A DNA stretch of 64,000 nucleotides, from positions 1,549-65,548 of IMG/VR virus record IMGVR_UViG_3300028394_000078. One strand, written 5' to 3'. The notes under the pieces are model-generated. The model was given only the letters and a program-made list of their open reading frames with translations. It ran no database searches and had not been told where the DNA came from. The stretch is from a virus. Lineage: Duplodnaviria; Caudoviricetes. The first letter of the stretch is position 1. Each line of letters begins with the position of its first letter. The position numbers and the translations under genes are program-made. Positions 1-64,000 of the stretch are shown piece by piece.

Positions 1-27
1 ATTAGAGAAGGCCAGCAAGAACGGTGG

Positions 28-147
28 TTAATACCTATTTCTATCGTTTGACCAATCTTTAAACATTACCCAAAATATCATAACCAATGGCACACACCCT
101 AGTAAAAACAATAGATCGTTGAAAGTAATGATTATATTAAAATGCAT
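28..147 (-). CDS. small single-TM membrane protein, 39 aa (not in ORF track)
   Basis: Manual translation MHFNIIITFNDLLFLLGCVPLVMIFWVMFKDWSNDRNRY*; hydrophobic core; TAAATA (rc 152-157) 4 nt upstream of ATG. Confidence 0.55.
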   Translation of the reverse strand: MHFNIIITFNDLLFLLGCVPLVMIFWVMFKDWSNDRNRY

Positions 148-151
148 CAAC

Positions 152-177
152 TATTTATTGGGTTATTATGATAAATA
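152..177. promoter_or_regulatory. divergent pair of T4-like late promoters (TAAATA)
   Basis: TATTTA at 152-157 (minus strand) and ATAAATA at 171-177 (plus strand) between divergent ORFs. Confidence 0.55.
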
Positions 178-202
178 TCAGTACACTTAATCGGAGCACA
201 CT

Positions 203-790
203 ATGGCGGACGAAACTGTAGAAAAGATCAGCGAAAGCGAAAAGAAAAAAGAAGATTGGATGAATAGTAAATGGCGGCCAATGATGGGTTGGATGTATAT
301 GGCTGTTTGTACATGTGATTTTATGTTGTTTCCTGTACTATGGAGCCTACTACAAAGTCTTAGTCATGGAACAATTAATTCACAATGGCAACCATTAACA
401 TTACAAGGTGCAGGATTGTTCCATATTGCCATGGGTGCTGTACTAGGTATTGCTGCATACGGCCGCACACAAGAAAAATTAGGTGGAGCAAACAATGGCG
501 GATTAGGACAGCCAGGAATGGGAACAACTTATGTTCCGCCTGGGGCACAAAACACAGTCAATGTAGGAGGAATGAACAATGGCGGATTCAATTCACCAGC
601 AAGCGGCTCAACAGCATTTGGCTCTCAGACAACAGGAGGCTTTGGCAACTCCGGCGGTTTTAGTTCACCAGCACCAACAGGCTTTAATGGTGGTTCAGGA
701 TTTGGAGCGGCAGCGGGTGGACCCCAACCAGTCGTTACAGGATTTGGTGGAAGACCAGCGCCAGTACAACCACAACAACCAATGTTATAA
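203..790 (+). CDS. holin-like membrane protein (GTA 3TM-holin-like) with Gly-rich tail
   Basis: WRPMMGWMY motif, hydrophobic segments and G-I-AAYGRT-EK as in the 3TM holin family; low-complexity G/F/N C-terminus. Confidence 0.6.
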   Translation: MADETVEKISESEKKKEDWMNSKWRPMMGWMYMAVCTCDFMLFPVLWSLLQSLSHGTINSQWQPLTLQGAGLFHIAMGAVLGIAAYGRTQEKLGGANNGGLGQPGMGTTYVPPGAQNTVNVGGMNNGGFNSPASGSTAFGSQTTGGFGNSGGFSSPAPTGFNGGSGFGAAAGGPQPVVTGFGGRPAPVQPQQPML

Positions 791-802
791 AGGAGCATTA
801 AA

Positions 803-1003
803 ATGAATAAATTATTAGCGGTATTACTTTTAGGTATCATTTCTAGTACAGCATATGCTGGTGGAGAAATGAAAGAAGTATGTAAAGATAAATTGGACAA
901 GGCTGGCAAGCCTGTAATGAAGGACGGCAAAGCAGTCCAAGCGTGTAAAAAAATTAAAGTTCACAAAAAACTTGAGGGGACAGAAGTTCCAGTTAAGAAA
1001 TAA
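803..1003 (+). CDS. small secreted basic protein
   Basis: Signal peptide MNKLLAVLLLGIISSTAYA, two Cys, strong SD AAGGAG. Confidence 0.7.
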   Translation: MNKLLAVLLLGIISSTAYAGGEMKEVCKDKLDKAGKPVMKDGKAVQACKKIKVHKKLEGTEVPVKK

Positions 1004-1009
1004 AAAGTC

Positions 1010-1038
1010 TTGACAATCTACAAAGGGTATAGTATTAT
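1010..1038 (+). promoter_or_regulatory. sigma70-type promoter for dnaJ-def-clpA
   Basis: TTGACA-17-TATTAT. Confidence 0.7.
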
Positions 1039-1057
1039 AAATGCTATACCTTTTTCT
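1022..1057 (+). terminator. putative intrinsic terminator overlapping the promoter
   Basis: GGTATAGTA/TGCTATACC stem followed by TTTTTCT. Confidence 0.5.
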
Positions 1058-1074
1058 ATTAGAGAGATATTATT

Positions 1075-1905
1075 ATGGACCATTATACAACTTTAGGCGT
1101 AGATCGAAACGCAAGTCCGGAAGACATTAAACGGGCATATCGAAAACTAGCAGGACAGCATCATCCAGATAAAGGTGGTGATACTGCCAAATTTCAACAA
1201 ATTGAAGAAGCATATCGAACATTGAGTGACGATGGAAAACGTCAACAATACGATAATCCAGCACCCCAAGGATTTCATCAACAAGGCGGAATGCCTCCAG
1301 GATTTGAAGACATTTTTAGTCATATGTTTGGAGGAAACGGATCTCCATTTGATCATATGTTTGGTGGCCGCAGGCCGCAACCTGTTAGAAATAGAACTTT
1401 AAACTTGCAAACACAGATATTGTTAGAAGAAGCATTTCATGGTAAAGAACTGTTAGCAACAATACAATTGCCATCAGGTAGAGAACAAATATTGCAGGTA
1501 AAAATTCCACCAGGTGTTAGTGACGGTACTACATTGAGACTGGCAGGCATGGGGGATGATAGCATTGGAAATATGCCAAGAGGTGATATACATTTGTCAG
1601 TACATGTATTACCACATAATATATATCAAAGGCAAGGCGACGATCTTGTTAGAAATTTACCTATTAATTGTTTAGATGCAATTGTAGGTAAAACTTTACA
1701 ATTTGACACTATAGATAGCAAAACATTAGAAATTGAAATTGCGCCTGGTACACAGCATGGTCAAACACTTGCTGTGCAAGGATACGGAATGCCTAATATG
1801 TCTAATTTCTATATGAGAGGACGATTGTTATTAAATATTAATATCACTGTACCAACTAATTTAACAGATGAACAAAAAATACTTATTAATCAAATATTAT
1901 GTTAA
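1075..1905 (+). CDS. dnaJ: class II DnaJ/CbpA-like co-chaperone
   Basis: J-domain with HPD, G/F region, C-terminal domains, no Zn finger. Confidence 0.92.
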
Positions 1906-2402
1906 AACTTGTAAAATTTCCAGATCCTATACTCAGGCAACGTATGCCTGATTTTGATTTTACTAATCCTATTAAGGATCCGATAGAACTTGAAAAGACA
2001 ATGCTAGCAATGATGTTTGAACATGACGGCATCGGACTTGCGGCTAATCAAGTGGGTATTAATACTCGTGTGTTTGTTATGGGTCATAGAGTAAATGCTG
2101 AGTCTGCTCAAGCATTTTTTAATCCTGAAATAATTGCAAATACAGAAGAAATTGCCGACATAGAAGAAGGATGTTTGAGTTTTCCTAAGATCTATGTTAA
2201 TATTAAACGACCTAAAGCAATTAAGGCTCGTTGGCAAAATAGCCGAGGAGAATTTGAGGAGGGCGAGTTTGATGGTTATAACTGTAAGTGCTTCTTACAT
2301 GAATATGATCATCTAGAGGGAATTACATTCCAAGATAGAGTCAGTGCTCTTAAATGGGCAATGGCAGTTAAGAAAACTAAAGTAAAGAGAAAATACAAAT
2401 AA
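1899..2402 (+). CDS. def: peptide deformylase
   Basis: [13 protein letters not shown] and HEYDH motifs. Confidence 0.95.
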
Positions 2403-4681
2403 TGCTACAACCAAATAAAGACCTCGAAGAAATTTTTGAATCAGCAGTTAGATTCGCTAATGAACATAATCATGAATTTATTACATTAGAACATTTTCTT
2501 TATAGTATGGTTAAAAATGAACCGTTTGCTAAATTATTAACCAATTTTGGTACAGATGTTACAACACTCATCGTTGATCTTGAAAAATATATCACAGATG
2601 AATTAAGTGGAATAGTTAACACCAGTGTTGATAGGCCTAAAAAAACACAAGCAGTTGAAAGAATACTTAATCGTGCATTCTCACAAACATTATTTGCTGG
2701 TAGACAAATAATCGAACCAGTTGATTGCTTCATTAGTATGTTTGCAGAAAAGAAAAGTTATGCAAACTATTTTATTCGTAAAGCAAATATAGATAAAGAT
2801 AAATTTATAAATTATATACAAAAAGAATATTCAAAAGAAGAAGAAGTTGAGGAAGGTACCCCTACTAATGTCAGTCCTCAGATTGAGCGTATGCTTAATC
2901 AATTTTGTGTTAATCTAAGTGCTCGTGCAAAATCTAAAAAGATCGATCCTGTTATCGGTCGTGAAAAAGAAATAGAAGAAGTACAACTAGTGCTAGCACG
3001 TAGAAATAAAGCCAATGTTATGTTGATCGGTGATCCGGGTGTTGGTAAGACTGCTATTGCAGAGGGTTTAGCACGTAAAATTTACGAAAGTAATGTTCCT
3101 AAATTTATTCAAGACCATACTGTTTATAGTTTAGACATAAGTGCATTGTTAGCAGGCAGCAAATATCGTGGTGACTTTGAAGAACGCTTAAAGATGGTAT
3201 TAGGTGCATTAGAAAAGAAAAAGAATTGCATACTATTCATTGACGAAGCACATATGATGAATGGTGCTGGTGCTAATAGTGGTGGTAGCAATGATATGGC
3301 AAATATGCTTAAACCTGCTTTAAGCAAAGGTACTATTAAAGTTGTTGCTAGTACTACATGGGAAGAATTCCGTAAACACTTTGAAAAAGATCGTGCTCTA
3401 ATGCGTCGATTCCAACGTGTTACTGTAGACGAGCCGGATGAGTCTACTACTATTAAAATCCTTAAAGGTCTACGCAAGTATTACGAAAAACATCACGGTG
3501 TTAAAATCACTAATCAAGCACTAACTGATGCAGTAACATACTCAGTTAAGTATATGACCGATAAAAAATTGCCTGACAAAGCAATTGACCTTATCGATTG
3601 TGCTAGTGCTCGCTTTAAAATTAAAGATGAAGAAAACGGTGTAGTAGACCATGATGAAATATTGTTTGAAGTAGCAAAGATTGCTAATTTACCTTTAGAA
3701 CAAATCAACTCTAAAGAAGGTGCAAATCTTGCAGGACTTGAAAAAGGTATGCGAAACAAAGTATTCGGGCAAGAAAAAGCCATCGAAACACTGCTAGACA
3801 AAATCTTCATTGCACAGGCAGGGCTTAAAGCATTCAATAAACCTGTAGGAAGTTTCTTATTTGTTGGTCCAACTGGTGTAGGTAAGACTGAAGTTGCTAA
3901 ACAACTTGCATCAAATATGGGAATCAAAATGATTCGCTTTGATATGAGTGAATTTCAAGAGAAACATAGTGTAGCCAAGTTTATTGGTGCACCCCCCGGA
4001 TATGTAGGGTTTGATGATAATGCTGGACAATTGATTACCGGACTACAAGAACACCCTAATTGTGTATTATTGTTAGATGAGGTAGAAAAAGCACATCCAG
4101 ATGTACTTACTGTTCTTCTACAATTAATGGATAATGGCTTTATTACTGGTAGCAATGGTAAGAAAGCGGATGGTCGTAATGCTATTATCATTATGACCAG
4201 TAACTTAGGTGCTGCTGATGCTGAAAAGAACAGCGTAGGATTTGGTAGTTTAGAGCGTGACGGTGATCCGAAGGACGCTGTAAACAAATTCTTTGCACCT
4301 GAATTCCGAAATCGTTTAGATGGCATTATTAAGTTTGGTAAGTTAGACCAAACTAGCATGATTAAAGTGGTTAAGAAGTTTATTGATGATTTAAATGCAT
4401 TGGTTAAAGATAAGAACATACATGTAAAACCCAATAATGATGCTATTGAGTATCTGATTAAGAAAGGATTTGATAGTAAAATGGGTGCTCGTCCATTACA
4501 ACGTACTATTGATGATATGATTAAAAAACCATTAAGCAAAGAAATCTTATTTGGTAAGTTAACTAATGGTGGAGTTGTTGAAGTATCCATTGAAGATAGT
4601 AAACTTAAACTTAACATCATTGAAGTATTACCTATTATTAAGGTTGAAAAAAATGCAGATACAGAAACTGAACTCCAGTAA
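2402..4681 (+). CDS. clpA: ATP-dependent Clp protease ATPase subunit ClpA
   Basis: N-domain, two AAA+ modules (GDPGVGKT, GPTGVGKT), no middle coiled-coil, ClpP-binding VGF loop. Confidence 0.92.
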   Translation: MLQPNKDLEEIFESAVRFANEHNHEFITLEHFLYSMVKNEPFAKLLTNFGTDVTTLIVDLEKYITDELSGIVNTSVDRPKKTQAVERILNRAFSQTLFAGRQIIEPVDCFISMFAEKKSYANYFIRKANIDKDKFINYIQKEYSKEEEVEEGTPTNVSPQIERMLNQFCVNLSARAKSKKIDPVIGREKEIEEVQLVLARRNKANVMLIGDPGVGKTAIAEGLARKIYESNVPKFIQDHTVYSLDISALLAGSKYRGDFEERLKMVLGALEKKKNCILFIDEAHMMNGAGANSGGSNDMANMLKPALSKGTIKVVASTTWEEFRKHFEKDRALMRRFQRVTVDEPDESTTIKILKGLRKYYEKHHGVKITNQALTDAVTYSVKYMTDKKLPDKAIDLIDCASARFKIKDEENGVVDHDEILFEVAKIANLPLEQINSKEGANLAGLEKGMRNKVFGQEKAIETLLDKIFIAQAGLKAFNKPVGSFLFVGPTGVGKTEVAKQLASNMGIKMIRFDMSEFQEKHSVAKFIGAPPGYVGFDDNAGQLITGLQEHPNCVLLLDEVEKAHPDVLTVLLQLMDNGFITGSNGKKADGRNAIIIMTSNLGAADAEKNSVGFGSLERDGDPKDAVNKFFAPEFRNRLDGIIKFGKLDQTSMIKVVKKFIDDLNALVKDKNIHVKPNNDAIEYLIKKGFDSKMGARPLQRTIDDMIKKPLSKEILFGKLTNGGVVEVSIEDSKLKLNIIEVLPIIKVEKNADTETELQ

Positions 4682-5351
4682 GTTATTCTACAATAAATGG
4701 CCCTACAAAATAGAATGCTATATTAGTGGGGCTAGTAGATTAAAATGGCTAGGAGCAGAAATAACTAAAGATTTCTGTCTTGGTAAACCAACTCCTACAC
4801 TATGGAGTTGGCAAAGCAATGACAGATTAAGCCTAAAAGATAAGTCTGCTTTGTTGGAATTTACTACTGGCATAGAACCATTTTTAGAACTCAAAGAACA
4901 ATTACAAGTTAGGGTTGAAGGCAGACGCTATAACATATATTGTAAAGATCGTACATTGTTAGAAAATATCTATAATGCTGTTTCACCCTGGGTACAACAA
5001 GTATCGGGTCCTACTACCAAAGAAGAACTTAATTATATGCTAGATAATGGGTATAGAAAAATCCTACGTGATGTATTACCTAAAGATATATATCAATATA
5101 GGATTTATTTTAAAGAATCCTGGAAAACAGAAGATAGGGTTAGATTCCTAGCATGGGCTATTAAGAATCCCAACATTATAGATATAAGTAAAGGATCCAG
5201 AGCGTGGTTAGAGAGTGGCAAAAGATGGGTATATAACCCTTTTATCTACGTCAAGGACTCACATACATTAACTATGGTAGGACTACATTCCAGTGGAAAT
5301 GTCAAAAGAGTAGAAGAATTCATACTACGGGAGAACTTAGTAACAGCATAA
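4653..5351 (+). CDS. hypothetical phage protein
   Basis: Long ORF; ATG 4653 preferred over 4566 to limit overlap with clpA. Confidence 0.7.
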   Translation: MQIQKLNSSKLFYNKWPYKIECYISGASRLKWLGAEITKDFCLGKPTPTLWSWQSNDRLSLKDKSALLEFTTGIEPFLELKEQLQVRVEGRRYNIYCKDRTLLENIYNAVSPWVQQVSGPTTKEELNYMLDNGYRKILRDVLPKDIYQYRIYFKESWKTEDRVRFLAWAIKNPNIIDISKGSRAWLESGKRWVYNPFIYVKDSHTLTMVGLHSSGNVKRVEEFILRENLVTA

Positions 5352-5354
5352 ATA
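5349..5354 (+). promoter_or_regulatory. late promoter TAAATA
   Basis: ATAAATA 7 nt upstream of ATG 5362; overlaps upstream stop codon. Confidence 0.45.
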
Positions 5355-5361
5355 CTTTATT

Positions 5362-5814
5362 ATGCCAGCATTAAGTCAAAATCTAATATTTAAAATCCCA
5401 AACGGTAACACTACATACGATTCAGTACAGGTTCAGTACCCAAATACTGGTACTACTGCGCTGATTTATAACAGCGAGCGTATCAAAGGTGACGGTTACT
5501 TTGGTAATAGCGACGGATTACATACTGTATTTTGGAGCGTAGCAGGATTTATTGGTACTGTAGAAATGCAAGGAACACTTGCATCAGAACCTACAGAATC
5601 AGACTGGGCTACAATTACACTCACAGCACCTACTAGTCGATATATTGTAGATACTTCGGGTGCGGCTACAATTGCAGGTGTAGATAGCACTCGATATACA
5701 CAAGAAACTACCACATCAAAATCTTATAATTTTACTGGAAATTTTGTATGGGTCAGAGGACGTATCATCGAATTCACACAAGGTGTGATGAATGGTATAA
5801 GTATAAACAGATAA
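5362..5814 (+). CDS. hypothetical beta-rich, probably virion protein
   Basis: Thr/Ser-rich beta-sandwich-like composition; late promoter. Confidence 0.6.
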   Translation: MPALSQNLIFKIPNGNTTYDSVQVQYPNTGTTALIYNSERIKGDGYFGNSDGLHTVFWSVAGFIGTVEMQGTLASEPTESDWATITLTAPTSRYIVDTSGAATIAGVDSTRYTQETTTSKSYNFTGNFVWVRGRIIEFTQGVMNGISINR

Positions 5815-5824
5815 CGGAATCACT

Positions 5825-6304
5825 ATGGCACAACAAAGCATAAACGTAGGATCAAGAGAATATTCAGGTGATGGGGAAAGCCTACGCTCAGCATTTACAA
5901 AAACAAATGCAAACTTTGACGAAGTTTATACAAGCATCGATGCCATTAATGCAAACATTACCGACATTCTTAGTACTTCCACTACAAGTCAATTAGTTAA
6001 TGGTAATGAACATGTGGTGCTTAGAGAAGATGGTAAATTAACTACTCCAAGAAACCTCCAAGTTAATGGTGGCCGAGTAACTCTACACCCATACGGCAAT
6101 GCATATATTGAATCAGTTGATTATGGAATTACTACTTCTACTAGTGCATTAAATATCTTTGCTGGTCCTGATCAAAAAATTAAACTACGTGCCGGATTTG
6201 GCATGGAAGCGTTTTGGACCTTTGATACAACTGGTAATTTAACATTACCAGTTGGCGGACAAATAATTAACTTAGATATAGACGGTGGTAATTCTTCGGT
6301 ATAA
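5825..6304 (+). CDS. virion protein with T4 gp9/gp10-like N-terminal segment
   Basis: QQSINVG...GDGESLRSAFTKTNANFDEVY resembles the gp9/10 N-terminal trimerisation motif. Confidence 0.6.
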   Translation: MAQQSINVGSREYSGDGESLRSAFTKTNANFDEVYTSIDAINANITDILSTSTTSQLVNGNEHVVLREDGKLTTPRNLQVNGGRVTLHPYGNAYIESVDYGITTSTSALNIFAGPDQKIKLRAGFGMEAFWTFDTTGNLTLPVGGQIINLDIDGGNSSV

Positions 6305-6310
6305 TAAATT

Positions 6311-6670
6311 ATGAAACTTACAGAATTTTTTAACAAACCTATGGAGATCAGCAAGCATGGTCAAAATACTGATGACGACAAACGTGCTGACGAACTATTT
6401 TGGTATATTATCGATCACGATAAATTACATAAAGACTACTTCCATCCTATTGCTAATAAAGTTAAAAAGTTAAAAGAATGCACACCCGAGCAAGTATTAG
6501 AAATATATATGCCAATGGTTATTAAAGGTTGTAAAGAATACCATCACGATAACGAATTAAAAGGCAAGTTAGGCAAAGAATTTCCTCGAGAAATGAGAGA
6601 TGACATGTGCCATAGACTACACGATCATTATCGTGAGGATATTAAAAAAGACAAATACAAGTTAGGATAA
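6311..6670 (+). CDS. hypothetical protein, CTS-like N-terminus (MKLTEFF)
   Basis: ORF; N-terminus resembles those of neighbouring genes. Confidence 0.7.
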   Translation: MKLTEFFNKPMEISKHGQNTDDDKRADELFWYIIDHDKLHKDYFHPIANKVKKLKECTPEQVLEIYMPMVIKGCKEYHHDNELKGKLGKEFPREMRDDMCHRLHDHYREDIKKDKYKLG

Positions 6671-6674
6671 TGCT

Positions 6675-9600
6675 GTGATATTAAATGAACTATTTAGAAA
6701 TCCTAAATTAGCATTATCTGAGGGTGGTAATTTAGAATTACCTAATCCAGACGATCCCACTACCCCCTATCAAGCAGACGAAATTGATCTTAAAGTTCAT
6801 AACCGTACATTTATGGTAGGGCTATTGGATAAGTTATTACATGACGTAAATGCTGCTTTCTATGGTCAATACAAAAAACCGATATGGAATCCAGCGTTAC
6901 TTCAATCAAAAGAGTTTTTAGGTGGAAGCAGTTTGCACTTTTTTAATACCGCAGGTATTAGTGATAAAGAATTTGCCAAACATAAACCCAAAGTAGGCGA
7001 CATTGATACACAATGTAACAAAGAACTCGAACCAGAACTTAGAGAATTTTTAACTTCTTATAATCACAAACCAATAGGCGATGCAACATTACTAGGATTT
7101 ACTCAAGGCAATGAACAACTTAATGCATTGTTTCAATTTCAAGATCCTCCAATTAAAATTCAAATAGATTTTGAACTTGGTCGTTATGCTCCGGAAACAG
7201 ATACACCGGACGAATGGTATAGGTTCAGCCATAGTTCAGAATGGAATGATATTCAGGCAGGTATTAAAGGTGTATTCCACAAATATATCTATAGAGCATT
7301 AACTGCTGCACATGGTAGTATTAAACATCAAGTTAATGTATTAAAAACAAAAACTAATATTAAACCAAATGTTGATGATAACGATTTATCATTTGCAGTG
7401 GCCAGCGGACAAGGTGGTGGATTAAGTCAAAAGTACGAACCATACATACATACCGATCCTACTACTGGTGAGAAAATGACTCACCAAGATAATGTTCCTT
7501 ACAAAAGATTGATCCCAGCGCCTGAAAGAACTTATATACAGCAATTAGATAAACAATTCTATTATTTCTTTGGTGCAAACCCAGAAGGCAATGATAAAGA
7601 ATTGCAAAAGAGTTTCTTAGGCGCACTTGAATTAATTAACAAATATATACCTGATCAAGCAGCAAAAGAAAAAGTGTTCATGTCATTTTTAAACTTATGT
7701 TTTGAACCGGGCGCTCAAATGATTACCAAAGGTGATCCACAACGAGATCAAGAAATTAAATTTGCTGCAATAGATAACTTTATTAAAATTTGTAAATTAA
7801 ATAATCTAAGAAAAACTGCTATAGATATGGGCAAGGCATATATTAAAGATTTTGAAGAAGTAGAAGCATTTAGAAAAGCCAATCCAGGTGAAAAGCAACC
7901 ACGTGCTGCAATGAAAAAACAAGGTCTAAGAGAAGAGGCACAGGTCAAAGCACAATTCCGTAAAGGTATGCCACACTTGCACGATCTTAAGCCTGCTGAC
8001 TTGTTAGATTTATTAGACGAAATTCATGACGGAAACGGCAATTTTAAACTTGAAAACATCCCTTTAAACGTCAAAGTAGATGGATTCGGTGGTAGATTTG
8101 GTAAGAATTCCGAAGGTCGGCCTTTCATGGGCACCAGTAGAACAGAACCAAGATACGAACCAGGCTTTGTAGCATATCATCAAAAGAAAGGCACTACTGA
8201 TCCAGAAGTATTAGGTCGTGCAGAATTGTTTGATCAATTGTTTGAAGAGATGATGAAGGCTGTTAAGTTAGTCGATAGCAAGTTAGGCCCTGGATTTTTA
8301 GTCAATAAACAAGTGACCTGTGAAGTATTGTATCTGCCATTTGCCACAGAAACTCCAGAAGGCAAATTAAAGTTTGTGGGCATACACTACGACAAATTAC
8401 CATCGGGTGTTAAACTTGCATTAGTACCATTCCGTATTACAGATGCTACCACAGGTGATGATTTACCTAACTCAAATAAAATTGTACAAGAACTAACCAG
8501 TGTAGGACAATCCGGCAGTGTCATGTTCATTGACAACAGCCTAACACAAAATGAAGCATTGGATGTTACAGCATTAGTTCCGCCTGTAGAGAATATCGAC
8601 GAATTAAAAGCCATGTTGGCCAGCAACAAATTAGAAGCCAGACGACAAGTTAAGGCAGCATTAGAACCTGTGGCAGCAGCATTAGAAAAAGCAATCATTA
8701 ACGATCCTAACATCATAGGCAAAGATTTGTTAGGACAAGACTATGAAGGTATTGTTATCAATAGTCGCCTTGGTCCTATTAAAGTAACCAGTCAAGAACA
8801 ACGTGATGTTATCACTGCCAAGAATGCTGCTAAAGTAAATGCAAGAACAGAGCGTCCAAGAGGCGAGGCTAAGACCGCAGTAGTTGCTATTGGAAGTTTT
8901 GTTGGACATATCGGTCATGAACAACTTTGGGATTATACCACTAAAAAAGCAGCAGCAGTAGGAGGTGATCCATATTTGTTTATTGGCAATGCACAGGGCA
9001 AAGATGATCCTATTCCACCGCCAGTCAAAGTACAGACCTGGCATAAACTATATCCAGAATATGCTAAGAATATTAGCACCGTGACCCAAGATGGTGGATC
9101 ACTATTACAAAAAATCAAACACGAGTTAATCAATCCACTTCCAGGTAAGCCTCCACGCTATGACAATGTTATTATTATGGTAGGCGAGGATCAAGCAGGT
9201 CTTACCATGCCACAGGCATTAATGAAGGCTGTTAATAAGTTTCCAGGATATGAACATGTTAAGGTTACATTAGAGCCAACACCACGTGGCACTGGTATGA
9301 GTTTTACTCGACTACGTAACATATTAAAAGATCCTAACGCTACTGAACAACAGCAATTAGCCGTGTGGAGTCAAGGATTTGATGTACAAAAATTAGGTGC
9401 TGACTGGATTAAACACCTAATGGACATAACAAGGAAAGGTATGGGAATACAACAAGCACCGGCACCTGTGCCACAACCAGACCCTGCTCCTATAGCAGAA
9501 CAAAGAGTATTAAATGCCCTAGTAGAAGGTACCAGCATTGACAGCACACTACGAGCAATCATCAATGACATTGGCGAGCCTATTACCAGTGTTTATGACA

Positions 9601-15728: not shown

Positions 15729-18401
15729 ATGTCATATGTTGATGCATGGTGGGATCGCGACAAAGATATTGTCAAGGTAGTTGAGCGCGATACAAAAAAG
15801 GGTAGAATTTATCAAGAATATCCTGCCAAATTTATCTTTTATTATCCTGACCCTAAGGGTAAGTACAAATCAATCTACGGTGAGAATCTAAGTAAAGTAT
15901 CTTGTAGAAATAACAAGGACTTTCAGAAAGAACTACGTATCCACGGAGAACGCAGGCTTTTTGAAAGTGATATTAAACCGGCTTTCCGATGTTTAGAAGA
16001 TCACTATCTTGGTATTGATGCACCAAAACTTCATGTAGCGTTTTTTGACATTGAGGTTGATTTTGATCCAGAACGTGGCTATAGCACTCCTGAAGATGCT
16101 TTTATGCCAATTACAAGTATTGCGGTTCATTTACAATGGATGGATACGTTAGTTTGTTTTGCTGTTCCACCTAAAACACTAACTATGGAACAAGCACAGG
16201 AACAAGTTAAAGATTTTCCTAATACTATATTGTTTGAAACAGAAGCAGAAATGTTGGATGCATTTTTAAATCTAATTGAAGATGCTGATATTTTAAGCGG
16301 TTGGAATAGTGAAGGTTTTGATATTCCTTACACTGTCAATCGTGTTACCAAAGTACTAAGTAAAGAAGATACTCGCAGATTTTGTTTGTGGGATCAATTT
16401 CCAAAGAAAAGAGAATATGAGAAATATGGGAAACAGGCTGTTACTTATGATCTTATTGGTCGCGTTCATCTGGACAGTCTCGAACTGTACAGGAAATATA
16501 CCTATGAAGAACGTCACACCTACAGACTTGATGCCATTGGAGAAATGGAGATAGGTGAAAGTAAAACTGTTTATGAAGGTACATTGGATCAACTATATAA
16601 TAATGACTTCCGAAAGTTTATTGAATACAATAGACAAGATACTGCACTACTCGATAAATTAGATAAGAAACTAAAATTTATTGATCTAGCAAATACTCTA
16701 GCACATGAATGTACTGTATTGTTACAGACCACAATGGGTGCGGTTGCCGTTACTGAACAAGCAATTGTTAATGAAGCACACCACCGAGGTCTAATAGTTC
16801 CAAGTCGTGCTAAACGTGATGAAACAGAAAACAATCAAGCAGCAGGTGCTTACGTAGCGTATCCTAAAAAAGGATTACATGACTATATAGGCAGTATGGA
16901 CATTAACAGTCTATATCCAAGTGTTATTCGAGCATTGAATATGGGTCCGGAAACTATTGTTGGACAAATACGTCAAACTAATACTGACGAATTTATTCAT
17001 GAACAAACAACGTTACATAAAAAATCCTTTGCTGCCGCATGGGAAGGTATGTTTGGTAGTTTAGAATACGAAGCAGTGATGCGTCAAGATCGTGCATTTG
17101 AACTTACCATAGATTGGGAAAATGGTGAAAAAGATATTGTAAGTGCAGCCGAGGCTTATAGATTAATTTACGAAAGTAATAATCCATGGATGCTTAGTGC
17201 CAATGGTACAATCTTTACCTATGAACAAGAAGGCATTATTCCTGGCTTGCTGGCTCGCTGGTATAGTGAGCGTAAGGATATGCAAAAGAAACTTAAAGTG
17301 GCTATGGATGCCGGCAATAAGATTGAAGAAGAATATTGGGACAAACGTCAGTTGGTCAAGAAGATTAACCTAAACAGTTTGTATGGTGCTATTCTAAATC
17401 CCGGCTGTAGATTCTTTGACAAGCGCATCGGACAAAGTACTACACTAACTGGTCGTGCTATTGCTCGTCATATGGCCGGTAAGGTCAATGAAGTTATCAC
17501 AGGTGAGTTTGATCACGTCGGTAAAAGTATTATTTACGGTGACACAGACTCATGTTATTTCTCTGCTTACAATACATTAAAAATTGATATCCAAAAGAAA
17601 CTTGTTCCTTGGGATAAAGATATTGCTATCCAATTATATGACACAATTGCAGATAATGTTAATGATACATTTCCACAGTTCATGTTAGATGCTTTTCACT
17701 GTCCAAAGAGTCGTGGTGAAGTTATTAAAGCAGGACGTGAAATTGTTGCAATTAAGGGCCTGTTCATTACTAAGAAGCGTTATGCTGTATTGTACTATGA
17801 TAAGGATGGCAAGAGATATGATAGCGAAACTAAACCTGGCAAGATCAAAGCCATGGGTTTAGATTTGAAGCGCAGTGATACTCCGGAATTCATGCAGAAG
17901 TTTCTTGAGGAAGTTCTTACCAAAGTTCTAAATGGTAGTCAAGAAGAAGAAATTTTAGAAATGATTTCAGAATTTAGAACTGAGTTTAAATCAAGGCCCG
18001 GGTGGGAAAAAGGTAGTCCTAAACGTGCAAACAACATTGCCGAATATCAAGAAAAAGAAAAAAAGGCTGGGAAGGCTAATATGCCAGGACATGTACGGGC
18101 AAGCATCAATTGGAATACTCTTAAACGTATGAACGGTGACAAATATAGTGCCAACATTGTTGATGGTATGAAAGTTATTGTTTGCAAGGTAAAATCTAAT
18201 CCGTTAGGATATACAAGTATTGCGTATCCAGTTGATGAACTTAGACTGCCTAAATGGTTCCAGGACTTGCCATTTGATCATGCTGAAATGGAAGCAACTA
18301 TTATCAATAATAAACTTGATAATCTTATTGGAGTTCTAGAGTGGGATCTAGAATCAACAACCGAAACAAACACATTTAATTCTTTATTCAGTTTTGATTA
18401 A
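15729..18401 (+). CDS. family B DNA polymerase (gp43-like)
   Basis: ExoI FFDIEV, DINSLYPS, KKINLNSLYG, YGDTDS and KKRY motifs. Confidence 0.97.
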   Translation: MSYVDAWWDRDKDIVKVVERDTKKGRIYQEYPAKFIFYYPDPKGKYKSIYGENLSKVSCRNNKDFQKELRIHGERRLFESDIKPAFRCLEDHYLGIDAPKLHVAFFDIEVDFDPERGYSTPEDAFMPITSIAVHLQWMDTLVCFAVPPKTLTMEQAQEQVKDFPNTILFETEAEMLDAFLNLIEDADILSGWNSEGFDIPYTVNRVTKVLSKEDTRRFCLWDQFPKKREYEKYGKQAVTYDLIGRVHLDSLELYRKYTYEERHTYRLDAIGEMEIGESKTVYEGTLDQLYNNDFRKFIEYNRQDTALLDKLDKKLKFIDLANTLAHECTVLLQTTMGAVAVTEQAIVNEAHHRGLIVPSRAKRDETENNQAAGAYVAYPKKGLHDYIGSMDINSLYPSVIRALNMGPETIVGQIRQTNTDEFIHEQTTLHKKSFAAAWEGMFGSLEYEAVMRQDRAFELTIDWENGEKDIVSAAEAYRLIYESNNPWMLSANGTIFTYEQEGIIPGLLARWYSERKDMQKKLKVAMDAGNKIEEEYWDKRQLVKKINLNSLYGAILNPGCRFFDKRIGQSTTLTGRAIARHMAGKVNEVITGEFDHVGKSIIYGDTDSCYFSAYNTLKIDIQKKLVPWDKDIAIQLYDTIADNVNDTFPQFMLDAFHCPKSRGEVIKAGREIVAIKGLFITKKRYAVLYYDKDGKRYDSETKPGKIKAMGLDLKRSDTPEFMQKFLEEVLTKVLNGSQEEEILEMISEFRTEFKSRPGWEKGSPKRANNIAEYQEKEKKAGKANMPGHVRASINWNTLKRMNGDKYSANIVDGMKVIVCKVKSNPLGYTSIAYPVDELRLPKWFQDLPFDHAEMEATIINNKLDNLIGVLEWDLESTTETNTFNSLFSFD

Positions 18402-18409
18402 AATATTAC

Positions 18410-18438
18410 TTGACTTTCTCCCTAAATCTAAATAAACT
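18410..18438 (+). promoter_or_regulatory. sigma70-type promoter
   Basis: TTGACT-17-TAAACT. Confidence 0.6.
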
Positions 18439-18456
18439 AACTAAAAGGAAATTATT

Positions 18457-19191
18457 ATGAAATCTATTCTTCAAGACATCGTTGCACATACTAACAAATT
18501 AGGCTTTCTTAACATTGTTAAAATTACAGGCACTGATCAAAAAACACTAATTGACTCTATGGCAGATGACCGTACAGTTATTATGTATGCCGAGACTGCT
18601 AATCCATATCCAGACATGATTGGTACATATGGTATGCCACAACTTGAAAAACTACGCTATCTATTAGATGGTAAAGAATATCAAGAAGATGCTAAAATTG
18701 AAGTAGTTACTGCTGAACGTAATGGCGAAACTATTCCAGTTGGTCTTCACTTTGAAAACAAAGACGGAGATTTTAAGAATGACTATCGATTTATGAATCA
18801 AGACATTATTAATGAGAAATTAAAAACTGTCAAGTTTCGTGGAGTCAAGTGGGATGTTGAAGTTGAGCCAACACTTGCTTCTGTTCAACGTTTTCAATTC
18901 CAAGCAGGTGCTAATACAGAACATACAACGTTCTTGGCAAAAACAGAAGGCGACAAATTAACATTTACATTCGGCGATGTTAGCAGTCATGGTGGTGAAT
19001 TTGTATTTGCCACAGGTGTTGTTGGAAAGATTACTAAAGCATGGACATGGCCTGTAACCAGTGTATTGAGTATTTTAAAAGTTGCAGATGCTAACAACAC
19101 TAAAATTAGTTTTAGTAATGAAGGTGCTATGCAAATCACGTTAGACAGCGGCTTGGCTACTTACAAATATATCATTCCAGCAAACGCATGA
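18457..19191 (+). CDS. putative sliding clamp (gp45/PCNA-like fold)
   Basis: 244 aa, two-domain alpha/beta pattern ending GLATYKYIIP, adjacent to polB; inference. Confidence 0.5.
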   Translation: MKSILQDIVAHTNKLGFLNIVKITGTDQKTLIDSMADDRTVIMYAETANPYPDMIGTYGMPQLEKLRYLLDGKEYQEDAKIEVVTAERNGETIPVGLHFENKDGDFKNDYRFMNQDIINEKLKTVKFRGVKWDVEVEPTLASVQRFQFQAGANTEHTTFLAKTEGDKLTFTFGDVSSHGGEFVFATGVVGKITKAWTWPVTSVLSILKVADANNTKISFSNEGAMQITLDSGLATYKYIIPANA

Positions 19192-19595
19192 TAAAAGGTC
19201 TATCTGGCGGTGTAGGTGTTAAGGTATCAGGTGGTGACACGTCTGTACCTTATATTACTATGAATGATGTAAATCCTATGCAGGGAATGATTCGTATATG
19301 GGGTTCAGAGATACAAGTGTTTGATGATGCTAGCAAGCAATTCATGGGAACTGCTGGCTGGAGGACATTATCTACCAGTTATGCAACTGTTACATTAGAC
19401 AAATATACTTTAGAATTATTAGATTGGGCAAGGAAGAAACAGATGGAAGAAGAAGTTCTTTTATCATTGCCCAACGATAATCCTGCTGTTAAAATTGCTA
19501 GAGAAAATATAAATCGTGCTAAAAAAGAACTTGCCCGCGCAGAAGAACAATTAAAAATAACAGAGATATTAAGTCAAGAACATGAAACAAGTTAA
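19188..19595 (+). CDS. hypothetical protein with C-terminal coiled coil
   Basis: ORF coupled to the upstream gene via ATGA. Confidence 0.7.
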   Translation: MIKGLSGGVGVKVSGGDTSVPYITMNDVNPMQGMIRIWGSEIQVFDDASKQFMGTAGWRTLSTSYATVTLDKYTLELLDWARKKQMEEEVLLSLPNDNPAVKIARENINRAKKELARAEEQLKITEILSQEHETS

Positions 19596-21123
19596 TTTAA
19601 CACCACTACAAAAAGACTATGCAGTTTATTTGCCGGCAATTAGTAGTTTTTATAGTACATACATTGCCAAACAAAGACTAGAAAAATTTATACCAGATGA
19701 TCGTATTCCTAAAGGATTTGATCGTGGTATTGAAGGTATGAATTTTTTAAATCCGGAGCAAGGGTACTTTACGTACAAATATGGTTTGTATTCAGCAGGT
19801 CATGCACAATTGGATCTTAATAAAAGTGTTATTCAAGAATCAATGATACAACAACGTGATCGAAATAACACCATGATCTTAGGTGACTCGGGCGGATACC
19901 AAATTGGTAAGGGTGTTCTTAAATTTGATTGGTTAGACTTTGAAGGGCCTGCCGCAACTAAAACTCGAAAACAAATTTTAGACTGGCTTGAACTAACTGC
20001 TGATTGGTCAATGATGTTAGACGTTCCTACTTGGGCTTGTGATCACATTCATAGTCCTAAGACAGGGTTGAAAACATTCGATGATTGTTTAGATAAAACA
20101 AAATATAACAACAAGTTCTTTTTAGATAATAGACAAGGACTTACAAAGTTTTTAAATGTTCTCCAAGGCAACGATTGGGATACTGCTGAGAAGTGGTATA
20201 ATGGAGTAAAAGAATTTAGCGATCCAGCAGTTTGGGGCGATAAGGCCGCAGAAGGTTGGGCCATGGGTGGCGCTAATATGTGCAAGATGGATATTACCCT
20301 AAAGCGACTAATGACTCTTAGAGACGAAGGTTTGCTTAATGGTAAAGACTGGATGCACTTCCTGGGCACAGCACAATTAGATTGGGCTGTATATTTGACT
20401 TCAATACAACGACAAATCAGAAAACATATCAATGAAAACTTTACCGTATCTTTTGACTGCGCCTCACCGTTTATCGCAACAGCGCACGGACTTGTCTATA
20501 CCAACGCACAACACACAACAAAAAGGTGGAGTGTTATTATGGACAAAGCCCCAGACAACAAAGCACTTGCAGAATCAGACATACCATTCCCATTCGAAAG
20601 TGAATTTGGTCGTAGATTAACAATGGGTGATATTTGTCACTATGCTCCTGGCATGTTGAACAAAATTAAAAAAGAAGGTAAAACATCGTGGGATAGTTTT
20701 GCTTATGCTCTTATGATGGGTCATAATGTTGAATGCCACATTGTTGCTGTACAACGTGCAAATCAATTAGCAGACATTGAGAAAACTAGATTTAAACCAG
20801 ACTGGAGACATTGGAATAAACTTAGTTCTAAAGATATTGCAGGTGATCAATATAGCGATTGGGTTCCACGTAATATTTTGTACTTTGATCGATTCGTTGA
20901 AGAATTGTTTAATACTAAGTCAAAAACAGAAGCATTTGAAATGATCGAAGAAGGATTAAATTTCTTAAGAAGTCTTGAAGGTTCTAGAATGCAAGGTGGT
21001 CCTGCTCAAAATACATTTAACAATTTATTTGAAATTGAAAATATTACGACTTCATTAGAAGTAGATACAGAAGATGTTGAAGATCCAAAGTATAGAGCAC
21101 TTGAAAACAGATTGGCTGAATAA
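19582..21123 (+). CDS. TGT-fold base-exchange transglycosylase (DpdA-like)
   Basis: GDSGGYQ, MLDVP, VLQG, WAMGG, HFLG and SFD motifs in TGT order; next to queD/queE-like genes. Confidence 0.75.
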   Translation: MKQVNLTPLQKDYAVYLPAISSFYSTYIAKQRLEKFIPDDRIPKGFDRGIEGMNFLNPEQGYFTYKYGLYSAGHAQLDLNKSVIQESMIQQRDRNNTMILGDSGGYQIGKGVLKFDWLDFEGPAATKTRKQILDWLELTADWSMMLDVPTWACDHIHSPKTGLKTFDDCLDKTKYNNKFFLDNRQGLTKFLNVLQGNDWDTAEKWYNGVKEFSDPAVWGDKAAEGWAMGGANMCKMDITLKRLMTLRDEGLLNGKDWMHFLGTAQLDWAVYLTSIQRQIRKHINENFTVSFDCASPFIATAHGLVYTNAQHTTKRWSVIMDKAPDNKALAESDIPFPFESEFGRRLTMGDICHYAPGMLNKIKKEGKTSWDSFAYALMMGHNVECHIVAVQRANQLADIEKTRFKPDWRHWNKLSSKDIAGDQYSDWVPRNILYFDRFVEELFNTKSKTEAFEMIEEGLNFLRSLEGSRMQGGPAQNTFNNLFEIENITTSLEVDTEDVEDPKYRALENRLAE

Positions 21124-21127
21124 GCTA

Positions 21128-21156
21128 TTGCATTTGACTAATAATTCTGCTATACT
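21128..21156 (+). promoter_or_regulatory. sigma70-type promoter, extended -10
   Basis: TTGCAT-17-(TGc)TATACT, 6 nt before ATG. Confidence 0.65.
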
Positions 21157-21162
21157 AATATT

Positions 21163-21681
21163 ATGAAACGTGATTATAAAACCGGTGAAACAGATAATGT
21201 TGAATTCTTTACAGGAGTAGAGGTTGAACATACTCCTGCATTTGGAATGCAAACATTATTTGTTACAGGAATCCAATCTTTTGAAGATATTGCTAAAAAC
21301 TTAAATGGTGCAAGGCACATATTCTTTGGTGCTAATCATAGTTTTAATCCTACAAATTATGACGAGTGGAGAAGTTGGGACTCAATGATTCATTTCTTTT
21401 TAGAACTAGAATACTTATGTAGTCTTGATATTCCAATTAATCTAGCAGAAGAATTTCTAGAAAGCGGTTTGAATGAGAAAGATAATTTTATTCCACAGAT
21501 TAGAATTCCACTTCCTTATATTAAATTGTGGAATTACAACACAATGATTAAAATTGATGATAAAGATTTTAAAGCAACTAATCCCGGTGTATGGTCTCAC
21601 AGTCTGCATACACTTATGGATCGTAGTAAATTCACAGACTGGAATCAATATAAAAACGACGAGGTAATTAAATTTAAATGA
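21163..21681 (+). CDS. hypothetical protein in the modification locus
   Basis: ORF with HIFFGANHS and KIDDKDF..TNPGVW. Confidence 0.75.
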   Translation: MKRDYKTGETDNVEFFTGVEVEHTPAFGMQTLFVTGIQSFEDIAKNLNGARHIFFGANHSFNPTNYDEWRSWDSMIHFFLELEYLCSLDIPINLAEEFLESGLNEKDNFIPQIRIPLPYIKLWNYNTMIKIDDKDFKATNPGVWSHSLHTLMDRSKFTDWNQYKNDEVIKFK

Positions 21682-21860
21682 TTAACGCAAAACTAACTAA
21701 ACAAGCAAAACAAGAAACTACAGAAGAACGTCTATTCAAATTGCTTGAAAGCATGGATTGGAAACTTTGGGAAATGATGAATATGATGAAAGATAATCTT
21801 CCTGAAAAAACTAAGACTACTAAACCTGTAAAAACTGTAACTAAGAAAACAGCAGAATGA
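21678..21860 (+). CDS. small hypothetical protein
   Basis: ATGA-coupled on both sides. Confidence 0.65.
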   Translation: MINAKLTKQAKQETTEERLFKLLESMDWKLWEMMNMMKDNLPEKTKTTKPVKTVTKKTAE

Positions 21861-22240
21861 ACGACTTATCACTTATCTGGGTCACCTTCCGCAAAGAAGG
21901 TATCCACATGTATCCCGCAGCCGCAACTGATCCTAAGTTGGCCACAGGCGACGAATATGATGTAAGTTTCCTTGGAACTCCACATCGACATATTTTTCAT
22001 TTTAAAGTTTCTATTGAGGTCTTCCAAGATGACCGCGATATTGAATTTATCCAGTTTAAGCGTTGGCTTGAGAAGTGCTACAGTGATGGTACTCTTGAAC
22101 TCAACCACAAATCTTGTGAAATGATTGCTCGTGAACTTAACACGACAATCACTGCAAGGTGGCCTGGTCGTAAGACCATCATTGACGTAAGTGAAGATGG
22201 CGAGAATGGCGCTACACTTACTTTTTTTAATCAACCCTAA
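21857..22240 (+). CDS. queD: QueD/PTPS-like T-fold protein
   Basis: His motifs (GIH, HRHIFHF), SCEMIA and VSEDGENGA. Confidence 0.65.
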   Translation: MNDLSLIWVTFRKEGIHMYPAAATDPKLATGDEYDVSFLGTPHRHIFHFKVSIEVFQDDRDIEFIQFKRWLEKCYSDGTLELNHKSCEMIARELNTTITARWPGRKTIIDVSEDGENGATLTFFNQP

Positions 22241-22258
22241 TATTAGGAAAAAACTTAA

Positions 22259-22495
22259 ATGGCGCAACCCGCTTATATTCAAAAAACTCTTAAAATGAAA
22301 CCCGAGGTATCTAAGATCTTTGATGATCTCGATGCTTGGTTAGATCATTGCAGATTTAATCTTCTTCCATTCAACGAAAGCGATTTATATCGCAGTCAAG
22401 AATACCGTAACTTCCAACGTTGGAGTAACGGTGGAGAACGTCGATCACGCACAGAGTACAAGGGTAATAATCCTCGTCCATACAATCAACGTTAA
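22259..22495 (+). CDS. hypothetical protein
   Basis: ORF with AGGA SD. Confidence 0.7.
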   Translation: MAQPAYIQKTLKMKPEVSKIFDDLDAWLDHCRFNLLPFNESDLYRSQEYRNFQRWSNGGERRSRTEYKGNNPRPYNQR

Positions 22496-22496
22496 T

Positions 22497-23567
22497 ATGA
22501 TTTATGTAGTCGATATTGAAGCAGTTTCGACAAGGTACACGGGACAATGGCAGTCTCATGTACCTAATCTCTTACGAAAGGCAGGACACAATGTTCAAAT
22601 TATTGCTGGACCTACTGATATCCCTGCTGCTACTACCCCTGGTGCTTTTCTTAATTTTGGTGGAACTAATATCTACAAGGCTAAGCAAGTTGAAACCTTG
22701 GGTAGGTTATTTTGCAACGGAGCCGTTCATGCAGGTGATCATTTTGTATTTACTGATGCTTGGCACCCTGGTGTCATCAATCTCAAGTACATGGCCGGGC
22801 TTCTCGGCATTCCTGTAACTATACACGGATTATGGCATGCCGGTAGTTATGACCCTCAAGACTTTTTAGGTCGTCTTATCGGCGATGCAAAGTGGGTACG
22901 ACATGCTGAAGAAAGTTTCTTTCACGCTATTGATCATAACTATTTTGCCACTGACTTTCACATTAATCTGTTTGCTAAAACATTTAGCGAAACAGTTGAT
23001 AACGAATGGAAGATGACCATGATCGAACAAGGAAAAATTGTTCGCACAGGTTGGCCCATGGAGTATATGGATAATACTTTAAACTTGTACAAGGGCATGA
23101 AGAAGCGTGATCTAATTTTGTTTCCGCATCGCATTGCACCTGAGAAGCAAGTTGAAATATTTCGTGACTTAAAAGAACAGTTGCCACAATATGAATTTGT
23201 TGTTTGTCAAGAACAGGAACTAACAAAGAATGAATATCATAATTTGTTAGGTGAAGCAAAAATGGTGTTTAGTGCCAATCTACAAGAAACATTGGGCATT
23301 AGTTGTTATGAAGGCGCATTAGTAGGTGCTATTCCATTAGTTCCTGATCGTTTAAGTTATACTGAGATGTATTATGACCTATTTAAATATCCTAGCGAAT
23401 GGACTGAAAATTTTGAAGCATATAAGAGTCATAGACCCAATCTATGTTTCGCTATTCATCAGCATATGGATCACTATGAGACACGCCTTCCTAAATTACT
23501 AGCACAGACTAGAGACTTAACTGATAATTTTTTTAGTGCAACTAAACTATTGGAAAATTTTAAATGA
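22497..23567 (+). CDS. GT-B glycosyltransferase
   Basis: HRIAPEK and ETLGISCYEG (Ex7E) signature; start moved to ATG 22497. Confidence 0.85.
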   Translation: MIYVVDIEAVSTRYTGQWQSHVPNLLRKAGHNVQIIAGPTDIPAATTPGAFLNFGGTNIYKAKQVETLGRLFCNGAVHAGDHFVFTDAWHPGVINLKYMAGLLGIPVTIHGLWHAGSYDPQDFLGRLIGDAKWVRHAEESFFHAIDHNYFATDFHINLFAKTFSETVDNEWKMTMIEQGKIVRTGWPMEYMDNTLNLYKGMKKRDLILFPHRIAPEKQVEIFRDLKEQLPQYEFVVCQEQELTKNEYHNLLGEAKMVFSANLQETLGISCYEGALVGAIPLVPDRLSYTEMYYDLFKYPSEWTENFEAYKSHRPNLCFAIHQHMDHYETRLPKLLAQTRDLTDNFFSATKLLENFK

Positions 23568-24064
23568 ATTGGTTTTTAAATACACTTGATCAACTCGGTC
23601 GTAAACGTATTGTTATGGATCGTCAGAGTGATGAACCATATTTAGAACGATATTATATTTTTTTAAAAGAAAGAAAAAAATTTCCGTTCAATGTATTTCT
23701 TCATAAGTTTCTTAAATCAGATCCAGATGATGTTCATGATCATCCGTGGCCCTATGCTACCTTAATATTACGCGGTGGTTATTGGGAATGGATTCCTCAT
23801 TTCAATGAAAAGGGTGAAAAAATATATGAAACTGCTAAATGGCGGGGTCCTGGACATTTTCGTATTTGTAAGGCAACGTCCTATCATCGCATAGAAATAA
23901 ATCCAAATGTTACAACATGGACATTGTTTATGCCTGGGAAGCAGCAAAAAGAATGGGGTTTTTTAAAGAATAATAAATGGGTTCATAACGATGAGTATAT
24001 TTCTCAACAAACAGAAATCAAATCTATAAAAAAATCTAGTCTACACAGAAAATTTTGTAATTAA
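23564..24064 (+). CDS. cupin-fold protein
   Basis: HDHPW...ILRGGYWE...YHRI. Confidence 0.75.
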   Translation: MNWFLNTLDQLGRKRIVMDRQSDEPYLERYYIFLKERKKFPFNVFLHKFLKSDPDDVHDHPWPYATLILRGGYWEWIPHFNEKGEKIYETAKWRGPGHFRICKATSYHRIEINPNVTTWTLFMPGKQQKEWGFLKNNKWVHNDEYISQQTEIKSIKKSSLHRKFCN

Positions 24065-24976
24065 TTGATCAGTTGGAGATAAACAGTTATTCATTTTACA
24101 TACACTAGGTGTTTTTGGTAATTCAAATTCTTTGTCCCATATATTTCCTAAATGTAAATTGTTACATGTACTACCACTAGTCCATCCCAAATGAGATATA
24201 TTTAAAGTTTCAATTCCTATATTGCAAGCCATTCCTGTGAAACTAGGACTTTGTAAGATTCGTTCTTCAAATCTTTCTTTAAGTGTAGTTTCTTTAAAAT
24301 GATTTTGTTCAACTACTAAGGGAATAACTATTTTTTCTTTTTCAGGTATATGTTCTTTTTCAGATGTATGCTCTTTTTCAGGTATATATTCTATGTATTC
24401 AATCCCTGACATAATTGCTAGTTGTTTAGATTTATATTCATACATAAATCCAGCATTTTTATCAGCACCGTGATATAGTACAGATTTATTAACTGTTAAA
24501 TTATAATTATTTTCAATTTTTTTTGCTCTGTTTATATCTTCTTCAAAAAAATTAGGACGAATAGGTACAGTTACATTTACAATTTTACTTTTATTATGAA
24601 ACGAATCTAATATAAATTTAATCAATGGTTCTTTTTGCCAATAATGATAAGTGAGATTAAGAACGTCAATATGCGGTTCAATAGCCCACCAATCAAGCCA
24701 CATTTTACCGCCATTAGAATTTAATTTAATATTTCCACTATTTTCCTTACATAGTTTTAATATCATAGGAAAATCAAACATATCTAATGGCTCACCTCCG
24801 TTAAATTCCCAATCAATATTTCTACCCAATGATGAATAATGAGATATTATTTTGTTTGTAATTTCTAAATATTCCGATATATGACGAGGTTCTTCGCCTC
24901 CCCAATATGTAGAAGGACAATATGTACATTGTGCTGTACAATGATTATGTAAATTCCAGTATATTTTTGTTCTCAT
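24041..24976 (-). CDS. radical SAM enzyme with C-terminal SPASM/twitch-like Cys cluster
   Basis: CTAQCTYC, GGEP and C..G...C...GN...C...C; start at ATG 24976 preferred. Confidence 0.85.
   Translation of the reverse strand: MRTKIYWNLHNHCTAQCTYCPSTYWGGEEPRHISEYLEITNKIISHYSSLGRNIDWEFNGGEPLDMFDFPMILKLCKENSGNIKLNSNGGKMWLDWWAIEPHIDVLNLTYHYWQKEPLIKFILDSFHNKSKIVNVTVPIRPNFFEEDINRAKKIENNYNLTVNKSVLYHGADKNAGFMYEYKSKQLAIMSGIEYIEYIPEKEHTSEKEHIPEKEKIVIPLVVEQNHFKETTLKERFEERILQSPSFTGMACNIGIETLNISHLGWTSGSTCNNLHLGNIWDKEFELPKTPSVCKMNNCLSPTDQLITKFSV
24336..24389. repeat. 3 x 18-bp in-frame tandem repeat (PEKEHT/SEKEHI/PEKEKI)
   Basis: TCTTTTTCAGGTATATGT-like units. Confidence 0.85.
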
Positions 24977-24992
24977 ATTTTGTTCAATAGTG

Positions 24993-25020
24993 TTGACTTT
25001 TTTAAATAAAAGTATATAAT
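24993..25020 (+). promoter_or_regulatory. sigma70-type promoter for queE
   Basis: TTGACT-16-TATAAT. Confidence 0.6.
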
Positions 25021-25038
25021 TACTTATCAAGGAATAAT

Positions 25039-25899
25039 ATGAGCAAAATTAAGATCGCAGAATTATTTTACAGCATTCAAGGAGAAGGCCGATATATGGG
25101 GGTGCCCAGTGTGTTCTTACGCACATTTGGATGTAACTTTAAATGTGCAGGATTTGGCATGCCACGCGGTGAACTAAGCACAGAAGTAGAAGACATTGCA
25201 CAAGTAGTTCATTTGTATAACGATTACAAACAACTTCCATTAGTAAGCACAGGTTGTGATAGTTATGCCAGTTGGGATCCGCGTTTTAAAGATCTAAGTC
25301 CAATGCTAACTACAGATGCCATTGTAGAACGCATTATGGAAATACTTCCACATGGAGAATGGCGTGACGAGCATTTGGTTATTACAGGCGGAGAGCCATT
25401 GTTAGGTTGGCAGAAGCAGTATCCAGACTTGTTGAAGCATCCTAAAATGGCAGGTCTTAAAGAAATTACTTTTGAGACAAATGGCACAATGAAATTAACT
25501 ACAGAATTCAAACAATATTTGCATACATGGAAATACCATTCTGATGATATTGACTTCTATAGAGACGTTACATTCAGTGTAAGTGCTAAATTGCCTTGCA
25601 GTGGTGAGCCGTGGTTGGATGCTATCAAACCTGAACGTGTATTTGAGTATGAAGAGTATGGTACAGCATACTTGAAGTTTGTTATTGCCACAGAAGAAGA
25701 CTTTGCGGATGCTGAACGTGCCATTGCTGAATATCGTTCAGCAGGATTTACAGGATATGTTTATCTAATGCCAGTAGGCGGTGTAGAAAGTGTCTATGCA
25801 ATGAACAATCGTAATGTAGCATTGTTAGCAATGAAGCATGGATTACGTTACAGCGATAGACTACAAGTGCCGTTGTTTAAAAATGAATGGGGTACTTAA
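25039..25899 (+). CDS. queE: 7-carboxy-7-deazaguanine synthase QueE (radical SAM)
   Basis: ELFYSIQGEG, VFLRTFGCN, GCDS, ITGGEP, ETNGT and RLQV. Confidence 0.9.
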   Translation: MSKIKIAELFYSIQGEGRYMGVPSVFLRTFGCNFKCAGFGMPRGELSTEVEDIAQVVHLYNDYKQLPLVSTGCDSYASWDPRFKDLSPMLTTDAIVERIMEILPHGEWRDEHLVITGGEPLLGWQKQYPDLLKHPKMAGLKEITFETNGTMKLTTEFKQYLHTWKYHSDDIDFYRDVTFSVSAKLPCSGEPWLDAIKPERVFEYEEYGTAYLKFVIATEEDFADAERAIAEYRSAGFTGYVYLMPVGGVESVYAMNNRNVALLAMKHGLRYSDRLQVPLFKNEWGT

Positions 25900-26295
25900 A
25901 TGATAGATTTTTTAAAAAAATTATTAGGTATTAACACAGTAGTACATTTTTCAGAACCTAAAGAAGTTCCACCAATACCTATAGTTAAGGAAATAATAAA
26001 AACTCCAAAAGAAATTGCAACTGAAAATAAAGAACCCTGGGTAGCAGTTTTGGATACCCATGTAAACAAAGATAACATTCGTAATGGATTTTTTGAACTT
26101 GACTGGAATGAATATTTTGTGTTACAATTAAGAACAAATGGGTTTCAAGGTGATACAGAAGAATCAGTGGTTGATCAATGGTTTCAGGAACTGTGCAGAA
26201 ACATCGGAAGTGAGTCAGATATTAATATGGATCGACGAGGTAGCGGTTATATTAATGTTAATAATTTAGGTGACGGTAGATCGGAAATTTCTTAA
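25900..26295 (+). CDS. hypothetical protein
   Basis: ORF within operon. Confidence 0.75.
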   Translation: MIDFLKKLLGINTVVHFSEPKEVPPIPIVKEIIKTPKEIATENKEPWVAVLDTHVNKDNIRNGFFELDWNEYFVLQLRTNGFQGDTEESVVDQWFQELCRNIGSESDINMDRRGSGYINVNNLGDGRSEIS

Positions 26296-27287
26296 TGAAC
26301 AAAACATACATTCTTGTAGATACAGCAAACACATTCTTCCGTGCAAGACACGCTACTCGTGGTGATCTAAATGATAAGATCGGAATGAGTCTTGCTACTG
26401 TATTAGGCAGTGTTCGCAAAGCATGGCGTGACTTCAAAGGCGACCATGTTATCTTCTTTTTAGAAGGTCGTAGTTGGAGGAAGGATGTGTATGCTCCATA
26501 CAAACGACAACGTACAGAAGCCCGTGCTGCTCAAAGTCCAAGAGAAGCAGAAGAAGATCGTGTATTTTGGGAAACATTTGATCAGTTTAAAGATTACATC
26601 ACAAATAAAACTAACTGTACTGTATTACAACATCCACAATTAGAAGCAGATGATTTAATTGGCGGTTGGATACAAAGTCATCCTAATGATAATCATATTG
26701 TGGTCTCAACAGATGGAGACTTTGCACAATTGATTGCACCCAATGTTCGTCAATATAATGGTGTAATGCAGATTACAACCACATATGAGGGATACTTTGA
26801 TGAAAAAGGTAAGCCTGTTAAAGATAAGAAAACTAATTTGTCAAAAGGTGCACCAGATCCAGCATGGTTACTCTTTGAGAAGTGTATGCGTGGCGATACA
26901 TCTGACAATATCTTTAGTGCTTATCCAGGGGTACGTGAGAAAGGCACAAAGAATAAAGTTGGTCTTCGTGATGCGTTTGCCGATAGAGAATCCAAAGGCT
27001 ATGCGTGGAACAATCTCATGTTGCAACGTTGGTCTGACCACGAAGGTGTTGAGCATCGTGTATTAGATGATTACGTTCGTAATGTACAACTGTGCGATTT
27101 AACAGCACAACCGGATAATATTAAAGAGTTAATTAAAGAAACAATCAAAACTGCTACAACGGCAGAGAAGAATATTCCACAAGTTGGCGTAAGATTGCTT
27201 AAACTATGCTCTGAATACGATCTTAATAAAATTAGTGAGCAGGTACAAAGTTATGCAGAACCACTTAATGCGAGATATATAGCATGA
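26295..27287 (+). CDS. rnh: 5'-3' exonuclease / T4 RNase H-like (FEN/PIN fold)
   Basis: LVD, EADD, STDGDFAQL and GDTSDNI. Confidence 0.9.
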   Translation: MNKTYILVDTANTFFRARHATRGDLNDKIGMSLATVLGSVRKAWRDFKGDHVIFFLEGRSWRKDVYAPYKRQRTEARAAQSPREAEEDRVFWETFDQFKDYITNKTNCTVLQHPQLEADDLIGGWIQSHPNDNHIVVSTDGDFAQLIAPNVRQYNGVMQITTTYEGYFDEKGKPVKDKKTNLSKGAPDPAWLLFEKCMRGDTSDNIFSAYPGVREKGTKNKVGLRDAFADRESKGYAWNNLMLQRWSDHEGVEHRVLDDYVRNVQLCDLTAQPDNIKELIKETIKTATTAEKNIPQVGVRLLKLCSEYDLNKISEQVQSYAEPLNARYIA

Positions 27288-27751
27288 ATGAAGTAATTTC
27301 AAAAGTATTGATCCCAAATAAAGAATGGATCATCGAAGGAAATGGTAAAAAGATTGGATCTATTTCAAAAAATAAAAAAGGATATATCTTTTTACATAAA
27401 GGTAAAATAATTAATATTAAAAGTTTCAAAGATATAATTGAAAAATTAGATATAATTGATACTAAACGTAAATTTGAAATAGAACCAATTAACCATACTA
27501 TCTATAACTACCCATGTAGTTCAAAACCTTTTGAACCAGTTTATAATGTAAAGAAAAAACTACCATTATATGCAAAGAGTTCTAAAAGCAAAAGCCAATA
27601 TTGTGCAGGGTACTATGTTATTCAATTCCGAAAAGGATGGGTTAAAAGTTTTTGCCCTAAACTAATCACATTAGAACGCTATCCATATCACGGTCCATTT
27701 AAAACAGAACAAGAAATGAAAAATATGTTAAACACAATTAATAAGATATGA
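27284..27751 (+). CDS. hypothetical protein
   Basis: ATGA-coupled ORF. Confidence 0.7.
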   Translation: MNEVISKVLIPNKEWIIEGNGKKIGSISKNKKGYIFLHKGKIINIKSFKDIIEKLDIIDTKRKFEIEPINHTIYNYPCSSKPFEPVYNVKKKLPLYAKSSKSKSQYCAGYYVIQFRKGWVKSFCPKLITLERYPYHGPFKTEQEMKNMLNTINKI

Positions 27752-27969
27752 GTCAATTAAACTTACTTCCTCTTGAAGATTTTTTAGATAAAGCAAGAAT
27801 TGCTAGAAAAAGTAGTCAAAAATCAATAACTTTATCCTCAAAAGAGTATATAGATTTATATGATAGTATTGCATCGGTCATGACTAGATTAAGTAGTATA
27901 TTAGATCAAACTTCTTCTAATAAACAAAACACTATTGTAGAGGTTAAAATGGACGGTGGTAAATTTTAA
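27748..27969 (+). CDS. hypothetical protein
   Basis: ATGA-coupled ORF. Confidence 0.65.
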   Translation: MSQLNLLPLEDFLDKARIARKSSQKSITLSSKEYIDLYDSIASVMTRLSSILDQTSSNKQNTIVEVKMDGGKF

Positions 27970-27977
27970 AAAACCGA

Positions 27978-28012
27978 TAAATATATACGCACTTTTCGGA
28001 GATACGTATATA
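27978..28012 (+). promoter_or_regulatory. late promoter with RBS-sequestering hairpin
   Basis: TAAATA overlapping a TATATACG/CGTATATA stem that encloses GGAG. Confidence 0.6.
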
Positions 28013-28312
28013 ATGTCAAGACCTAAACCAAATATTCTGTTAGAAATAACCAATAAAAAATCTTATAAAACGGATCAAGTTTTAGAGTCTGATGCTGTTT
28101 GGTCAGTGTTTTACCAAGATAAACCAATTAATTTAAAAACTAGTAGTGTAGTTGCACAAGAAGTAGGGCCAAAGTATAAGAAAGTGTCTTTTGCAAATAG
28201 CGGTCATGCTTTTAATTTATCGGAAAAGTTGAACAAAATGTTCAATACTACAGAGTTTTCCGTTTATAAACTAACTTCTGGTGAAAAAATCACCGATGAA
28301 CCAAAAACTTAA
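28013..28312 (+). CDS. hypothetical protein (MSRPKP...)
   Basis: Start moved to 28013 based on SD GGAG. Confidence 0.75.
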   Translation: MSRPKPNILLEITNKKSYKTDQVLESDAVWSVFYQDKPINLKTSSVVAQEVGPKYKKVSFANSGHAFNLSEKLNKMFNTTEFSVYKLTSGEKITDEPKT

Positions 28313-28676
28313 GATCACTCATTATGTTGCAGAACAACTTGGGTTAAGCGTTGACAAAAAATCCATAAGAAATCTGCTACAAGTTTTTTGGCAAAACTTT
28401 AGAATTAAGGAAAAGGGTGGCCTAGGACTTACAGATAAAGGGTTTGAATCTCTTATTGCGTCTGATATAAAGTATCATAAGGTGGATTTTGACGAGCCAA
28501 TTCATGTAAATAACGCTCTTATACTTTGGATAGATCGAAATATTGACTGTCCATTTTACATAACCCATAAATCTATCTATCTTTTTGGGGAAAGAATGGC
28601 TATACAACTAGTATTATTTTCTGGAAATCTGCAAAAAATGCAAAGAGCACATAAGAGGTTTGCTGAAAAACAATAA
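28296..28676 (+). CDS. hypothetical protein
   Basis: ORF; ATG 28296 preferred. Confidence 0.7.
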   Translation: MNQKLKITHYVAEQLGLSVDKKSIRNLLQVFWQNFRIKEKGGLGLTDKGFESLIASDIKYHKVDFDEPIHVNNALILWIDRNIDCPFYITHKSIYLFGERMAIQLVLFSGNLQKMQRAHKRFAEKQ

Positions 28677-28681
28677 AGTAC

Positions 28682-28710
28682 TTGACAATACGACAGAACT
28701 ATCGTATAAT
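28682..28710 (+). promoter_or_regulatory. consensus sigma70 promoter
   Basis: TTGACA-17-TATAAT, perfect consensus. Confidence 0.85.
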
Positions 28711-28772
28711 TAATACATACTGAAGCATAAAGCATACAGTATTTTAATTAACTTTTTCACTGAAAGCATTTT

Positions 28773-29855
28773 ATGGCAGAAAAAATTTCCGCAAATCGTA
28801 CTGTTAGCCCAAAAGAGGCTAAAGCAGCAATCCGCAAGTGTGTTAAGAAACAACGCCCGGTGTTCATGTGGGGTCCTCCAGGAATTGGTAAAAGCGATAT
28901 TATCAAACAACTCGGCGACGAACAAGGTCGTGAGGTTATAGATGTTCGTTTGAGTCTTTGGGAACCTACTGACATTAAAGGTATTCCGTACTACAATAGT
29001 AATTCAAATACTATGACTTGGGCGCCGCCTGCAGAATTGCCTACTGATCCAGAGTCTACTGCTATCCTGTTCTTGGATGAATTGAACTCTGCGGCACCTG
29101 CTACACAGGCAGCGGCATTCCAATTGGTTCTTAATCGTCGAGTTGGTACTTACATTCTGCCAAAAGGTGTGAGCATTGTTGCTGCCGGTAATCGCGAAAC
29201 TGATAAAGGTGTTACTTATCGCATGCCTGCTCCGTTGGCTAACCGTTTCCTGCACTTAGAATTGCGTACAGATTATGAAGATTGGTTAGAATGGGCTGTA
29301 AACAATTTTGAACACGAACAAGTTGTTGGTTATTTGGGTTTTGCCAAACAAGATCTGTACGATTTTGATCCAAAGAGTTCAAGCCGTGCATTCGCTACAC
29401 CACGTAGTTGGCATTTTGTTAGCGAATTGCTTGACGATGATGATGTATCCGATTCTACACTAACTGACCTAATTGCAGGTGCAGTAGGTGAAGGCCTGGC
29501 TGTTAAGTTTATGGCACACCGTCGTGTTGCTAAACAGATGCCTAACCCTAGCGATATCTTGTCGGGCAAAGTTAAGAAGTGCGAAATTAAAGAAATTTCT
29601 GCAATGTATTCTTTGAGCATTAGCCTATGCTATGAATTGAAAGAAGCAGATCGTAAGAAAATTAAAGGCTGGGATGAGATGGCAGATAACTTCTTTTTGT
29701 TCTTGATGGATAATTTCCCAACTGAACTTATTGTTATGGGTGCCAAGGTTGCTTTGACTAATTATGAACTGCCATTTGATGCTAGCAAGTTGAAAAACTT
29801 TGATCGCTTCCATGAAAAGTATGGCAAATACATTATCACAGCAATGGAAGGCTAA
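28773..29855 (+). CDS. MoxR-type AAA+ ATPase
   Basis: GPPGIGKS, LFLDELN, AAGN and LANRF. Confidence 0.9.
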   Translation: MAEKISANRTVSPKEAKAAIRKCVKKQRPVFMWGPPGIGKSDIIKQLGDEQGREVIDVRLSLWEPTDIKGIPYYNSNSNTMTWAPPAELPTDPESTAILFLDELNSAAPATQAAAFQLVLNRRVGTYILPKGVSIVAAGNRETDKGVTYRMPAPLANRFLHLELRTDYEDWLEWAVNNFEHEQVVGYLGFAKQDLYDFDPKSSSRAFATPRSWHFVSELLDDDDVSDSTLTDLIAGAVGEGLAVKFMAHRRVAKQMPNPSDILSGKVKKCEIKEISAMYSLSISLCYELKEADRKKIKGWDEMADNFFLFLMDNFPTELIVMGAKVALTNYELPFDASKLKNFDRFHEKYGKYIITAMEG

Positions 29856-29859
29856 AATT

Positions 29860-29880
29860 GGGTCCTTAGGGGCCCTTTTT
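29860..29880 (+). terminator. intrinsic terminator
   Basis: GGGTCC-TTAG-GGGCCC-TTTTT. Confidence 0.85.
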
Positions 29881-29882
29881 AC

Positions 29883-29911
29883 TTGCTCTTTTGATAAATT
29901 TAATGTATAAT
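29883..29911 (+). promoter_or_regulatory. sigma70-type promoter
   Basis: TTGCTC-17-TATAAT. Confidence 0.65.
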
Positions 29912-29939
29912 ATATACTTAAACACTAAAAGGATATGCT

Positions 29940-31205
29940 ATGTCTAAAGTAATGAAACAAGAACGCACTAAAAAAGATTGGACAGATCGTCAATTTACAG
30001 CGGCAGAAAAGAATAAGATTGTAGAAAAACTTATTACTGCTCGTGTTGGATTGCTACTTCGTCATCCTTTCTTTGGCAATTTGGCTACACGTATGCAATT
30101 GATTGATGCTAGCGAATGGTGTAGCACATTGGCAACAGATGGAAGAAACTTCTATTACAATAATGGTTTTGTACATAAACTAACTCCTAAAGAAGCAGAA
30201 TTTGGATTTGGTCATGAAGTACTACACAATGTATTTGACCACATGGGACGTCGAGAAAATCGTGATCCTCAACTGTCAAACATTGCCGCTGACTATGCCG
30301 CTAATCAAATTCTAAAGGATGAACGCATTGGAATGTTTCCAAGTTTCATGCAATGTTTTCAAGATGACAAATATCGTGGAATAAGTTACGAACAAATTTA
30401 CGACATCCTTTATGAGAAGGCAGAAAAGATTAATCTCGATTCGTTAGGCGAGTTACTGGACGAACATTTAGATGACGGTGACGAGGGCGAGGGCGAGGGC
30501 GGCGACAAAGATGGTAACACCAAAGGCAAGGGCAAGGGTCGTCCTAAATTAACTGCTGAAGAAAAAAAAGCCATTCGTGATGAAATGAAGGAAGCCATTG
30601 TAGCAGCCGCACAAGCCGCCGGTGCTGGTAGGGTGCCGGCAGGTATCCAACGTATGATTACAGACTTTACTGAACCTAAAATGGATTGGCGTCAGATCCT
30701 GCGTATGCAGATCCAAAGCATCTACAAAAGCAATTACAGTTTTACCCGGCCTAATCGTAAAAGCCAACACTGCGGTGCTATATTGCCAGGAATGATGAAT
30801 GAGGATACTATTGATGTTTCAGTAGCAATCGATATGAGCGGAAGTATCTCGGATGTAATGGCTAAAGACTTTATTAGTGAAGTTAAGGGTATTATGGATG
30901 AGTACAAAGACTTCAAATTGGATCTGTGGTGCTTTGATACTGAAGTGTATAACTATGCTAAATTCACCGGCGATAATGCTGACGATATCTTGAATTACGA
31001 AGTTAAAGGTGGTGGCGGTACTGACTTTGATGCCAATTATGAATTTATGAAACGTGAAGATATTAATCCAAAGAAATTTATTATGTTTACAGATGGGTAT
31101 CCTTGCGGGAGTTGGGGTGACGAAGAATATTGCGAAAGTCTATTTGTTATTCACGGTAATGAAACCATAATTGCACCATTCGGCGAGACCGCATATTATA
31201 AATAA
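29940..31205 (+). CDS. HExxH metallopeptidase + VWA domain protein (DUF2201-like MoxR partner)
   Basis: HEVLH; MIDAS DMSGS...GGGTDF...FTDG. Confidence 0.88.
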   Translation: MSKVMKQERTKKDWTDRQFTAAEKNKIVEKLITARVGLLLRHPFFGNLATRMQLIDASEWCSTLATDGRNFYYNNGFVHKLTPKEAEFGFGHEVLHNVFDHMGRRENRDPQLSNIAADYAANQILKDERIGMFPSFMQCFQDDKYRGISYEQIYDILYEKAEKINLDSLGELLDEHLDDGDEGEGEGGDKDGNTKGKGKGRPKLTAEEKKAIRDEMKEAIVAAAQAAGAGRVPAGIQRMITDFTEPKMDWRQILRMQIQSIYKSNYSFTRPNRKSQHCGAILPGMMNEDTIDVSVAIDMSGSISDVMAKDFISEVKGIMDEYKDFKLDLWCFDTEVYNYAKFTGDNADDILNYEVKGGGGTDFDANYEFMKREDINPKKFIMFTDGYPCGSWGDEEYCESLFVIHGNETIIAPFGETAYYK

Positions 31206-31217
31206 AGTAGGTATATA

Positions 31218-31502
31218 ATGTCTCTAAATAGAGGAACAATAAATGCTTTGGGATTATTAGGTTTTAGAAAACTAAAGTTTATTCCAGAGCATTTTACAAA
31301 ACTTTCAATAGAGCATAGATTCAATGTTAAAGACATCGAGCATTGGATTGAATATAACCTAAATGGCAGATATGCCATTGTAGACGGATATAGTTTAGAT
31401 CATAATAGGAAAATCAAAGTTACTACAGATATAGGAATTGAAGATCCAAAGGAACTAACTATGCTAGCAATAGGATGCAAAAATTTACATAAGGAAAATT
31501 AA
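31218..31502 (+). CDS. hypothetical protein
   Basis: ORF preceded by TATAAATA at 31197-31204. Confidence 0.65.
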   Translation: MSLNRGTINALGLLGFRKLKFIPEHFTKLSIEHRFNVKDIEHWIEYNLNGRYAIVDGYSLDHNRKIKVTTDIGIEDPKELTMLAIGCKNLHKEN

Positions 31503-31503
31503 A

Positions 31504-31797
31504 ATGGAAGATCAAGCACAAGTAACAACACCGGGCGGAATTGGTGGAGTGCCGCCTGTAGGAGGAACAGTACCTCAAAATACTCCAGAACTTACAATTA
31601 CTGATTTAGCAAATCTACGAGCAATTGTTGATGCTGCGGTTCGTCGAGGAGCATTTGCTGCCGCAGAGATAACATCTGTTGGTGCAACATTTGATAAACT
31701 TAATGCATTTTTAAATGCAGTGGCACCGCAACCTGCTGTATCTGAACCAGCAACAAATGCCGAAGAAACAACTGCACCAGACGGATCTGGTTTCTAA
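31504..31797 (+). CDS. hypothetical protein
   Basis: ORF with SD AAGGA. Confidence 0.7.
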   Translation: MEDQAQVTTPGGIGGVPPVGGTVPQNTPELTITDLANLRAIVDAAVRRGAFAAAEITSVGATFDKLNAFLNAVAPQPAVSEPATNAEETTAPDGSGF

Positions 31798-31813
31798 ATA
31801 AAAGGAGAGTAGC

Positions 31814-32461
31814 ATGGCTAAATTTACTAAGCATGTAGGAAAGATGAAAAATAACTCGGCCAGGATAGCCATTGTTTACAGAACCCTACCTGGAGATCCT
31901 AATAGTGCATTAGTAGTAGGTACTAGTGGACTTACTGATGCATATCATGACTCATTAATGAGTCTAATTGATAGTGATGCCGGACAACAAGCAAATGAAC
32001 TTGCAGATGTTATGGCAGTACGTCGATTCCCCGACGGAACCGTCATGTTACAATACCTACATGCTAATGGACATCTTAAAAAAGTCCCCACTAGTCTTGT
32101 ACTAGTAACACCCAATGCTCAAACTGCAATTCAACTTAACGAAGTTAATGAACAAATTGCATTAGAAAAAGGTGTTAAGGTAGAAGAACTAGCAGTAACA
32201 GACGGAACTACTCCAACTACTTCAAAGTTTGATGCAGTTAACAAAGAAATTATTGTTCCAGATGTTGTGGTACCAGAAACAAGGAAATCTGCAGTAGTTG
32301 AATCTACTGAGGAAGTTTCTGATCCTGTAATTATTGCTAAACAATATCGTTCTAAGGCTGACAAGTTGGCCAAGGATGCTGCTAATTTCCGTAGAATGGC
32401 AGACGCTATTGATCCACCAAAAGTTAAAGAATCTAAGGCTAAGAAAACTGTAGCGGCTTAA
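31814..32461 (+). CDS. hypothetical protein
   Basis: ORF with SD AGGAG. Confidence 0.75.
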   Translation: MAKFTKHVGKMKNNSARIAIVYRTLPGDPNSALVVGTSGLTDAYHDSLMSLIDSDAGQQANELADVMAVRRFPDGTVMLQYLHANGHLKKVPTSLVLVTPNAQTAIQLNEVNEQIALEKGVKVEELAVTDGTTPTTSKFDAVNKEIIVPDVVVPETRKSAVVESTEEVSDPVIIAKQYRSKADKLAKDAANFRRMADAIDPPKVKESKAKKTVAA

Positions 32462-33339
32462 TGTTAGATTCAGAACACGTCTATCTCGATGCTCTAAGCG
32501 AGATTTTAGAGACAGGTGAACATCGTCCCGATCGTACTGGCGTTGGTACTATTAGCAAGTTTGGACTACAGTTAAAGTTTGATTTACAACAAGGATTTCC
32601 GGCTATTACCACAAAGCGGTTAGCCTGGAAATCTGTTGTTAGTGAACTACTTTGGTTTATTGAAGGTAGTGGCGATGAGAATCGTCTAAAAGAAATATTA
32701 CACGGAAGTCGGACTAGTACAGAAAATACCATCTGGTCTGGTAATGCTAATGCAGACTATTGGAAACCAAAGGCACGTTTTAAAGGTGACTTAGGACGAG
32801 TATATGGAGTACAATGGCGTTCGTGGCGTGCTCCAATGTTTGGATCTAACAGAATGGCTGTTAAACATGTTGATCAATTACAAGTATTGATTAATGGTAT
32901 TAAGAAAGATCCATATGGACGTAGGCATGTTATTAGCGCATGGAATCCGGGTGAACTAGAGTTAATGGCATTACCTCCATGCCACATGATGGCACAGTTT
33001 TATGTTAGCAGTAGTAGAAAGTTAAGTTGCCACATGTATCAGCGTAGTGCGGATATGTTTCTTGGAGTACCATTTAACATTGCAAGTTATGCATTGTTTA
33101 CACATATGATTGCACAAGTATGTAATTTATCAGTTGGTGAACTAATTATTTCGTTCGGTGATGCTCACATTTATAATAATCACCTAGAGCAAGTCAGAGA
33201 ACAATTGAGCAGGGCGCCTTTAAATCTTCCAACACTTGAATTAAATCCAGTTGAAGGTATAACTATGTTTAAGATGGATGATATTAAATTAGTCGACTAC
33301 AACTGTTATGCAACTATTAACGCACCGATGGCTGTTTAG
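32461..33339 (+). CDS. thyA: thymidylate synthase
   Basis: DRTGVGT, ELLWF, LPPCH, YQRSADMFLGVPFN and GDAHIY. Confidence 0.97.
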   Translation: MLDSEHVYLDALSEILETGEHRPDRTGVGTISKFGLQLKFDLQQGFPAITTKRLAWKSVVSELLWFIEGSGDENRLKEILHGSRTSTENTIWSGNANADYWKPKARFKGDLGRVYGVQWRSWRAPMFGSNRMAVKHVDQLQVLINGIKKDPYGRRHVISAWNPGELELMALPPCHMMAQFYVSSSRKLSCHMYQRSADMFLGVPFNIASYALFTHMIAQVCNLSVGELIISFGDAHIYNNHLEQVREQLSRAPLNLPTLELNPVEGITMFKMDDIKLVDYNCYATINAPMAV

Positions 33340-34622
33340 ACTACCAGTACTTCAATAATACCAAGGCCTTCGGAATAACTTTCGAGGGCCTTTGCTATTA
33401 CGGCTCCTACCGGAGCATGAGGTATAGACCATGATTGGGCATGTCCTAGTGTGCTGCTTGTTACTAGTAGATCGCCCTTAGTTATAGGACCTAAAACTTT
33501 ACAAGGAACCCGACCTTTTAAGGCAATATAAGGGTGTGTTTCGTCAGTTCCTGCCTCGGAATTCATCATATAGGCAGGATTTTTAGACACTATGCCCGCT
33601 ACCCTTGTATCAGCAAATGTTGTGGTAACAGTGACTTCTTTTTCACCACCAATTACTACAACTGTTCCAGGTTCATACTCTGCATCTGCTTCATAACGTT
33701 CTGCCAAATCGGCATATAACGCACTAGTAGCAAGTCCTTCAAATCGTGTTGCTCTAACATAATTAGTAGACGGATTATACATAAATCCGTAATCTACATT
33801 TATATTTCCCTGGGTAAGTGACGATGTTGTTACAAATGCAACTGGTTTATACACATTAGATCCGTCTACTGAATAAGTTAATGAACTTGAATATGTAGAT
33901 GAATTTGCCTTTATTGCGTGGGCTGCGGTTCCCCATAATATATTACCAGAAAAATATGTACCATCTATTGTATTAATAATAGCAGATTGCCCTGTAACTG
34001 GGTCTGCTCCAATTAAATTAATACCTCTATATAATTTTAAGGGGGGTGTTTTTTCTTCATATATAGGATATGTAGCATTAGAATTTGGATATACTATATA
34101 TTCTTGATTAGAAACTACTGAAACAACTTCTGATCCAATAATTGCTTTAATGTTAAAAATATTAGTGCCTGGTCGATATAAGTCTTGTTCAAATGACCCT
34201 CTCCATCCTGCTTGGGTGTCTGCACCAGTCGGTGGCCCAATTAATATATATTCAGATCCATTTGAAGCAAACAGTTGGTCTTCTAAAGAATTATACCAAA
34301 GATTACCCTGTGGAGGGGGATTATTTTCATTGAATGGATTTGAGTCACTAGATATTAAATTGGAAATACTTTTCCATTCTTTAGAATCATAAAAATTTAA
34401 TTTTTTATTAGCAGTATCATACCATATCTCACCTTCGAGAGGTTTGCTAGGTGGGGTTGTGTTTGCAAAATTTTCTAATAATTTTATAAAATTTTCATTT
34501 TGAGGTTCACCATAGCCTGCATAATTTCTACCTAAAAATATTAAATCTGTAGATAAATCTATTGTGGCATCTTGTACCGTTGCAACTATTGACCCATTTG
34601 TTTTATTTAAAATATATGCCAT
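33336..34622 (-). CDS. tail fibre/baseplate protein with C-terminal intramolecular chaperone (autocleavage) domain
   Basis: Shared KLLENFA N-domain; ADLAE...GTVV...GRVPCKV.G.I.KGDLLVTS. Confidence 0.75.
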   Translation of the reverse strand: MAYILNKTNGSIVATVQDATIDLSTDLIFLGRNYAGYGEPQNENFIKLLENFANTTPPSKPLEGEIWYDTANKKLNFYDSKEWKSISNLISSDSNPFNENNPPPQGNLWYNSLEDQLFASNGSEYILIGPPTGADTQAGWRGSFEQDLYRPGTNIFNIKAIIGSEVVSVVSNQEYIVYPNSNATYPIYEEKTPPLKLYRGINLIGADPVTGQSAIINTIDGTYFSGNILWGTAAHAIKANSSTYSSSLTYSVDGSNVYKPVAFVTTSSLTQGNINVDYGFMYNPSTNYVRATRFEGLATSALYADLAERYEADAEYEPGTVVVIGGEKEVTVTTTFADTRVAGIVSKNPAYMMNSEAGTDETHPYIALKGRVPCKVLGPITKGDLLVTSSTLGHAQSWSIPHAPVGAVIAKALESYSEGLGIIEVLVV

Positions 34623-34631
34623 TTTTAATCC

Positions 34632-35630
34632 CTATAATACTACAATATTAGTAATTGTATTTGCTGCCGCATTATAATAAAGATCATATGACTTCCATAT
34701 TCTTATTCCCGGATGGATAGGATCATCTATTAAACGGAAACGACGAACTGAAGGAGTAGTATTATAATAGCAAACAACTCTAGCATCAGAACCTATCGGA
34801 TATGCAACTTGATTATAGAGAACATTAGTTGCTGTAGAATATATTAATCTTAAATATTCCCCTATAGCTATGTTGCCGGTGCCTATATTTGAAATTGCAG
34901 TAGCAGTCGTTGCATGATTTGGATCACCATAAGAAGTAATATTAAATGATGCTACCAAAGTATTTACAGGAGGAATTTGTCTAATCTTATTGATATATAA
35001 ATTTTCTCTAATATCTAAATTATTTGATATTGTTACACCTTGAATAATAGTGGATGTTGTTCCACTATTAAGATACTTTGTGCCGTCAGTAGCCTTTAGA
35101 GAAAATGAAGATGTAGTTATTAAACCCATTGAAGAGCCATATGAATATATTATACCTGCTTTTTGAGGAATATTTGTATCATCTTCTCTTATTGTAGTTG
35201 GAGGAGGTTCAATTCCAAATTTTCCAAACAATCCAGAAACTGCTGGGCCCACTAGTTTATATACATATCCATTCCAAATTTTTAATTGACTATTAATTGT
35301 ATCATACCAAAGATCACCCGTACTTGTTGTTAGTGTCTCAGTACCACTTACAGTGGCTCCGTATGTTGGTTTAAATAATGCTCCATCATATACTGTTAAT
35401 CTTTTAAGAGTTGTATTATACCATAATTGACCAGTTTTAGGACTTCTTGGTTCATTACCATTTGGTGCTGCAAAACTTGTTAATAATTTAACTAAATCAT
35501 TGTTGAAATATTGTCCGTAATTATCAACATTTTTTCCTATCAGATCTAAACTAGTTGTACTGCTATCAACTTGACCAACAGGAATATTTACTAAAACAGA
35601 ACCGTTGTTATTGTATATGATGTAGGCCAT
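34632..35630 (-). CDS. tail/baseplate structural protein (paralogue)
   Basis: Same N-domain, GQLWY repeats. Confidence 0.72.
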   Translation of the reverse strand: MAYIIYNNNGSVLVNIPVGQVDSSTTSLDLIGKNVDNYGQYFNNDLVKLLTSFAAPNGNEPRSPKTGQLWYNTTLKRLTVYDGALFKPTYGATVSGTETLTTSTGDLWYDTINSQLKIWNGYVYKLVGPAVSGLFGKFGIEPPPTTIREDDTNIPQKAGIIYSYGSSMGLITTSSFSLKATDGTKYLNSGTTSTIIQGVTISNNLDIRENLYINKIRQIPPVNTLVASFNITSYGDPNHATTATAISNIGTGNIAIGEYLRLIYSTATNVLYNQVAYPIGSDARVVCYYNTTPSVRRFRLIDDPIHPGIRIWKSYDLYYNAAANTITNIVVL

Positions 35631-35631
35631 A

Positions 35632-37389
35632 TTATGTCTTTATTATATATGTTAAATATCCGCCAATTGGCATAAATGTTGCTGTTGATAAATTAGGAGT
35701 CCTAAATGTTCCTGCTCCTGCAGATCCATATGTAGTTCCAATTAACGCATAAAGTTTTGGATATGCAGTAATAGATGCAGATCTATTATCACATATTAAA
35801 AATCCACTTGGGATATTTGTTGATGTTCCAAATGAAGTAATCATTCCTGGTGAAAATAAATTAGGATAAACATCTGAAAAGAAATCTGATTTAGAAATCT
35901 TTTGTAAACTAGAGGTTGTTGTAGCAGTATCTAAAACTAGTAACGTTTGACTGGATGTTGTTGTACTTGTTGTACTTTGATCAGATATTGCAGATCGTGT
36001 TAGTGTAGTATTAAAGGTAGAAGTAGCAGTTCCTTTAAATAAAACTGAAGTAGCAGTAACTTGCCCCTGTATGTTAAATGCTCTAGCAGTTGCTAATGAT
36101 GCTGCAGAACCTGTTAAATTTCCATAAAAAGAATTTGCAAAAATACTAATAGCATAAACGTCGCCGAATCGATATCCAGCAGAACCAATATCATATACTC
36201 CCGAAAGTGCAGGAAGTAATATCGAGCCTGACCCAGATGGTGTTCCTAAAGTTAGTAACCCGGTACTTGTTGTTCTACCATTTATTTTTAAACTATTTGT
36301 TGTTATATTTTTACCAACAATTACACTACCTAGTACAGTTAACGCCGTTGTAGATGTTGAAGAAATAGATAAATTGCCCGAGAATCCGCCACTGCCATTA
36401 ACATCCAGCGTAGGAGAAATAGATGATGTGGGTTTGTTTATACCAATATTTGAATAACTAGAATTAAATCTTAAATAAGAATTTGAATTTATTCCTATTT
36501 TTAATGTACCTGTTGTAGTGCTATCTTGAAAATCAATAAAGGCTCCGCCAGTTAAATTACTATATATTTTAATAGGATCATTAGTAGAATTAGATCTAAT
36601 ATATAATCCATTTGTTGATTGCAAATCGAGCGAACCACTTAAAATTTGAGAAGTAGCATTATTTTTTAATACCTGATTAGCCGCAATTAATACACCTGGA
36701 CTAACTTCTAATGCAGATGCACGTTCTGCAACTCCATTATATTTTGCATATACTTTACTTGTTAAATTTGTTCCAATTTTTATCGATGCAAATCCGTCTA
36801 TAACAGTTCTAGGAGTAAATGCATTGTAAGAAATAATTTCTATTATATGTCCATTTGCCCAATTTTTAACTACAGGATATGTATCACCTGTAGTACTTTC
36901 AACTACTACTGATTCCATTCCGGATTTTGAATTACCAGATTGAAGACTAGGTCCTACAACAGTCCATTCTTCGCTAAATCTAATTTTTAACTGATTGTTA
37001 GATGTGTCTACCCATATATCGCCTTCTGCAATATTATTTGAATATTTTACAACAGGATCAATAGTTTGTTGATATATACCATTAGCACTCGGCCAGCGAC
37101 CTGCATCAGTATTACCATTATAAATTCTTAAAACAGCGCGATCGGGATTACTAGTATCATACCATAATTGTCCTTTAATTGCACTTAATGGTTTGTTAGG
37201 GCCCGCAAAATTTTCTAATAATTTTAAAAAATTCTGAGCAATAGGCAGACCAAAGTTGCGATATCCTGGGCCGACTAATGATAAACTAGTAGAATTATTA
37301 TCAATTCCAGGGCCGTCAGGAACTGGTAATATTGTAATAGTATTAGCGTTTGTTGGATCTGAAAATTGTAATACATATGGAGCTGTCAT
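35632..37389 (-). CDS. tail fibre protein with tail collar domain
   Basis: Same N-domain; C-terminal PGMI..F...IPSGFLICD...YPKLYALIGTTYG...F.TPNL. Confidence 0.8.
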   Translation of the reverse strand: MTAPYVLQFSDPTNANTITILPVPDGPGIDNNSTSLSLVGPGYRNFGLPIAQNFLKLLENFAGPNKPLSAIKGQLWYDTSNPDRAVLRIYNGNTDAGRWPSANGIYQQTIDPVVKYSNNIAEGDIWVDTSNNQLKIRFSEEWTVVGPSLQSGNSKSGMESVVVESTTGDTYPVVKNWANGHIIEIISYNAFTPRTVIDGFASIKIGTNLTSKVYAKYNGVAERASALEVSPGVLIAANQVLKNNATSQILSGSLDLQSTNGLYIRSNSTNDPIKIYSNLTGGAFIDFQDSTTTGTLKIGINSNSYLRFNSSYSNIGINKPTSSISPTLDVNGSGGFSGNLSISSTSTTALTVLGSVIVGKNITTNSLKINGRTTSTGLLTLGTPSGSGSILLPALSGVYDIGSAGYRFGDVYAISIFANSFYGNLTGSAASLATARAFNIQGQVTATSVLFKGTATSTFNTTLTRSAISDQSTTSTTTSSQTLLVLDTATTTSSLQKISKSDFFSDVYPNLFSPGMITSFGTSTNIPSGFLICDNRSASITAYPKLYALIGTTYGSAGAGTFRTPNLSTATFMPIGGYLTYIIKT

Positions 37390-37391
37390 GA

Positions 37392-38054
37392 TTAAATCCC
37401 CATGCTAATACTTTGGATTCGTATTGTATAATCAATTTGAATTATTCGATTTAACGATTTCTGTACAGGATGAAATATAACATGAGTTAATAATGATCCT
37501 AAATTAGGACCATCTTCATTGTATCCCTTTAATCCCAATTCATCAAATATATAGGAACCATCTTGAGTTGTACTGTTATCAAAAGCCAATTGATCATACG
37601 GTTCTCCAAAATCTAATAAACAACTAATAAGAACATCAGTATAAGCAACGCCAGGTATATGCCTAGTTTCCATAAAATTTCTTGAAGGATCTATAGATGA
37701 TGCCCTTCGATGATCTACTTCTTTATAATATGTTTGATTGTATAAAGCAGCATTAACACCTATTGTGTTAGGAGTTAGATATGTAATAATTCCAGTTGGA
37801 TCAACCCTAGATCCCCCATTTCCAAACACCATTTCTGCTATGGGGCCGTTGGGTTGATTTGATATACTGTTTGCTAATGCTATAGAGAAGTTTTCATAGT
37901 GAATAGCATTTCTTTTGTTAACAAAAACTTCTTTAGTATTAGGATCAAATATTTTAATATGTCCCTGAACATTAACTGAACCAGTTTCGTTAGGCTTTGA
38001 AGCCTGAGTAGGTTTATTATTTTTTGGTAAATTGCTCATGTCTTTGTTATCCAT
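37392..38054 (-). CDS. virion structural (baseplate) protein
   Basis: FDELGL...LLTHVIFHPVQKS.NR.IQIDYTIRI; late promoter at 38060-38065. Confidence 0.65.
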   Translation of the reverse strand: MDNKDMSNLPKNNKPTQASKPNETGSVNVQGHIKIFDPNTKEVFVNKRNAIHYENFSIALANSISNQPNGPIAEMVFGNGGSRVDPTGIITYLTPNTIGVNAALYNQTYYKEVDHRRASSIDPSRNFMETRHIPGVAYTDVLISCLLDFGEPYDQLAFDNSTTQDGSYIFDELGLKGYNEDGPNLGSLLTHVIFHPVQKSLNRIIQIDYTIRIQSISMGI

Positions 38055-38086
38055 AATGGTATTTATCTTTGTAAATTATCAATATA

Positions 38087-41000
38087 CTATTCGCCATAGT
38101 AATATTTTCCTGGTAATTCTGCTTCCTTTTCACGCAAAAATTCAGCCTGTATTACAGGACTAGTTAATAAAGATTCAGTACTTGTCCAAATATATCCGCA
38201 TTTTTGCACAATTGTGAGTCTTGTATTAATTTCTGTATTTTCTAAAATATTTAATGTTAATAATTGCGTTGATGTGTTTATTGAAAATTCTGGAGGTAAC
38301 ATAGTTATACTATTAGGCATTGGATCATAAGATTTTGTTTTATCATGTACAACTAAATCTGATTTACGAAGTTGACGGCCGCCGTAATATACTGTAACCT
38401 GATCAGCTGCAGGAATATTTGGATTTAATATAATACCTGCTCCTGTAATACCATTAGTTAATGTATTAATAATATAAGTTGACGAGGTAGTAGAAGTTGT
38501 TTGTATAAACGTCATTTCTTTATATGAAGATGCCCATGGCTGGATAACTTGATCGGTAACTATATCTCCTGAAACTCCAATAATTGTGCTTGAATAACGT
38601 CCAGATGCTGTTGTAACATGAGTTAATATGTTTCCATTTTTGGCACCAAATTCAATTCGTTTTCCATTAATTAAAACAACACCTGGTATTCCTGTAGATT
38701 GATCAGGTGGCATAATTTTACCAGCATCGTCTAGATAAATTTCTGTAGAAGTAGTATATACCGGTCTAACTAACTTTGCTTTAACATACGGTGATGTAGG
38801 AATGTCTTGTAAAGGACTTTGATCGATAACCGTTGTTCCTGCATGAGAAATAGAAGGTATTGATGTCCCTAATGTACCTCTTCTCAATTGACGCAAAGTA
38901 TTTCCATCCTTTATAAAGAATTCAATACGCTCAGCATCAATAATAATTACTCCTGGTTTATTAGTTAATGGATTTCCGGGAACTAAGTTGCTAGAATCAG
39001 TTACATGAATTTCAGTATCATTATAATGCAAAGGCTGATCTAATCTAGTAGTATAGAAAGAAGATAACCTATTAAAATGGTTTCTATCAAACATATCATT
39101 AAAAATTCTATATCCTAATATATGAGGACTAGTTACCGTTGGATTAAATGTAGTTATTAAAAGACCGCCTGAATCATAACGATAACGAAATTTAATTGTT
39201 TGCATATCGTCTAACAATTCATAATCAATACCTCGACGGAGATCAGATATCCAAATATGATTATCACTTAAAAGTGGATATAACAATTTATATGTATTAT
39301 AGATATTATAAGTACTAAACGTTTCAGTTCTTACCATTAAGTTTTTATCAGCGTTTCCAAAAGAAATAATTCGTACTGTAGCACCACCTAAGAACGAAGT
39401 TTTCATATATACATTATTTCCAGTGACTATGTACGCTGCAAACTTTAAATTTTCTATAGCAACTACATCACCATCTGTTAATAAACCATCCATAATTGTT
39501 ACCTGACTATAAATTAGATCAAGTGTATAATCAAACCCAGGACGAAGTTTTATACCATTAGCATATACACGAATTTCATCTGTTTTAAAATAATTTTGAG
39601 GATAGCCCTCCTCATTATTGATTTCAAATGTTAATTGATTGTTTTTAACTATGTAATAACTTGCTTTTGGAGGATCAAGTCTATAAACAAATACATTACC
39701 ATCTTGACCTATAGAAGTTTGGGTCACTATAAGTTGATTACTAACAGGCTCATTAGACGATAGTGGTACGTCAAGTGTTATATTAACGTTGAGGTAGGTA
39801 GGTGCTATTTCAAATACAGATTCATGCATATTATTAAAGTTTGTATAGTTAGATTCAAAAAACCATGCTTCGACTGTATGCGTCCACATAGGATCTAACC
39901 CATAAACTTTAACACATGCTCGTTTATTTTTTTCTCCCACATAAGTTAACATGTAACCGTAATCACTAGTATTTGTTATTTCATTAATTGGAGATCCACC
40001 AACTGTAACATATGCTTTTCGAACATCATCTATACTGGCAACACTTTCTACTATGCATGTACTAGAATTTGTAACTACTACCATATTACTATCTATTACC
40101 GAACGATCTCCACCAACTGTTAGCATAGTGTATCCTGCTCTACCAGGGTATTGTTGAGGTGCAACATGTATAATATTACCTTCCATGTAATATTGGCGCG
40201 GAAATGTAAATCCGTAAAATGGATTTCTTCTAGTATGGTCAAATTTACCGGGGCCGAGATATACCCATTGTCCACCATTTGTACTTTTACTATGATATAA
40301 ATGACTGGAAAAATCTTCAATATTTTTCCAGTCAACTTGTACATAAGCAGAGCTGTGATTACCCGCAATACCGGCAGTAAAACCGGCGCCATATGGATCG
40401 TTACCTCTCCATGTATTTTCATAAATCATTTCAATATATTGATCAGTACCATTAGAGTATACTACTACTTCGTATTCAATAGCAGGAACCGTCGGAGTGT
40501 CTTCTTTACGTGAAAAATGTGTTCCTTGAAAACGTACTCTAAGATAATTAAATGTTCCTATTGTACCGGTGCTAACCCATTGTCCCGGAATTTCACCAGT
40601 TGATAACGGCGTGATCCAAGTATTAGTTGCACGATCAGTTATACCGTAATTTGACCATAAGTCAGTATAGTGTACATAGATAGCAGCCACTGGCTGATAT
40701 GTTGGATTGGCCGGAGTGGTGAATACATCAAGATATGTTAAACTACCTATTGACCTGTTTTTCCAATCCATCGAGGGACCGCCCTGAGTTTGGTTTCCAA
40801 GAGTTATATATCCATTGTTTCCAAGAAAGATTCTATCGTATACAGTACCGTAAGAAACCAAATCAAATCCTAACGCAAAAAAGCCAGGATATGGGATATC
40901 ATCCTCGGCCTCTGCGTATCTATTGGTTGGATCTGGAATAATTAATCCAGGATTAAATCCTATAGGTCCTGCTGCTACAGCAGGTTGATTAATGTAATGT

Positions 41001-44000
41001 AACCCTCTTTCTACTTCTGCATCTGTTAATCTGCTAAGTTGGCTTCCATTATAATATACCATTAATCCGTCATAAGTTCCAGGTACTGATATTAATGTTG
41101 CAGTTGTAATTTCACCTTGTACTATTGGAAAAGTTCCACTTAATACATTAGCATAAGAATTTTCATCTTTAGTATATACATTAATACCGAGGTTATCTAA
41201 AACATGTCCTTTAACAAGTTCCTCAGGAGCATACTCAAAATCTGGATTTAAAAATGCATTTCCATCAATAATGTTACTTGTAGCCGTTGAAAGAATAGAA
41301 TTTGATATAAATGTACTTCCTTGACCATTTAAAAAGTTATTTTGATTATCCCATGATCCGCCAGGAATAGAAGTATCTAAACCTGATACCAATGTTTCGG
41401 GTTTCCAAAATTCTATAGCAGGATATCCATATACAAAAAAATCAAAATAATAACTAGGATTTGTTAATTGATAGAATGATACTATTGCCATTCCATTGCT
41501 ATCTTTTGTCATTTGATAGTATTCTGCACCAGGATACGGTCCTGTCACTGGTATCCCTGTAAGCATTGGAGTAGTTAATCCATCATTAAATATGCTAATT
41601 TTAGATATATCATTATATTTGATATGTAAATTTATTACTAATGCACTACTGGTAGGTTTATCATAAGTTTGCGAAAACTTATCTAATAAAAGTGATGTAG
41701 AATTAATAGAAGTTAGCAAGGTATTCACATTAACTAAGGAAGATAATGTAATAACTGCGGTTGTAGTTGACAAAGAAGTTTTTGCTTTTATAACAAAGTT
41801 ATTAGAGTCTAATACTTGATATACTATATAGTTTTCATTATATCCAGGAGAGGTAATTCCTGTTATAACAATTTGATCACCGGCAATTAATCCTCCTATA
41901 TTAAATGGTGTCATAGTTCTAACGGTTATTTTTGAACCAATTGTTGTTGCAGTTGAGTGTGCATATTGAATATTAAAAACAGGTCTGCTAATTGTAATAG
42001 CACGTGATTCAGTATTAACATCAATCACTGTAGTATCAGGTCTAATACGTATAGTTGAAGAATTTAGAATATTAATAACTTGTCCTGGCATAATACCTGT
42101 TGTTGTATTAAGAAATAATACAACAGAACCAGCCGATGCAGTAGATACTATTTTTGCAGATGCATAATAATTTATAAGTTCACTCCATCTAGAATTATCA
42201 ATATCAAATTTTCCGTAACCTTCAACAGTGTCCCAAGGAACAGAGTATTCAAATGGTAATCCCTGAATAATCGACCCGGAATATTCTAATCCAGTCATTA
42301 ATGATGATAATTTATCTGTAGAAGTATGTATTTTTTTAATTCTATCTAATGCTGTATATAACTCTATATTTTTATTATATGAAATTTTAAATACTTGATT
42401 TTCTAAAGGAATGTAATTTAAAAATCTAAATTCAGAATATTTTTTACTATACCCATTATATTTTTCTGTGTAATATCTTATTGTATAATCAGAACTTAAA
42501 ATTAATTTACCATCTAATGTCGGTAGTATGTTTAGTTTATTTGTCTCTGCTAACCAGGTAAGAACAAATTTATCATCACTTCCTGAACATATAAATGTAT
42601 CAGATACTTTAGTTTCTCCAATTTCTGAATTATAGTTTACTCTGTCAAATTTAATACCTATTGTATTTTTTCTAATTTTTGAATTTAATAATTTTCCTAC
42701 GACAGTAGCGGTAGAGGTGACATAAGGACCGCCGCCTGAAATAATTACAGTTGGAGTTTCTGTATATCCAGATCCACCGTTAGTTACTATTATTTGATAT
42801 ACTCCACCATTACTAATGTATGCATCGGCAGTAGCAGTAGAAGTGACATAAGGACCACCACCTAAAATAGTTACAGTTGGTGGAATTGTATATAGTTTAC
42901 CTTTTTTAGTAACTACTATAGATCCTATTTCCGATGTGTAGTTATCAGCCCAATCTTTCCATGGTAATTGATTAATTAGTGGATTTGATAATCTCACAAC
43001 ATCAAACAAGTTCGTTACTGTATTGTAATAAGACGGCAAATCAAAATCAGTTGCATTTAATTTTCCTAAAGCAGTATCTTCTAAATATGAATATTTAGAA
43101 GTATATTTTCTTAATTGTGTATGATATGGTTTAACTTCTTTAATATAATCTTCAAAATATTTTTCATCAGACAACTTATAAACAGAACGCTGATCAAAAG
43201 TTCCTATAACATTTGTTACATTTATAAAAGAAGTTTTAAATGCCCAGTCTAATAATTTTTGTTCAGTTAATGCATACTTAACTGCTGTAAAAAATAACAG
43301 ATTCCAATTTATTTTTAAATCATTAATAAAAATATCATTTTTTAATGCTTTTAATATATAATATATTTCTAAGTCAGGAATTTGATCGTACAATGTTCCT
43401 TCTAATGTATCTTCGTCATACGCATAATTTAATGTACTATAGTTCCATGTAGTATCTAATATTTGTATAGTACCGTTTGTGCTAAAGACTATATCATAAT
43501 TTTCAACAAAATTACCAGAGCCTAATGTTCTTTCAAGGACAATGCCAGAATCTTGTATTTTTACATAATTGCCTGGTATTATATTATTCAAGGTAGATAG
43601 ATCATATAAATGAGAAATTACATAATCATATTCTTTGAAAGAATTATAATTGTTGCTTACCCAATCAACATATTTCCAATATAACGGTGTATTGTATATT
43701 TGATTTTTAATCATAATCCATGTAGGATTTTGATCTAATTTTGACAATTTATAATCATATTGATGTTTAGTCCATATGTTATTATATTTTTCATCAATTT
43801 TAACAATAACTGTATGCGGTCTTACTACTAGTTCAGGCGCCGTTTCAAATCCATTTCCTGGATTTAATATAATTACTGAAATAATTTGACCATCATCATC
43901 GATATTAGTTAATATTTCGGCGCCGGATGTATCTGATACAACTGTTACTTTAGGAGGATTAGTATATCCATATCCCGGAGATATTATATTAACAGTAGTA

Positions 44001-47000
44001 ATTTTACCATTAATTACATAACATTCTAACGTTGCCTGAGAATATTTAACTGTAGAACTATATTCAATTGATTCTAATGCTGTTCTATCTTCAACTTTGA
44101 AATCATATTCTCTCAAAATAACATCTTCAATTTCATCTTTTTTATTTAAATTATCAAAACTATAATAATTTGTTATTTTATTTTTAATTAAAACAGAATT
44201 AGCAAATTCAACAATATTACGCAGTGCTTTTTTTCTATCCTTAAACATTGTCTGTTGAGGACGAATACTTATTCCATATCTATTTCTATATGTAGAATTA
44301 ATTGCAGGAACTGGATTACCTAATAAATCGTGCCCTAATAGACTATCAATTAATTTTTTCTCTAGTAACTCCGTAGGCATATTATACGGATCACCCTCTG
44401 CCAACAATAACCATTCTGTATGTCTTGGAATTGTATTACTAATTGAATCAATAACAATATTAGCATTAATTCTGTCACTTACTAGCATTGGTTGAACATT
44501 AGCAAAAGCCACACTATCCGATGACAATATTTCGGCAAATTTTAATCCATTGGCGGTTGGATCTGCAATTGTTCTAGAAATTTGATAACTACTTATTCTT
44601 CTATTTTTAACATTAGGAACAGTAACTTTATTTTTAACCCAAAAGAAATATATGTTTTCAAAAGAATTAGTTACATTATTAAATATTTGTTTAACAGATA
44701 CTATACTGTTATCTGGGTATTTAGGTTGCCCGCTTATTCCTTTTGTTAATCCGTCGTTGGTATCGGCCTGGGCGGCCCACTCACTGGGTAATAAATCTGA
44801 TCTTACCCATTCGTAAACATCAATAGTTGATCCAGGAAATAATTTACCCCAATTATTTTTTCTAAAAATATCATCGCCTTGCTCATACCAAACATATTTT
44901 ACAGTACTCAAGTCCCACCACAATTCACCTGTATGATCATCTATCCAACTAGTACTAGCATCAATTATAGAGGCAGCAAGACCAATTGTATAGGTTGCAG
45001 GATCAAATGCAGATTTATATTTTAATTCTTCTTCTGCAATACCTGGAATTTTGCCCTTCAATGGATCAAAAACATCTAAATATTCAACTAATTCTTCTTT
45101 AAAAGAATCTATTAATGCTATACGATCAATTGTAGAAATATTTACAAGGTCAGGCTGTTCTCTTAATAATTTTAAACTATTAACAGTTGGATCTATTTTA
45201 TAAAAATGATAAAAACTAGATGCATCTTCTGATATAATAGTATATGTTGGTGCACCGGCATATATACCGTTGTTTGTAACAGCAACTGATGCCCCATATT
45301 TGCTACCTTCAACTACTGATGGACTAAAAATTTCTTCGGCCAATACAAAATATTCATTTATATTATTATATGAATATATAGTTCCAGCATCTAATAACGG
45401 TTCTGTAAATTGTGTAATTCCTCCATCAAACAAGGTTTCTCCAATTTTAGAATTAATATCAAATTTAATTAATTTAGAATTATTTGTACCTAATGCACTT
45501 ATAGCCAATGTTTTACCATTACCACTAATAGAAATAGAATATCCAAATTTTAAATTATTTCGATGTGTTGGATTTTTTATAATTTGTGAAAGAATAAACT
45601 GGGTTCCATATTTTTTATAAACAGCAACTTTACCAAAAGGTTCTCCTGCTACTTTTGAATCCATTGAAGACACAAAAATATATAAACCGTCAGAAGATAC
45701 TACTACATCATTACCAAACGCTGTTGATGTTCCAAAAGGCGAAGTTAACGTTTGTACCCAAGATAAATTTTTATCAAATATTTGTACTACACCGACAGTT
45801 TTTCCTGCACTTACAATATGATACGGGGCACTTATTGCAATAACAGTACCTGTAGAATTTCCCGAAATCTTATGTCCAAACTGACTACTAGGAGTCAGCG
45901 ATACGTGAGAATTAAGTTTAATACCGGTTGGATATGCTGAAACTACAATGCTAGGTTTGATAGATGCTACAGCAGTTCTTTCTGCACGATTTGCAATAGC
46001 CTGAGAAGGATTGGCTAGATTATTTTCAATAACTGTTAAATTAAAAATACTATTATTTGGACCAAGTCCGTTAATCATCCAATATCTAATATCAGCATCA
46101 ACAGGATATAATTGTGCAACAGGGTTATTTTGATAAGCGGCGATTACTTCTGCTCTGCTGTTTACTATTCCAGCACCGTCTGCTGCTCTTTGTTCATCCC
46201 AATATGCTGCTTCTAGTGGATTAGCCGCTCTATATTCATATATTAAATTACTAAATTGAGAAAGTCCTTCAGTCATCCAATTTATTATAGTTATTTCACC
46301 ATAGTATACGGGTGCTGATAAATTAGCCGCTAATGCATATATTACATCTGCACGAGTTGCTTTATAATAATTTTCTCTTGTAATTTGATAAGCATATACA
46401 TTACCAGTTGTACTTGTTGATGAATTTCCCGGAGCACTAACTAATAATGTAGTAGATGTTGTAGCAGTAGTATTGTTAATATAAATTGAATGTCCAAACC
46501 TAGCGTTTGATGCATTAGAAGAAGTATTTGAAAATGGATTTACTATTACAACTACATCTGTTTCTTTAGTAAACAAAGAATCAATGCTACTTATTCTTAG
46601 TACGCCCTCTGAAGAGAAAGTTTTAATAGTTGATCCAGCGTCTGTTTGGGTGCCTAGAATTACTCTTCCAGTTGCTCCTACATCAGAATTTTTAATAACA
46701 ACATTAGATGCGGCAGGTGCACCTGTGAAATACAGATTTTTTAATTTGTCATATGCTAATGAATATCCAAAATCACTATTAACACCCGTTTGAGCATAGG
46801 TCCATCCGTTACCAGATGCTAAATCTAAACCATATTCAAACTTTTGTTCTAACTCTCCTGTAGATTTATGTTTTTTATAAATCCAAACGGCTCCTTTTCC
46901 TGCACGATGAGCAGGAAGCCAGCCTGGGCCGGAAACCATTAGTATGTCTGTATTATCTGATGTATATATAGATTGCCCAAGATATATATCAGTATATTCA

Positions 47001-50000
47001 CTATAATAATTTGGAGAATTATATTGAGTACCAGTTGAATAATTTTTTATTTTTTGATAGACTTGCCATTTGCCACCAACTCCTTCATCAATCCAAATTT
47101 TTTCATTTTCTTTTAAATTTAAAATATTTGGAGAATTAGCAACTTCTTGAATATTATTATATCGAGCATTTTCAAATTTAAATAATCCGCCGTAACTTAA
47201 TAGTTCTGCATTAACAATTGTTGTTAACTCAGATGCTACTGTAAATTGATCTAATCTAGGAATGTCTGTTATAATATGTATGCCGTTAACTTGATTATTA
47301 AATCTAACTATAGAAACAATATCACCAATTGCTAGATTGTGATTAATATCAGTTGTAAATGTAATATTAGTAGCCGGAGAACTTACATAAACTCCTGCAA
47401 TCTTAGCAGGTTGTTTAGAATATCTGCTAATTCCCCAATCTCCGTTTTCTAAAAACCCCATCCATATAGTATTGCCTTCTTGTAGAATAGAATTGTTAGC
47501 AATATCTAAAAGACTATTCTTATTATATGCTGTAGCAGTAACATCATCCCCTCTTACATATCCAGCAGTGGTTAATACTAAATTATTATCAGAAAATGTA
47601 CTAGGTATACTAGGAAATGTATTTGAAGATGAATAATTATCCGGCGTTAATAATAAGTCTGAAAAAGGAACATAATTTATCAATGGATTTGCATCTATTG
47701 GTTTTTCAGCAAATTTAACAATATACGGATTTTCTAAAAAAGTACTTTCATTTATATTAAATTCTAATTCATTGTATGTTGAAAAACTTCCATAGTCGCC
47801 TACTCTAAATGCCCAATCTTCATTAAATAATATGTTACCTTGACGTGTATATCTACCAACTTTGGATAGTTTATCTATAGCATTTTTAGTACCTTTTTCT
47901 TTAATATATCCTTGATAAAACTTGTATTGGCTAATTGAATTTGTAAAAATATTATTAAGATACGTTCTAGGAGTATATCCAATTAAATGCTGTGCCAAAC
48001 TTTGTTGAACAGCATCAAAGTTATCAATGTCTAAACTATAAAAATCTTCAAACTGATTAATCTTATAATCAAAGTTAGGCAATAAATTAGATACAGGTTT
48101 ATTATCTAATTTTGCCCACTTAGAAAATTCAAATGTACTATCTCCGACAATTTTAACAATTGATTCATAATATGATCCGTTAAACCTTACTACTTTTCCT
48201 GGTAGATAATTATTGTATGCTAACCAGTCAGTTATTAAAACATTATCATATACAAAACCGGGACTATATAAATCACCATTCCAATTAGAAGTTCTAAATC
48301 CGGAAAGTTTAATTCGACGCTGCCTATATCCAGTTTCTATATCATATATAATATCATTAAAAATTGTACTATTATTAAATACCATCCCGTGTTCTTTTTG
48401 CACAGAATTTAAAGTAGCAAAAAACATACCTTCAAGAGTATCTATAGTATTGATAGTGCATATACCATTTTCTCTCGATAATTGAAATTTATCAATTGGG
48501 AATGTTTTTCCATCGGCTTTCAATATACTAAAATCATAATCTCCAATGCCAATATTATCTACCACAGAGTTAATGTATGAATATTTTAAATAATCCGCAA
48601 ACGGACTTAATGTAATTAAATTTCCATCAGCCCAATTTTGGGTTGTCCAATACAAGAATTCTTTAGCAGTAAATTTCCAATTTACTACATCATTAAGATC
48701 AGAATTATATTCATCAAATATAAATCCCTGACTTTCAAGATATGCTCCATATCCAACTAGTAGATCGTATACATCTTGTATAGTTGAATAACTTGTGCCA
48801 TAGGGTATAACAGTTACATTATTTTCAAATTTTGAAGATAACTGTGCAGTAGCACCGCCTACCATAGGTAACAAAGGTAATGCCTGAAATAGTATTGGGT
48901 CAAAAGTAGATTGTGTATTATGTCCTACTTTAACTATATAAAATTTTCCATTATATCTTACAACCTGTCCTTGTCTGTAATAATGTGTTGTATTTGCGTT
49001 AGTAGAAGTAATATCAATTGCACTAAGTCCGCTATTACCATTATTAACTGCTCCGGTCCATTCTGTAAATGATTCAGATTTTCCTCCAACAGTGATTGCA
49101 CCTGATGCTGAATTTTTAATAGGTTTAAATATTTCAAAATATGGATTAGTAGTATCATATCCCTTAACAATGAAATTACCATTTGAACGTTGTACTATAA
49201 CTCCGGATATTCTAGAAGATTTAATAGGATTACTTACATTTAAAATTAATGAATAATCTTCAGGCGGAAGTATGGCTCCTTGTGCTTGCGACACAGGATC
49301 TACAGAATCAATAATAATTTGCAATTTATCTTTACTAGCAAATCCTCCCAATTTATGGAATAAATTAAAATTAATATAAGTTAAATCTTGTTTTAAAGAT
49401 GCAACATAATTTAAATTTTTATGTTTACCTTTTTCAATAACATAAACACTAAATCCAGAAGTTTTTACATTTTCATTATCTAATAAAAGTTTATTAGGAT
49501 TTAAATAAAGATCGTCGGTTGTATATGTTAATTGATTAAGCAAATTAAAAGAAATTCTACTAGTATCAAACATAGCAGAAATATATGAACAAGGATCAAG
49601 AAGAGCATTTATTGCATTTAGAGCAAATGGCCAATAACTACTATGTCTCCATGCAGTTTCTGCAGGACCATGGTCTCCAAATTTCCAATTTGCAGATTTA
49701 TCTGCAATACTTAAAGTATTAGATAAAAATGTATTAGGAGGGACTAAATTACCATCAAGATCTACGGGATTTATGGCGCCAAATGCTGGGCGAGCATAAT
49801 TGGAATTTATGGTTCCTAATTCATCAATAATCCCATTAGTTATAGCGGCAATTAGTTCTACTCGTTTTGGATAATCGATCCAATTATAATATGTATCCCA
49901 CCACATAGGTTTACTAGTATGCCCTAACATTTCCCAAGGATGAGTGTGTGGGCGATCAGTATCGTAGAAGTATTTGTATATTCCTCTCCAATATCCGGGA

Positions 50001-52855
50001 GTTGGACCTAATAAAAATTTCCCATTACTATAGTTCCAAGTAAATGGATCAGATTCATTATAAACATTATTTGTGGTTGCATCAATATTATATTGTCCTG
50101 TCCATTTAATAAAATCTTTTGTTAAAATACTATTAACTTCAGATAAAGAATATTTGTTTGTTCTAAATACTCCAGGCATAGATGATATGATATCAAATAT
50201 TTTGGAATTATAATTTACTTTTATATTGTTAAAAATACGTTTTTCATACTCAAGAATAATAGCATCTCTATAATCACCATATGCCAAAATTTTACTACCG
50301 TCATGACCTTGAATAATATCTACAGGGTATGTATAACTTGTATCCGAATTAATTCCTGGGTTATATTTTGGATATAATCCTAATTTAGTAGGGCTGGGTG
50401 GAATAAATGACCCGTATGTATCTAAATAATATTGAATAGTTACTACATCATTTATAGAAAAGGGTGCATGAATTATTACTCTTCCGTCAATTTTGTTAAA
50501 ATAATAATCTATATTTGATAATAATTGAATTCCATTAAGGTAAACTAACACCGATTTAGAACTTAATTCTAATAAATCAAAATCAACACCAATAGGAAAT
50601 ATATTGTTTATACTAGTAACTTTATATGTTCTTGTAATTTTGTTAGGCCCATAACCTAGCATATCGGATCTATAGTACAAAGAACGAGTGTCCTTATTAG
50701 AATTAATTTGTTTTAAAACTAAATCTAATGCATCGCTAGGTGACAACTTGTTATCAACAGTATTAAGAATATTTAAAAAATTTATTTTAAATTGATCGTA
50801 TTGATCTGCAGAATATCTAATAGCATCGACTACATTATGTTCTTTTTTACCAAGAAATATTTTTGTAAAAGCAATAGGATTAGCGTTTATAATTAATCTA
50901 GTTCCATACTTTACATAATCATCTAAATCTCGAAGATTACTTGAACCTGGAAAATTACCATCAAACTCTTCAACTCGGTCAATCATGGTTAAGAGGTGAT
51001 CACTTAATTCACTTAAAGTTAATTCAGTAATAGGTCCATTTAAAGGATTATTGGTTAACCCTAATGGTGTTTTATAAAATCCATTTAAATTAGGAACACC
51101 GTTTGGAGAAATAATTTCTAAAGATATTACATCATTTTTATTAACAATGGTAGAAGTATTAATATTAATTGTTATGCCGTCTAAATCTAAAGTTGATTTT
51201 ACTAAATTACCATTTACATAAGAAATTACAGAAGTAGCAGATGTGGTAATTGATTTAATTTTTAATACATTTGTTGCTGTTGCCATATTTTGAATTTCAA
51301 TAATAGGTACTTGATACCCAACTGTTGATTTCCAAATATTCAAAAGAACATCATTTATTTTAAAACGTGTAACTCCTGAAGTAATTTTTTGAGTTACATT
51401 ATTACTATCAGTTATTATAATAACATCAGACATGAAGTAATTTTTAAATACATAACTGCCTACTCCAATACTAGTTTTGTATTTTATAGGAAATCCTAAA
51501 ACAGTATCGTAGACGGTCCCTATTTCGTATCCAAAAATCTTATTTCCTACAAAATTAGAATTATATTCAGAATAACTTGTTAGATTTATACTATTGTCAT
51601 AAAGGTCAAACAACGGTGCTTGATTTATAGTTGTATGCTGTTGTGATTTAACCCATTGTGTTATAGAAGTAGTTCCTATAATTTTAGTTGCATAATGCCA
51701 ACTAGTTCCTTGATTTGTTTTACCGTAATTCACAGCAACTGAATCACCAATTTCAGGAACATGGTCTTCTATTAATCTAAGTGTAGGAGGATTTGTGGTG
51801 GTGTCAAAATGTACCTTATAGATTTTTTCTGGATCATAAGCATTGAAAATTATTCTAAAACCTTCTTCTAATAAAGTTTCATCACTATAATACCCAATAG
51901 TGCCATCTATCTGCGTAAAGGGATCAACTGTATCGGTATCAATTATATCTATATTTGGAATTCCATTACTACCAAAATTATAAAGTTGAATATTTGGTTT
52001 AAACTCAATAATTGGTCTTTTAGCCCTAGAATCAAATGGATATACTATTGGCTGGTTGTTTATTTCAGCAGTTATTCGAATAATATCTTCATGAAACCAT
52101 CTATTATAACGAGACCACGGATTTAAATCTGAACTGGCTTTATTAATTGTAACATACTCAGAAATCAAAGGTAATCTATTATCACTATCAAAGGAATAAG
52201 TATCAAATAAAGTATTACCAAATGTTTCATTATAAACTTGAGCAATATTTTCATGTACTTCTAATAATTTAATATTAATTAATTTTATAATTTTTCCAAC
52301 ACCTTCAACATAATATTCTTTATTATTAGAAAGTTTTACTTTCATACCATTACTTAAAAAATAACCGTTTTCCATTAGATAATTAGAACTACCTTCTATA
52401 TTAGAAATAACGTCATCTATTAATATAGAATCAGGTCCATTAGGTAACCAATAATATTTACTATAGTTTACTAACTTATCCCAGTCTATAGGAGGATTGT
52501 ATGAATAGAACGTTGACCTAAATAGTCTGTCAAGATTGTCAGTTTTTCCACCTTGTAAATTAATTTCATTAATGATGTCATCAAATCCTACTATATCTGT
52601 TATATTAGAAGATTCATCTTTAAAAACTAATGCCGGTTCTAAAGGATATTCTTTTCTAAGTGGCAATTCTTCTTTAAGATAATGATCAGTTAAGAGATTA
52701 AAATTAGGAGTAATTAGAGACCCAACAAAACCATCAATACGCTCAAGTTGAGGAGATTGTATTAATGGATCTATAGTAGCCGATAAAAATTTTGAATTTT
52801 TATCGGTCTTTAAATATTCAGGAAGTAGTTTAACTGATTTTTTGATATCTGACAT
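38087..52855 (-). CDS. giant 4922-aa baseplate wedge/tail structural protein
   Basis: Follows the gp6-like gene; contains beta-propeller-like repeats (FGxS), GSGY..PTV repeats and KPYHT. Confidence 0.75.
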   Translation of the reverse strand: MSDIKKSVKLLPEYLKTDKNSKFLSATIDPLIQSPQLERIDGFVGSLITPNFNLLTDHYLKEELPLRKEYPLEPALVFKDESSNITDIVGFDDIINEINLQGGKTDNLDRLFRSTFYSYNPPIDWDKLVNYSKYYWLPNGPDSILIDDVISNIEGSSNYLMENGYFLSNGMKVKLSNNKEYYVEGVGKIIKLINIKLLEVHENIAQVYNETFGNTLFDTYSFDSDNRLPLISEYVTINKASSDLNPWSRYNRWFHEDIIRITAEINNQPIVYPFDSRAKRPIIEFKPNIQLYNFGSNGIPNIDIIDTDTVDPFTQIDGTIGYYSDETLLEEGFRIIFNAYDPEKIYKVHFDTTTNPPTLRLIEDHVPEIGDSVAVNYGKTNQGTSWHYATKIIGTTSITQWVKSQQHTTINQAPLFDLYDNSINLTSYSEYNSNFVGNKIFGYEIGTVYDTVLGFPIKYKTSIGVGSYVFKNYFMSDVIIITDSNNVTQKITSGVTRFKINDVLLNIWKSTVGYQVPIIEIQNMATATNVLKIKSITTSATSVISYVNGNLVKSTLDLDGITININTSTIVNKNDVISLEIISPNGVPNLNGFYKTPLGLTNNPLNGPITELTLSELSDHLLTMIDRVEEFDGNFPGSSNLRDLDDYVKYGTRLIINANPIAFTKIFLGKKEHNVVDAIRYSADQYDQFKINFLNILNTVDNKLSPSDALDLVLKQINSNKDTRSLYYRSDMLGYGPNKITRTYKVTSINNIFPIGVDFDLLELSSKSVLVYLNGIQLLSNIDYYFNKIDGRVIIHAPFSINDVVTIQYYLDTYGSFIPPSPTKLGLYPKYNPGINSDTSYTYPVDIIQGHDGSKILAYGDYRDAIILEYEKRIFNNIKVNYNSKIFDIISSMPGVFRTNKYSLSEVNSILTKDFIKWTGQYNIDATTNNVYNESDPFTWNYSNGKFLLGPTPGYWRGIYKYFYDTDRPHTHPWEMLGHTSKPMWWDTYYNWIDYPKRVELIAAITNGIIDELGTINSNYARPAFGAINPVDLDGNLVPPNTFLSNTLSIADKSANWKFGDHGPAETAWRHSSYWPFALNAINALLDPCSYISAMFDTSRISFNLLNQLTYTTDDLYLNPNKLLLDNENVKTSGFSVYVIEKGKHKNLNYVASLKQDLTYINFNLFHKLGGFASKDKLQIIIDSVDPVSQAQGAILPPEDYSLILNVSNPIKSSRISGVIVQRSNGNFIVKGYDTTNPYFEIFKPIKNSASGAITVGGKSESFTEWTGAVNNGNSGLSAIDITSTNANTTHYYRQGQVVRYNGKFYIVKVGHNTQSTFDPILFQALPLLPMVGGATAQLSSKFENNVTVIPYGTSYSTIQDVYDLLVGYGAYLESQGFIFDEYNSDLNDVVNWKFTAKEFLYWTTQNWADGNLITLSPFADYLKYSYINSVVDNIGIGDYDFSILKADGKTFPIDKFQLSRENGICTINTIDTLEGMFFATLNSVQKEHGMVFNNSTIFNDIIYDIETGYRQRRIKLSGFRTSNWNGDLYSPGFVYDNVLITDWLAYNNYLPGKVVRFNGSYYESIVKIVGDSTFEFSKWAKLDNKPVSNLLPNFDYKINQFEDFYSLDIDNFDAVQQSLAQHLIGYTPRTYLNNIFTNSISQYKFYQGYIKEKGTKNAIDKLSKVGRYTRQGNILFNEDWAFRVGDYGSFSTYNELEFNINESTFLENPYIVKFAEKPIDANPLINYVPFSDLLLTPDNYSSSNTFPSIPSTFSDNNLVLTTAGYVRGDDVTATAYNKNSLLDIANNSILQEGNTIWMGFLENGDWGISRYSKQPAKIAGVYVSSPATNITFTTDINHNLAIGDIVSIVRFNNQVNGIHIITDIPRLDQFTVASELTTIVNAELLSYGGLFKFENARYNNIQEVANSPNILNLKENEKIWIDEGVGGKWQVYQKIKNYSTGTQYNSPNYYSEYTDIYLGQSIYTSDNTDILMVSGPGWLPAHRAGKGAVWIYKKHKSTGELEQKFEYGLDLASGNGWTYAQTGVNSDFGYSLAYDKLKNLYFTGAPAASNVVIKNSDVGATGRVILGTQTDAGSTIKTFSSEGVLRISSIDSLFTKETDVVVIVNPFSNTSSNASNARFGHSIYINNTTATTSTTLLVSAPGNSSTSTTGNVYAYQITRENYYKATRADVIYALAANLSAPVYYGEITIINWMTEGLSQFSNLIYEYRAANPLEAAYWDEQRAADGAGIVNSRAEVIAAYQNNPVAQLYPVDADIRYWMINGLGPNNSIFNLTVIENNLANPSQAIANRAERTAVASIKPSIVVSAYPTGIKLNSHVSLTPSSQFGHKISGNSTGTVIAISAPYHIVSAGKTVGVVQIFDKNLSWVQTLTSPFGTSTAFGNDVVVSSDGLYIFVSSMDSKVAGEPFGKVAVYKKYGTQFILSQIIKNPTHRNNLKFGYSISISGNGKTLAISALGTNNSKLIKFDINSKIGETLFDGGITQFTEPLLDAGTIYSYNNINEYFVLAEEIFSPSVVEGSKYGASVAVTNNGIYAGAPTYTIISEDASSFYHFYKIDPTVNSLKLLREQPDLVNISTIDRIALIDSFKEELVEYLDVFDPLKGKIPGIAEEELKYKSAFDPATYTIGLAASIIDASTSWIDDHTGELWWDLSTVKYVWYEQGDDIFRKNNWGKLFPGSTIDVYEWVRSDLLPSEWAAQADTNDGLTKGISGQPKYPDNSIVSVKQIFNNVTNSFENIYFFWVKNKVTVPNVKNRRISSYQISRTIADPTANGLKFAEILSSDSVAFANVQPMLVSDRINANIVIDSISNTIPRHTEWLLLAEGDPYNMPTELLEKKLIDSLLGHDLLGNPVPAINSTYRNRYGISIRPQQTMFKDRKKALRNIVEFANSVLIKNKITNYYSFDNLNKKDEIEDVILREYDFKVEDRTALESIEYSSTVKYSQATLECYVINGKITTVNIISPGYGYTNPPKVTVVSDTSGAEILTNIDDDGQIISVIILNPGNGFETAPELVVRPHTVIVKIDEKYNNIWTKHQYDYKLSKLDQNPTWIMIKNQIYNTPLYWKYVDWVSNNYNSFKEYDYVISHLYDLSTLNNIIPGNYVKIQDSGIVLERTLGSGNFVENYDIVFSTNGTIQILDTTWNYSTLNYAYDEDTLEGTLYDQIPDLEIYYILKALKNDIFINDLKINWNLLFFTAVKYALTEQKLLDWAFKTSFINVTNVIGTFDQRSVYKLSDEKYFEDYIKEVKPYHTQLRKYTSKYSYLEDTALGKLNATDFDLPSYYNTVTNLFDVVRLSNPLINQLPWKDWADNYTSEIGSIVVTKKGKLYTIPPTVTILGGGPYVTSTATADAYISNGGVYQIIVTNGGSGYTETPTVIISGGGPYVTSTATVVGKLLNSKIRKNTIGIKFDRVNYNSEIGETKVSDTFICSGSDDKFVLTWLAETNKLNILPTLDGKLILSSDYTIRYYTEKYNGYSKKYSEFRFLNYIPLENQVFKISYNKNIELYTALDRIKKIHTSTDKLSSLMTGLEYSGSIIQGLPFEYSVPWDTVEGYGKFDIDNSRWSELINYYASAKIVSTASAGSVVLFLNTTTGIMPGQVINILNSSTIRIRPDTTVIDVNTESRAITISRPVFNIQYAHSTATTIGSKITVRTMTPFNIGGLIAGDQIVITGITSPGYNENYIVYQVLDSNNFVIKAKTSLSTTTAVITLSSLVNVNTLLTSINSTSLLLDKFSQTYDKPTSSALVINLHIKYNDISKISIFNDGLTTPMLTGIPVTGPYPGAEYYQMTKDSNGMAIVSFYQLTNPSYYFDFFVYGYPAIEFWKPETLVSGLDTSIPGGSWDNQNNFLNGQGSTFISNSILSTATSNIIDGNAFLNPDFEYAPEELVKGHVLDNLGINVYTKDENSYANVLSGTFPIVQGEITTATLISVPGTYDGLMVYYNGSQLSRLTDAEVERGLHYINQPAVAAGPIGFNPGLIIPDPTNRYAEAEDDIPYPGFFALGFDLVSYGTVYDRIFLGNNGYITLGNQTQGGPSMDWKNRSIGSLTYLDVFTTPANPTYQPVAAIYVHYTDLWSNYGITDRATNTWITPLSTGEIPGQWVSTGTIGTFNYLRVRFQGTHFSRKEDTPTVPAIEYEVVVYSNGTDQYIEMIYENTWRGNDPYGAGFTAGIAGNHSSAYVQVDWKNIEDFSSHLYHSKSTNGGQWVYLGPGKFDHTRRNPFYGFTFPRQYYMEGNIIHVAPQQYPGRAGYTMLTVGGDRSVIDSNMVVVTNSSTCIVESVASIDDVRKAYVTVGGSPINEITNTSDYGYMLTYVGEKNKRACVKVYGLDPMWTHTVEAWFFESNYTNFNNMHESVFEIAPTYLNVNITLDVPLSSNEPVSNQLIVTQTSIGQDGNVFVYRLDPPKASYYIVKNNQLTFEINNEEGYPQNYFKTDEIRVYANGIKLRPGFDYTLDLIYSQVTIMDGLLTDGDVVAIENLKFAAYIVTGNNVYMKTSFLGGATVRIISFGNADKNLMVRTETFSTYNIYNTYKLLYPLLSDNHIWISDLRRGIDYELLDDMQTIKFRYRYDSGGLLITTFNPTVTSPHILGYRIFNDMFDRNHFNRLSSFYTTRLDQPLHYNDTEIHVTDSSNLVPGNPLTNKPGVIIIDAERIEFFIKDGNTLRQLRRGTLGTSIPSISHAGTTVIDQSPLQDIPTSPYVKAKLVRPVYTTSTEIYLDDAGKIMPPDQSTGIPGVVLINGKRIEFGAKNGNILTHVTTASGRYSSTIIGVSGDIVTDQVIQPWASSYKEMTFIQTTSTTSSTYIINTLTNGITGAGIILNPNIPAADQVTVYYGGRQLRKSDLVVHDKTKSYDPMPNSITMLPPEFSINTSTQLLTLNILENTEINTRLTIVQKCGYIWTSTESLLTSPVIQAEFLREKEAELPGKYYYGE

Positions 52856-52856
52856 T

Positions 52857-55800
52857 TTAAGATCCGCTGATTGTTACAATTGAAGAAGATTTTAATTGTG
52901 ATGCAGTAATAGCATCAATTATTTCTATATCAGTGATGTTTGCACTACTAATAAATATCTCATTCGATAAACAAGTAAGTTCATATAAACTTCCAAAACT
53001 ATTGTTATCTGTAATTGGCACTATAACAAAATTGGTAATATCAGGTGTAAGTAAATTCATAATATAAGTTGACAACTCTCCAAAATGGAATGATTGTCCA
53101 AAGTCCCAATTTTCTAAAGCAAAAAAATCATTTATGCCTGACAAAATTCTTGTTTTTAAATCATTATCAGTAGTTATTATATTTGGATTCTTAACTGCTT
53201 TAAACTTTGCCTGAAGGTTAATATTTGCATATGATCCAAATAATATTTTATACTCTACAGGGTGAAATACTATTTCATCACTTATCGACTTAATAGGCGA
53301 TAATGCCGAAATATAATTTTGTTCTAAACTTTGACTTGTAGGAGGCAAAGGTTTAATAGTGGAGTTTCCTAGCAACCAATTTCTTACATCATTATCATAA
53401 GATGTTGTTAACATATAAATGTCTATAATATTTGATTTACTAGGATCAATTCTTCTTTCTTCCCCGCTATTATGTTCATAGTGAAATTTAATATTCGAAA
53501 GTCCATGTCTACCAAAATATTGATTTGTATATATAAACTTTTGATACGGGTCGGACCAATATTTAATAACATTCAAGGACGGGGAATAAAAATAAAATAA
53601 CTGACCATCTTTTTTATATTCTGCCTCTACAGCATTTTCAGTTGGGTACGGAAGTATATCATCTGATGTCAATGCAAAACGTGTACTAGAATTTATTTGT
53701 TTAAAATAAACAAATTGATCTCCTACAATATTATTAAAAGCATCGGGATTTGCAATATTTCCTGTATTTGTACTATCATAAACACTGACTTTAACTTTTT
53801 GAGGATCTACATATCCATCAATTTCAACAATTGAATCGTCAATTTGCCAACTATAATCAATTGTACTTGTTGAATTAATAGAAAGAACAGTAATTTTATC
53901 TTTGATTACAGAATTAGTTGTATAGTCAAAATTTACAGAAGATATATCGTTAAAAAATGCTGTCTCTTTATTACTTTCAAAAATAAAATCTAATATCCTA
54001 TATCTTACTTTATATTTTTTACCAGTCCACGTAAAAGAAATTAGCCAACTTGCATCTAATCCCAAATCTTCTCCATTATTTTGATTTAATAAACTAAAAG
54101 AGTTTATTAAATCTAAATTAGAATTAACAATAATACTCCACTCTCTAGATGAGGAATCAATTGTTAATCCAAAATTTCGCTGTGTCATGCATAAATTTGC
54201 AATTTCACTTTCAATAGAATAATTTAAAATACTATTAAATTTATATATAACTTTTTGAGGTATACATCCTTGCGGAACAATAGTAGAAAAAATTATTGGT
54301 CCAGTTCCATCACTTAATTTGCCTTGGCCATAATTAGACCCATCGCCTATTACTTGTTTTATTGTAGACCAAATATACGGATTTCCGTTTGTAGGAATAA
54401 TACCATTAGACGGAATTGTTTTTAATAAATTATTTTGATCAAAATACTTATTAGTTGGAGGTAAAAATTTAATTATTGATCCAGGTACAATATATTGTAG
54501 ATAAGTTGAAGATGCAGAACCTACTACTACAGGAATAGTAGAACTGCTAAAATATCCACGGCTTTCTTTAGGAGTTGTGTTAACATTATTCCATATTAAT
54601 GATGGTATATATGTTAAATCAAAACTATTATATTTGTCAAGATAAAATGATCTTATACTAGTAGATGCAACTACCGGACTTAATTTATTTTTAATTGCTG
54701 ATAATACTTGATTTCTGCTAGTAAACTCAAATTCAAATATATTTTCTTTTTCTTCTTTGTATAAAATACCATCGGTAGCAAATATATTTGTTTTGCTATA
54801 TTTTCCACTAACATCCGATAAATCAAAATATTTACTAAGGCCACTAGAAACTCTATTAATACTTTTAACTTTGAGAATATTTGAACCAGCAGTCAATGGA
54901 GCAATATTATAATCCTCTCCTGTAATCATCCTATTTTGAATATAATAAGACTGAGGAGCTTTAGATCTAATACTTGCGTTAGATTCTGGTCCGGCGCTAT
55001 TAGTAACAGTATACTGTAAACTTAATACTAGTTGTAAAGAATGATTTTGACCTAACGCATTTACATAAGGAACTGTAATTACTATTCCCGACATTTGTTC
55101 TGATTTTATACTGTAGTTTAAACCATTGCTTTGTCTATAAAATAATCTAAAATCTCCTTTAGGAAGATCTCCAAAAATTCCATCGGCAAAATTTAAATCT
55201 ATTTGATCTCGATCTCGAGTGCTTATGGCATATATAGATCTTAAATCTTTATTAAGACTATTATATATTACATTATTTCCCACCAATGACGGGACCGGAG
55301 TCCATAATGTAGAAAAATTTCCATTTTTATCTAATTGCCATAACCATGTATCTGTGTTATTAATATCAGGTGTGTTTATTCCTATAATTTCATTGGGTAC
55401 AGGATTATCAATATTAAATCTAGAAACACTTAAACTACCTTGTTTAAATTGTGTAAAAAATCCAGTGTTAGAACTACCACTACCTTGATTGTCATTTTTA
55501 TAAATTAAACCAAATGCATTTCTAGGAGCAGGGGCTTCTTCATACACATAGTCTTTTCCACTAAATGTAGAAGACACAATTTCAAAATTCATCGAAGTTC
55601 CGTTAATATTTTTGGAAAAATTAAAAATTGGAACATCGGTATTTGAACTATTAATTCTATATTGATCTGTTTCTATAGCATTAATTATATTTCGACTTGC
55701 AGGATTTCCAAAATTGCTAGACATAGATGAGTTCATTATATTAATAAACTGTTGATACCAATTTGGATTTGTAGGATCATTCCATCCTACTGTAGTATTG

Positions 55801-56210
55801 GCTAAATTTGATCCATTAGAGTCATAAACACTATCTGTTGTAGAAATTGCAGTGACTTTTAATAATCCGCTTGCAGGAACGTTCCTTGCAGGATTATAAC
55901 TGATTAATTGTGCAAGACGTAATATACTATCTCTACGTTGTGCTGTTTCTAAAAAGTTTTCACGTGCATTTAAGTCAATACGAAAACTTAAATTTTGTCC
56001 AAGGTAAGCAATTACATCAATAAGAGCAATATATTCGCTACTATCAATATAATCATTAAATTCTTCAGGATATGTTTCCTGAAGATATGAAATCATTGTG
56101 CGGCGTAGTGTTTCAAAATCGTAACTTTTGAAGTCAGCATTTCTAAAAGATTGGTAAACTTTTTTCCAATCTTCTGCTACTAATAATTTTGTGTTAGTTG
56201 AGGGTATCAT
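52857..56210 (-). CDS. baseplate wedge protein (gp6-like)
   Basis: DFETLR...F.DY...LIDVIAY...ENFLETA.RR.SI...YNP; QNRMIT.EDY. Confidence 0.85.
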   Translation of the reverse strand: MIPSTNTKLLVAEDWKKVYQSFRNADFKSYDFETLRRTMISYLQETYPEEFNDYIDSSEYIALIDVIAYLGQNLSFRIDLNARENFLETAQRRDSILRLAQLISYNPARNVPASGLLKVTAISTTDSVYDSNGSNLANTTVGWNDPTNPNWYQQFINIMNSSMSSNFGNPASRNIINAIETDQYRINSSNTDVPIFNFSKNINGTSMNFEIVSSTFSGKDYVYEEAPAPRNAFGLIYKNDNQGSGSSNTGFFTQFKQGSLSVSRFNIDNPVPNEIIGINTPDINNTDTWLWQLDKNGNFSTLWTPVPSLVGNNVIYNSLNKDLRSIYAISTRDRDQIDLNFADGIFGDLPKGDFRLFYRQSNGLNYSIKSEQMSGIVITVPYVNALGQNHSLQLVLSLQYTVTNSAGPESNASIRSKAPQSYYIQNRMITGEDYNIAPLTAGSNILKVKSINRVSSGLSKYFDLSDVSGKYSKTNIFATDGILYKEEKENIFEFEFTSRNQVLSAIKNKLSPVVASTSIRSFYLDKYNSFDLTYIPSLIWNNVNTTPKESRGYFSSSTIPVVVGSASSTYLQYIVPGSIIKFLPPTNKYFDQNNLLKTIPSNGIIPTNGNPYIWSTIKQVIGDGSNYGQGKLSDGTGPIIFSTIVPQGCIPQKVIYKFNSILNYSIESEIANLCMTQRNFGLTIDSSSREWSIIVNSNLDLINSFSLLNQNNGEDLGLDASWLISFTWTGKKYKVRYRILDFIFESNKETAFFNDISSVNFDYTTNSVIKDKITVLSINSTSTIDYSWQIDDSIVEIDGYVDPQKVKVSVYDSTNTGNIANPDAFNNIVGDQFVYFKQINSSTRFALTSDDILPYPTENAVEAEYKKDGQLFYFYSPSLNVIKYWSDPYQKFIYTNQYFGRHGLSNIKFHYEHNSGEERRIDPSKSNIIDIYMLTTSYDNDVRNWLLGNSTIKPLPPTSQSLEQNYISALSPIKSISDEIVFHPVEYKILFGSYANINLQAKFKAVKNPNIITTDNDLKTRILSGINDFFALENWDFGQSFHFGELSTYIMNLLTPDITNFVIVPITDNNSFGSLYELTCLSNEIFISSANITDIEIIDAITASQLKSSSIVTISGS

Positions 56211-56252
56211 AATATTTTATACCGTATTTATTGTAATAATTAAGTGGGTATA

Positions 56253-56690
56253 TTATTGTACCCTTAATCCAATCTTTTGATCAAACACAAGTTTTAATAC
56301 GCTAGATTGATTAGTATTTTTCATAGCCAATATTATTTCAATTAGATATCCTTGAGGATATTCCGTGATATCAATTTTTAAAAGATATACTCTAGGATCA
56401 GAACTACAAATAGAATTAATATCTTGTATAAGTAGATCTTTAATTTGAGGAGTTATTGGTTCCATTAGTATATCCCAAACAATAGTTCCAAATTTAGGGT
56501 TCATTACTCGCTGTCCTTTGCGAGTATTAAATTGGTTGAGAATATTTTGTTTTATTAAATCAAAATCATATAATTTAGATCCTCTATTAATTGGATTAAC
56601 TGTGCTAAACCCTTTATAGTATTGGCTAAGTTTATCAGTGTGTTGATTACTGTAATTAGCAGGATTAATTTCAAGATTTTTGTAAGGCAT
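56253..56690 (-). CDS. baseplate wedge subunit (gp25-like)
   Basis: IKQNILN.FNTRKGQRVMNPKFGT...DPRV; start at 56690 with TAAATA at 56695-56700. Confidence 0.85.
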   Translation of the reverse strand: MPYKNLEINPANYSNQHTDKLSQYYKGFSTVNPINRGSKLYDFDLIKQNILNQFNTRKGQRVMNPKFGTIVWDILMEPITPQIKDLLIQDINSICSSDPRVYLLKIDITEYPQGYLIEIILAMKNTNQSSVLKLVFDQKIGLRVQ

Positions 56691-56706
56691 ATTATATTTA
56701 TTACCC

Positions 56707-59001
56707 TTAAGAACCAGTTTTAATTGGCTTACCACTACTATCTGTAACAATGCCATTATTGCCAGAACTCAATGTACTACCTTTTAATTGGCCAAGGAAA
56801 CATTCATAATACCCCTTCTTCTTGGCATATATATCAGGTGTGCAGAATCCCACTGCATGAATTGCTTTTTCAACATAGCCTGGATCATTTTGGTCAGTCT
56901 TACATCTATCCAACATGTAGTTGACACTAACTTCTGCTGCTGTGGTTGGGTCATTTAATAACTTAGGATTGTTTAATAAATCTTTGCCTACCATGGCACC
57001 ATATCTATTATAATTACTTCTACCAGTCAATTGAATGTATCCACGCCCAATAAAATTTCCGCCATCGCCTGGTTGCGTATTTCCCAAACCTTTGCCTTTA
57101 CTTGTATTATATCCATATAAAAATTCAGGTAAACTATTATTGGGATTACCTGCATATTTTTGTGCGAGATCTTTATCTCCTTTGAATACGCTAGGAAACA
57201 CTTGCAACAATCTATCAACAGAATAATTAAATCCTTCTTCAACTAATTTCCATCCGCATTCGCCGCCTGCGATACCTAGCAATGCTGCCACAGCATACGG
57301 ACTTGTTAAACCATATTTTGCGCAGGCTGCTTTAATGGCTGCAATACCTGCCTGTGATGCGCTGGCATTAATTGCTTTGGCATATTCCGGTGAGCATGTT
57401 CCTGGCACAATCTCAGGTTGGTTGGCAGGTTGCTGTGTTTCAGAGACAGGATTTGGTGGGACGCCGGCTGCGGCTCTAGTAGACCCCGGAGTTGTTCCTA
57501 ATGTAGCATCAGTTGCGGAAGGAGAAAACTGAGGCGGATTTATATTTTCATGCTGGGGCCAGGGCTCGTGTGTTGGCACACGTTGCATAATAGTTTTAAT
57601 AGTGCCTGTGTTATAAAATTTACTGTCACTCCACCCCCACTGAATTTGTTTGTCAGGTAAACTATAAATTGTTAATAGTGGTGGTAATTCAGCCGGTGCT
57701 GGAGTTGCTGGTGTATTAGCAGCAGGACCATTCCAATGTACTTGCGCTCCTATTCCGACAATATTCCCATTGGCCAATAAACTTAATGTTGCCGCAGTAC
57801 CCAAATTAAGATTACCTTCTGATGTAAAATTAATGGTGCCTTCAGCCGCCTGTTTTATATCTTTTGTAGAACTTAAATTATAAGTATTTCCCACAGTTAT
57901 CTTAACTTCATCGCCGATTGATTCGTCGTGGCTTCCTCTAATAGCAATCTTTTGATCTTGATCTACAGTAAGATAATTATAACCTGTAATATTAGTTTCC
58001 ATATTCTTACCGGCTTTAACATGAATGTTACGTCCTGCTTCAAAATTAATATCTCTATCAGCACGGAAATTAAAATCGTGTTCTGAATGTATACTAATAC
58101 TATCATGTGCGTATATGTCTATCTTGCCATTTGAAGTTAGTTCAATCCATGTACTTCCTTGACTATTTCCTATATAAATTAAATCTTGGCTGTTATGCAT
58201 CAATATTTGATGTCCTGTTCTGGTACGAATTCTAACTAATTCATTTTGTCCATTGACATCACCATCATCCATTACAAAAGTCGTGCCGCCCAGTCTACTA
58301 ACAGGTGCGGCTGTTCCTGCACCATATCCTATATTACCTCGTTTAGCACCTGCACTAGTATCTAATGGGCCTGGTGTTGAAATACCAAATACACTACTTG
58401 GAACTTCCCTACGGGCACCACTAGAGGTAACTCCCCTTACTGTGTCTAGTAATAATCCTTGTTGCATAAGTCTATCTGCAAAAGGATGAATAGGTTTAGC
58501 AAATCTTTCAGGATTAGGGTTTTGTAAATCTTTTGATTTTTTATGAAACTCTGCTACAGGTAAGTAATCTGTTCCATACTTCCTACGTTGTTCATCAGTC
58601 ATTTCTACCTGACGACTAGCTGCAATACCGGGCATCATATGATTTTGGAAAGTATCAGGTATACATCCTATCCAATAACCTTGATTAGGGTCGCCGTCAA
58701 TAAAAATAACCATAACAGTTGTACCTATATCAGGCGGAACCATCCACATACCATAACTTTTTTGTACATCGTTGAAGTCGCTGCTATTTGTTCCTTCATA
58801 TCTTAACGAGGTAGTTCCTGCAAAAGGAGACAATTGTCTGACTACATATGTTTCACCTTGAGATTTTGTTACACTAGGTATACCTTTAATTAATGCAACT
58901 TCTAATCCACCCATATATGTAGGATCAAGATGACTGGTCACTTCGGCTAAAAATGGCCCAGGTGTAGGCAGTGACGATCGTGTTCTTTTTTCAAAACCCA
59001 T
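56707..59001 (-). CDS. baseplate hub/spike (gp5/VgrG-like) with C-terminal GH19 glycoside hydrolase
   Basis: PDIGTTV.V.FIDGD OB-fold, RTRTGH, beta-helix repeats, GRGYIQLTGRSNY. Confidence 0.85.
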   Translation of the reverse strand: MGFEKRTRSSLPTPGPFLAEVTSHLDPTYMGGLEVALIKGIPSVTKSQGETYVVRQLSPFAGTTSLRYEGTNSSDFNDVQKSYGMWMVPPDIGTTVMVIFIDGDPNQGYWIGCIPDTFQNHMMPGIAASRQVEMTDEQRRKYGTDYLPVAEFHKKSKDLQNPNPERFAKPIHPFADRLMQQGLLLDTVRGVTSSGARREVPSSVFGISTPGPLDTSAGAKRGNIGYGAGTAAPVSRLGGTTFVMDDGDVNGQNELVRIRTRTGHQILMHNSQDLIYIGNSQGSTWIELTSNGKIDIYAHDSISIHSEHDFNFRADRDINFEAGRNIHVKAGKNMETNITGYNYLTVDQDQKIAIRGSHDESIGDEVKITVGNTYNLSSTKDIKQAAEGTINFTSEGNLNLGTAATLSLLANGNIVGIGAQVHWNGPAANTPATPAPAELPPLLTIYSLPDKQIQWGWSDSKFYNTGTIKTIMQRVPTHEPWPQHENINPPQFSPSATDATLGTTPGSTRAAAGVPPNPVSETQQPANQPEIVPGTCSPEYAKAINASASQAGIAAIKAACAKYGLTSPYAVAALLGIAGGECGWKLVEEGFNYSVDRLLQVFPSVFKGDKDLAQKYAGNPNNSLPEFLYGYNTSKGKGLGNTQPGDGGNFIGRGYIQLTGRSNYNRYGAMVGKDLLNNPKLLNDPTTAAEVSVNYMLDRCKTDQNDPGYVEKAIHAVGFCTPDIYAKKKGYYECFLGQLKGSTLSSGNNGIVTDSSGKPIKTGS

Positions 59002-59006
59002 AATTA

Positions 59007-62000
59007 TTATCCATAAAAGTCATTTAGATCAGACGGTGATTGTTTAGATGTCGGATTTAGTCTACTAACTAGTTTATCTAATGGACTTTGTCCTGCTGTA
59101 TTGCTTCCAAACTTTGAAGATACCGATTCTGAAAAGCCAGCATCTGGTATATTAGGTTGGTTTGTATATCCGCCTACCATAGATTTTGCTGAACTTAATT
59201 TATCCTTCATTGAATTTATGTCAACTAGGTTGTATGAACCAGTTAGATTTGAATAAGGATTATTACTTACACTAGGTGTTCCTGCTTGAGCAGCAGAAAC
59301 TAATTCTCGAGGAACTAGATTACTGGACAACTTACTTGGACTATTAACACCATACAAGTTTTCAAGAGCAGGCATTCCGCCTCGAGCAACTACTTCTTTA
59401 GCATATCCTACATCAGCACTTGGTATAGGAGCAGTGGCATATGGTGGAGTAGCCGGAATATTGGCCATTTTATTGGCAGGTATATAATCTAAAACAAGAC
59501 CTGCCGATGATGCTTGTGTTAAATTTACATTTTCAGGAGTACTATCAACTATATTAGAAACTTGATTTTGTAATTTACTTTGTAAACCGCCACCAGTTAG
59601 TCCGGATAATCTACTAGGATCTAATCCTACCTTAGCAGCAATACCCCGAGGATCTGACGGAGAAGACATTAAAGAAGTAATTTTATTTCCTATCCCTCCA
59701 ACTAAATTTCCTATACCCTTGCCTATACCTTGAACTGCTGTAAGCGAATTTGGACCTAAATCTTTAGAGATACCAGATATGTTACTAATATTACCTACTC
59801 CGAGAGATGTAGGATTAATATTTGCTCCTTGTTTGACATCAAGCGAAGTTAAACCATTTGGGAATGTAGAAATAGGTGTTATTGAATATGACGCCCCTTT
59901 ACCTATTCCTGATCCCACATTAGGAATATTGAGAGACGACCCAATAGAATTATTGATAAAAATACTACCTAACGTTTGTGAAAGATTGTTAGATGGCAAA
60001 TTTCCAGATAATATATTAGCAGCAGAATCTAAATTTGCAGCAGGTTGTAATGATAATTGGCTTAATCCTACTAGTCCAGACGATTGCAATCTTATATTAG
60101 ATGATATATCATTTGTATCTGGTAATGATTGGCCAATTATAGAAGTTTCTATCATAGGATTTCCAGATCTGGAAATTAACCCATATGTTTGATTTAATAA
60201 ACTAGGATTTGAGCCGCCTAGTCCCCCAGTTGCATCTGTAAAGTTACTAAGTTCTCCAGGTAATCCCTGGCTAGGTAGTCCTCTATTTAACTGGTCCATC
60301 ACTGTTTCAGAATCCATACGCTGCTCTGGACTTTGTGCTCTTGTATCATCAGGTATTAATTGTGAAGTAGGATTAGGAGAAGTAACTAAATTATCGGCCG
60401 GATCTGTAGCACGTAGATTAGAATCGATTACTTGTCCAGGTATTCTTAAAATATCTAATTTTTGTTTGAATACGCCATCCTTAAAACTACTAGCAACTTT
60501 TAATATTCTATAAACTCCGCTAAAAGGAACACGGTTAGCATCAAATTGCATCATGCCACCATTTTCAAAACTATTGATGTCAATGGGATTCCTAAAATTT
60601 ATAGTAACTAAAATTTCACCATAGTTATGATTTGCTTCTCCTTTATCTGTTTTTCCTCTCTTTGAAGTATCGGGTTTTGCTTTGTAATTTCCAATTCCTC
60701 CTGTTACAAGATAAAATGGATCTCCTAATATTTCCATTTCTCCTGTCAACATACTGGCTTTAGAATTAATTACAGCATCATGCATATTTCTTGCCAATGT
60801 ACTATATGGGTCGCTTAATGGTTGGCTAGCATTTCCACCATATGATTGAATAGGGGTAGTAGTTGGCTTTACAGGACTTGAAGGAACTTGTTGTCTTTGT
60901 AATCTTGCATTTGATCTAGCATTAACTTGCTCATTAGTTTTTAAACTATCATCAGAATTAATTTTAACTTCTGGGCTATTATCAGGTGCGGCAGCATTTT
61001 TTGGTTGAGGTTGATCCTTATTACCCATTGCTGCTGGTACTGCTTCAAAGAATAGTGTATTAAAATTAAGTTTAAAATTTAAAACGTCAACATTTTGTCC
61101 AGTGTAAATGTAATTATATTCTCTTAAACTTATCTTTTTTAGATCTTCTTCTTTAATAATATCATGACCGTAATTAGGTACTCGACTTATATGTATTTTA
61201 TAAGGAGTTATAACGTATATATATTTTTGATATGGTTTTTGTGACACTTCATCTATAACATCTAAATTTTCAACTTCCATTTTAATAAGAAAATAATCTA
61301 ACATGCCGTATTGATCAGGATTGTTTGGACGTTTTCCTATATTTTTTAATATATCTCTTACATATTCACTATCTCTAATAACTGATGTTATAGCATCATT
61401 AATGTTCATGCCTTCCGCAAACTGAATAGAACTTTCTTTAGGATTATATTTTACACTTTCTGGTTGTTTTGCTTGTTGGGCAGGAGTAGGTTGTGCTGCA
61501 CCATCAACTTTATAAGCATTGGGTGAGCCAGGAGCAGCCGGGTCAATCATTGCATATAGTTTATTGTCTTTTAATACTTCGGTAAATTTTGCATCAGCAA
61601 TCTTAGAAGGAGGACCATCTATAAATCCTTGTTTTTCGTCCCACACTGGAAATTTAATTTCGTATACATTATGTTTAGTTTTATATGTGCCTTCTTTACC
61701 TGCTTCATCAGATATAGCAACTTGGCTATTAATATTAGCAATAAAATCATTCAATATTGCCCTAACAGTTTCACCTACCATCTTAATAGGTTTCTTAACC
61801 ACGTTAGGTTCTCCAAATGCTCTTTCATTATAAGGAACTGCTGTACATTTATATCTAGTACCTCTTTCAGTTATATCAACATCTACACCTGTTAGACCAA
61901 ATACATAATAACGTTCAGTGTCTTTGATTAGTTCCGGTTCTGGAAAATCTCCAACGTCGGGATAACCCCAAAATTCCATTTTAAGTAAAAAACTAGCCTG

Positions 62001-62603
62001 TAGATAACTCGGATACCCCGCAGCAACTGCCGATATATGCATTGCTTCTATGAATCCGTTAATACTATAAGGTTCTATAACTTCAAATTTAATTTGTGTT
62101 GGTAAACTAGTATTGCCCTCTTCACTAAATGTCATTATGCTATCAATTTCAACATTTTCAATAAACATATCAAATCGGCCGGGGCTGTCTTTGTTGAACC
62201 CAGCAGTCAGTTCTTGATTTTTAGACAATGCTGCATCAGCAGATGCTTTATTAACTACTTTAGAATACTTGTCATAGTTCTCACCCGAATCATCTAATTT
62301 TTTTGAATCAGTTAATTGAGTATCACTTAATCTTGTTTGTGGACTTAATCCCGTAAATCCTTTACCACCGGATCTTAGTATAACAAATTTTAATTGACTA
62401 TTTCTATATGATTCAGGGTCTTTAAGATTACTATTATCAAGTGCAGCCATTGTGAAATGATAAGTTACAGATCTATAGTCATTAAGTGGATTTTTTTCAC
62501 TTGACTGTTCTACAATTTGTTTAGATTCTGTTTCATATTTTTCATCAGGAGTTTTTTCAGTTTTTTTACTGACATTATCTGATTGAGGTGCTTCTTCTGC
62601 CAT
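59007..62603 (-). CDS. baseplate hub-like protein with long low-complexity C-terminus
   Basis: Lies between gp53- and gp5-like genes; ILGDP...SGVYRILKV.S.F.DG.F.QKL. Confidence 0.65.
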   Translation of the reverse strand: MAEEAPQSDNVSKKTEKTPDEKYETESKQIVEQSSEKNPLNDYRSVTYHFTMAALDNSNLKDPESYRNSQLKFVILRSGGKGFTGLSPQTRLSDTQLTDSKKLDDSGENYDKYSKVVNKASADAALSKNQELTAGFNKDSPGRFDMFIENVEIDSIMTFSEEGNTSLPTQIKFEVIEPYSINGFIEAMHISAVAAGYPSYLQASFLLKMEFWGYPDVGDFPEPELIKDTERYYVFGLTGVDVDITERGTRYKCTAVPYNERAFGEPNVVKKPIKMVGETVRAILNDFIANINSQVAISDEAGKEGTYKTKHNVYEIKFPVWDEKQGFIDGPPSKIADAKFTEVLKDNKLYAMIDPAAPGSPNAYKVDGAAQPTPAQQAKQPESVKYNPKESSIQFAEGMNINDAITSVIRDSEYVRDILKNIGKRPNNPDQYGMLDYFLIKMEVENLDVIDEVSQKPYQKYIYVITPYKIHISRVPNYGHDIIKEEDLKKISLREYNYIYTGQNVDVLNFKLNFNTLFFEAVPAAMGNKDQPQPKNAAAPDNSPEVKINSDDSLKTNEQVNARSNARLQRQQVPSSPVKPTTTPIQSYGGNASQPLSDPYSTLARNMHDAVINSKASMLTGEMEILGDPFYLVTGGIGNYKAKPDTSKRGKTDKGEANHNYGEILVTINFRNPIDINSFENGGMMQFDANRVPFSGVYRILKVASSFKDGVFKQKLDILRIPGQVIDSNLRATDPADNLVTSPNPTSQLIPDDTRAQSPEQRMDSETVMDQLNRGLPSQGLPGELSNFTDATGGLGGSNPSLLNQTYGLISRSGNPMIETSIIGQSLPDTNDISSNIRLQSSGLVGLSQLSLQPAANLDSAANILSGNLPSNNLSQTLGSIFINNSIGSSLNIPNVGSGIGKGASYSITPISTFPNGLTSLDVKQGANINPTSLGVGNISNISGISKDLGPNSLTAVQGIGKGIGNLVGGIGNKITSLMSSPSDPRGIAAKVGLDPSRLSGLTGGGLQSKLQNQVSNIVDSTPENVNLTQASSAGLVLDYIPANKMANIPATPPYATAPIPSADVGYAKEVVARGGMPALENLYGVNSPSKLSSNLVPRELVSAAQAGTPSVSNNPYSNLTGSYNLVDINSMKDKLSSAKSMVGGYTNQPNIPDAGFSESVSSKFGSNTAGQSPLDKLVSRLNPTSKQSPSDLNDFYG

Positions 62604-62604
62604 A

Positions 62605-62898
62605 TTAAATTCCTAGTACAGATTTAAGGGTAGACATTTTAGGAAGATATATTTTTACACCTGCTTTTAAATCATATATAGGATCTTTAATAATGGTTTT
62701 ATTACGAACTGCAAAAACCCACCATAATCTAGAATCTTTATAGACATCATTGGCAAGTAAATCTGGCCTATTTTCATATGTTGCTGTTACTTCAAATAGT
62801 ATATCATCTCGTTCGCTAGGAATATCTCTAAATTCTATAACATCGAGATACCCGTTTGTTACAGATGTTTTATAATAAGGACTAGTATTGTTATACAT
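62605..62898 (-). CDS. baseplate protein gp53-like (LysM-like)
   Basis: RPDLLA..VY.D..LWWV...N...DP. Confidence 0.85.
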   Translation of the reverse strand: MYNNTSPYYKTSVTNGYLDVIEFRDIPSERDDILFEVTATYENRPDLLANDVYKDSRLWWVFAVRNKTIIKDPIYDLKAGVKIYLPKMSTLKSVLGI

Positions 62899-63725
62899 TA
62901 TATAAATCCTTCACCGGCAAATGTTCCGGCAAGATATCCAGTAACTGAAAATCGTTGCATCTCGCTTCTGCTGTACATTGGCAAGCATGTAACTGCTATT
63001 GTAGACATTACAGGAACTGATGCTTTTCCATAATACTTACTGTCGTAAAAAAAATAATCAACTGAATCAGGAAGTTCTACCCTAAAACTAGTAATTACTA
63101 CTGGGACATTTTTTAACATAAACTCACCGTAAGCATCAAGTCGACATACTGGCGGAGGTGCACCACTATCACGATCGCCGGTTGAGCCGCCTGAACGCAT
63201 TTTAGTTAATGCTTTTAATAATTTTACTGTAGAAAGATACATTCCAGCATCTACCCAATTTTCTACAGAAAATTTTCCAGTAATACTAATTGATCCAACA
63301 CTACTTCTTTGATAAAAATTAATAGGAAAGTTTGAATGTAATGGATTTGAAGCAGTATAGTCTGCTTTAACTTCAAAACTAATACTAGGCGTGAATGGAA
63401 AAATTATTCCTCCTAAGTTTTCTAATTGATTACCTGGGCCTGTTGTACTATCTACTAGATATTTTCTCGGAACCCGTATACGTACACGCATTGATTCTTC
63501 TGATGTACTTTCATCAATTCCATCTGCATTTTTATATGCAGTTTCGGCTTCTATTGGTTGTTCTGGTTCAGCTCCATCCGGTACACCCGGTACATCTCGT
63601 TCTCCGAATGCAGGTCCACCTTGTACGCCGCGGCCGCCGCCAGTGCCGCCGGCCCATGCAAGAGATTCGCCTGTATTATTAAGTATTCCTCTGCCTGCAC
63701 CGGCGGTCATTAAATTATCTGCCAT
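62898..63725 (-). CDS. baseplate tail-tube initiator/cap (gp48/gp54-like)
   Basis: IIFPFTP...PPPVCRL.AYG...NVPVVITSF. Confidence 0.7.
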   Translation of the reverse strand: MADNLMTAGAGRGILNNTGESLAWAGGTGGGRGVQGGPAFGERDVPGVPDGAEPEQPIEAETAYKNADGIDESTSEESMRVRIRVPRKYLVDSTTGPGNQLENLGGIIFPFTPSISFEVKADYTASNPLHSNFPINFYQRSSVGSISITGKFSVENWVDAGMYLSTVKLLKALTKMRSGGSTGDRDSGAPPPVCRLDAYGEFMLKNVPVVITSFRVELPDSVDYFFYDSKYYGKASVPVMSTIAVTCLPMYSRSEMQRFSVTGYLAGTFAGEGFI

Positions 63726-63748
63726 GATCTATAATTTCCTATATAGTG

Positions 63749-63754
63749 TATTTA
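63749..63754 (-). promoter_or_regulatory. late promoter heading the baseplate operon
   Basis: TAAATA on the minus strand, followed by AGGA SD. Confidence 0.6.
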
Positions 63755-63785
63755 ACCAATAAATAAAATGCTCTTATAACAATTG

Positions 63786-63815
63786 TTGACATTTGAATTA
63801 CAAATGTGTTAAACT
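63786..63815 (+). promoter_or_regulatory. sigma70-type promoter
   Basis: TTGACA-18-TAAACT with TG extension. Confidence 0.6.
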
Positions 63816-63843
63816 GCTACAACCAAGGAAAATAATAATAACA

Positions 63844-64000
63844 ATGACCACACACATATCCCCAACCGGAAAGAAAGTGAAATATTTAAATAATCGTGAT
63901 TTATTGTCAGAGATACATAGGAGTAAATGCTCGTTTAGCAGTTATATATTACCCGAATATCAACAACATGATATAATTTTAACTAATATAGATAAGGTTA
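63844..64000 (+). CDS. late sigma factor gp55-like, 5' part (truncated by window edge)
   Basis: MTTHISPTGKKVKYLNNRDLLSEIHRSK resembles the T4 gp55 YVNNKELL motif. Confidence 0.6.
   Translation, partial: MTTHISPTGKKVKYLNNRDLLSEIHRSKCSFSSYILPEYQQHDIILTNIDKV

What the first reader, a model, noticed from the sequence alone, without database searches (positions are those of the whole stretch)
6723..9450. Three unrelated nucleotidyltransferase folds fused in one protein
Seen in order: a Pol-beta-type signature (GGSS 6921, GDID 6996, QIDF), a covalent-NTase/ligase signature (KVDG 8073, EGIV, KVT) and a Rossmann HIGH-type signature (HIGH 8907, GMSFTRLR). Established: these superfamilies include CCA-adding and cyclic-nucleotide enzymes, RNA ligases and NMNAT/cytidylyltransferases. 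Inference: an injected counter-defence kit for tRNA/RNA repair, NAD+ restoration or protein nucleotidylation.
Basis: partly seen in the sequence, partly recalled or inferred. Interest (0 to 1): 0.72.

Follow-up and report, generated by a model that had tools for sequence, protein, structure and literature searches.

The report
Capsid-tagged phage polyprotein with three nucleotidyltransferases
A giant freshwater phage encodes one long protein that joins a polymerase-beta-like enzyme, an RNA-ligase-like enzyme and an NMNAT/PPAT-like adenylyltransferase behind a T4-style head-loading tag, so it is probably packed into the virus head, cut into pieces and injected to mend broken nucleic-acid ends, although none of this has been shown at the bench.

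Summary
ORF 6675-11384 (+, 1569 aa) of a jumbo-phage fragment carries three different nucleotidyltransferase folds in the stated order. D1 (res 17-420) is Pol-beta-like, D2 (421-728) ligase-like and D3 (729-~925) HIGH/Rossmann. Each keeps its catalytic motif invariant in 22-63 homologues, gives a confident AlphaFold model and matches the expected solved structures. D1 is the weakest (Z<=7.9), D2 reaches Z 10.7 and D3 Z 13.6. Pfam recognises none of them. HMMER finds 854 representative relatives, and only one of 185,579 species genomes has a locus, on a phage-like contig. A second HIGH lineage, an HD domain and a P-loop kinase (plus a sub-threshold phosphoesterase) recur beside D1/D2, which fits nucleic-acid end repair, most likely of RNA. 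The injection idea gains sequence support. A T4-like leader ends L-S-E just before the folded domain. Hydrophobic-x-Glu sites sit at the D1/D2 junction (48 of 49) and after D3 (67 of 68), but not between D2 and D3 (1 of 57). Related contigs encode a T4-type prohead protease. Packaging, substrates and expression remain untested. Earlier agents of this scan noted this family on other DNA. I re-tested their leader and cleavage leads here.

The parts
6675..11384 (+). Whole ORF, 1569 aa, GTG start, directly after the stop of the upstream gene (6670)
   Evidence: the same architecture in related loci
6675..6722 (+). N-terminal leader, res 1-16 (MILNELFRNPKLALSE), ending L-S-E before the invariant G-G-N. 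Predicted capsid-targeting propeptide.
   Evidence: pLDDT<50 for res 1-16. 48 of 63 D1 homologues have a leader ending [LIVM]-x-E right before GGN, and 14 of 63 start M-GGN. T4 IPII and IPIII begin MKTYQEFIAE.
6723..7934 (+). D1, res 17-420: Pol-beta-superfamily nucleotidyltransferase with a beta-rich middle part and a C-terminal helical bundle. G84-S85 at 6924-6929, D109/D111 at 6999-7007, D165/E167 at 7167-7175.
   Evidence: phrog_19290, unknown function
7926..7934 (+). L418-R419-E420: predicted protease site at the D1/D2 junction
   Evidence: 48 of 49 fused homologues have [LIVMF]-x-E in the 30 aa before D2, nearly always at the junction and followed by A/E/D, in an otherwise variable linker
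7935..8858 (+). D2, res 421-728: ligase-type (covalent lysyl-AMP) nucleotidyltransferase without an OB domain. K467 (KVDG) at 8073-8084, E550 at 8322-8324, EGIV at 8745-8756, K703 at 8781-8783.
8859..9449 (+). D3, res 729-~925: HIGH-motif Rossmann nucleotidyltransferase (PPAT/NMNAT-like). H745-I-G-H748 at 8907-8918, R871...R881 at 9285-9317. It is joined to D2 by a linker that lacks Glu sites.
   Evidence: the D2/D3 linker has a site in 1 of 57 homologues
9489..9530 (+). Post-D3 junction: P-I-A-E942 | QRVLNALV-E951 | G, two predicted sites around a short leader-like peptide
   Evidence: 67 of 68 homologues have a site 8-60 aa after the end of D3, mostly P-(V/I)-A-E followed by (Q)RLFNAL...
9501..11381 (+). 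Variable tail, res 943-1569. No recognised domain here; homologues carry other enzyme domains in this position.
10704..10716 (+). First in-frame 13-mer GGTGTGGCGGAAG (G-V-A-E-G): cassette junction and predicted site
10944..10956 (+). Second in-frame 13-mer GGTGTGGCGGAGG (G-V-A-E-A)
11235..11381 (+). Conserved C-terminal cap (C-W-x-G-Y...N-C-V-P-V-S-E...L-I-N-K-I-I-V-N-E-A), which ends many homologues whatever the tail
   Evidence: phrog_9737/4359/36547, unknown function; Synechococcus phage BUCT-ZZ01 hit at 61% identity
6311..6670 (+). Upstream gene with a similar leader (MKLTEFFNKPME...); conserved neighbour
11389..11769 (+). Downstream gene starting MRANEFITE (T4-like E-F-I-x-E). Its homologue lies inside the C-terminal end of the big ORF in L013, L017 and L021.
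13116..14501 (+). Two further leader-bearing genes: 13116-13406 (MRANEFIIE) and 13407-14501 (MRINELLEA)

Best explanation
The ORF encodes a cargo polyprotein of a T4-related jumbo phage. A short N-terminal leader resembling the T4 capsid-targeting sequence would load it into the prohead. The phage's gp21-type (Peptidase_S77) protease would then cut after hydrophobic-x-Glu sites. That would release D1 (a template-independent or PolX-like nucleotidyltransferase), a D2-D3 fusion that stays joined (an RNA-ligase-like lysyl-AMP enzyme plus a HIGH-type adenylyl/cytidylyltransferase), and several tail fragments. The pieces would enter the cell with the DNA and act before any phage protein is made. 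Together they would restore broken nucleic-acid ends: D1 adds missing nucleotides to 3'-OH ends and D2 seals 3'-OH/5'-P breaks. RNA such as cleaved tRNA is the most likely substrate. D3 supplies or recycles an adenylylated cofactor (NMN to NAD+ is the leading candidate) or activates a phosphate for D2. What is shown: the three folds, their conserved catalytic residues, the recurrent association, the leader and the junction sites. What is inferred: packaging, cleavage, injection, every substrate, and co-operation of the three enzymes.
For: Folds and motifs. Association beyond this fusion: 40 of 150 representatives carry D1+D2+D3. Xanthomonas phage BUDD has D1, an unknown gene, D2 and a Pfam-recognised HIGH NTase as consecutive overlapping genes. 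The BUDD-type HIGH NTase shows no profile similarity to D3 (hhalign probability 0.4%), yet it is fused before D1 in P0125 and after D2 in P0072 and P0060. So two HIGH lineages were recruited to the same partners. Repair-like accessory domains occur in relatives: HD_4 in L012's tail (E 2.4e-17), a P-loop kinase fused to D1 in P0139 (Zeta_toxin 23.3 bits vs cutoff 22.3), and a sub-threshold calcineurin-like phosphoesterase after D2 in L031 (21.6 vs 27). All 3 isolate phages with D1 have an Rnl1-type RNA ligase above cutoff and none has RlaP. In print, RlaP Pol-beta NTases accompany RNA ligases and add 1-2 NMP to RNA 3'-OH ends (PMC7824862 section 3.4.9, read whole; preprint 10.64898/2025.12.29.696909, abstract and sections 5 and 10). 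Packaging: five adjacent genes (6311, 6675, 11389, 13116, 13407) begin with M-x-x-(N/T)-E-(F/L)-hydrophobic; among 80 ORFs the only other match is a doubtful internal TTG start. T4 IPII and IPIII begin MKTYQEFIAE. In T4 the first 10 residues suffice for head loading, and positions 8 and 10 govern cleavage (PMC9026906, passages). The D1 leader ends [LIVM]-x-E before GGN in 48 of 63 sequences, and 14 of 63 start at M-GGN. Junction sites: D1/D2 48 of 49, D2/D3 1 of 57, after D3 67 of 68. In the T4-like contig L031 the separate D1 and D2 genes each have such a leader. Peptidase_S77 is above cutoff in 3 of 5 related contigs.
Against: No virion proteome, N-terminal mapping or enzyme assay exists. 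The big ORF's own leader lacks the exact E-F-I-x-E of T4. The gene lies between DnaJ, deformylase and ClpA-like genes and superoxide dismutase and DNA polymerase, not in a head-gene block. TATAAATA occurs once in the window (31197) and not upstream of these genes. The prohead protease was not found on this 19%-complete fragment. Leader presence does not track protease presence: all 3 isolate phages have the protease, but only CP20's D1 has a leader. Hydrophobic-x-Glu is a short, common motif; my rough estimate is that about 40% of 30-aa windows hold one by chance. D1's structural scores are middling. RNA versus DNA is unresolved: Pol beta/lambda are Foldseek's top D1 hits, and DNA ligases score within 2 Z of RNA ligases. 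Motif V of D2 has one Lys (K-V-T), not the K-x-K that I recall for ligases. No kinase or phosphatase is in the window protein or in the neighbours scanned. D1 occurs alone in whole Vibrio and Campylobacter phage genomes, so it need not work with D2 or D3. Expression is not shown.
Confidence: 0.45

Rival explanations
1. It is a cytoplasmic, non-packaged multi-enzyme made during infection. The N-terminal peptide and the Glu-containing linkers are ordinary flexible segments or serve another role, and the protein acts uncut as an RNA-repair enzyme in the manner of RlaP plus RNA ligase.
For: The gene context is replication and auxiliary genes, not head genes. There is no T4 late-promoter consensus nearby. 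Leaderless D1 genes exist in phages that have the protease. Published RNA-repair modules of phages are not known to be packaged (PMC7824862 section 3.4.9).
Against: The leader ends exactly where leaderless homologues start. The site pattern is strongly asymmetric: 48 of 49 and 67 of 68 against 1 of 57. Five adjacent genes share the leader. Separate D1 and D2 genes in L031 each carry one.
Confidence: 0.25
2. The substrate is DNA. A PolX-like gap-filling enzyme plus a nick-sealing ligase (functionally like ASFV PolX plus ligase, or bacterial LigD) would repair or finish the phage genome, for example on entry.
For: Foldseek's top D1 hits are Pol beta and lambda. TdT, Pol beta, Pol lambda and PolX align over 159-182 residues, longer than the TUTases. 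BFVD hits include giant-virus PolX and a 'DNA polymerase-like protein'. DNA ligases score Z 8.4-9.0 against D2. In L031 the genes sit beside ribonucleotide reductase.
Against: D2's best matches are RNA ligases (Z 10.7 and 9.7; Foldseek E 6.5e-6), and D2 has no OB domain: D3 follows after a short linker. By recall, all DNA ligases have an OB domain. The highest D1 Z-scores are RNA-specific terminal transferases. D1 shows no 8-kDa or fingers part; alignments to Pol beta cover its residues 141-338 only.
Confidence: 0.2
3. The three enzymes are independent effectors strung together, as in polyvalent proteins, and not one pathway. D3 on its own would restore NAD+ (or another dinucleotide cofactor) against NAD-depleting defences.
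For: Tails of homologues add unrelated enzymes: HD_4, ParB_N, Amidoligase_2, DUF6934 and sub-threshold matches to a second NTP_transf_2. Domains are mosaic: L011 is 46% identical in D1, 97% in D2 and 62% in D3. D1 alone is the commonest form, 56 of 150. D3 matches NMNAT, NadM and NadD at Z 11.8-12.1. Phage HIGH-type NMNATs in NAD+ salvage are described (PMC7824862 and PMC9503650, passages).
Against: D2 and D3 stay joined, with no junction site. A second, unrelated HIGH lineage occupies the same position next to D1/D2. No NadV-like partner was found among the ORFs scanned. PPAT scores as high as NMNAT.
Confidence: 0.15

Closest known systems
T4 internal proteins IPI-III and Alt (capsid targeting sequence, gp21 processing, ejection with the DNA)
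   Same: A short N-terminal leader with an E-F/L-hydrophobic core ending in hydrophobic-x-Glu (T4: MKTYQEFIAE). A Peptidase_S77 protease in the lineage. A cluster of unrelated genes sharing the leader. A possible C-terminal propeptide, as reported for Alt (PMC9026906, passages).
   Different: The cargo here is a 1569-aa multi-enzyme chain with internal sites, not a small basic protein or a single ADP-ribosyltransferase. The big ORF's leader is longer (16 aa) and less T4-like. Packaging is unproven.
RlaP (PF10127) plus RNA ligase repair modules (T4 NrdC.11; Pseudomonas RtcB operons)
   Same: A Pol-beta-superfamily NTase with a C-terminal helical domain, genetically coupled to an RNA ligase. The predicted logic is to add nucleotides, then seal.
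   Different: D1 does not match PF10127, and D2 matches no Pfam ligase family. Here the two are fused, and a HIGH NTase is added. I found no such addition in the passages and sections I read.
Polyvalent proteins of phages and conjugative elements (Iyer et al. 2017, PMC5512222)
   Same: Several disparate enzymatic domains in one chain. Variable domain content between relatives. Proposed delivery with the DNA and proteolytic processing.
   Different: No MuF, ArdC or zincin peptidase hub domain was found (only a weak M78 match in P0018). Processing would be by the prohead serine protease. In the passages I read, the paper says RNA ligases were never seen with the 2H domains of polyvalent proteins, and its Pol-beta NTases are minimal versions fused to ArdC-N.
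Kinetoplastid RNA-editing TUTase plus REL1 ligase pair
   Same: D1's highest Z-scores are terminal uridylyltransferases, and D2 matches REL1 at Z 9.7 over 203 residues. Chemically this is add-then-seal.
   Different: The resemblance is one of working principle, not shared ancestry shown here. There is no guide RNA, endonuclease or exonuclease.
Phage NAD+ salvage adenylyltransferases NadM and NadR (HIGH superfamily)
   Same: D3 shares the fold and both motifs (Z 12.0-12.1 to NadM chains, 10.3 to NadR).
   Different: D3 has no Nudix or kinase partner domain. No NadV was found in the ORFs scanned. It is fused to a ligase instead, and it is equally close to PPAT (Z 13.6).

Membership tests
Pol-beta-superfamily nucleotidyltransferase (D1) | hG[GS] motif followed by DxD on a strand, with a third carboxylate on a later strand (motif definition recalled) | tested here: met
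   G84, S85, D109, D111, D165 and E167 are invariant in 63 sequences. In the model, D109 opens strand 109-115 and D165 lies in strand 159-169. The G-S to DxD spacing is 24 residues, longer than the 9-13 I recall as typical.
Pol-beta-superfamily nucleotidyltransferase (D1) | Pol-beta palm fold | tested here: met
   The listed Foldseek top hits are all Pol beta/lambda, prob 0.92-1.0 but E>=1.1e-3 and TM 0.22-0.28. VIA ranks 1-10 are all superfamily members, Z 6.8-7.9. The tool warns that such Z values are common, so the support is moderate.
RlaP (Pfam PF10127) | Match to the family HMM | tested here: not met
   PF10127 is not among the hmmscan hits for the whole protein (E<=1) or for res 1-400 (E<=10). 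HMMER's filters drop most matches above about 0.1.
RlaP (Pfam PF10127) | Genomic association with an RNA ligase | tested here: met
   D1 is fused to D2 here. It lies in one gene cluster with D2 in BUDD and L031. Rnl1 is present in 3 of 3 D1-bearing isolate phages.
RlaP (Pfam PF10127) | Adds 1-2 NMP to RNA 3'-OH ends | not testable with these tools
   The activity is known from preprint 10.64898/2025.12.29.696909 (abstract).
Family X DNA polymerase | 8-kDa and fingers (helix-hairpin-helix) domains before the palm | tested here: inconclusive
   Alignments to Pol beta cover its residues 141-338 only. D1 has only one helix (44-66) before the core. No dedicated search for HhH motifs was made.
ATP-dependent RNA ligase / covalent nucleotidyltransferase (D2) | Motif I K-x-D-G with the nucleophilic lysine | tested here: met
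   K467, D469 and G470 are invariant in 23 sequences, at the end of strand 45-48 of the model.
ATP-dependent RNA ligase / covalent nucleotidyltransferase (D2) | Motifs III, IIIa and IV (acidic, aromatic, E-G-x-x); definitions recalled | tested here: met
   E550 (CEVLY), F567, Y572, D573, E691 and G692 are invariant. The assignment to motifs is by order and strand position, not by a residue-level structural alignment.
ATP-dependent RNA ligase / covalent nucleotidyltransferase (D2) | Motif V K-x-K (recalled) | tested here: inconclusive
   Only one lysine: K703-V-T705, with K and T invariant.
ATP-dependent RNA ligase / covalent nucleotidyltransferase (D2) | Adenylyltransferase fold, with no OB domain (by recall, the feature that separates RNA ligases from DNA ligases and capping enzymes) | tested here: met
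   Z 10.7 to Naegleria RNA ligase (192 aligned), 9.7 to REL1, 8.6-8.8 to Rnl3, Rnl2 and Trl1, and 8.4-9.0 to DNA ligases. D3 begins about 10 residues after D2's last strand.
Pfam RNA_ligase (PF09414) / RNA_lig_T4_1 (PF09511) | Match to the family HMM | tested here: not met
   No Pfam family for D2 at E<=10. None of the 23 aligned members matches either family at E<=1.
HIGH-superfamily (cytidylyltransferase-like) nucleotidyltransferase (D3) | (T/H)-x-G-H motif after the first strand, and a C-terminal S-x-T-x-x-R type motif (recalled) | tested here: met
   G740, F742, G744, H745, G747, H748, R871, G872 and R881 are invariant in 22 sequences.
HIGH-superfamily (cytidylyltransferase-like) nucleotidyltransferase (D3) | Rossmann-like fold of PPAT/NMNAT | tested here: met
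   Z 13.6, 151 of 161 PPAT residues aligned, rmsd 3.0. NMNAT 1f9a Z 12.0.
HIGH-superfamily (cytidylyltransferase-like) nucleotidyltransferase (D3) | Match to a Pfam family above its cutoff | tested here: not met
   Only FAD_syn below cutoff: 13.4 bits here, and 21 of 22 members match with best E 1.7e-5. The profile against PDB sequences finds RibF at E 0.0034 over about 32 residues.
NMN adenylyltransferase specifically | Substrate-binding residues and activity | not tested
   The fold does not separate NMNAT from PPAT, NaMNAT or FMNAT.
T4-type capsid-targeted cargo | N-terminal leader resembling the T4 CTS and ending in I/L-x-E | tested here: met
   It is exact for genes 11389 and 13116 (E-F-I-x-E) and looser for the big ORF (N-E-L-F...L-S-E).
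T4-type capsid-targeted cargo | gp21-type prohead protease in the phage | tested here: inconclusive
   Not on this 19%-complete fragment. Present above cutoff in 3 of 5 contigs searched, the other miss being a 31%-complete fragment.
T4-type capsid-targeted cargo | Late expression (T4 late promoter TATAAATA, recalled) | tested here: not met
   One match in 64 kb, at 31197, against 15.4 expected; none upstream of these genes. The lineage's late promoter may differ.
T4-type capsid-targeted cargo | Presence of the processed protein in virions and ejection into the host | not testable with these tools
   No cultured member and no proteome.
Polyvalent proteins (Iyer et al. 2017) | Two or more disparate enzymatic domains in one chain, with content varying among relatives | tested here: met
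Polyvalent proteins (Iyer et al. 2017) | Linkage to hub domains (zincin metallopeptidase, MuF, ArdC-N and others) | tested here: inconclusive
   None found by Pfam in this protein or in the homologues scanned. There is a weak M78 match in P0018 (16.9 vs cutoff 22). The paper's own domain models and supplements were not available.

The most novel reading that the evidence does not exclude
The phage pre-loads its capsid with a complete nucleic-acid end-repair kit that works before any phage gene is expressed. That would defeat defences that act by cutting tRNA or draining NAD+/ATP. Within the kit, the uncut D2-D3 fusion would be a coupled machine with new chemistry: the HIGH-type transferase either adenylylates the 5'-phosphate end (or caps it with a dinucleotide) for the ligase fold, or regenerates NAD+ from NMN in cis for an NAD+-using RNA ligase. 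The tails would be diversified by in-frame shuffling of cassettes at a conserved 13-nt junction that also encodes the protease site.
Probability: 0.15. Interest if true: 0.85.

Novelty: new variant of a known kind. Interest (0 to 1): 0.66.

Why it matters
If true, this extends the T4 idea of injected head proteins, from small anti-restriction proteins and one ADP-ribosyltransferase to whole repair enzymes. It would also explain how a phage could survive defences that stop translation before it can make its own countermeasures. It defines three large enzyme families that Pfam does not recognise (854 representative relatives at E<=0.001 for the three-module query). Their catalytic residues are clear, and they can be expressed and assayed directly. 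The recurrent pairing of a ligase fold with a HIGH-type transferase, achieved with two unrelated HIGH lineages, points to a biochemical coupling that I did not find described. The leader and junction rules also give a sequence-based way to predict capsid cargo in uncultured T4-like jumbo phages.

Tried and rejected
Single-sequence searches were uninformative. Pfam on the whole protein and on five pieces found nothing significant. phmmer against PDB sequences found nothing, and the D2 profile against PDB sequences and Pfam also found nothing. Megablast against phages found no match.

The ESM Atlas search on the tail gave scores of 0.80 or less, a level that shuffled sequences often reach, so it was not used. 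ARAGORN found no tRNA in the window.

The unknown genes between D1 and D2 in BUDD and L031 are unrelated to each other and to this protein by phmmer.

The idea that leader presence tracks the prohead protease did not hold. The protease is in 3 of 3 isolate genomes, but a leader is on D1 in only 1 of the 3.

The T4 late-promoter consensus is absent upstream.

Expression could not be shown. The three RNA-labelled runs hold only contigs 90-99% identical to parts of the gene, and DNA may be present in such libraries. Runs with small shares are not used for habitat.

D2 and D3 were not found in the Vibrio SRILMA or Campylobacter CP20 genomes. The D3 search found nothing in any of the 3 records and had no positive control among them.

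The genome-contig scan with D2 returned one locus, on a phage-like contig binned into a MAG.

Burroughs and Aravind 2016 (the source of RlaP) is not held. Supplements of PMC7824862 and PMC5512222 were closed and may list these families.

Literature searches found no description of this three-enzyme combination or of capsid-targeted repair enzymes.


Full report
WHAT IS THERE. The finding lies in one uninterrupted ORF, window 6675-11384 (+), 1569 aa with a GTG start. The window is a 65.5-kb IMG/VR virus record that CheckV rates 19% complete, so it is a fragment of a jumbo phage. Its DNA polymerase is 42-52% identical to those of Sinorhizobium phage Phosso, Agrobacterium phage Atu_ph07 and Salicola phage SCTP-2.

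SEQUENCE SEARCHES. Pfam recognises nothing in the protein, whole or in pieces. The only hint is FAD_syn at E 0.068 on the HIGH motif. PHROGs gives families of unknown function: phrog_19290 on res 33-390, and phrog_9737 and others on the C-terminus. PDB sequences give nothing with single-sequence queries. An exhaustive HMMER search with res 1-960 against 1.84 billion representatives found 854 proteins at E<=0.001, 617 at 1e-10 and 173 at 1e-30. A BLAST classification of the 150 listed gave 40 with D1+D2+D3, 56 with D1 only, 23 with D3 only, 16 with D2+D3, 9 with D1+D2 and 6 with D2 only. Many of these are probably contig-truncated. A scan of IMG/VR returned 24 related loci, and I extracted the ORF from 21 of them. 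A scan of one genome for each of 185,579 prokaryote species with the D2 profile returned a single locus. It lies on a T4-like phage contig binned into a MAG. The family therefore looks phage-restricted.

THE THREE FOLDS. D1 alignment (63 sequences): G84, S85, G108, D109, D111, Q163, D165 and E167 are invariant. The AlphaFold model has pLDDT 93.1 and pTM 0.89, with residues 1-16 disordered. Foldseek against PDB lists only Pol beta and lambda at the top, but no hit reaches E<=0.001. The best is E 1.1e-3, with prob 0.92-1.0 and TM 0.22-0.28. VIA-align against 48,161 representative chains puts Pol-beta-superfamily enzymes at ranks 1-10: TUT7 (Z 7.9), TUT1, Trf4, OAS2, TdT, Pol beta, GLD-2 and CutA. 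Pol lambda, cGAS-like receptors, CdnG, ANT(2'') and poly(A) polymerase follow among lower rows that also hold unrelated helical proteins. The tool notes that Z under 8 is common, so D1 rests on fold and motifs together. BFVD shows uncharacterised phage relatives, including one from Atu_ph07, and giant-virus PolX lower down.

D2 alignment (23 sequences): the K, D and G of KVDG, the E of CEVLY, F567, Y572, D573, the EG of EGIV, and the K and T of KVT are invariant. D3 alignment (22 sequences): G-x-F-x-G-H-x-G-H and R871-G...R881 are invariant. The joint D2+D3 model has pLDDT 88.0 and pTM 0.58, so the mutual orientation is uncertain. Foldseek finds archaeal Rnl3 at E 6.5e-6, then Trl1, Naegleria ligase, REL1 and T4 Rnl1 for D2, and PPAT, FAD synthetase and NMNAT for D3. 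VIA-align gives D2 (model 4-297) Z 10.7 to Naegleria RNA ligase, 9.7 to REL1, 8.6-8.8 to Rnl3, T4 Rnl2 and Trl1, and 8.4-9.0 to DNA ligases. It gives D3 Z 13.6 to PPAT with 151 of 161 residues aligned, and 11.8-12.5 to NMNAT, NadM and NadD. D2 is followed directly by D3, so it has no OB domain.

ARE THE THREE FUNCTIONALLY LINKED? In Xanthomonas phage BUDD four overlapping genes encode, in order, D1 (HMM E 9.5e-78), an unknown protein, D2 (E 1.3e-35) and a HIGH NTase that passes Pfam's CTP_transf_like cutoff at 28.7 bits against 21. That HIGH enzyme has no profile similarity to D3 (hhalign probability 0.4%). Yet the same type is fused before D1 in P0125 (phmmer E 6e-39) and after D2 in P0072 and P0060. 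Two unrelated HIGH lineages in the same company argue for a functional coupling and against an accident of fusion.

Other partners look like end-healing enzymes. There is an HD_4 domain in L012's tail (E 2.4e-17). P0139 has a P-loop kinase fused to D1 (Zeta_toxin 23.3 bits against 22.3, with weak AAA_33 and CoaE matches). In L031 a sub-threshold calcineurin-like phosphoesterase follows D2. D1 also stands alone: the whole genomes of Vibrio phage SRILMA and Campylobacter phage CP20 have D1 but no detectable D2 or D3. All three isolate phages with D1 carry an Rnl1-type ligase above cutoff, and none carries RlaP.

In print, RlaP (PF10127) is the Pol-beta NTase that accompanies RNA ligases in phages and bacteria and adds one or two nucleotides to RNA 3'-OH ends. 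My sources are PMC7824862 section 3.4.9 (read whole) and preprint 10.64898/2025.12.29.696909 (abstract and sections 5 and 10). D1 is not a member by sequence but occupies the same niche. RNA ligases are D2's best structural matches, and RNA-specific terminal transferases give D1's highest Z. This favours RNA as the substrate, but Pol beta and lambda and the DNA ligases are close behind, so DNA is not excluded.

IS IT INJECTED? After I had reached the RNA-repair and polyvalent-protein reading, the scan's notebook showed that earlier agents had met this family on other genomes. They had proposed T4-style capsid-targeting leaders and Glu-specific cleavage. I treated these as leads and tested them here.

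(i) Among 80 ORFs of the window, the pattern M-x(2-4)-[EQ]-[FL]-[FILV] at the start is found at five adjacent genes: 6311 (MKLTEFF), 6675 (MILNELF), 11389 (MRANEFITE), 13116 (MRANEFIIE) and 13407 (MRINELL). The only other match is a doubtful internal TTG start at 30081.

(ii) T4 IPII and IPIII, read from the T4 record, both begin MKTYQEFIAE. [quoted passage not shown]

(iii) In the D1 family, 48 of 63 sequences have a leader ending [LIVM]-x-E immediately before the invariant G-G-N. Another 14 of 63 start at M-G-G-N, and 1 has a long N-terminus without a site. The boundary coincides with the first ordered residue of the model.

(iv) In fused homologues a hydrophobic-x-Glu site lies in the 30 residues before D2 in 48 of 49. 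It is nearly always at the junction and followed by A/E/D, while the rest of the linker varies. Between D2 and D3 the figure is 1 of 57. After D3 it is 67 of 68, usually P-(V/I)-A-E followed by a short leader-like peptide. The D2/D3 linker thus serves as an internal control.

(v) In the T4-like contig L031, separate D1 and D2 genes each begin with such a leader.

(vi) Peptidase_S77 is above cutoff in 3 of 5 contigs searched. It was not found on this fragment or on a 31%-complete one.

Against packaging: the neighbours are DnaJ, deformylase, a ClpA-like ATPase, superoxide dismutase, DNA polymerase, RNase-H-like exonuclease and thymidylate synthase, not head genes. TATAAATA is not upstream. BUDD and SRILMA have the protease but leaderless D1. 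Expression and packaging are untested.

THE TAIL. Residues 943-1569 have no recognised domain. Homologues carry other modules in this position: HD_4, ParB_N, Amidoligase_2, DUF6934 and sub-threshold matches to a second NTP_transf_2. Many end in the same cap of about 50-60 aa.

The peptide G-[VI]-A-E occurs 48 times in 172 homologue sequences, against a mean of 5.1 (maximum 12) in 200 shuffles. It sits where identical upstream contexts meet different downstream ones. At the DNA level it is almost always GGTGTGGCGGA(A/G)G, with synonymous sites fixed although the genome is 35-40% G+C. The window has 4 copies against 0.04 expected, all in 10.7-12.9 kb, and 13 of 31 loci have it. Contigs from other samples stop matching at these points. 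The element therefore marks cassette junctions. It may be both a recombination linker and a protease site (V-A-E|G).

COMPARISON AND NOVELTY. The working principles are known: T4 CTS cargo, RNA ligase plus Pol-beta NTase repair modules, and polyvalent injected proteins. What I did not find described is the set of three families themselves, the ligase-HIGH coupling, and repair enzymes as capsid cargo. That statement rests on the searches, on passages of PMC5512222 and PMC9503650, and on section 3.4.9 of PMC7824862. Supplements were closed, and Burroughs and Aravind 2016 is not held. I rate the finding a new variant of a known kind.

CONFIDENCE. Three NTase folds in one ORF: about 0.95. Capsid targeting and processing: about 0.6. 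Nucleic-acid end repair: about 0.6, with RNA favoured about 2:1 over DNA. All parts together: 0.45.

Noticed in passing
window 10704-10716, 10944-10956, 12260-12272, 12866-12878 (+): An in-frame 13-nt element, GGTGTGGCGGA(A/G)G (G-V-A-E-G/A), is repeated 4 times against 0.04 expected. Its synonymous sites are fixed across diverged phages, and it sits at cassette junctions of the tails and of the next ORF. Contigs from other samples break off at it. It could be a recombination linker, a protease site or both. At 10944 it is followed by GGAGG...ATG, which could also act as an internal start.
   Followed up: partly
window 11235-11381 (+): A conserved C-terminal cap (two Cys in C-W-x-G-Y...N-C-V-P, then an amphipathic L-I-N-K-I-I-V-N-E-A helix) ends many homologues whatever precedes it, even a 251-aa D3-only protein (P0124). 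It also matches a Synechococcus phage protein at 61% identity. Its function is unknown; it may be a C-terminal propeptide or an anchoring signal.
   Followed up: partly
window 11762-13066 (+): A 434-aa low-complexity ORF with two G-V-A-E-G junctions and an internal twin-arginine-like signal (SRRGFLKGAG, res 207-225; Pfam TAT_signal 21.1 bits vs cutoff 22.7). In P0055 the same signal follows a junction directly (GVAE-ADMNRRGFLK). That would expose a Tat-type N-terminus after cleavage.
   Followed up: no
whole window: TATAAATA (the T4 late-promoter consensus, recalled) occurs once (31197) against 15.4 expected from shuffles. That is a roughly 15-fold depletion in an AT-rich genome.
   Followed up: no
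window 1075-4681 and 14501-15043 (+): Host-like protein-maintenance genes lie upstream of the cargo-like cluster: DnaJ (1075-1905), peptide deformylase (1899-2402) and a ClpA-like ATPase (2402-4681). An Fe/Mn superoxide dismutase (14501-15043) lies downstream.
   Followed up: partly
window 38087-52855 (-): A 4922-aa ORF, flanked by ORFs of 1117, 764 and 1198 aa on the minus strand. Not examined.
   Followed up: no
window 28773-31205 (+): A MoxR-like AAA ATPase (28773-29855) next to a DUF2201 metallopeptidase/VWA protein (29940-31205).
   Followed up: no
L001 5849-6850 and L031 5895-7208: In both split operons an unrelated gene of unknown function (333 and 438 aa) sits between D1 and D2. Neither has a Pfam family or any similarity to the other.
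   Followed up: partly
L011, L020 and others vs window 6675-9500: Domain-wise mosaicism: L011 is 46% identical in D1, 97% in D2 and 62% in D3. This implies recombination at the module boundaries.
   Followed up: partly
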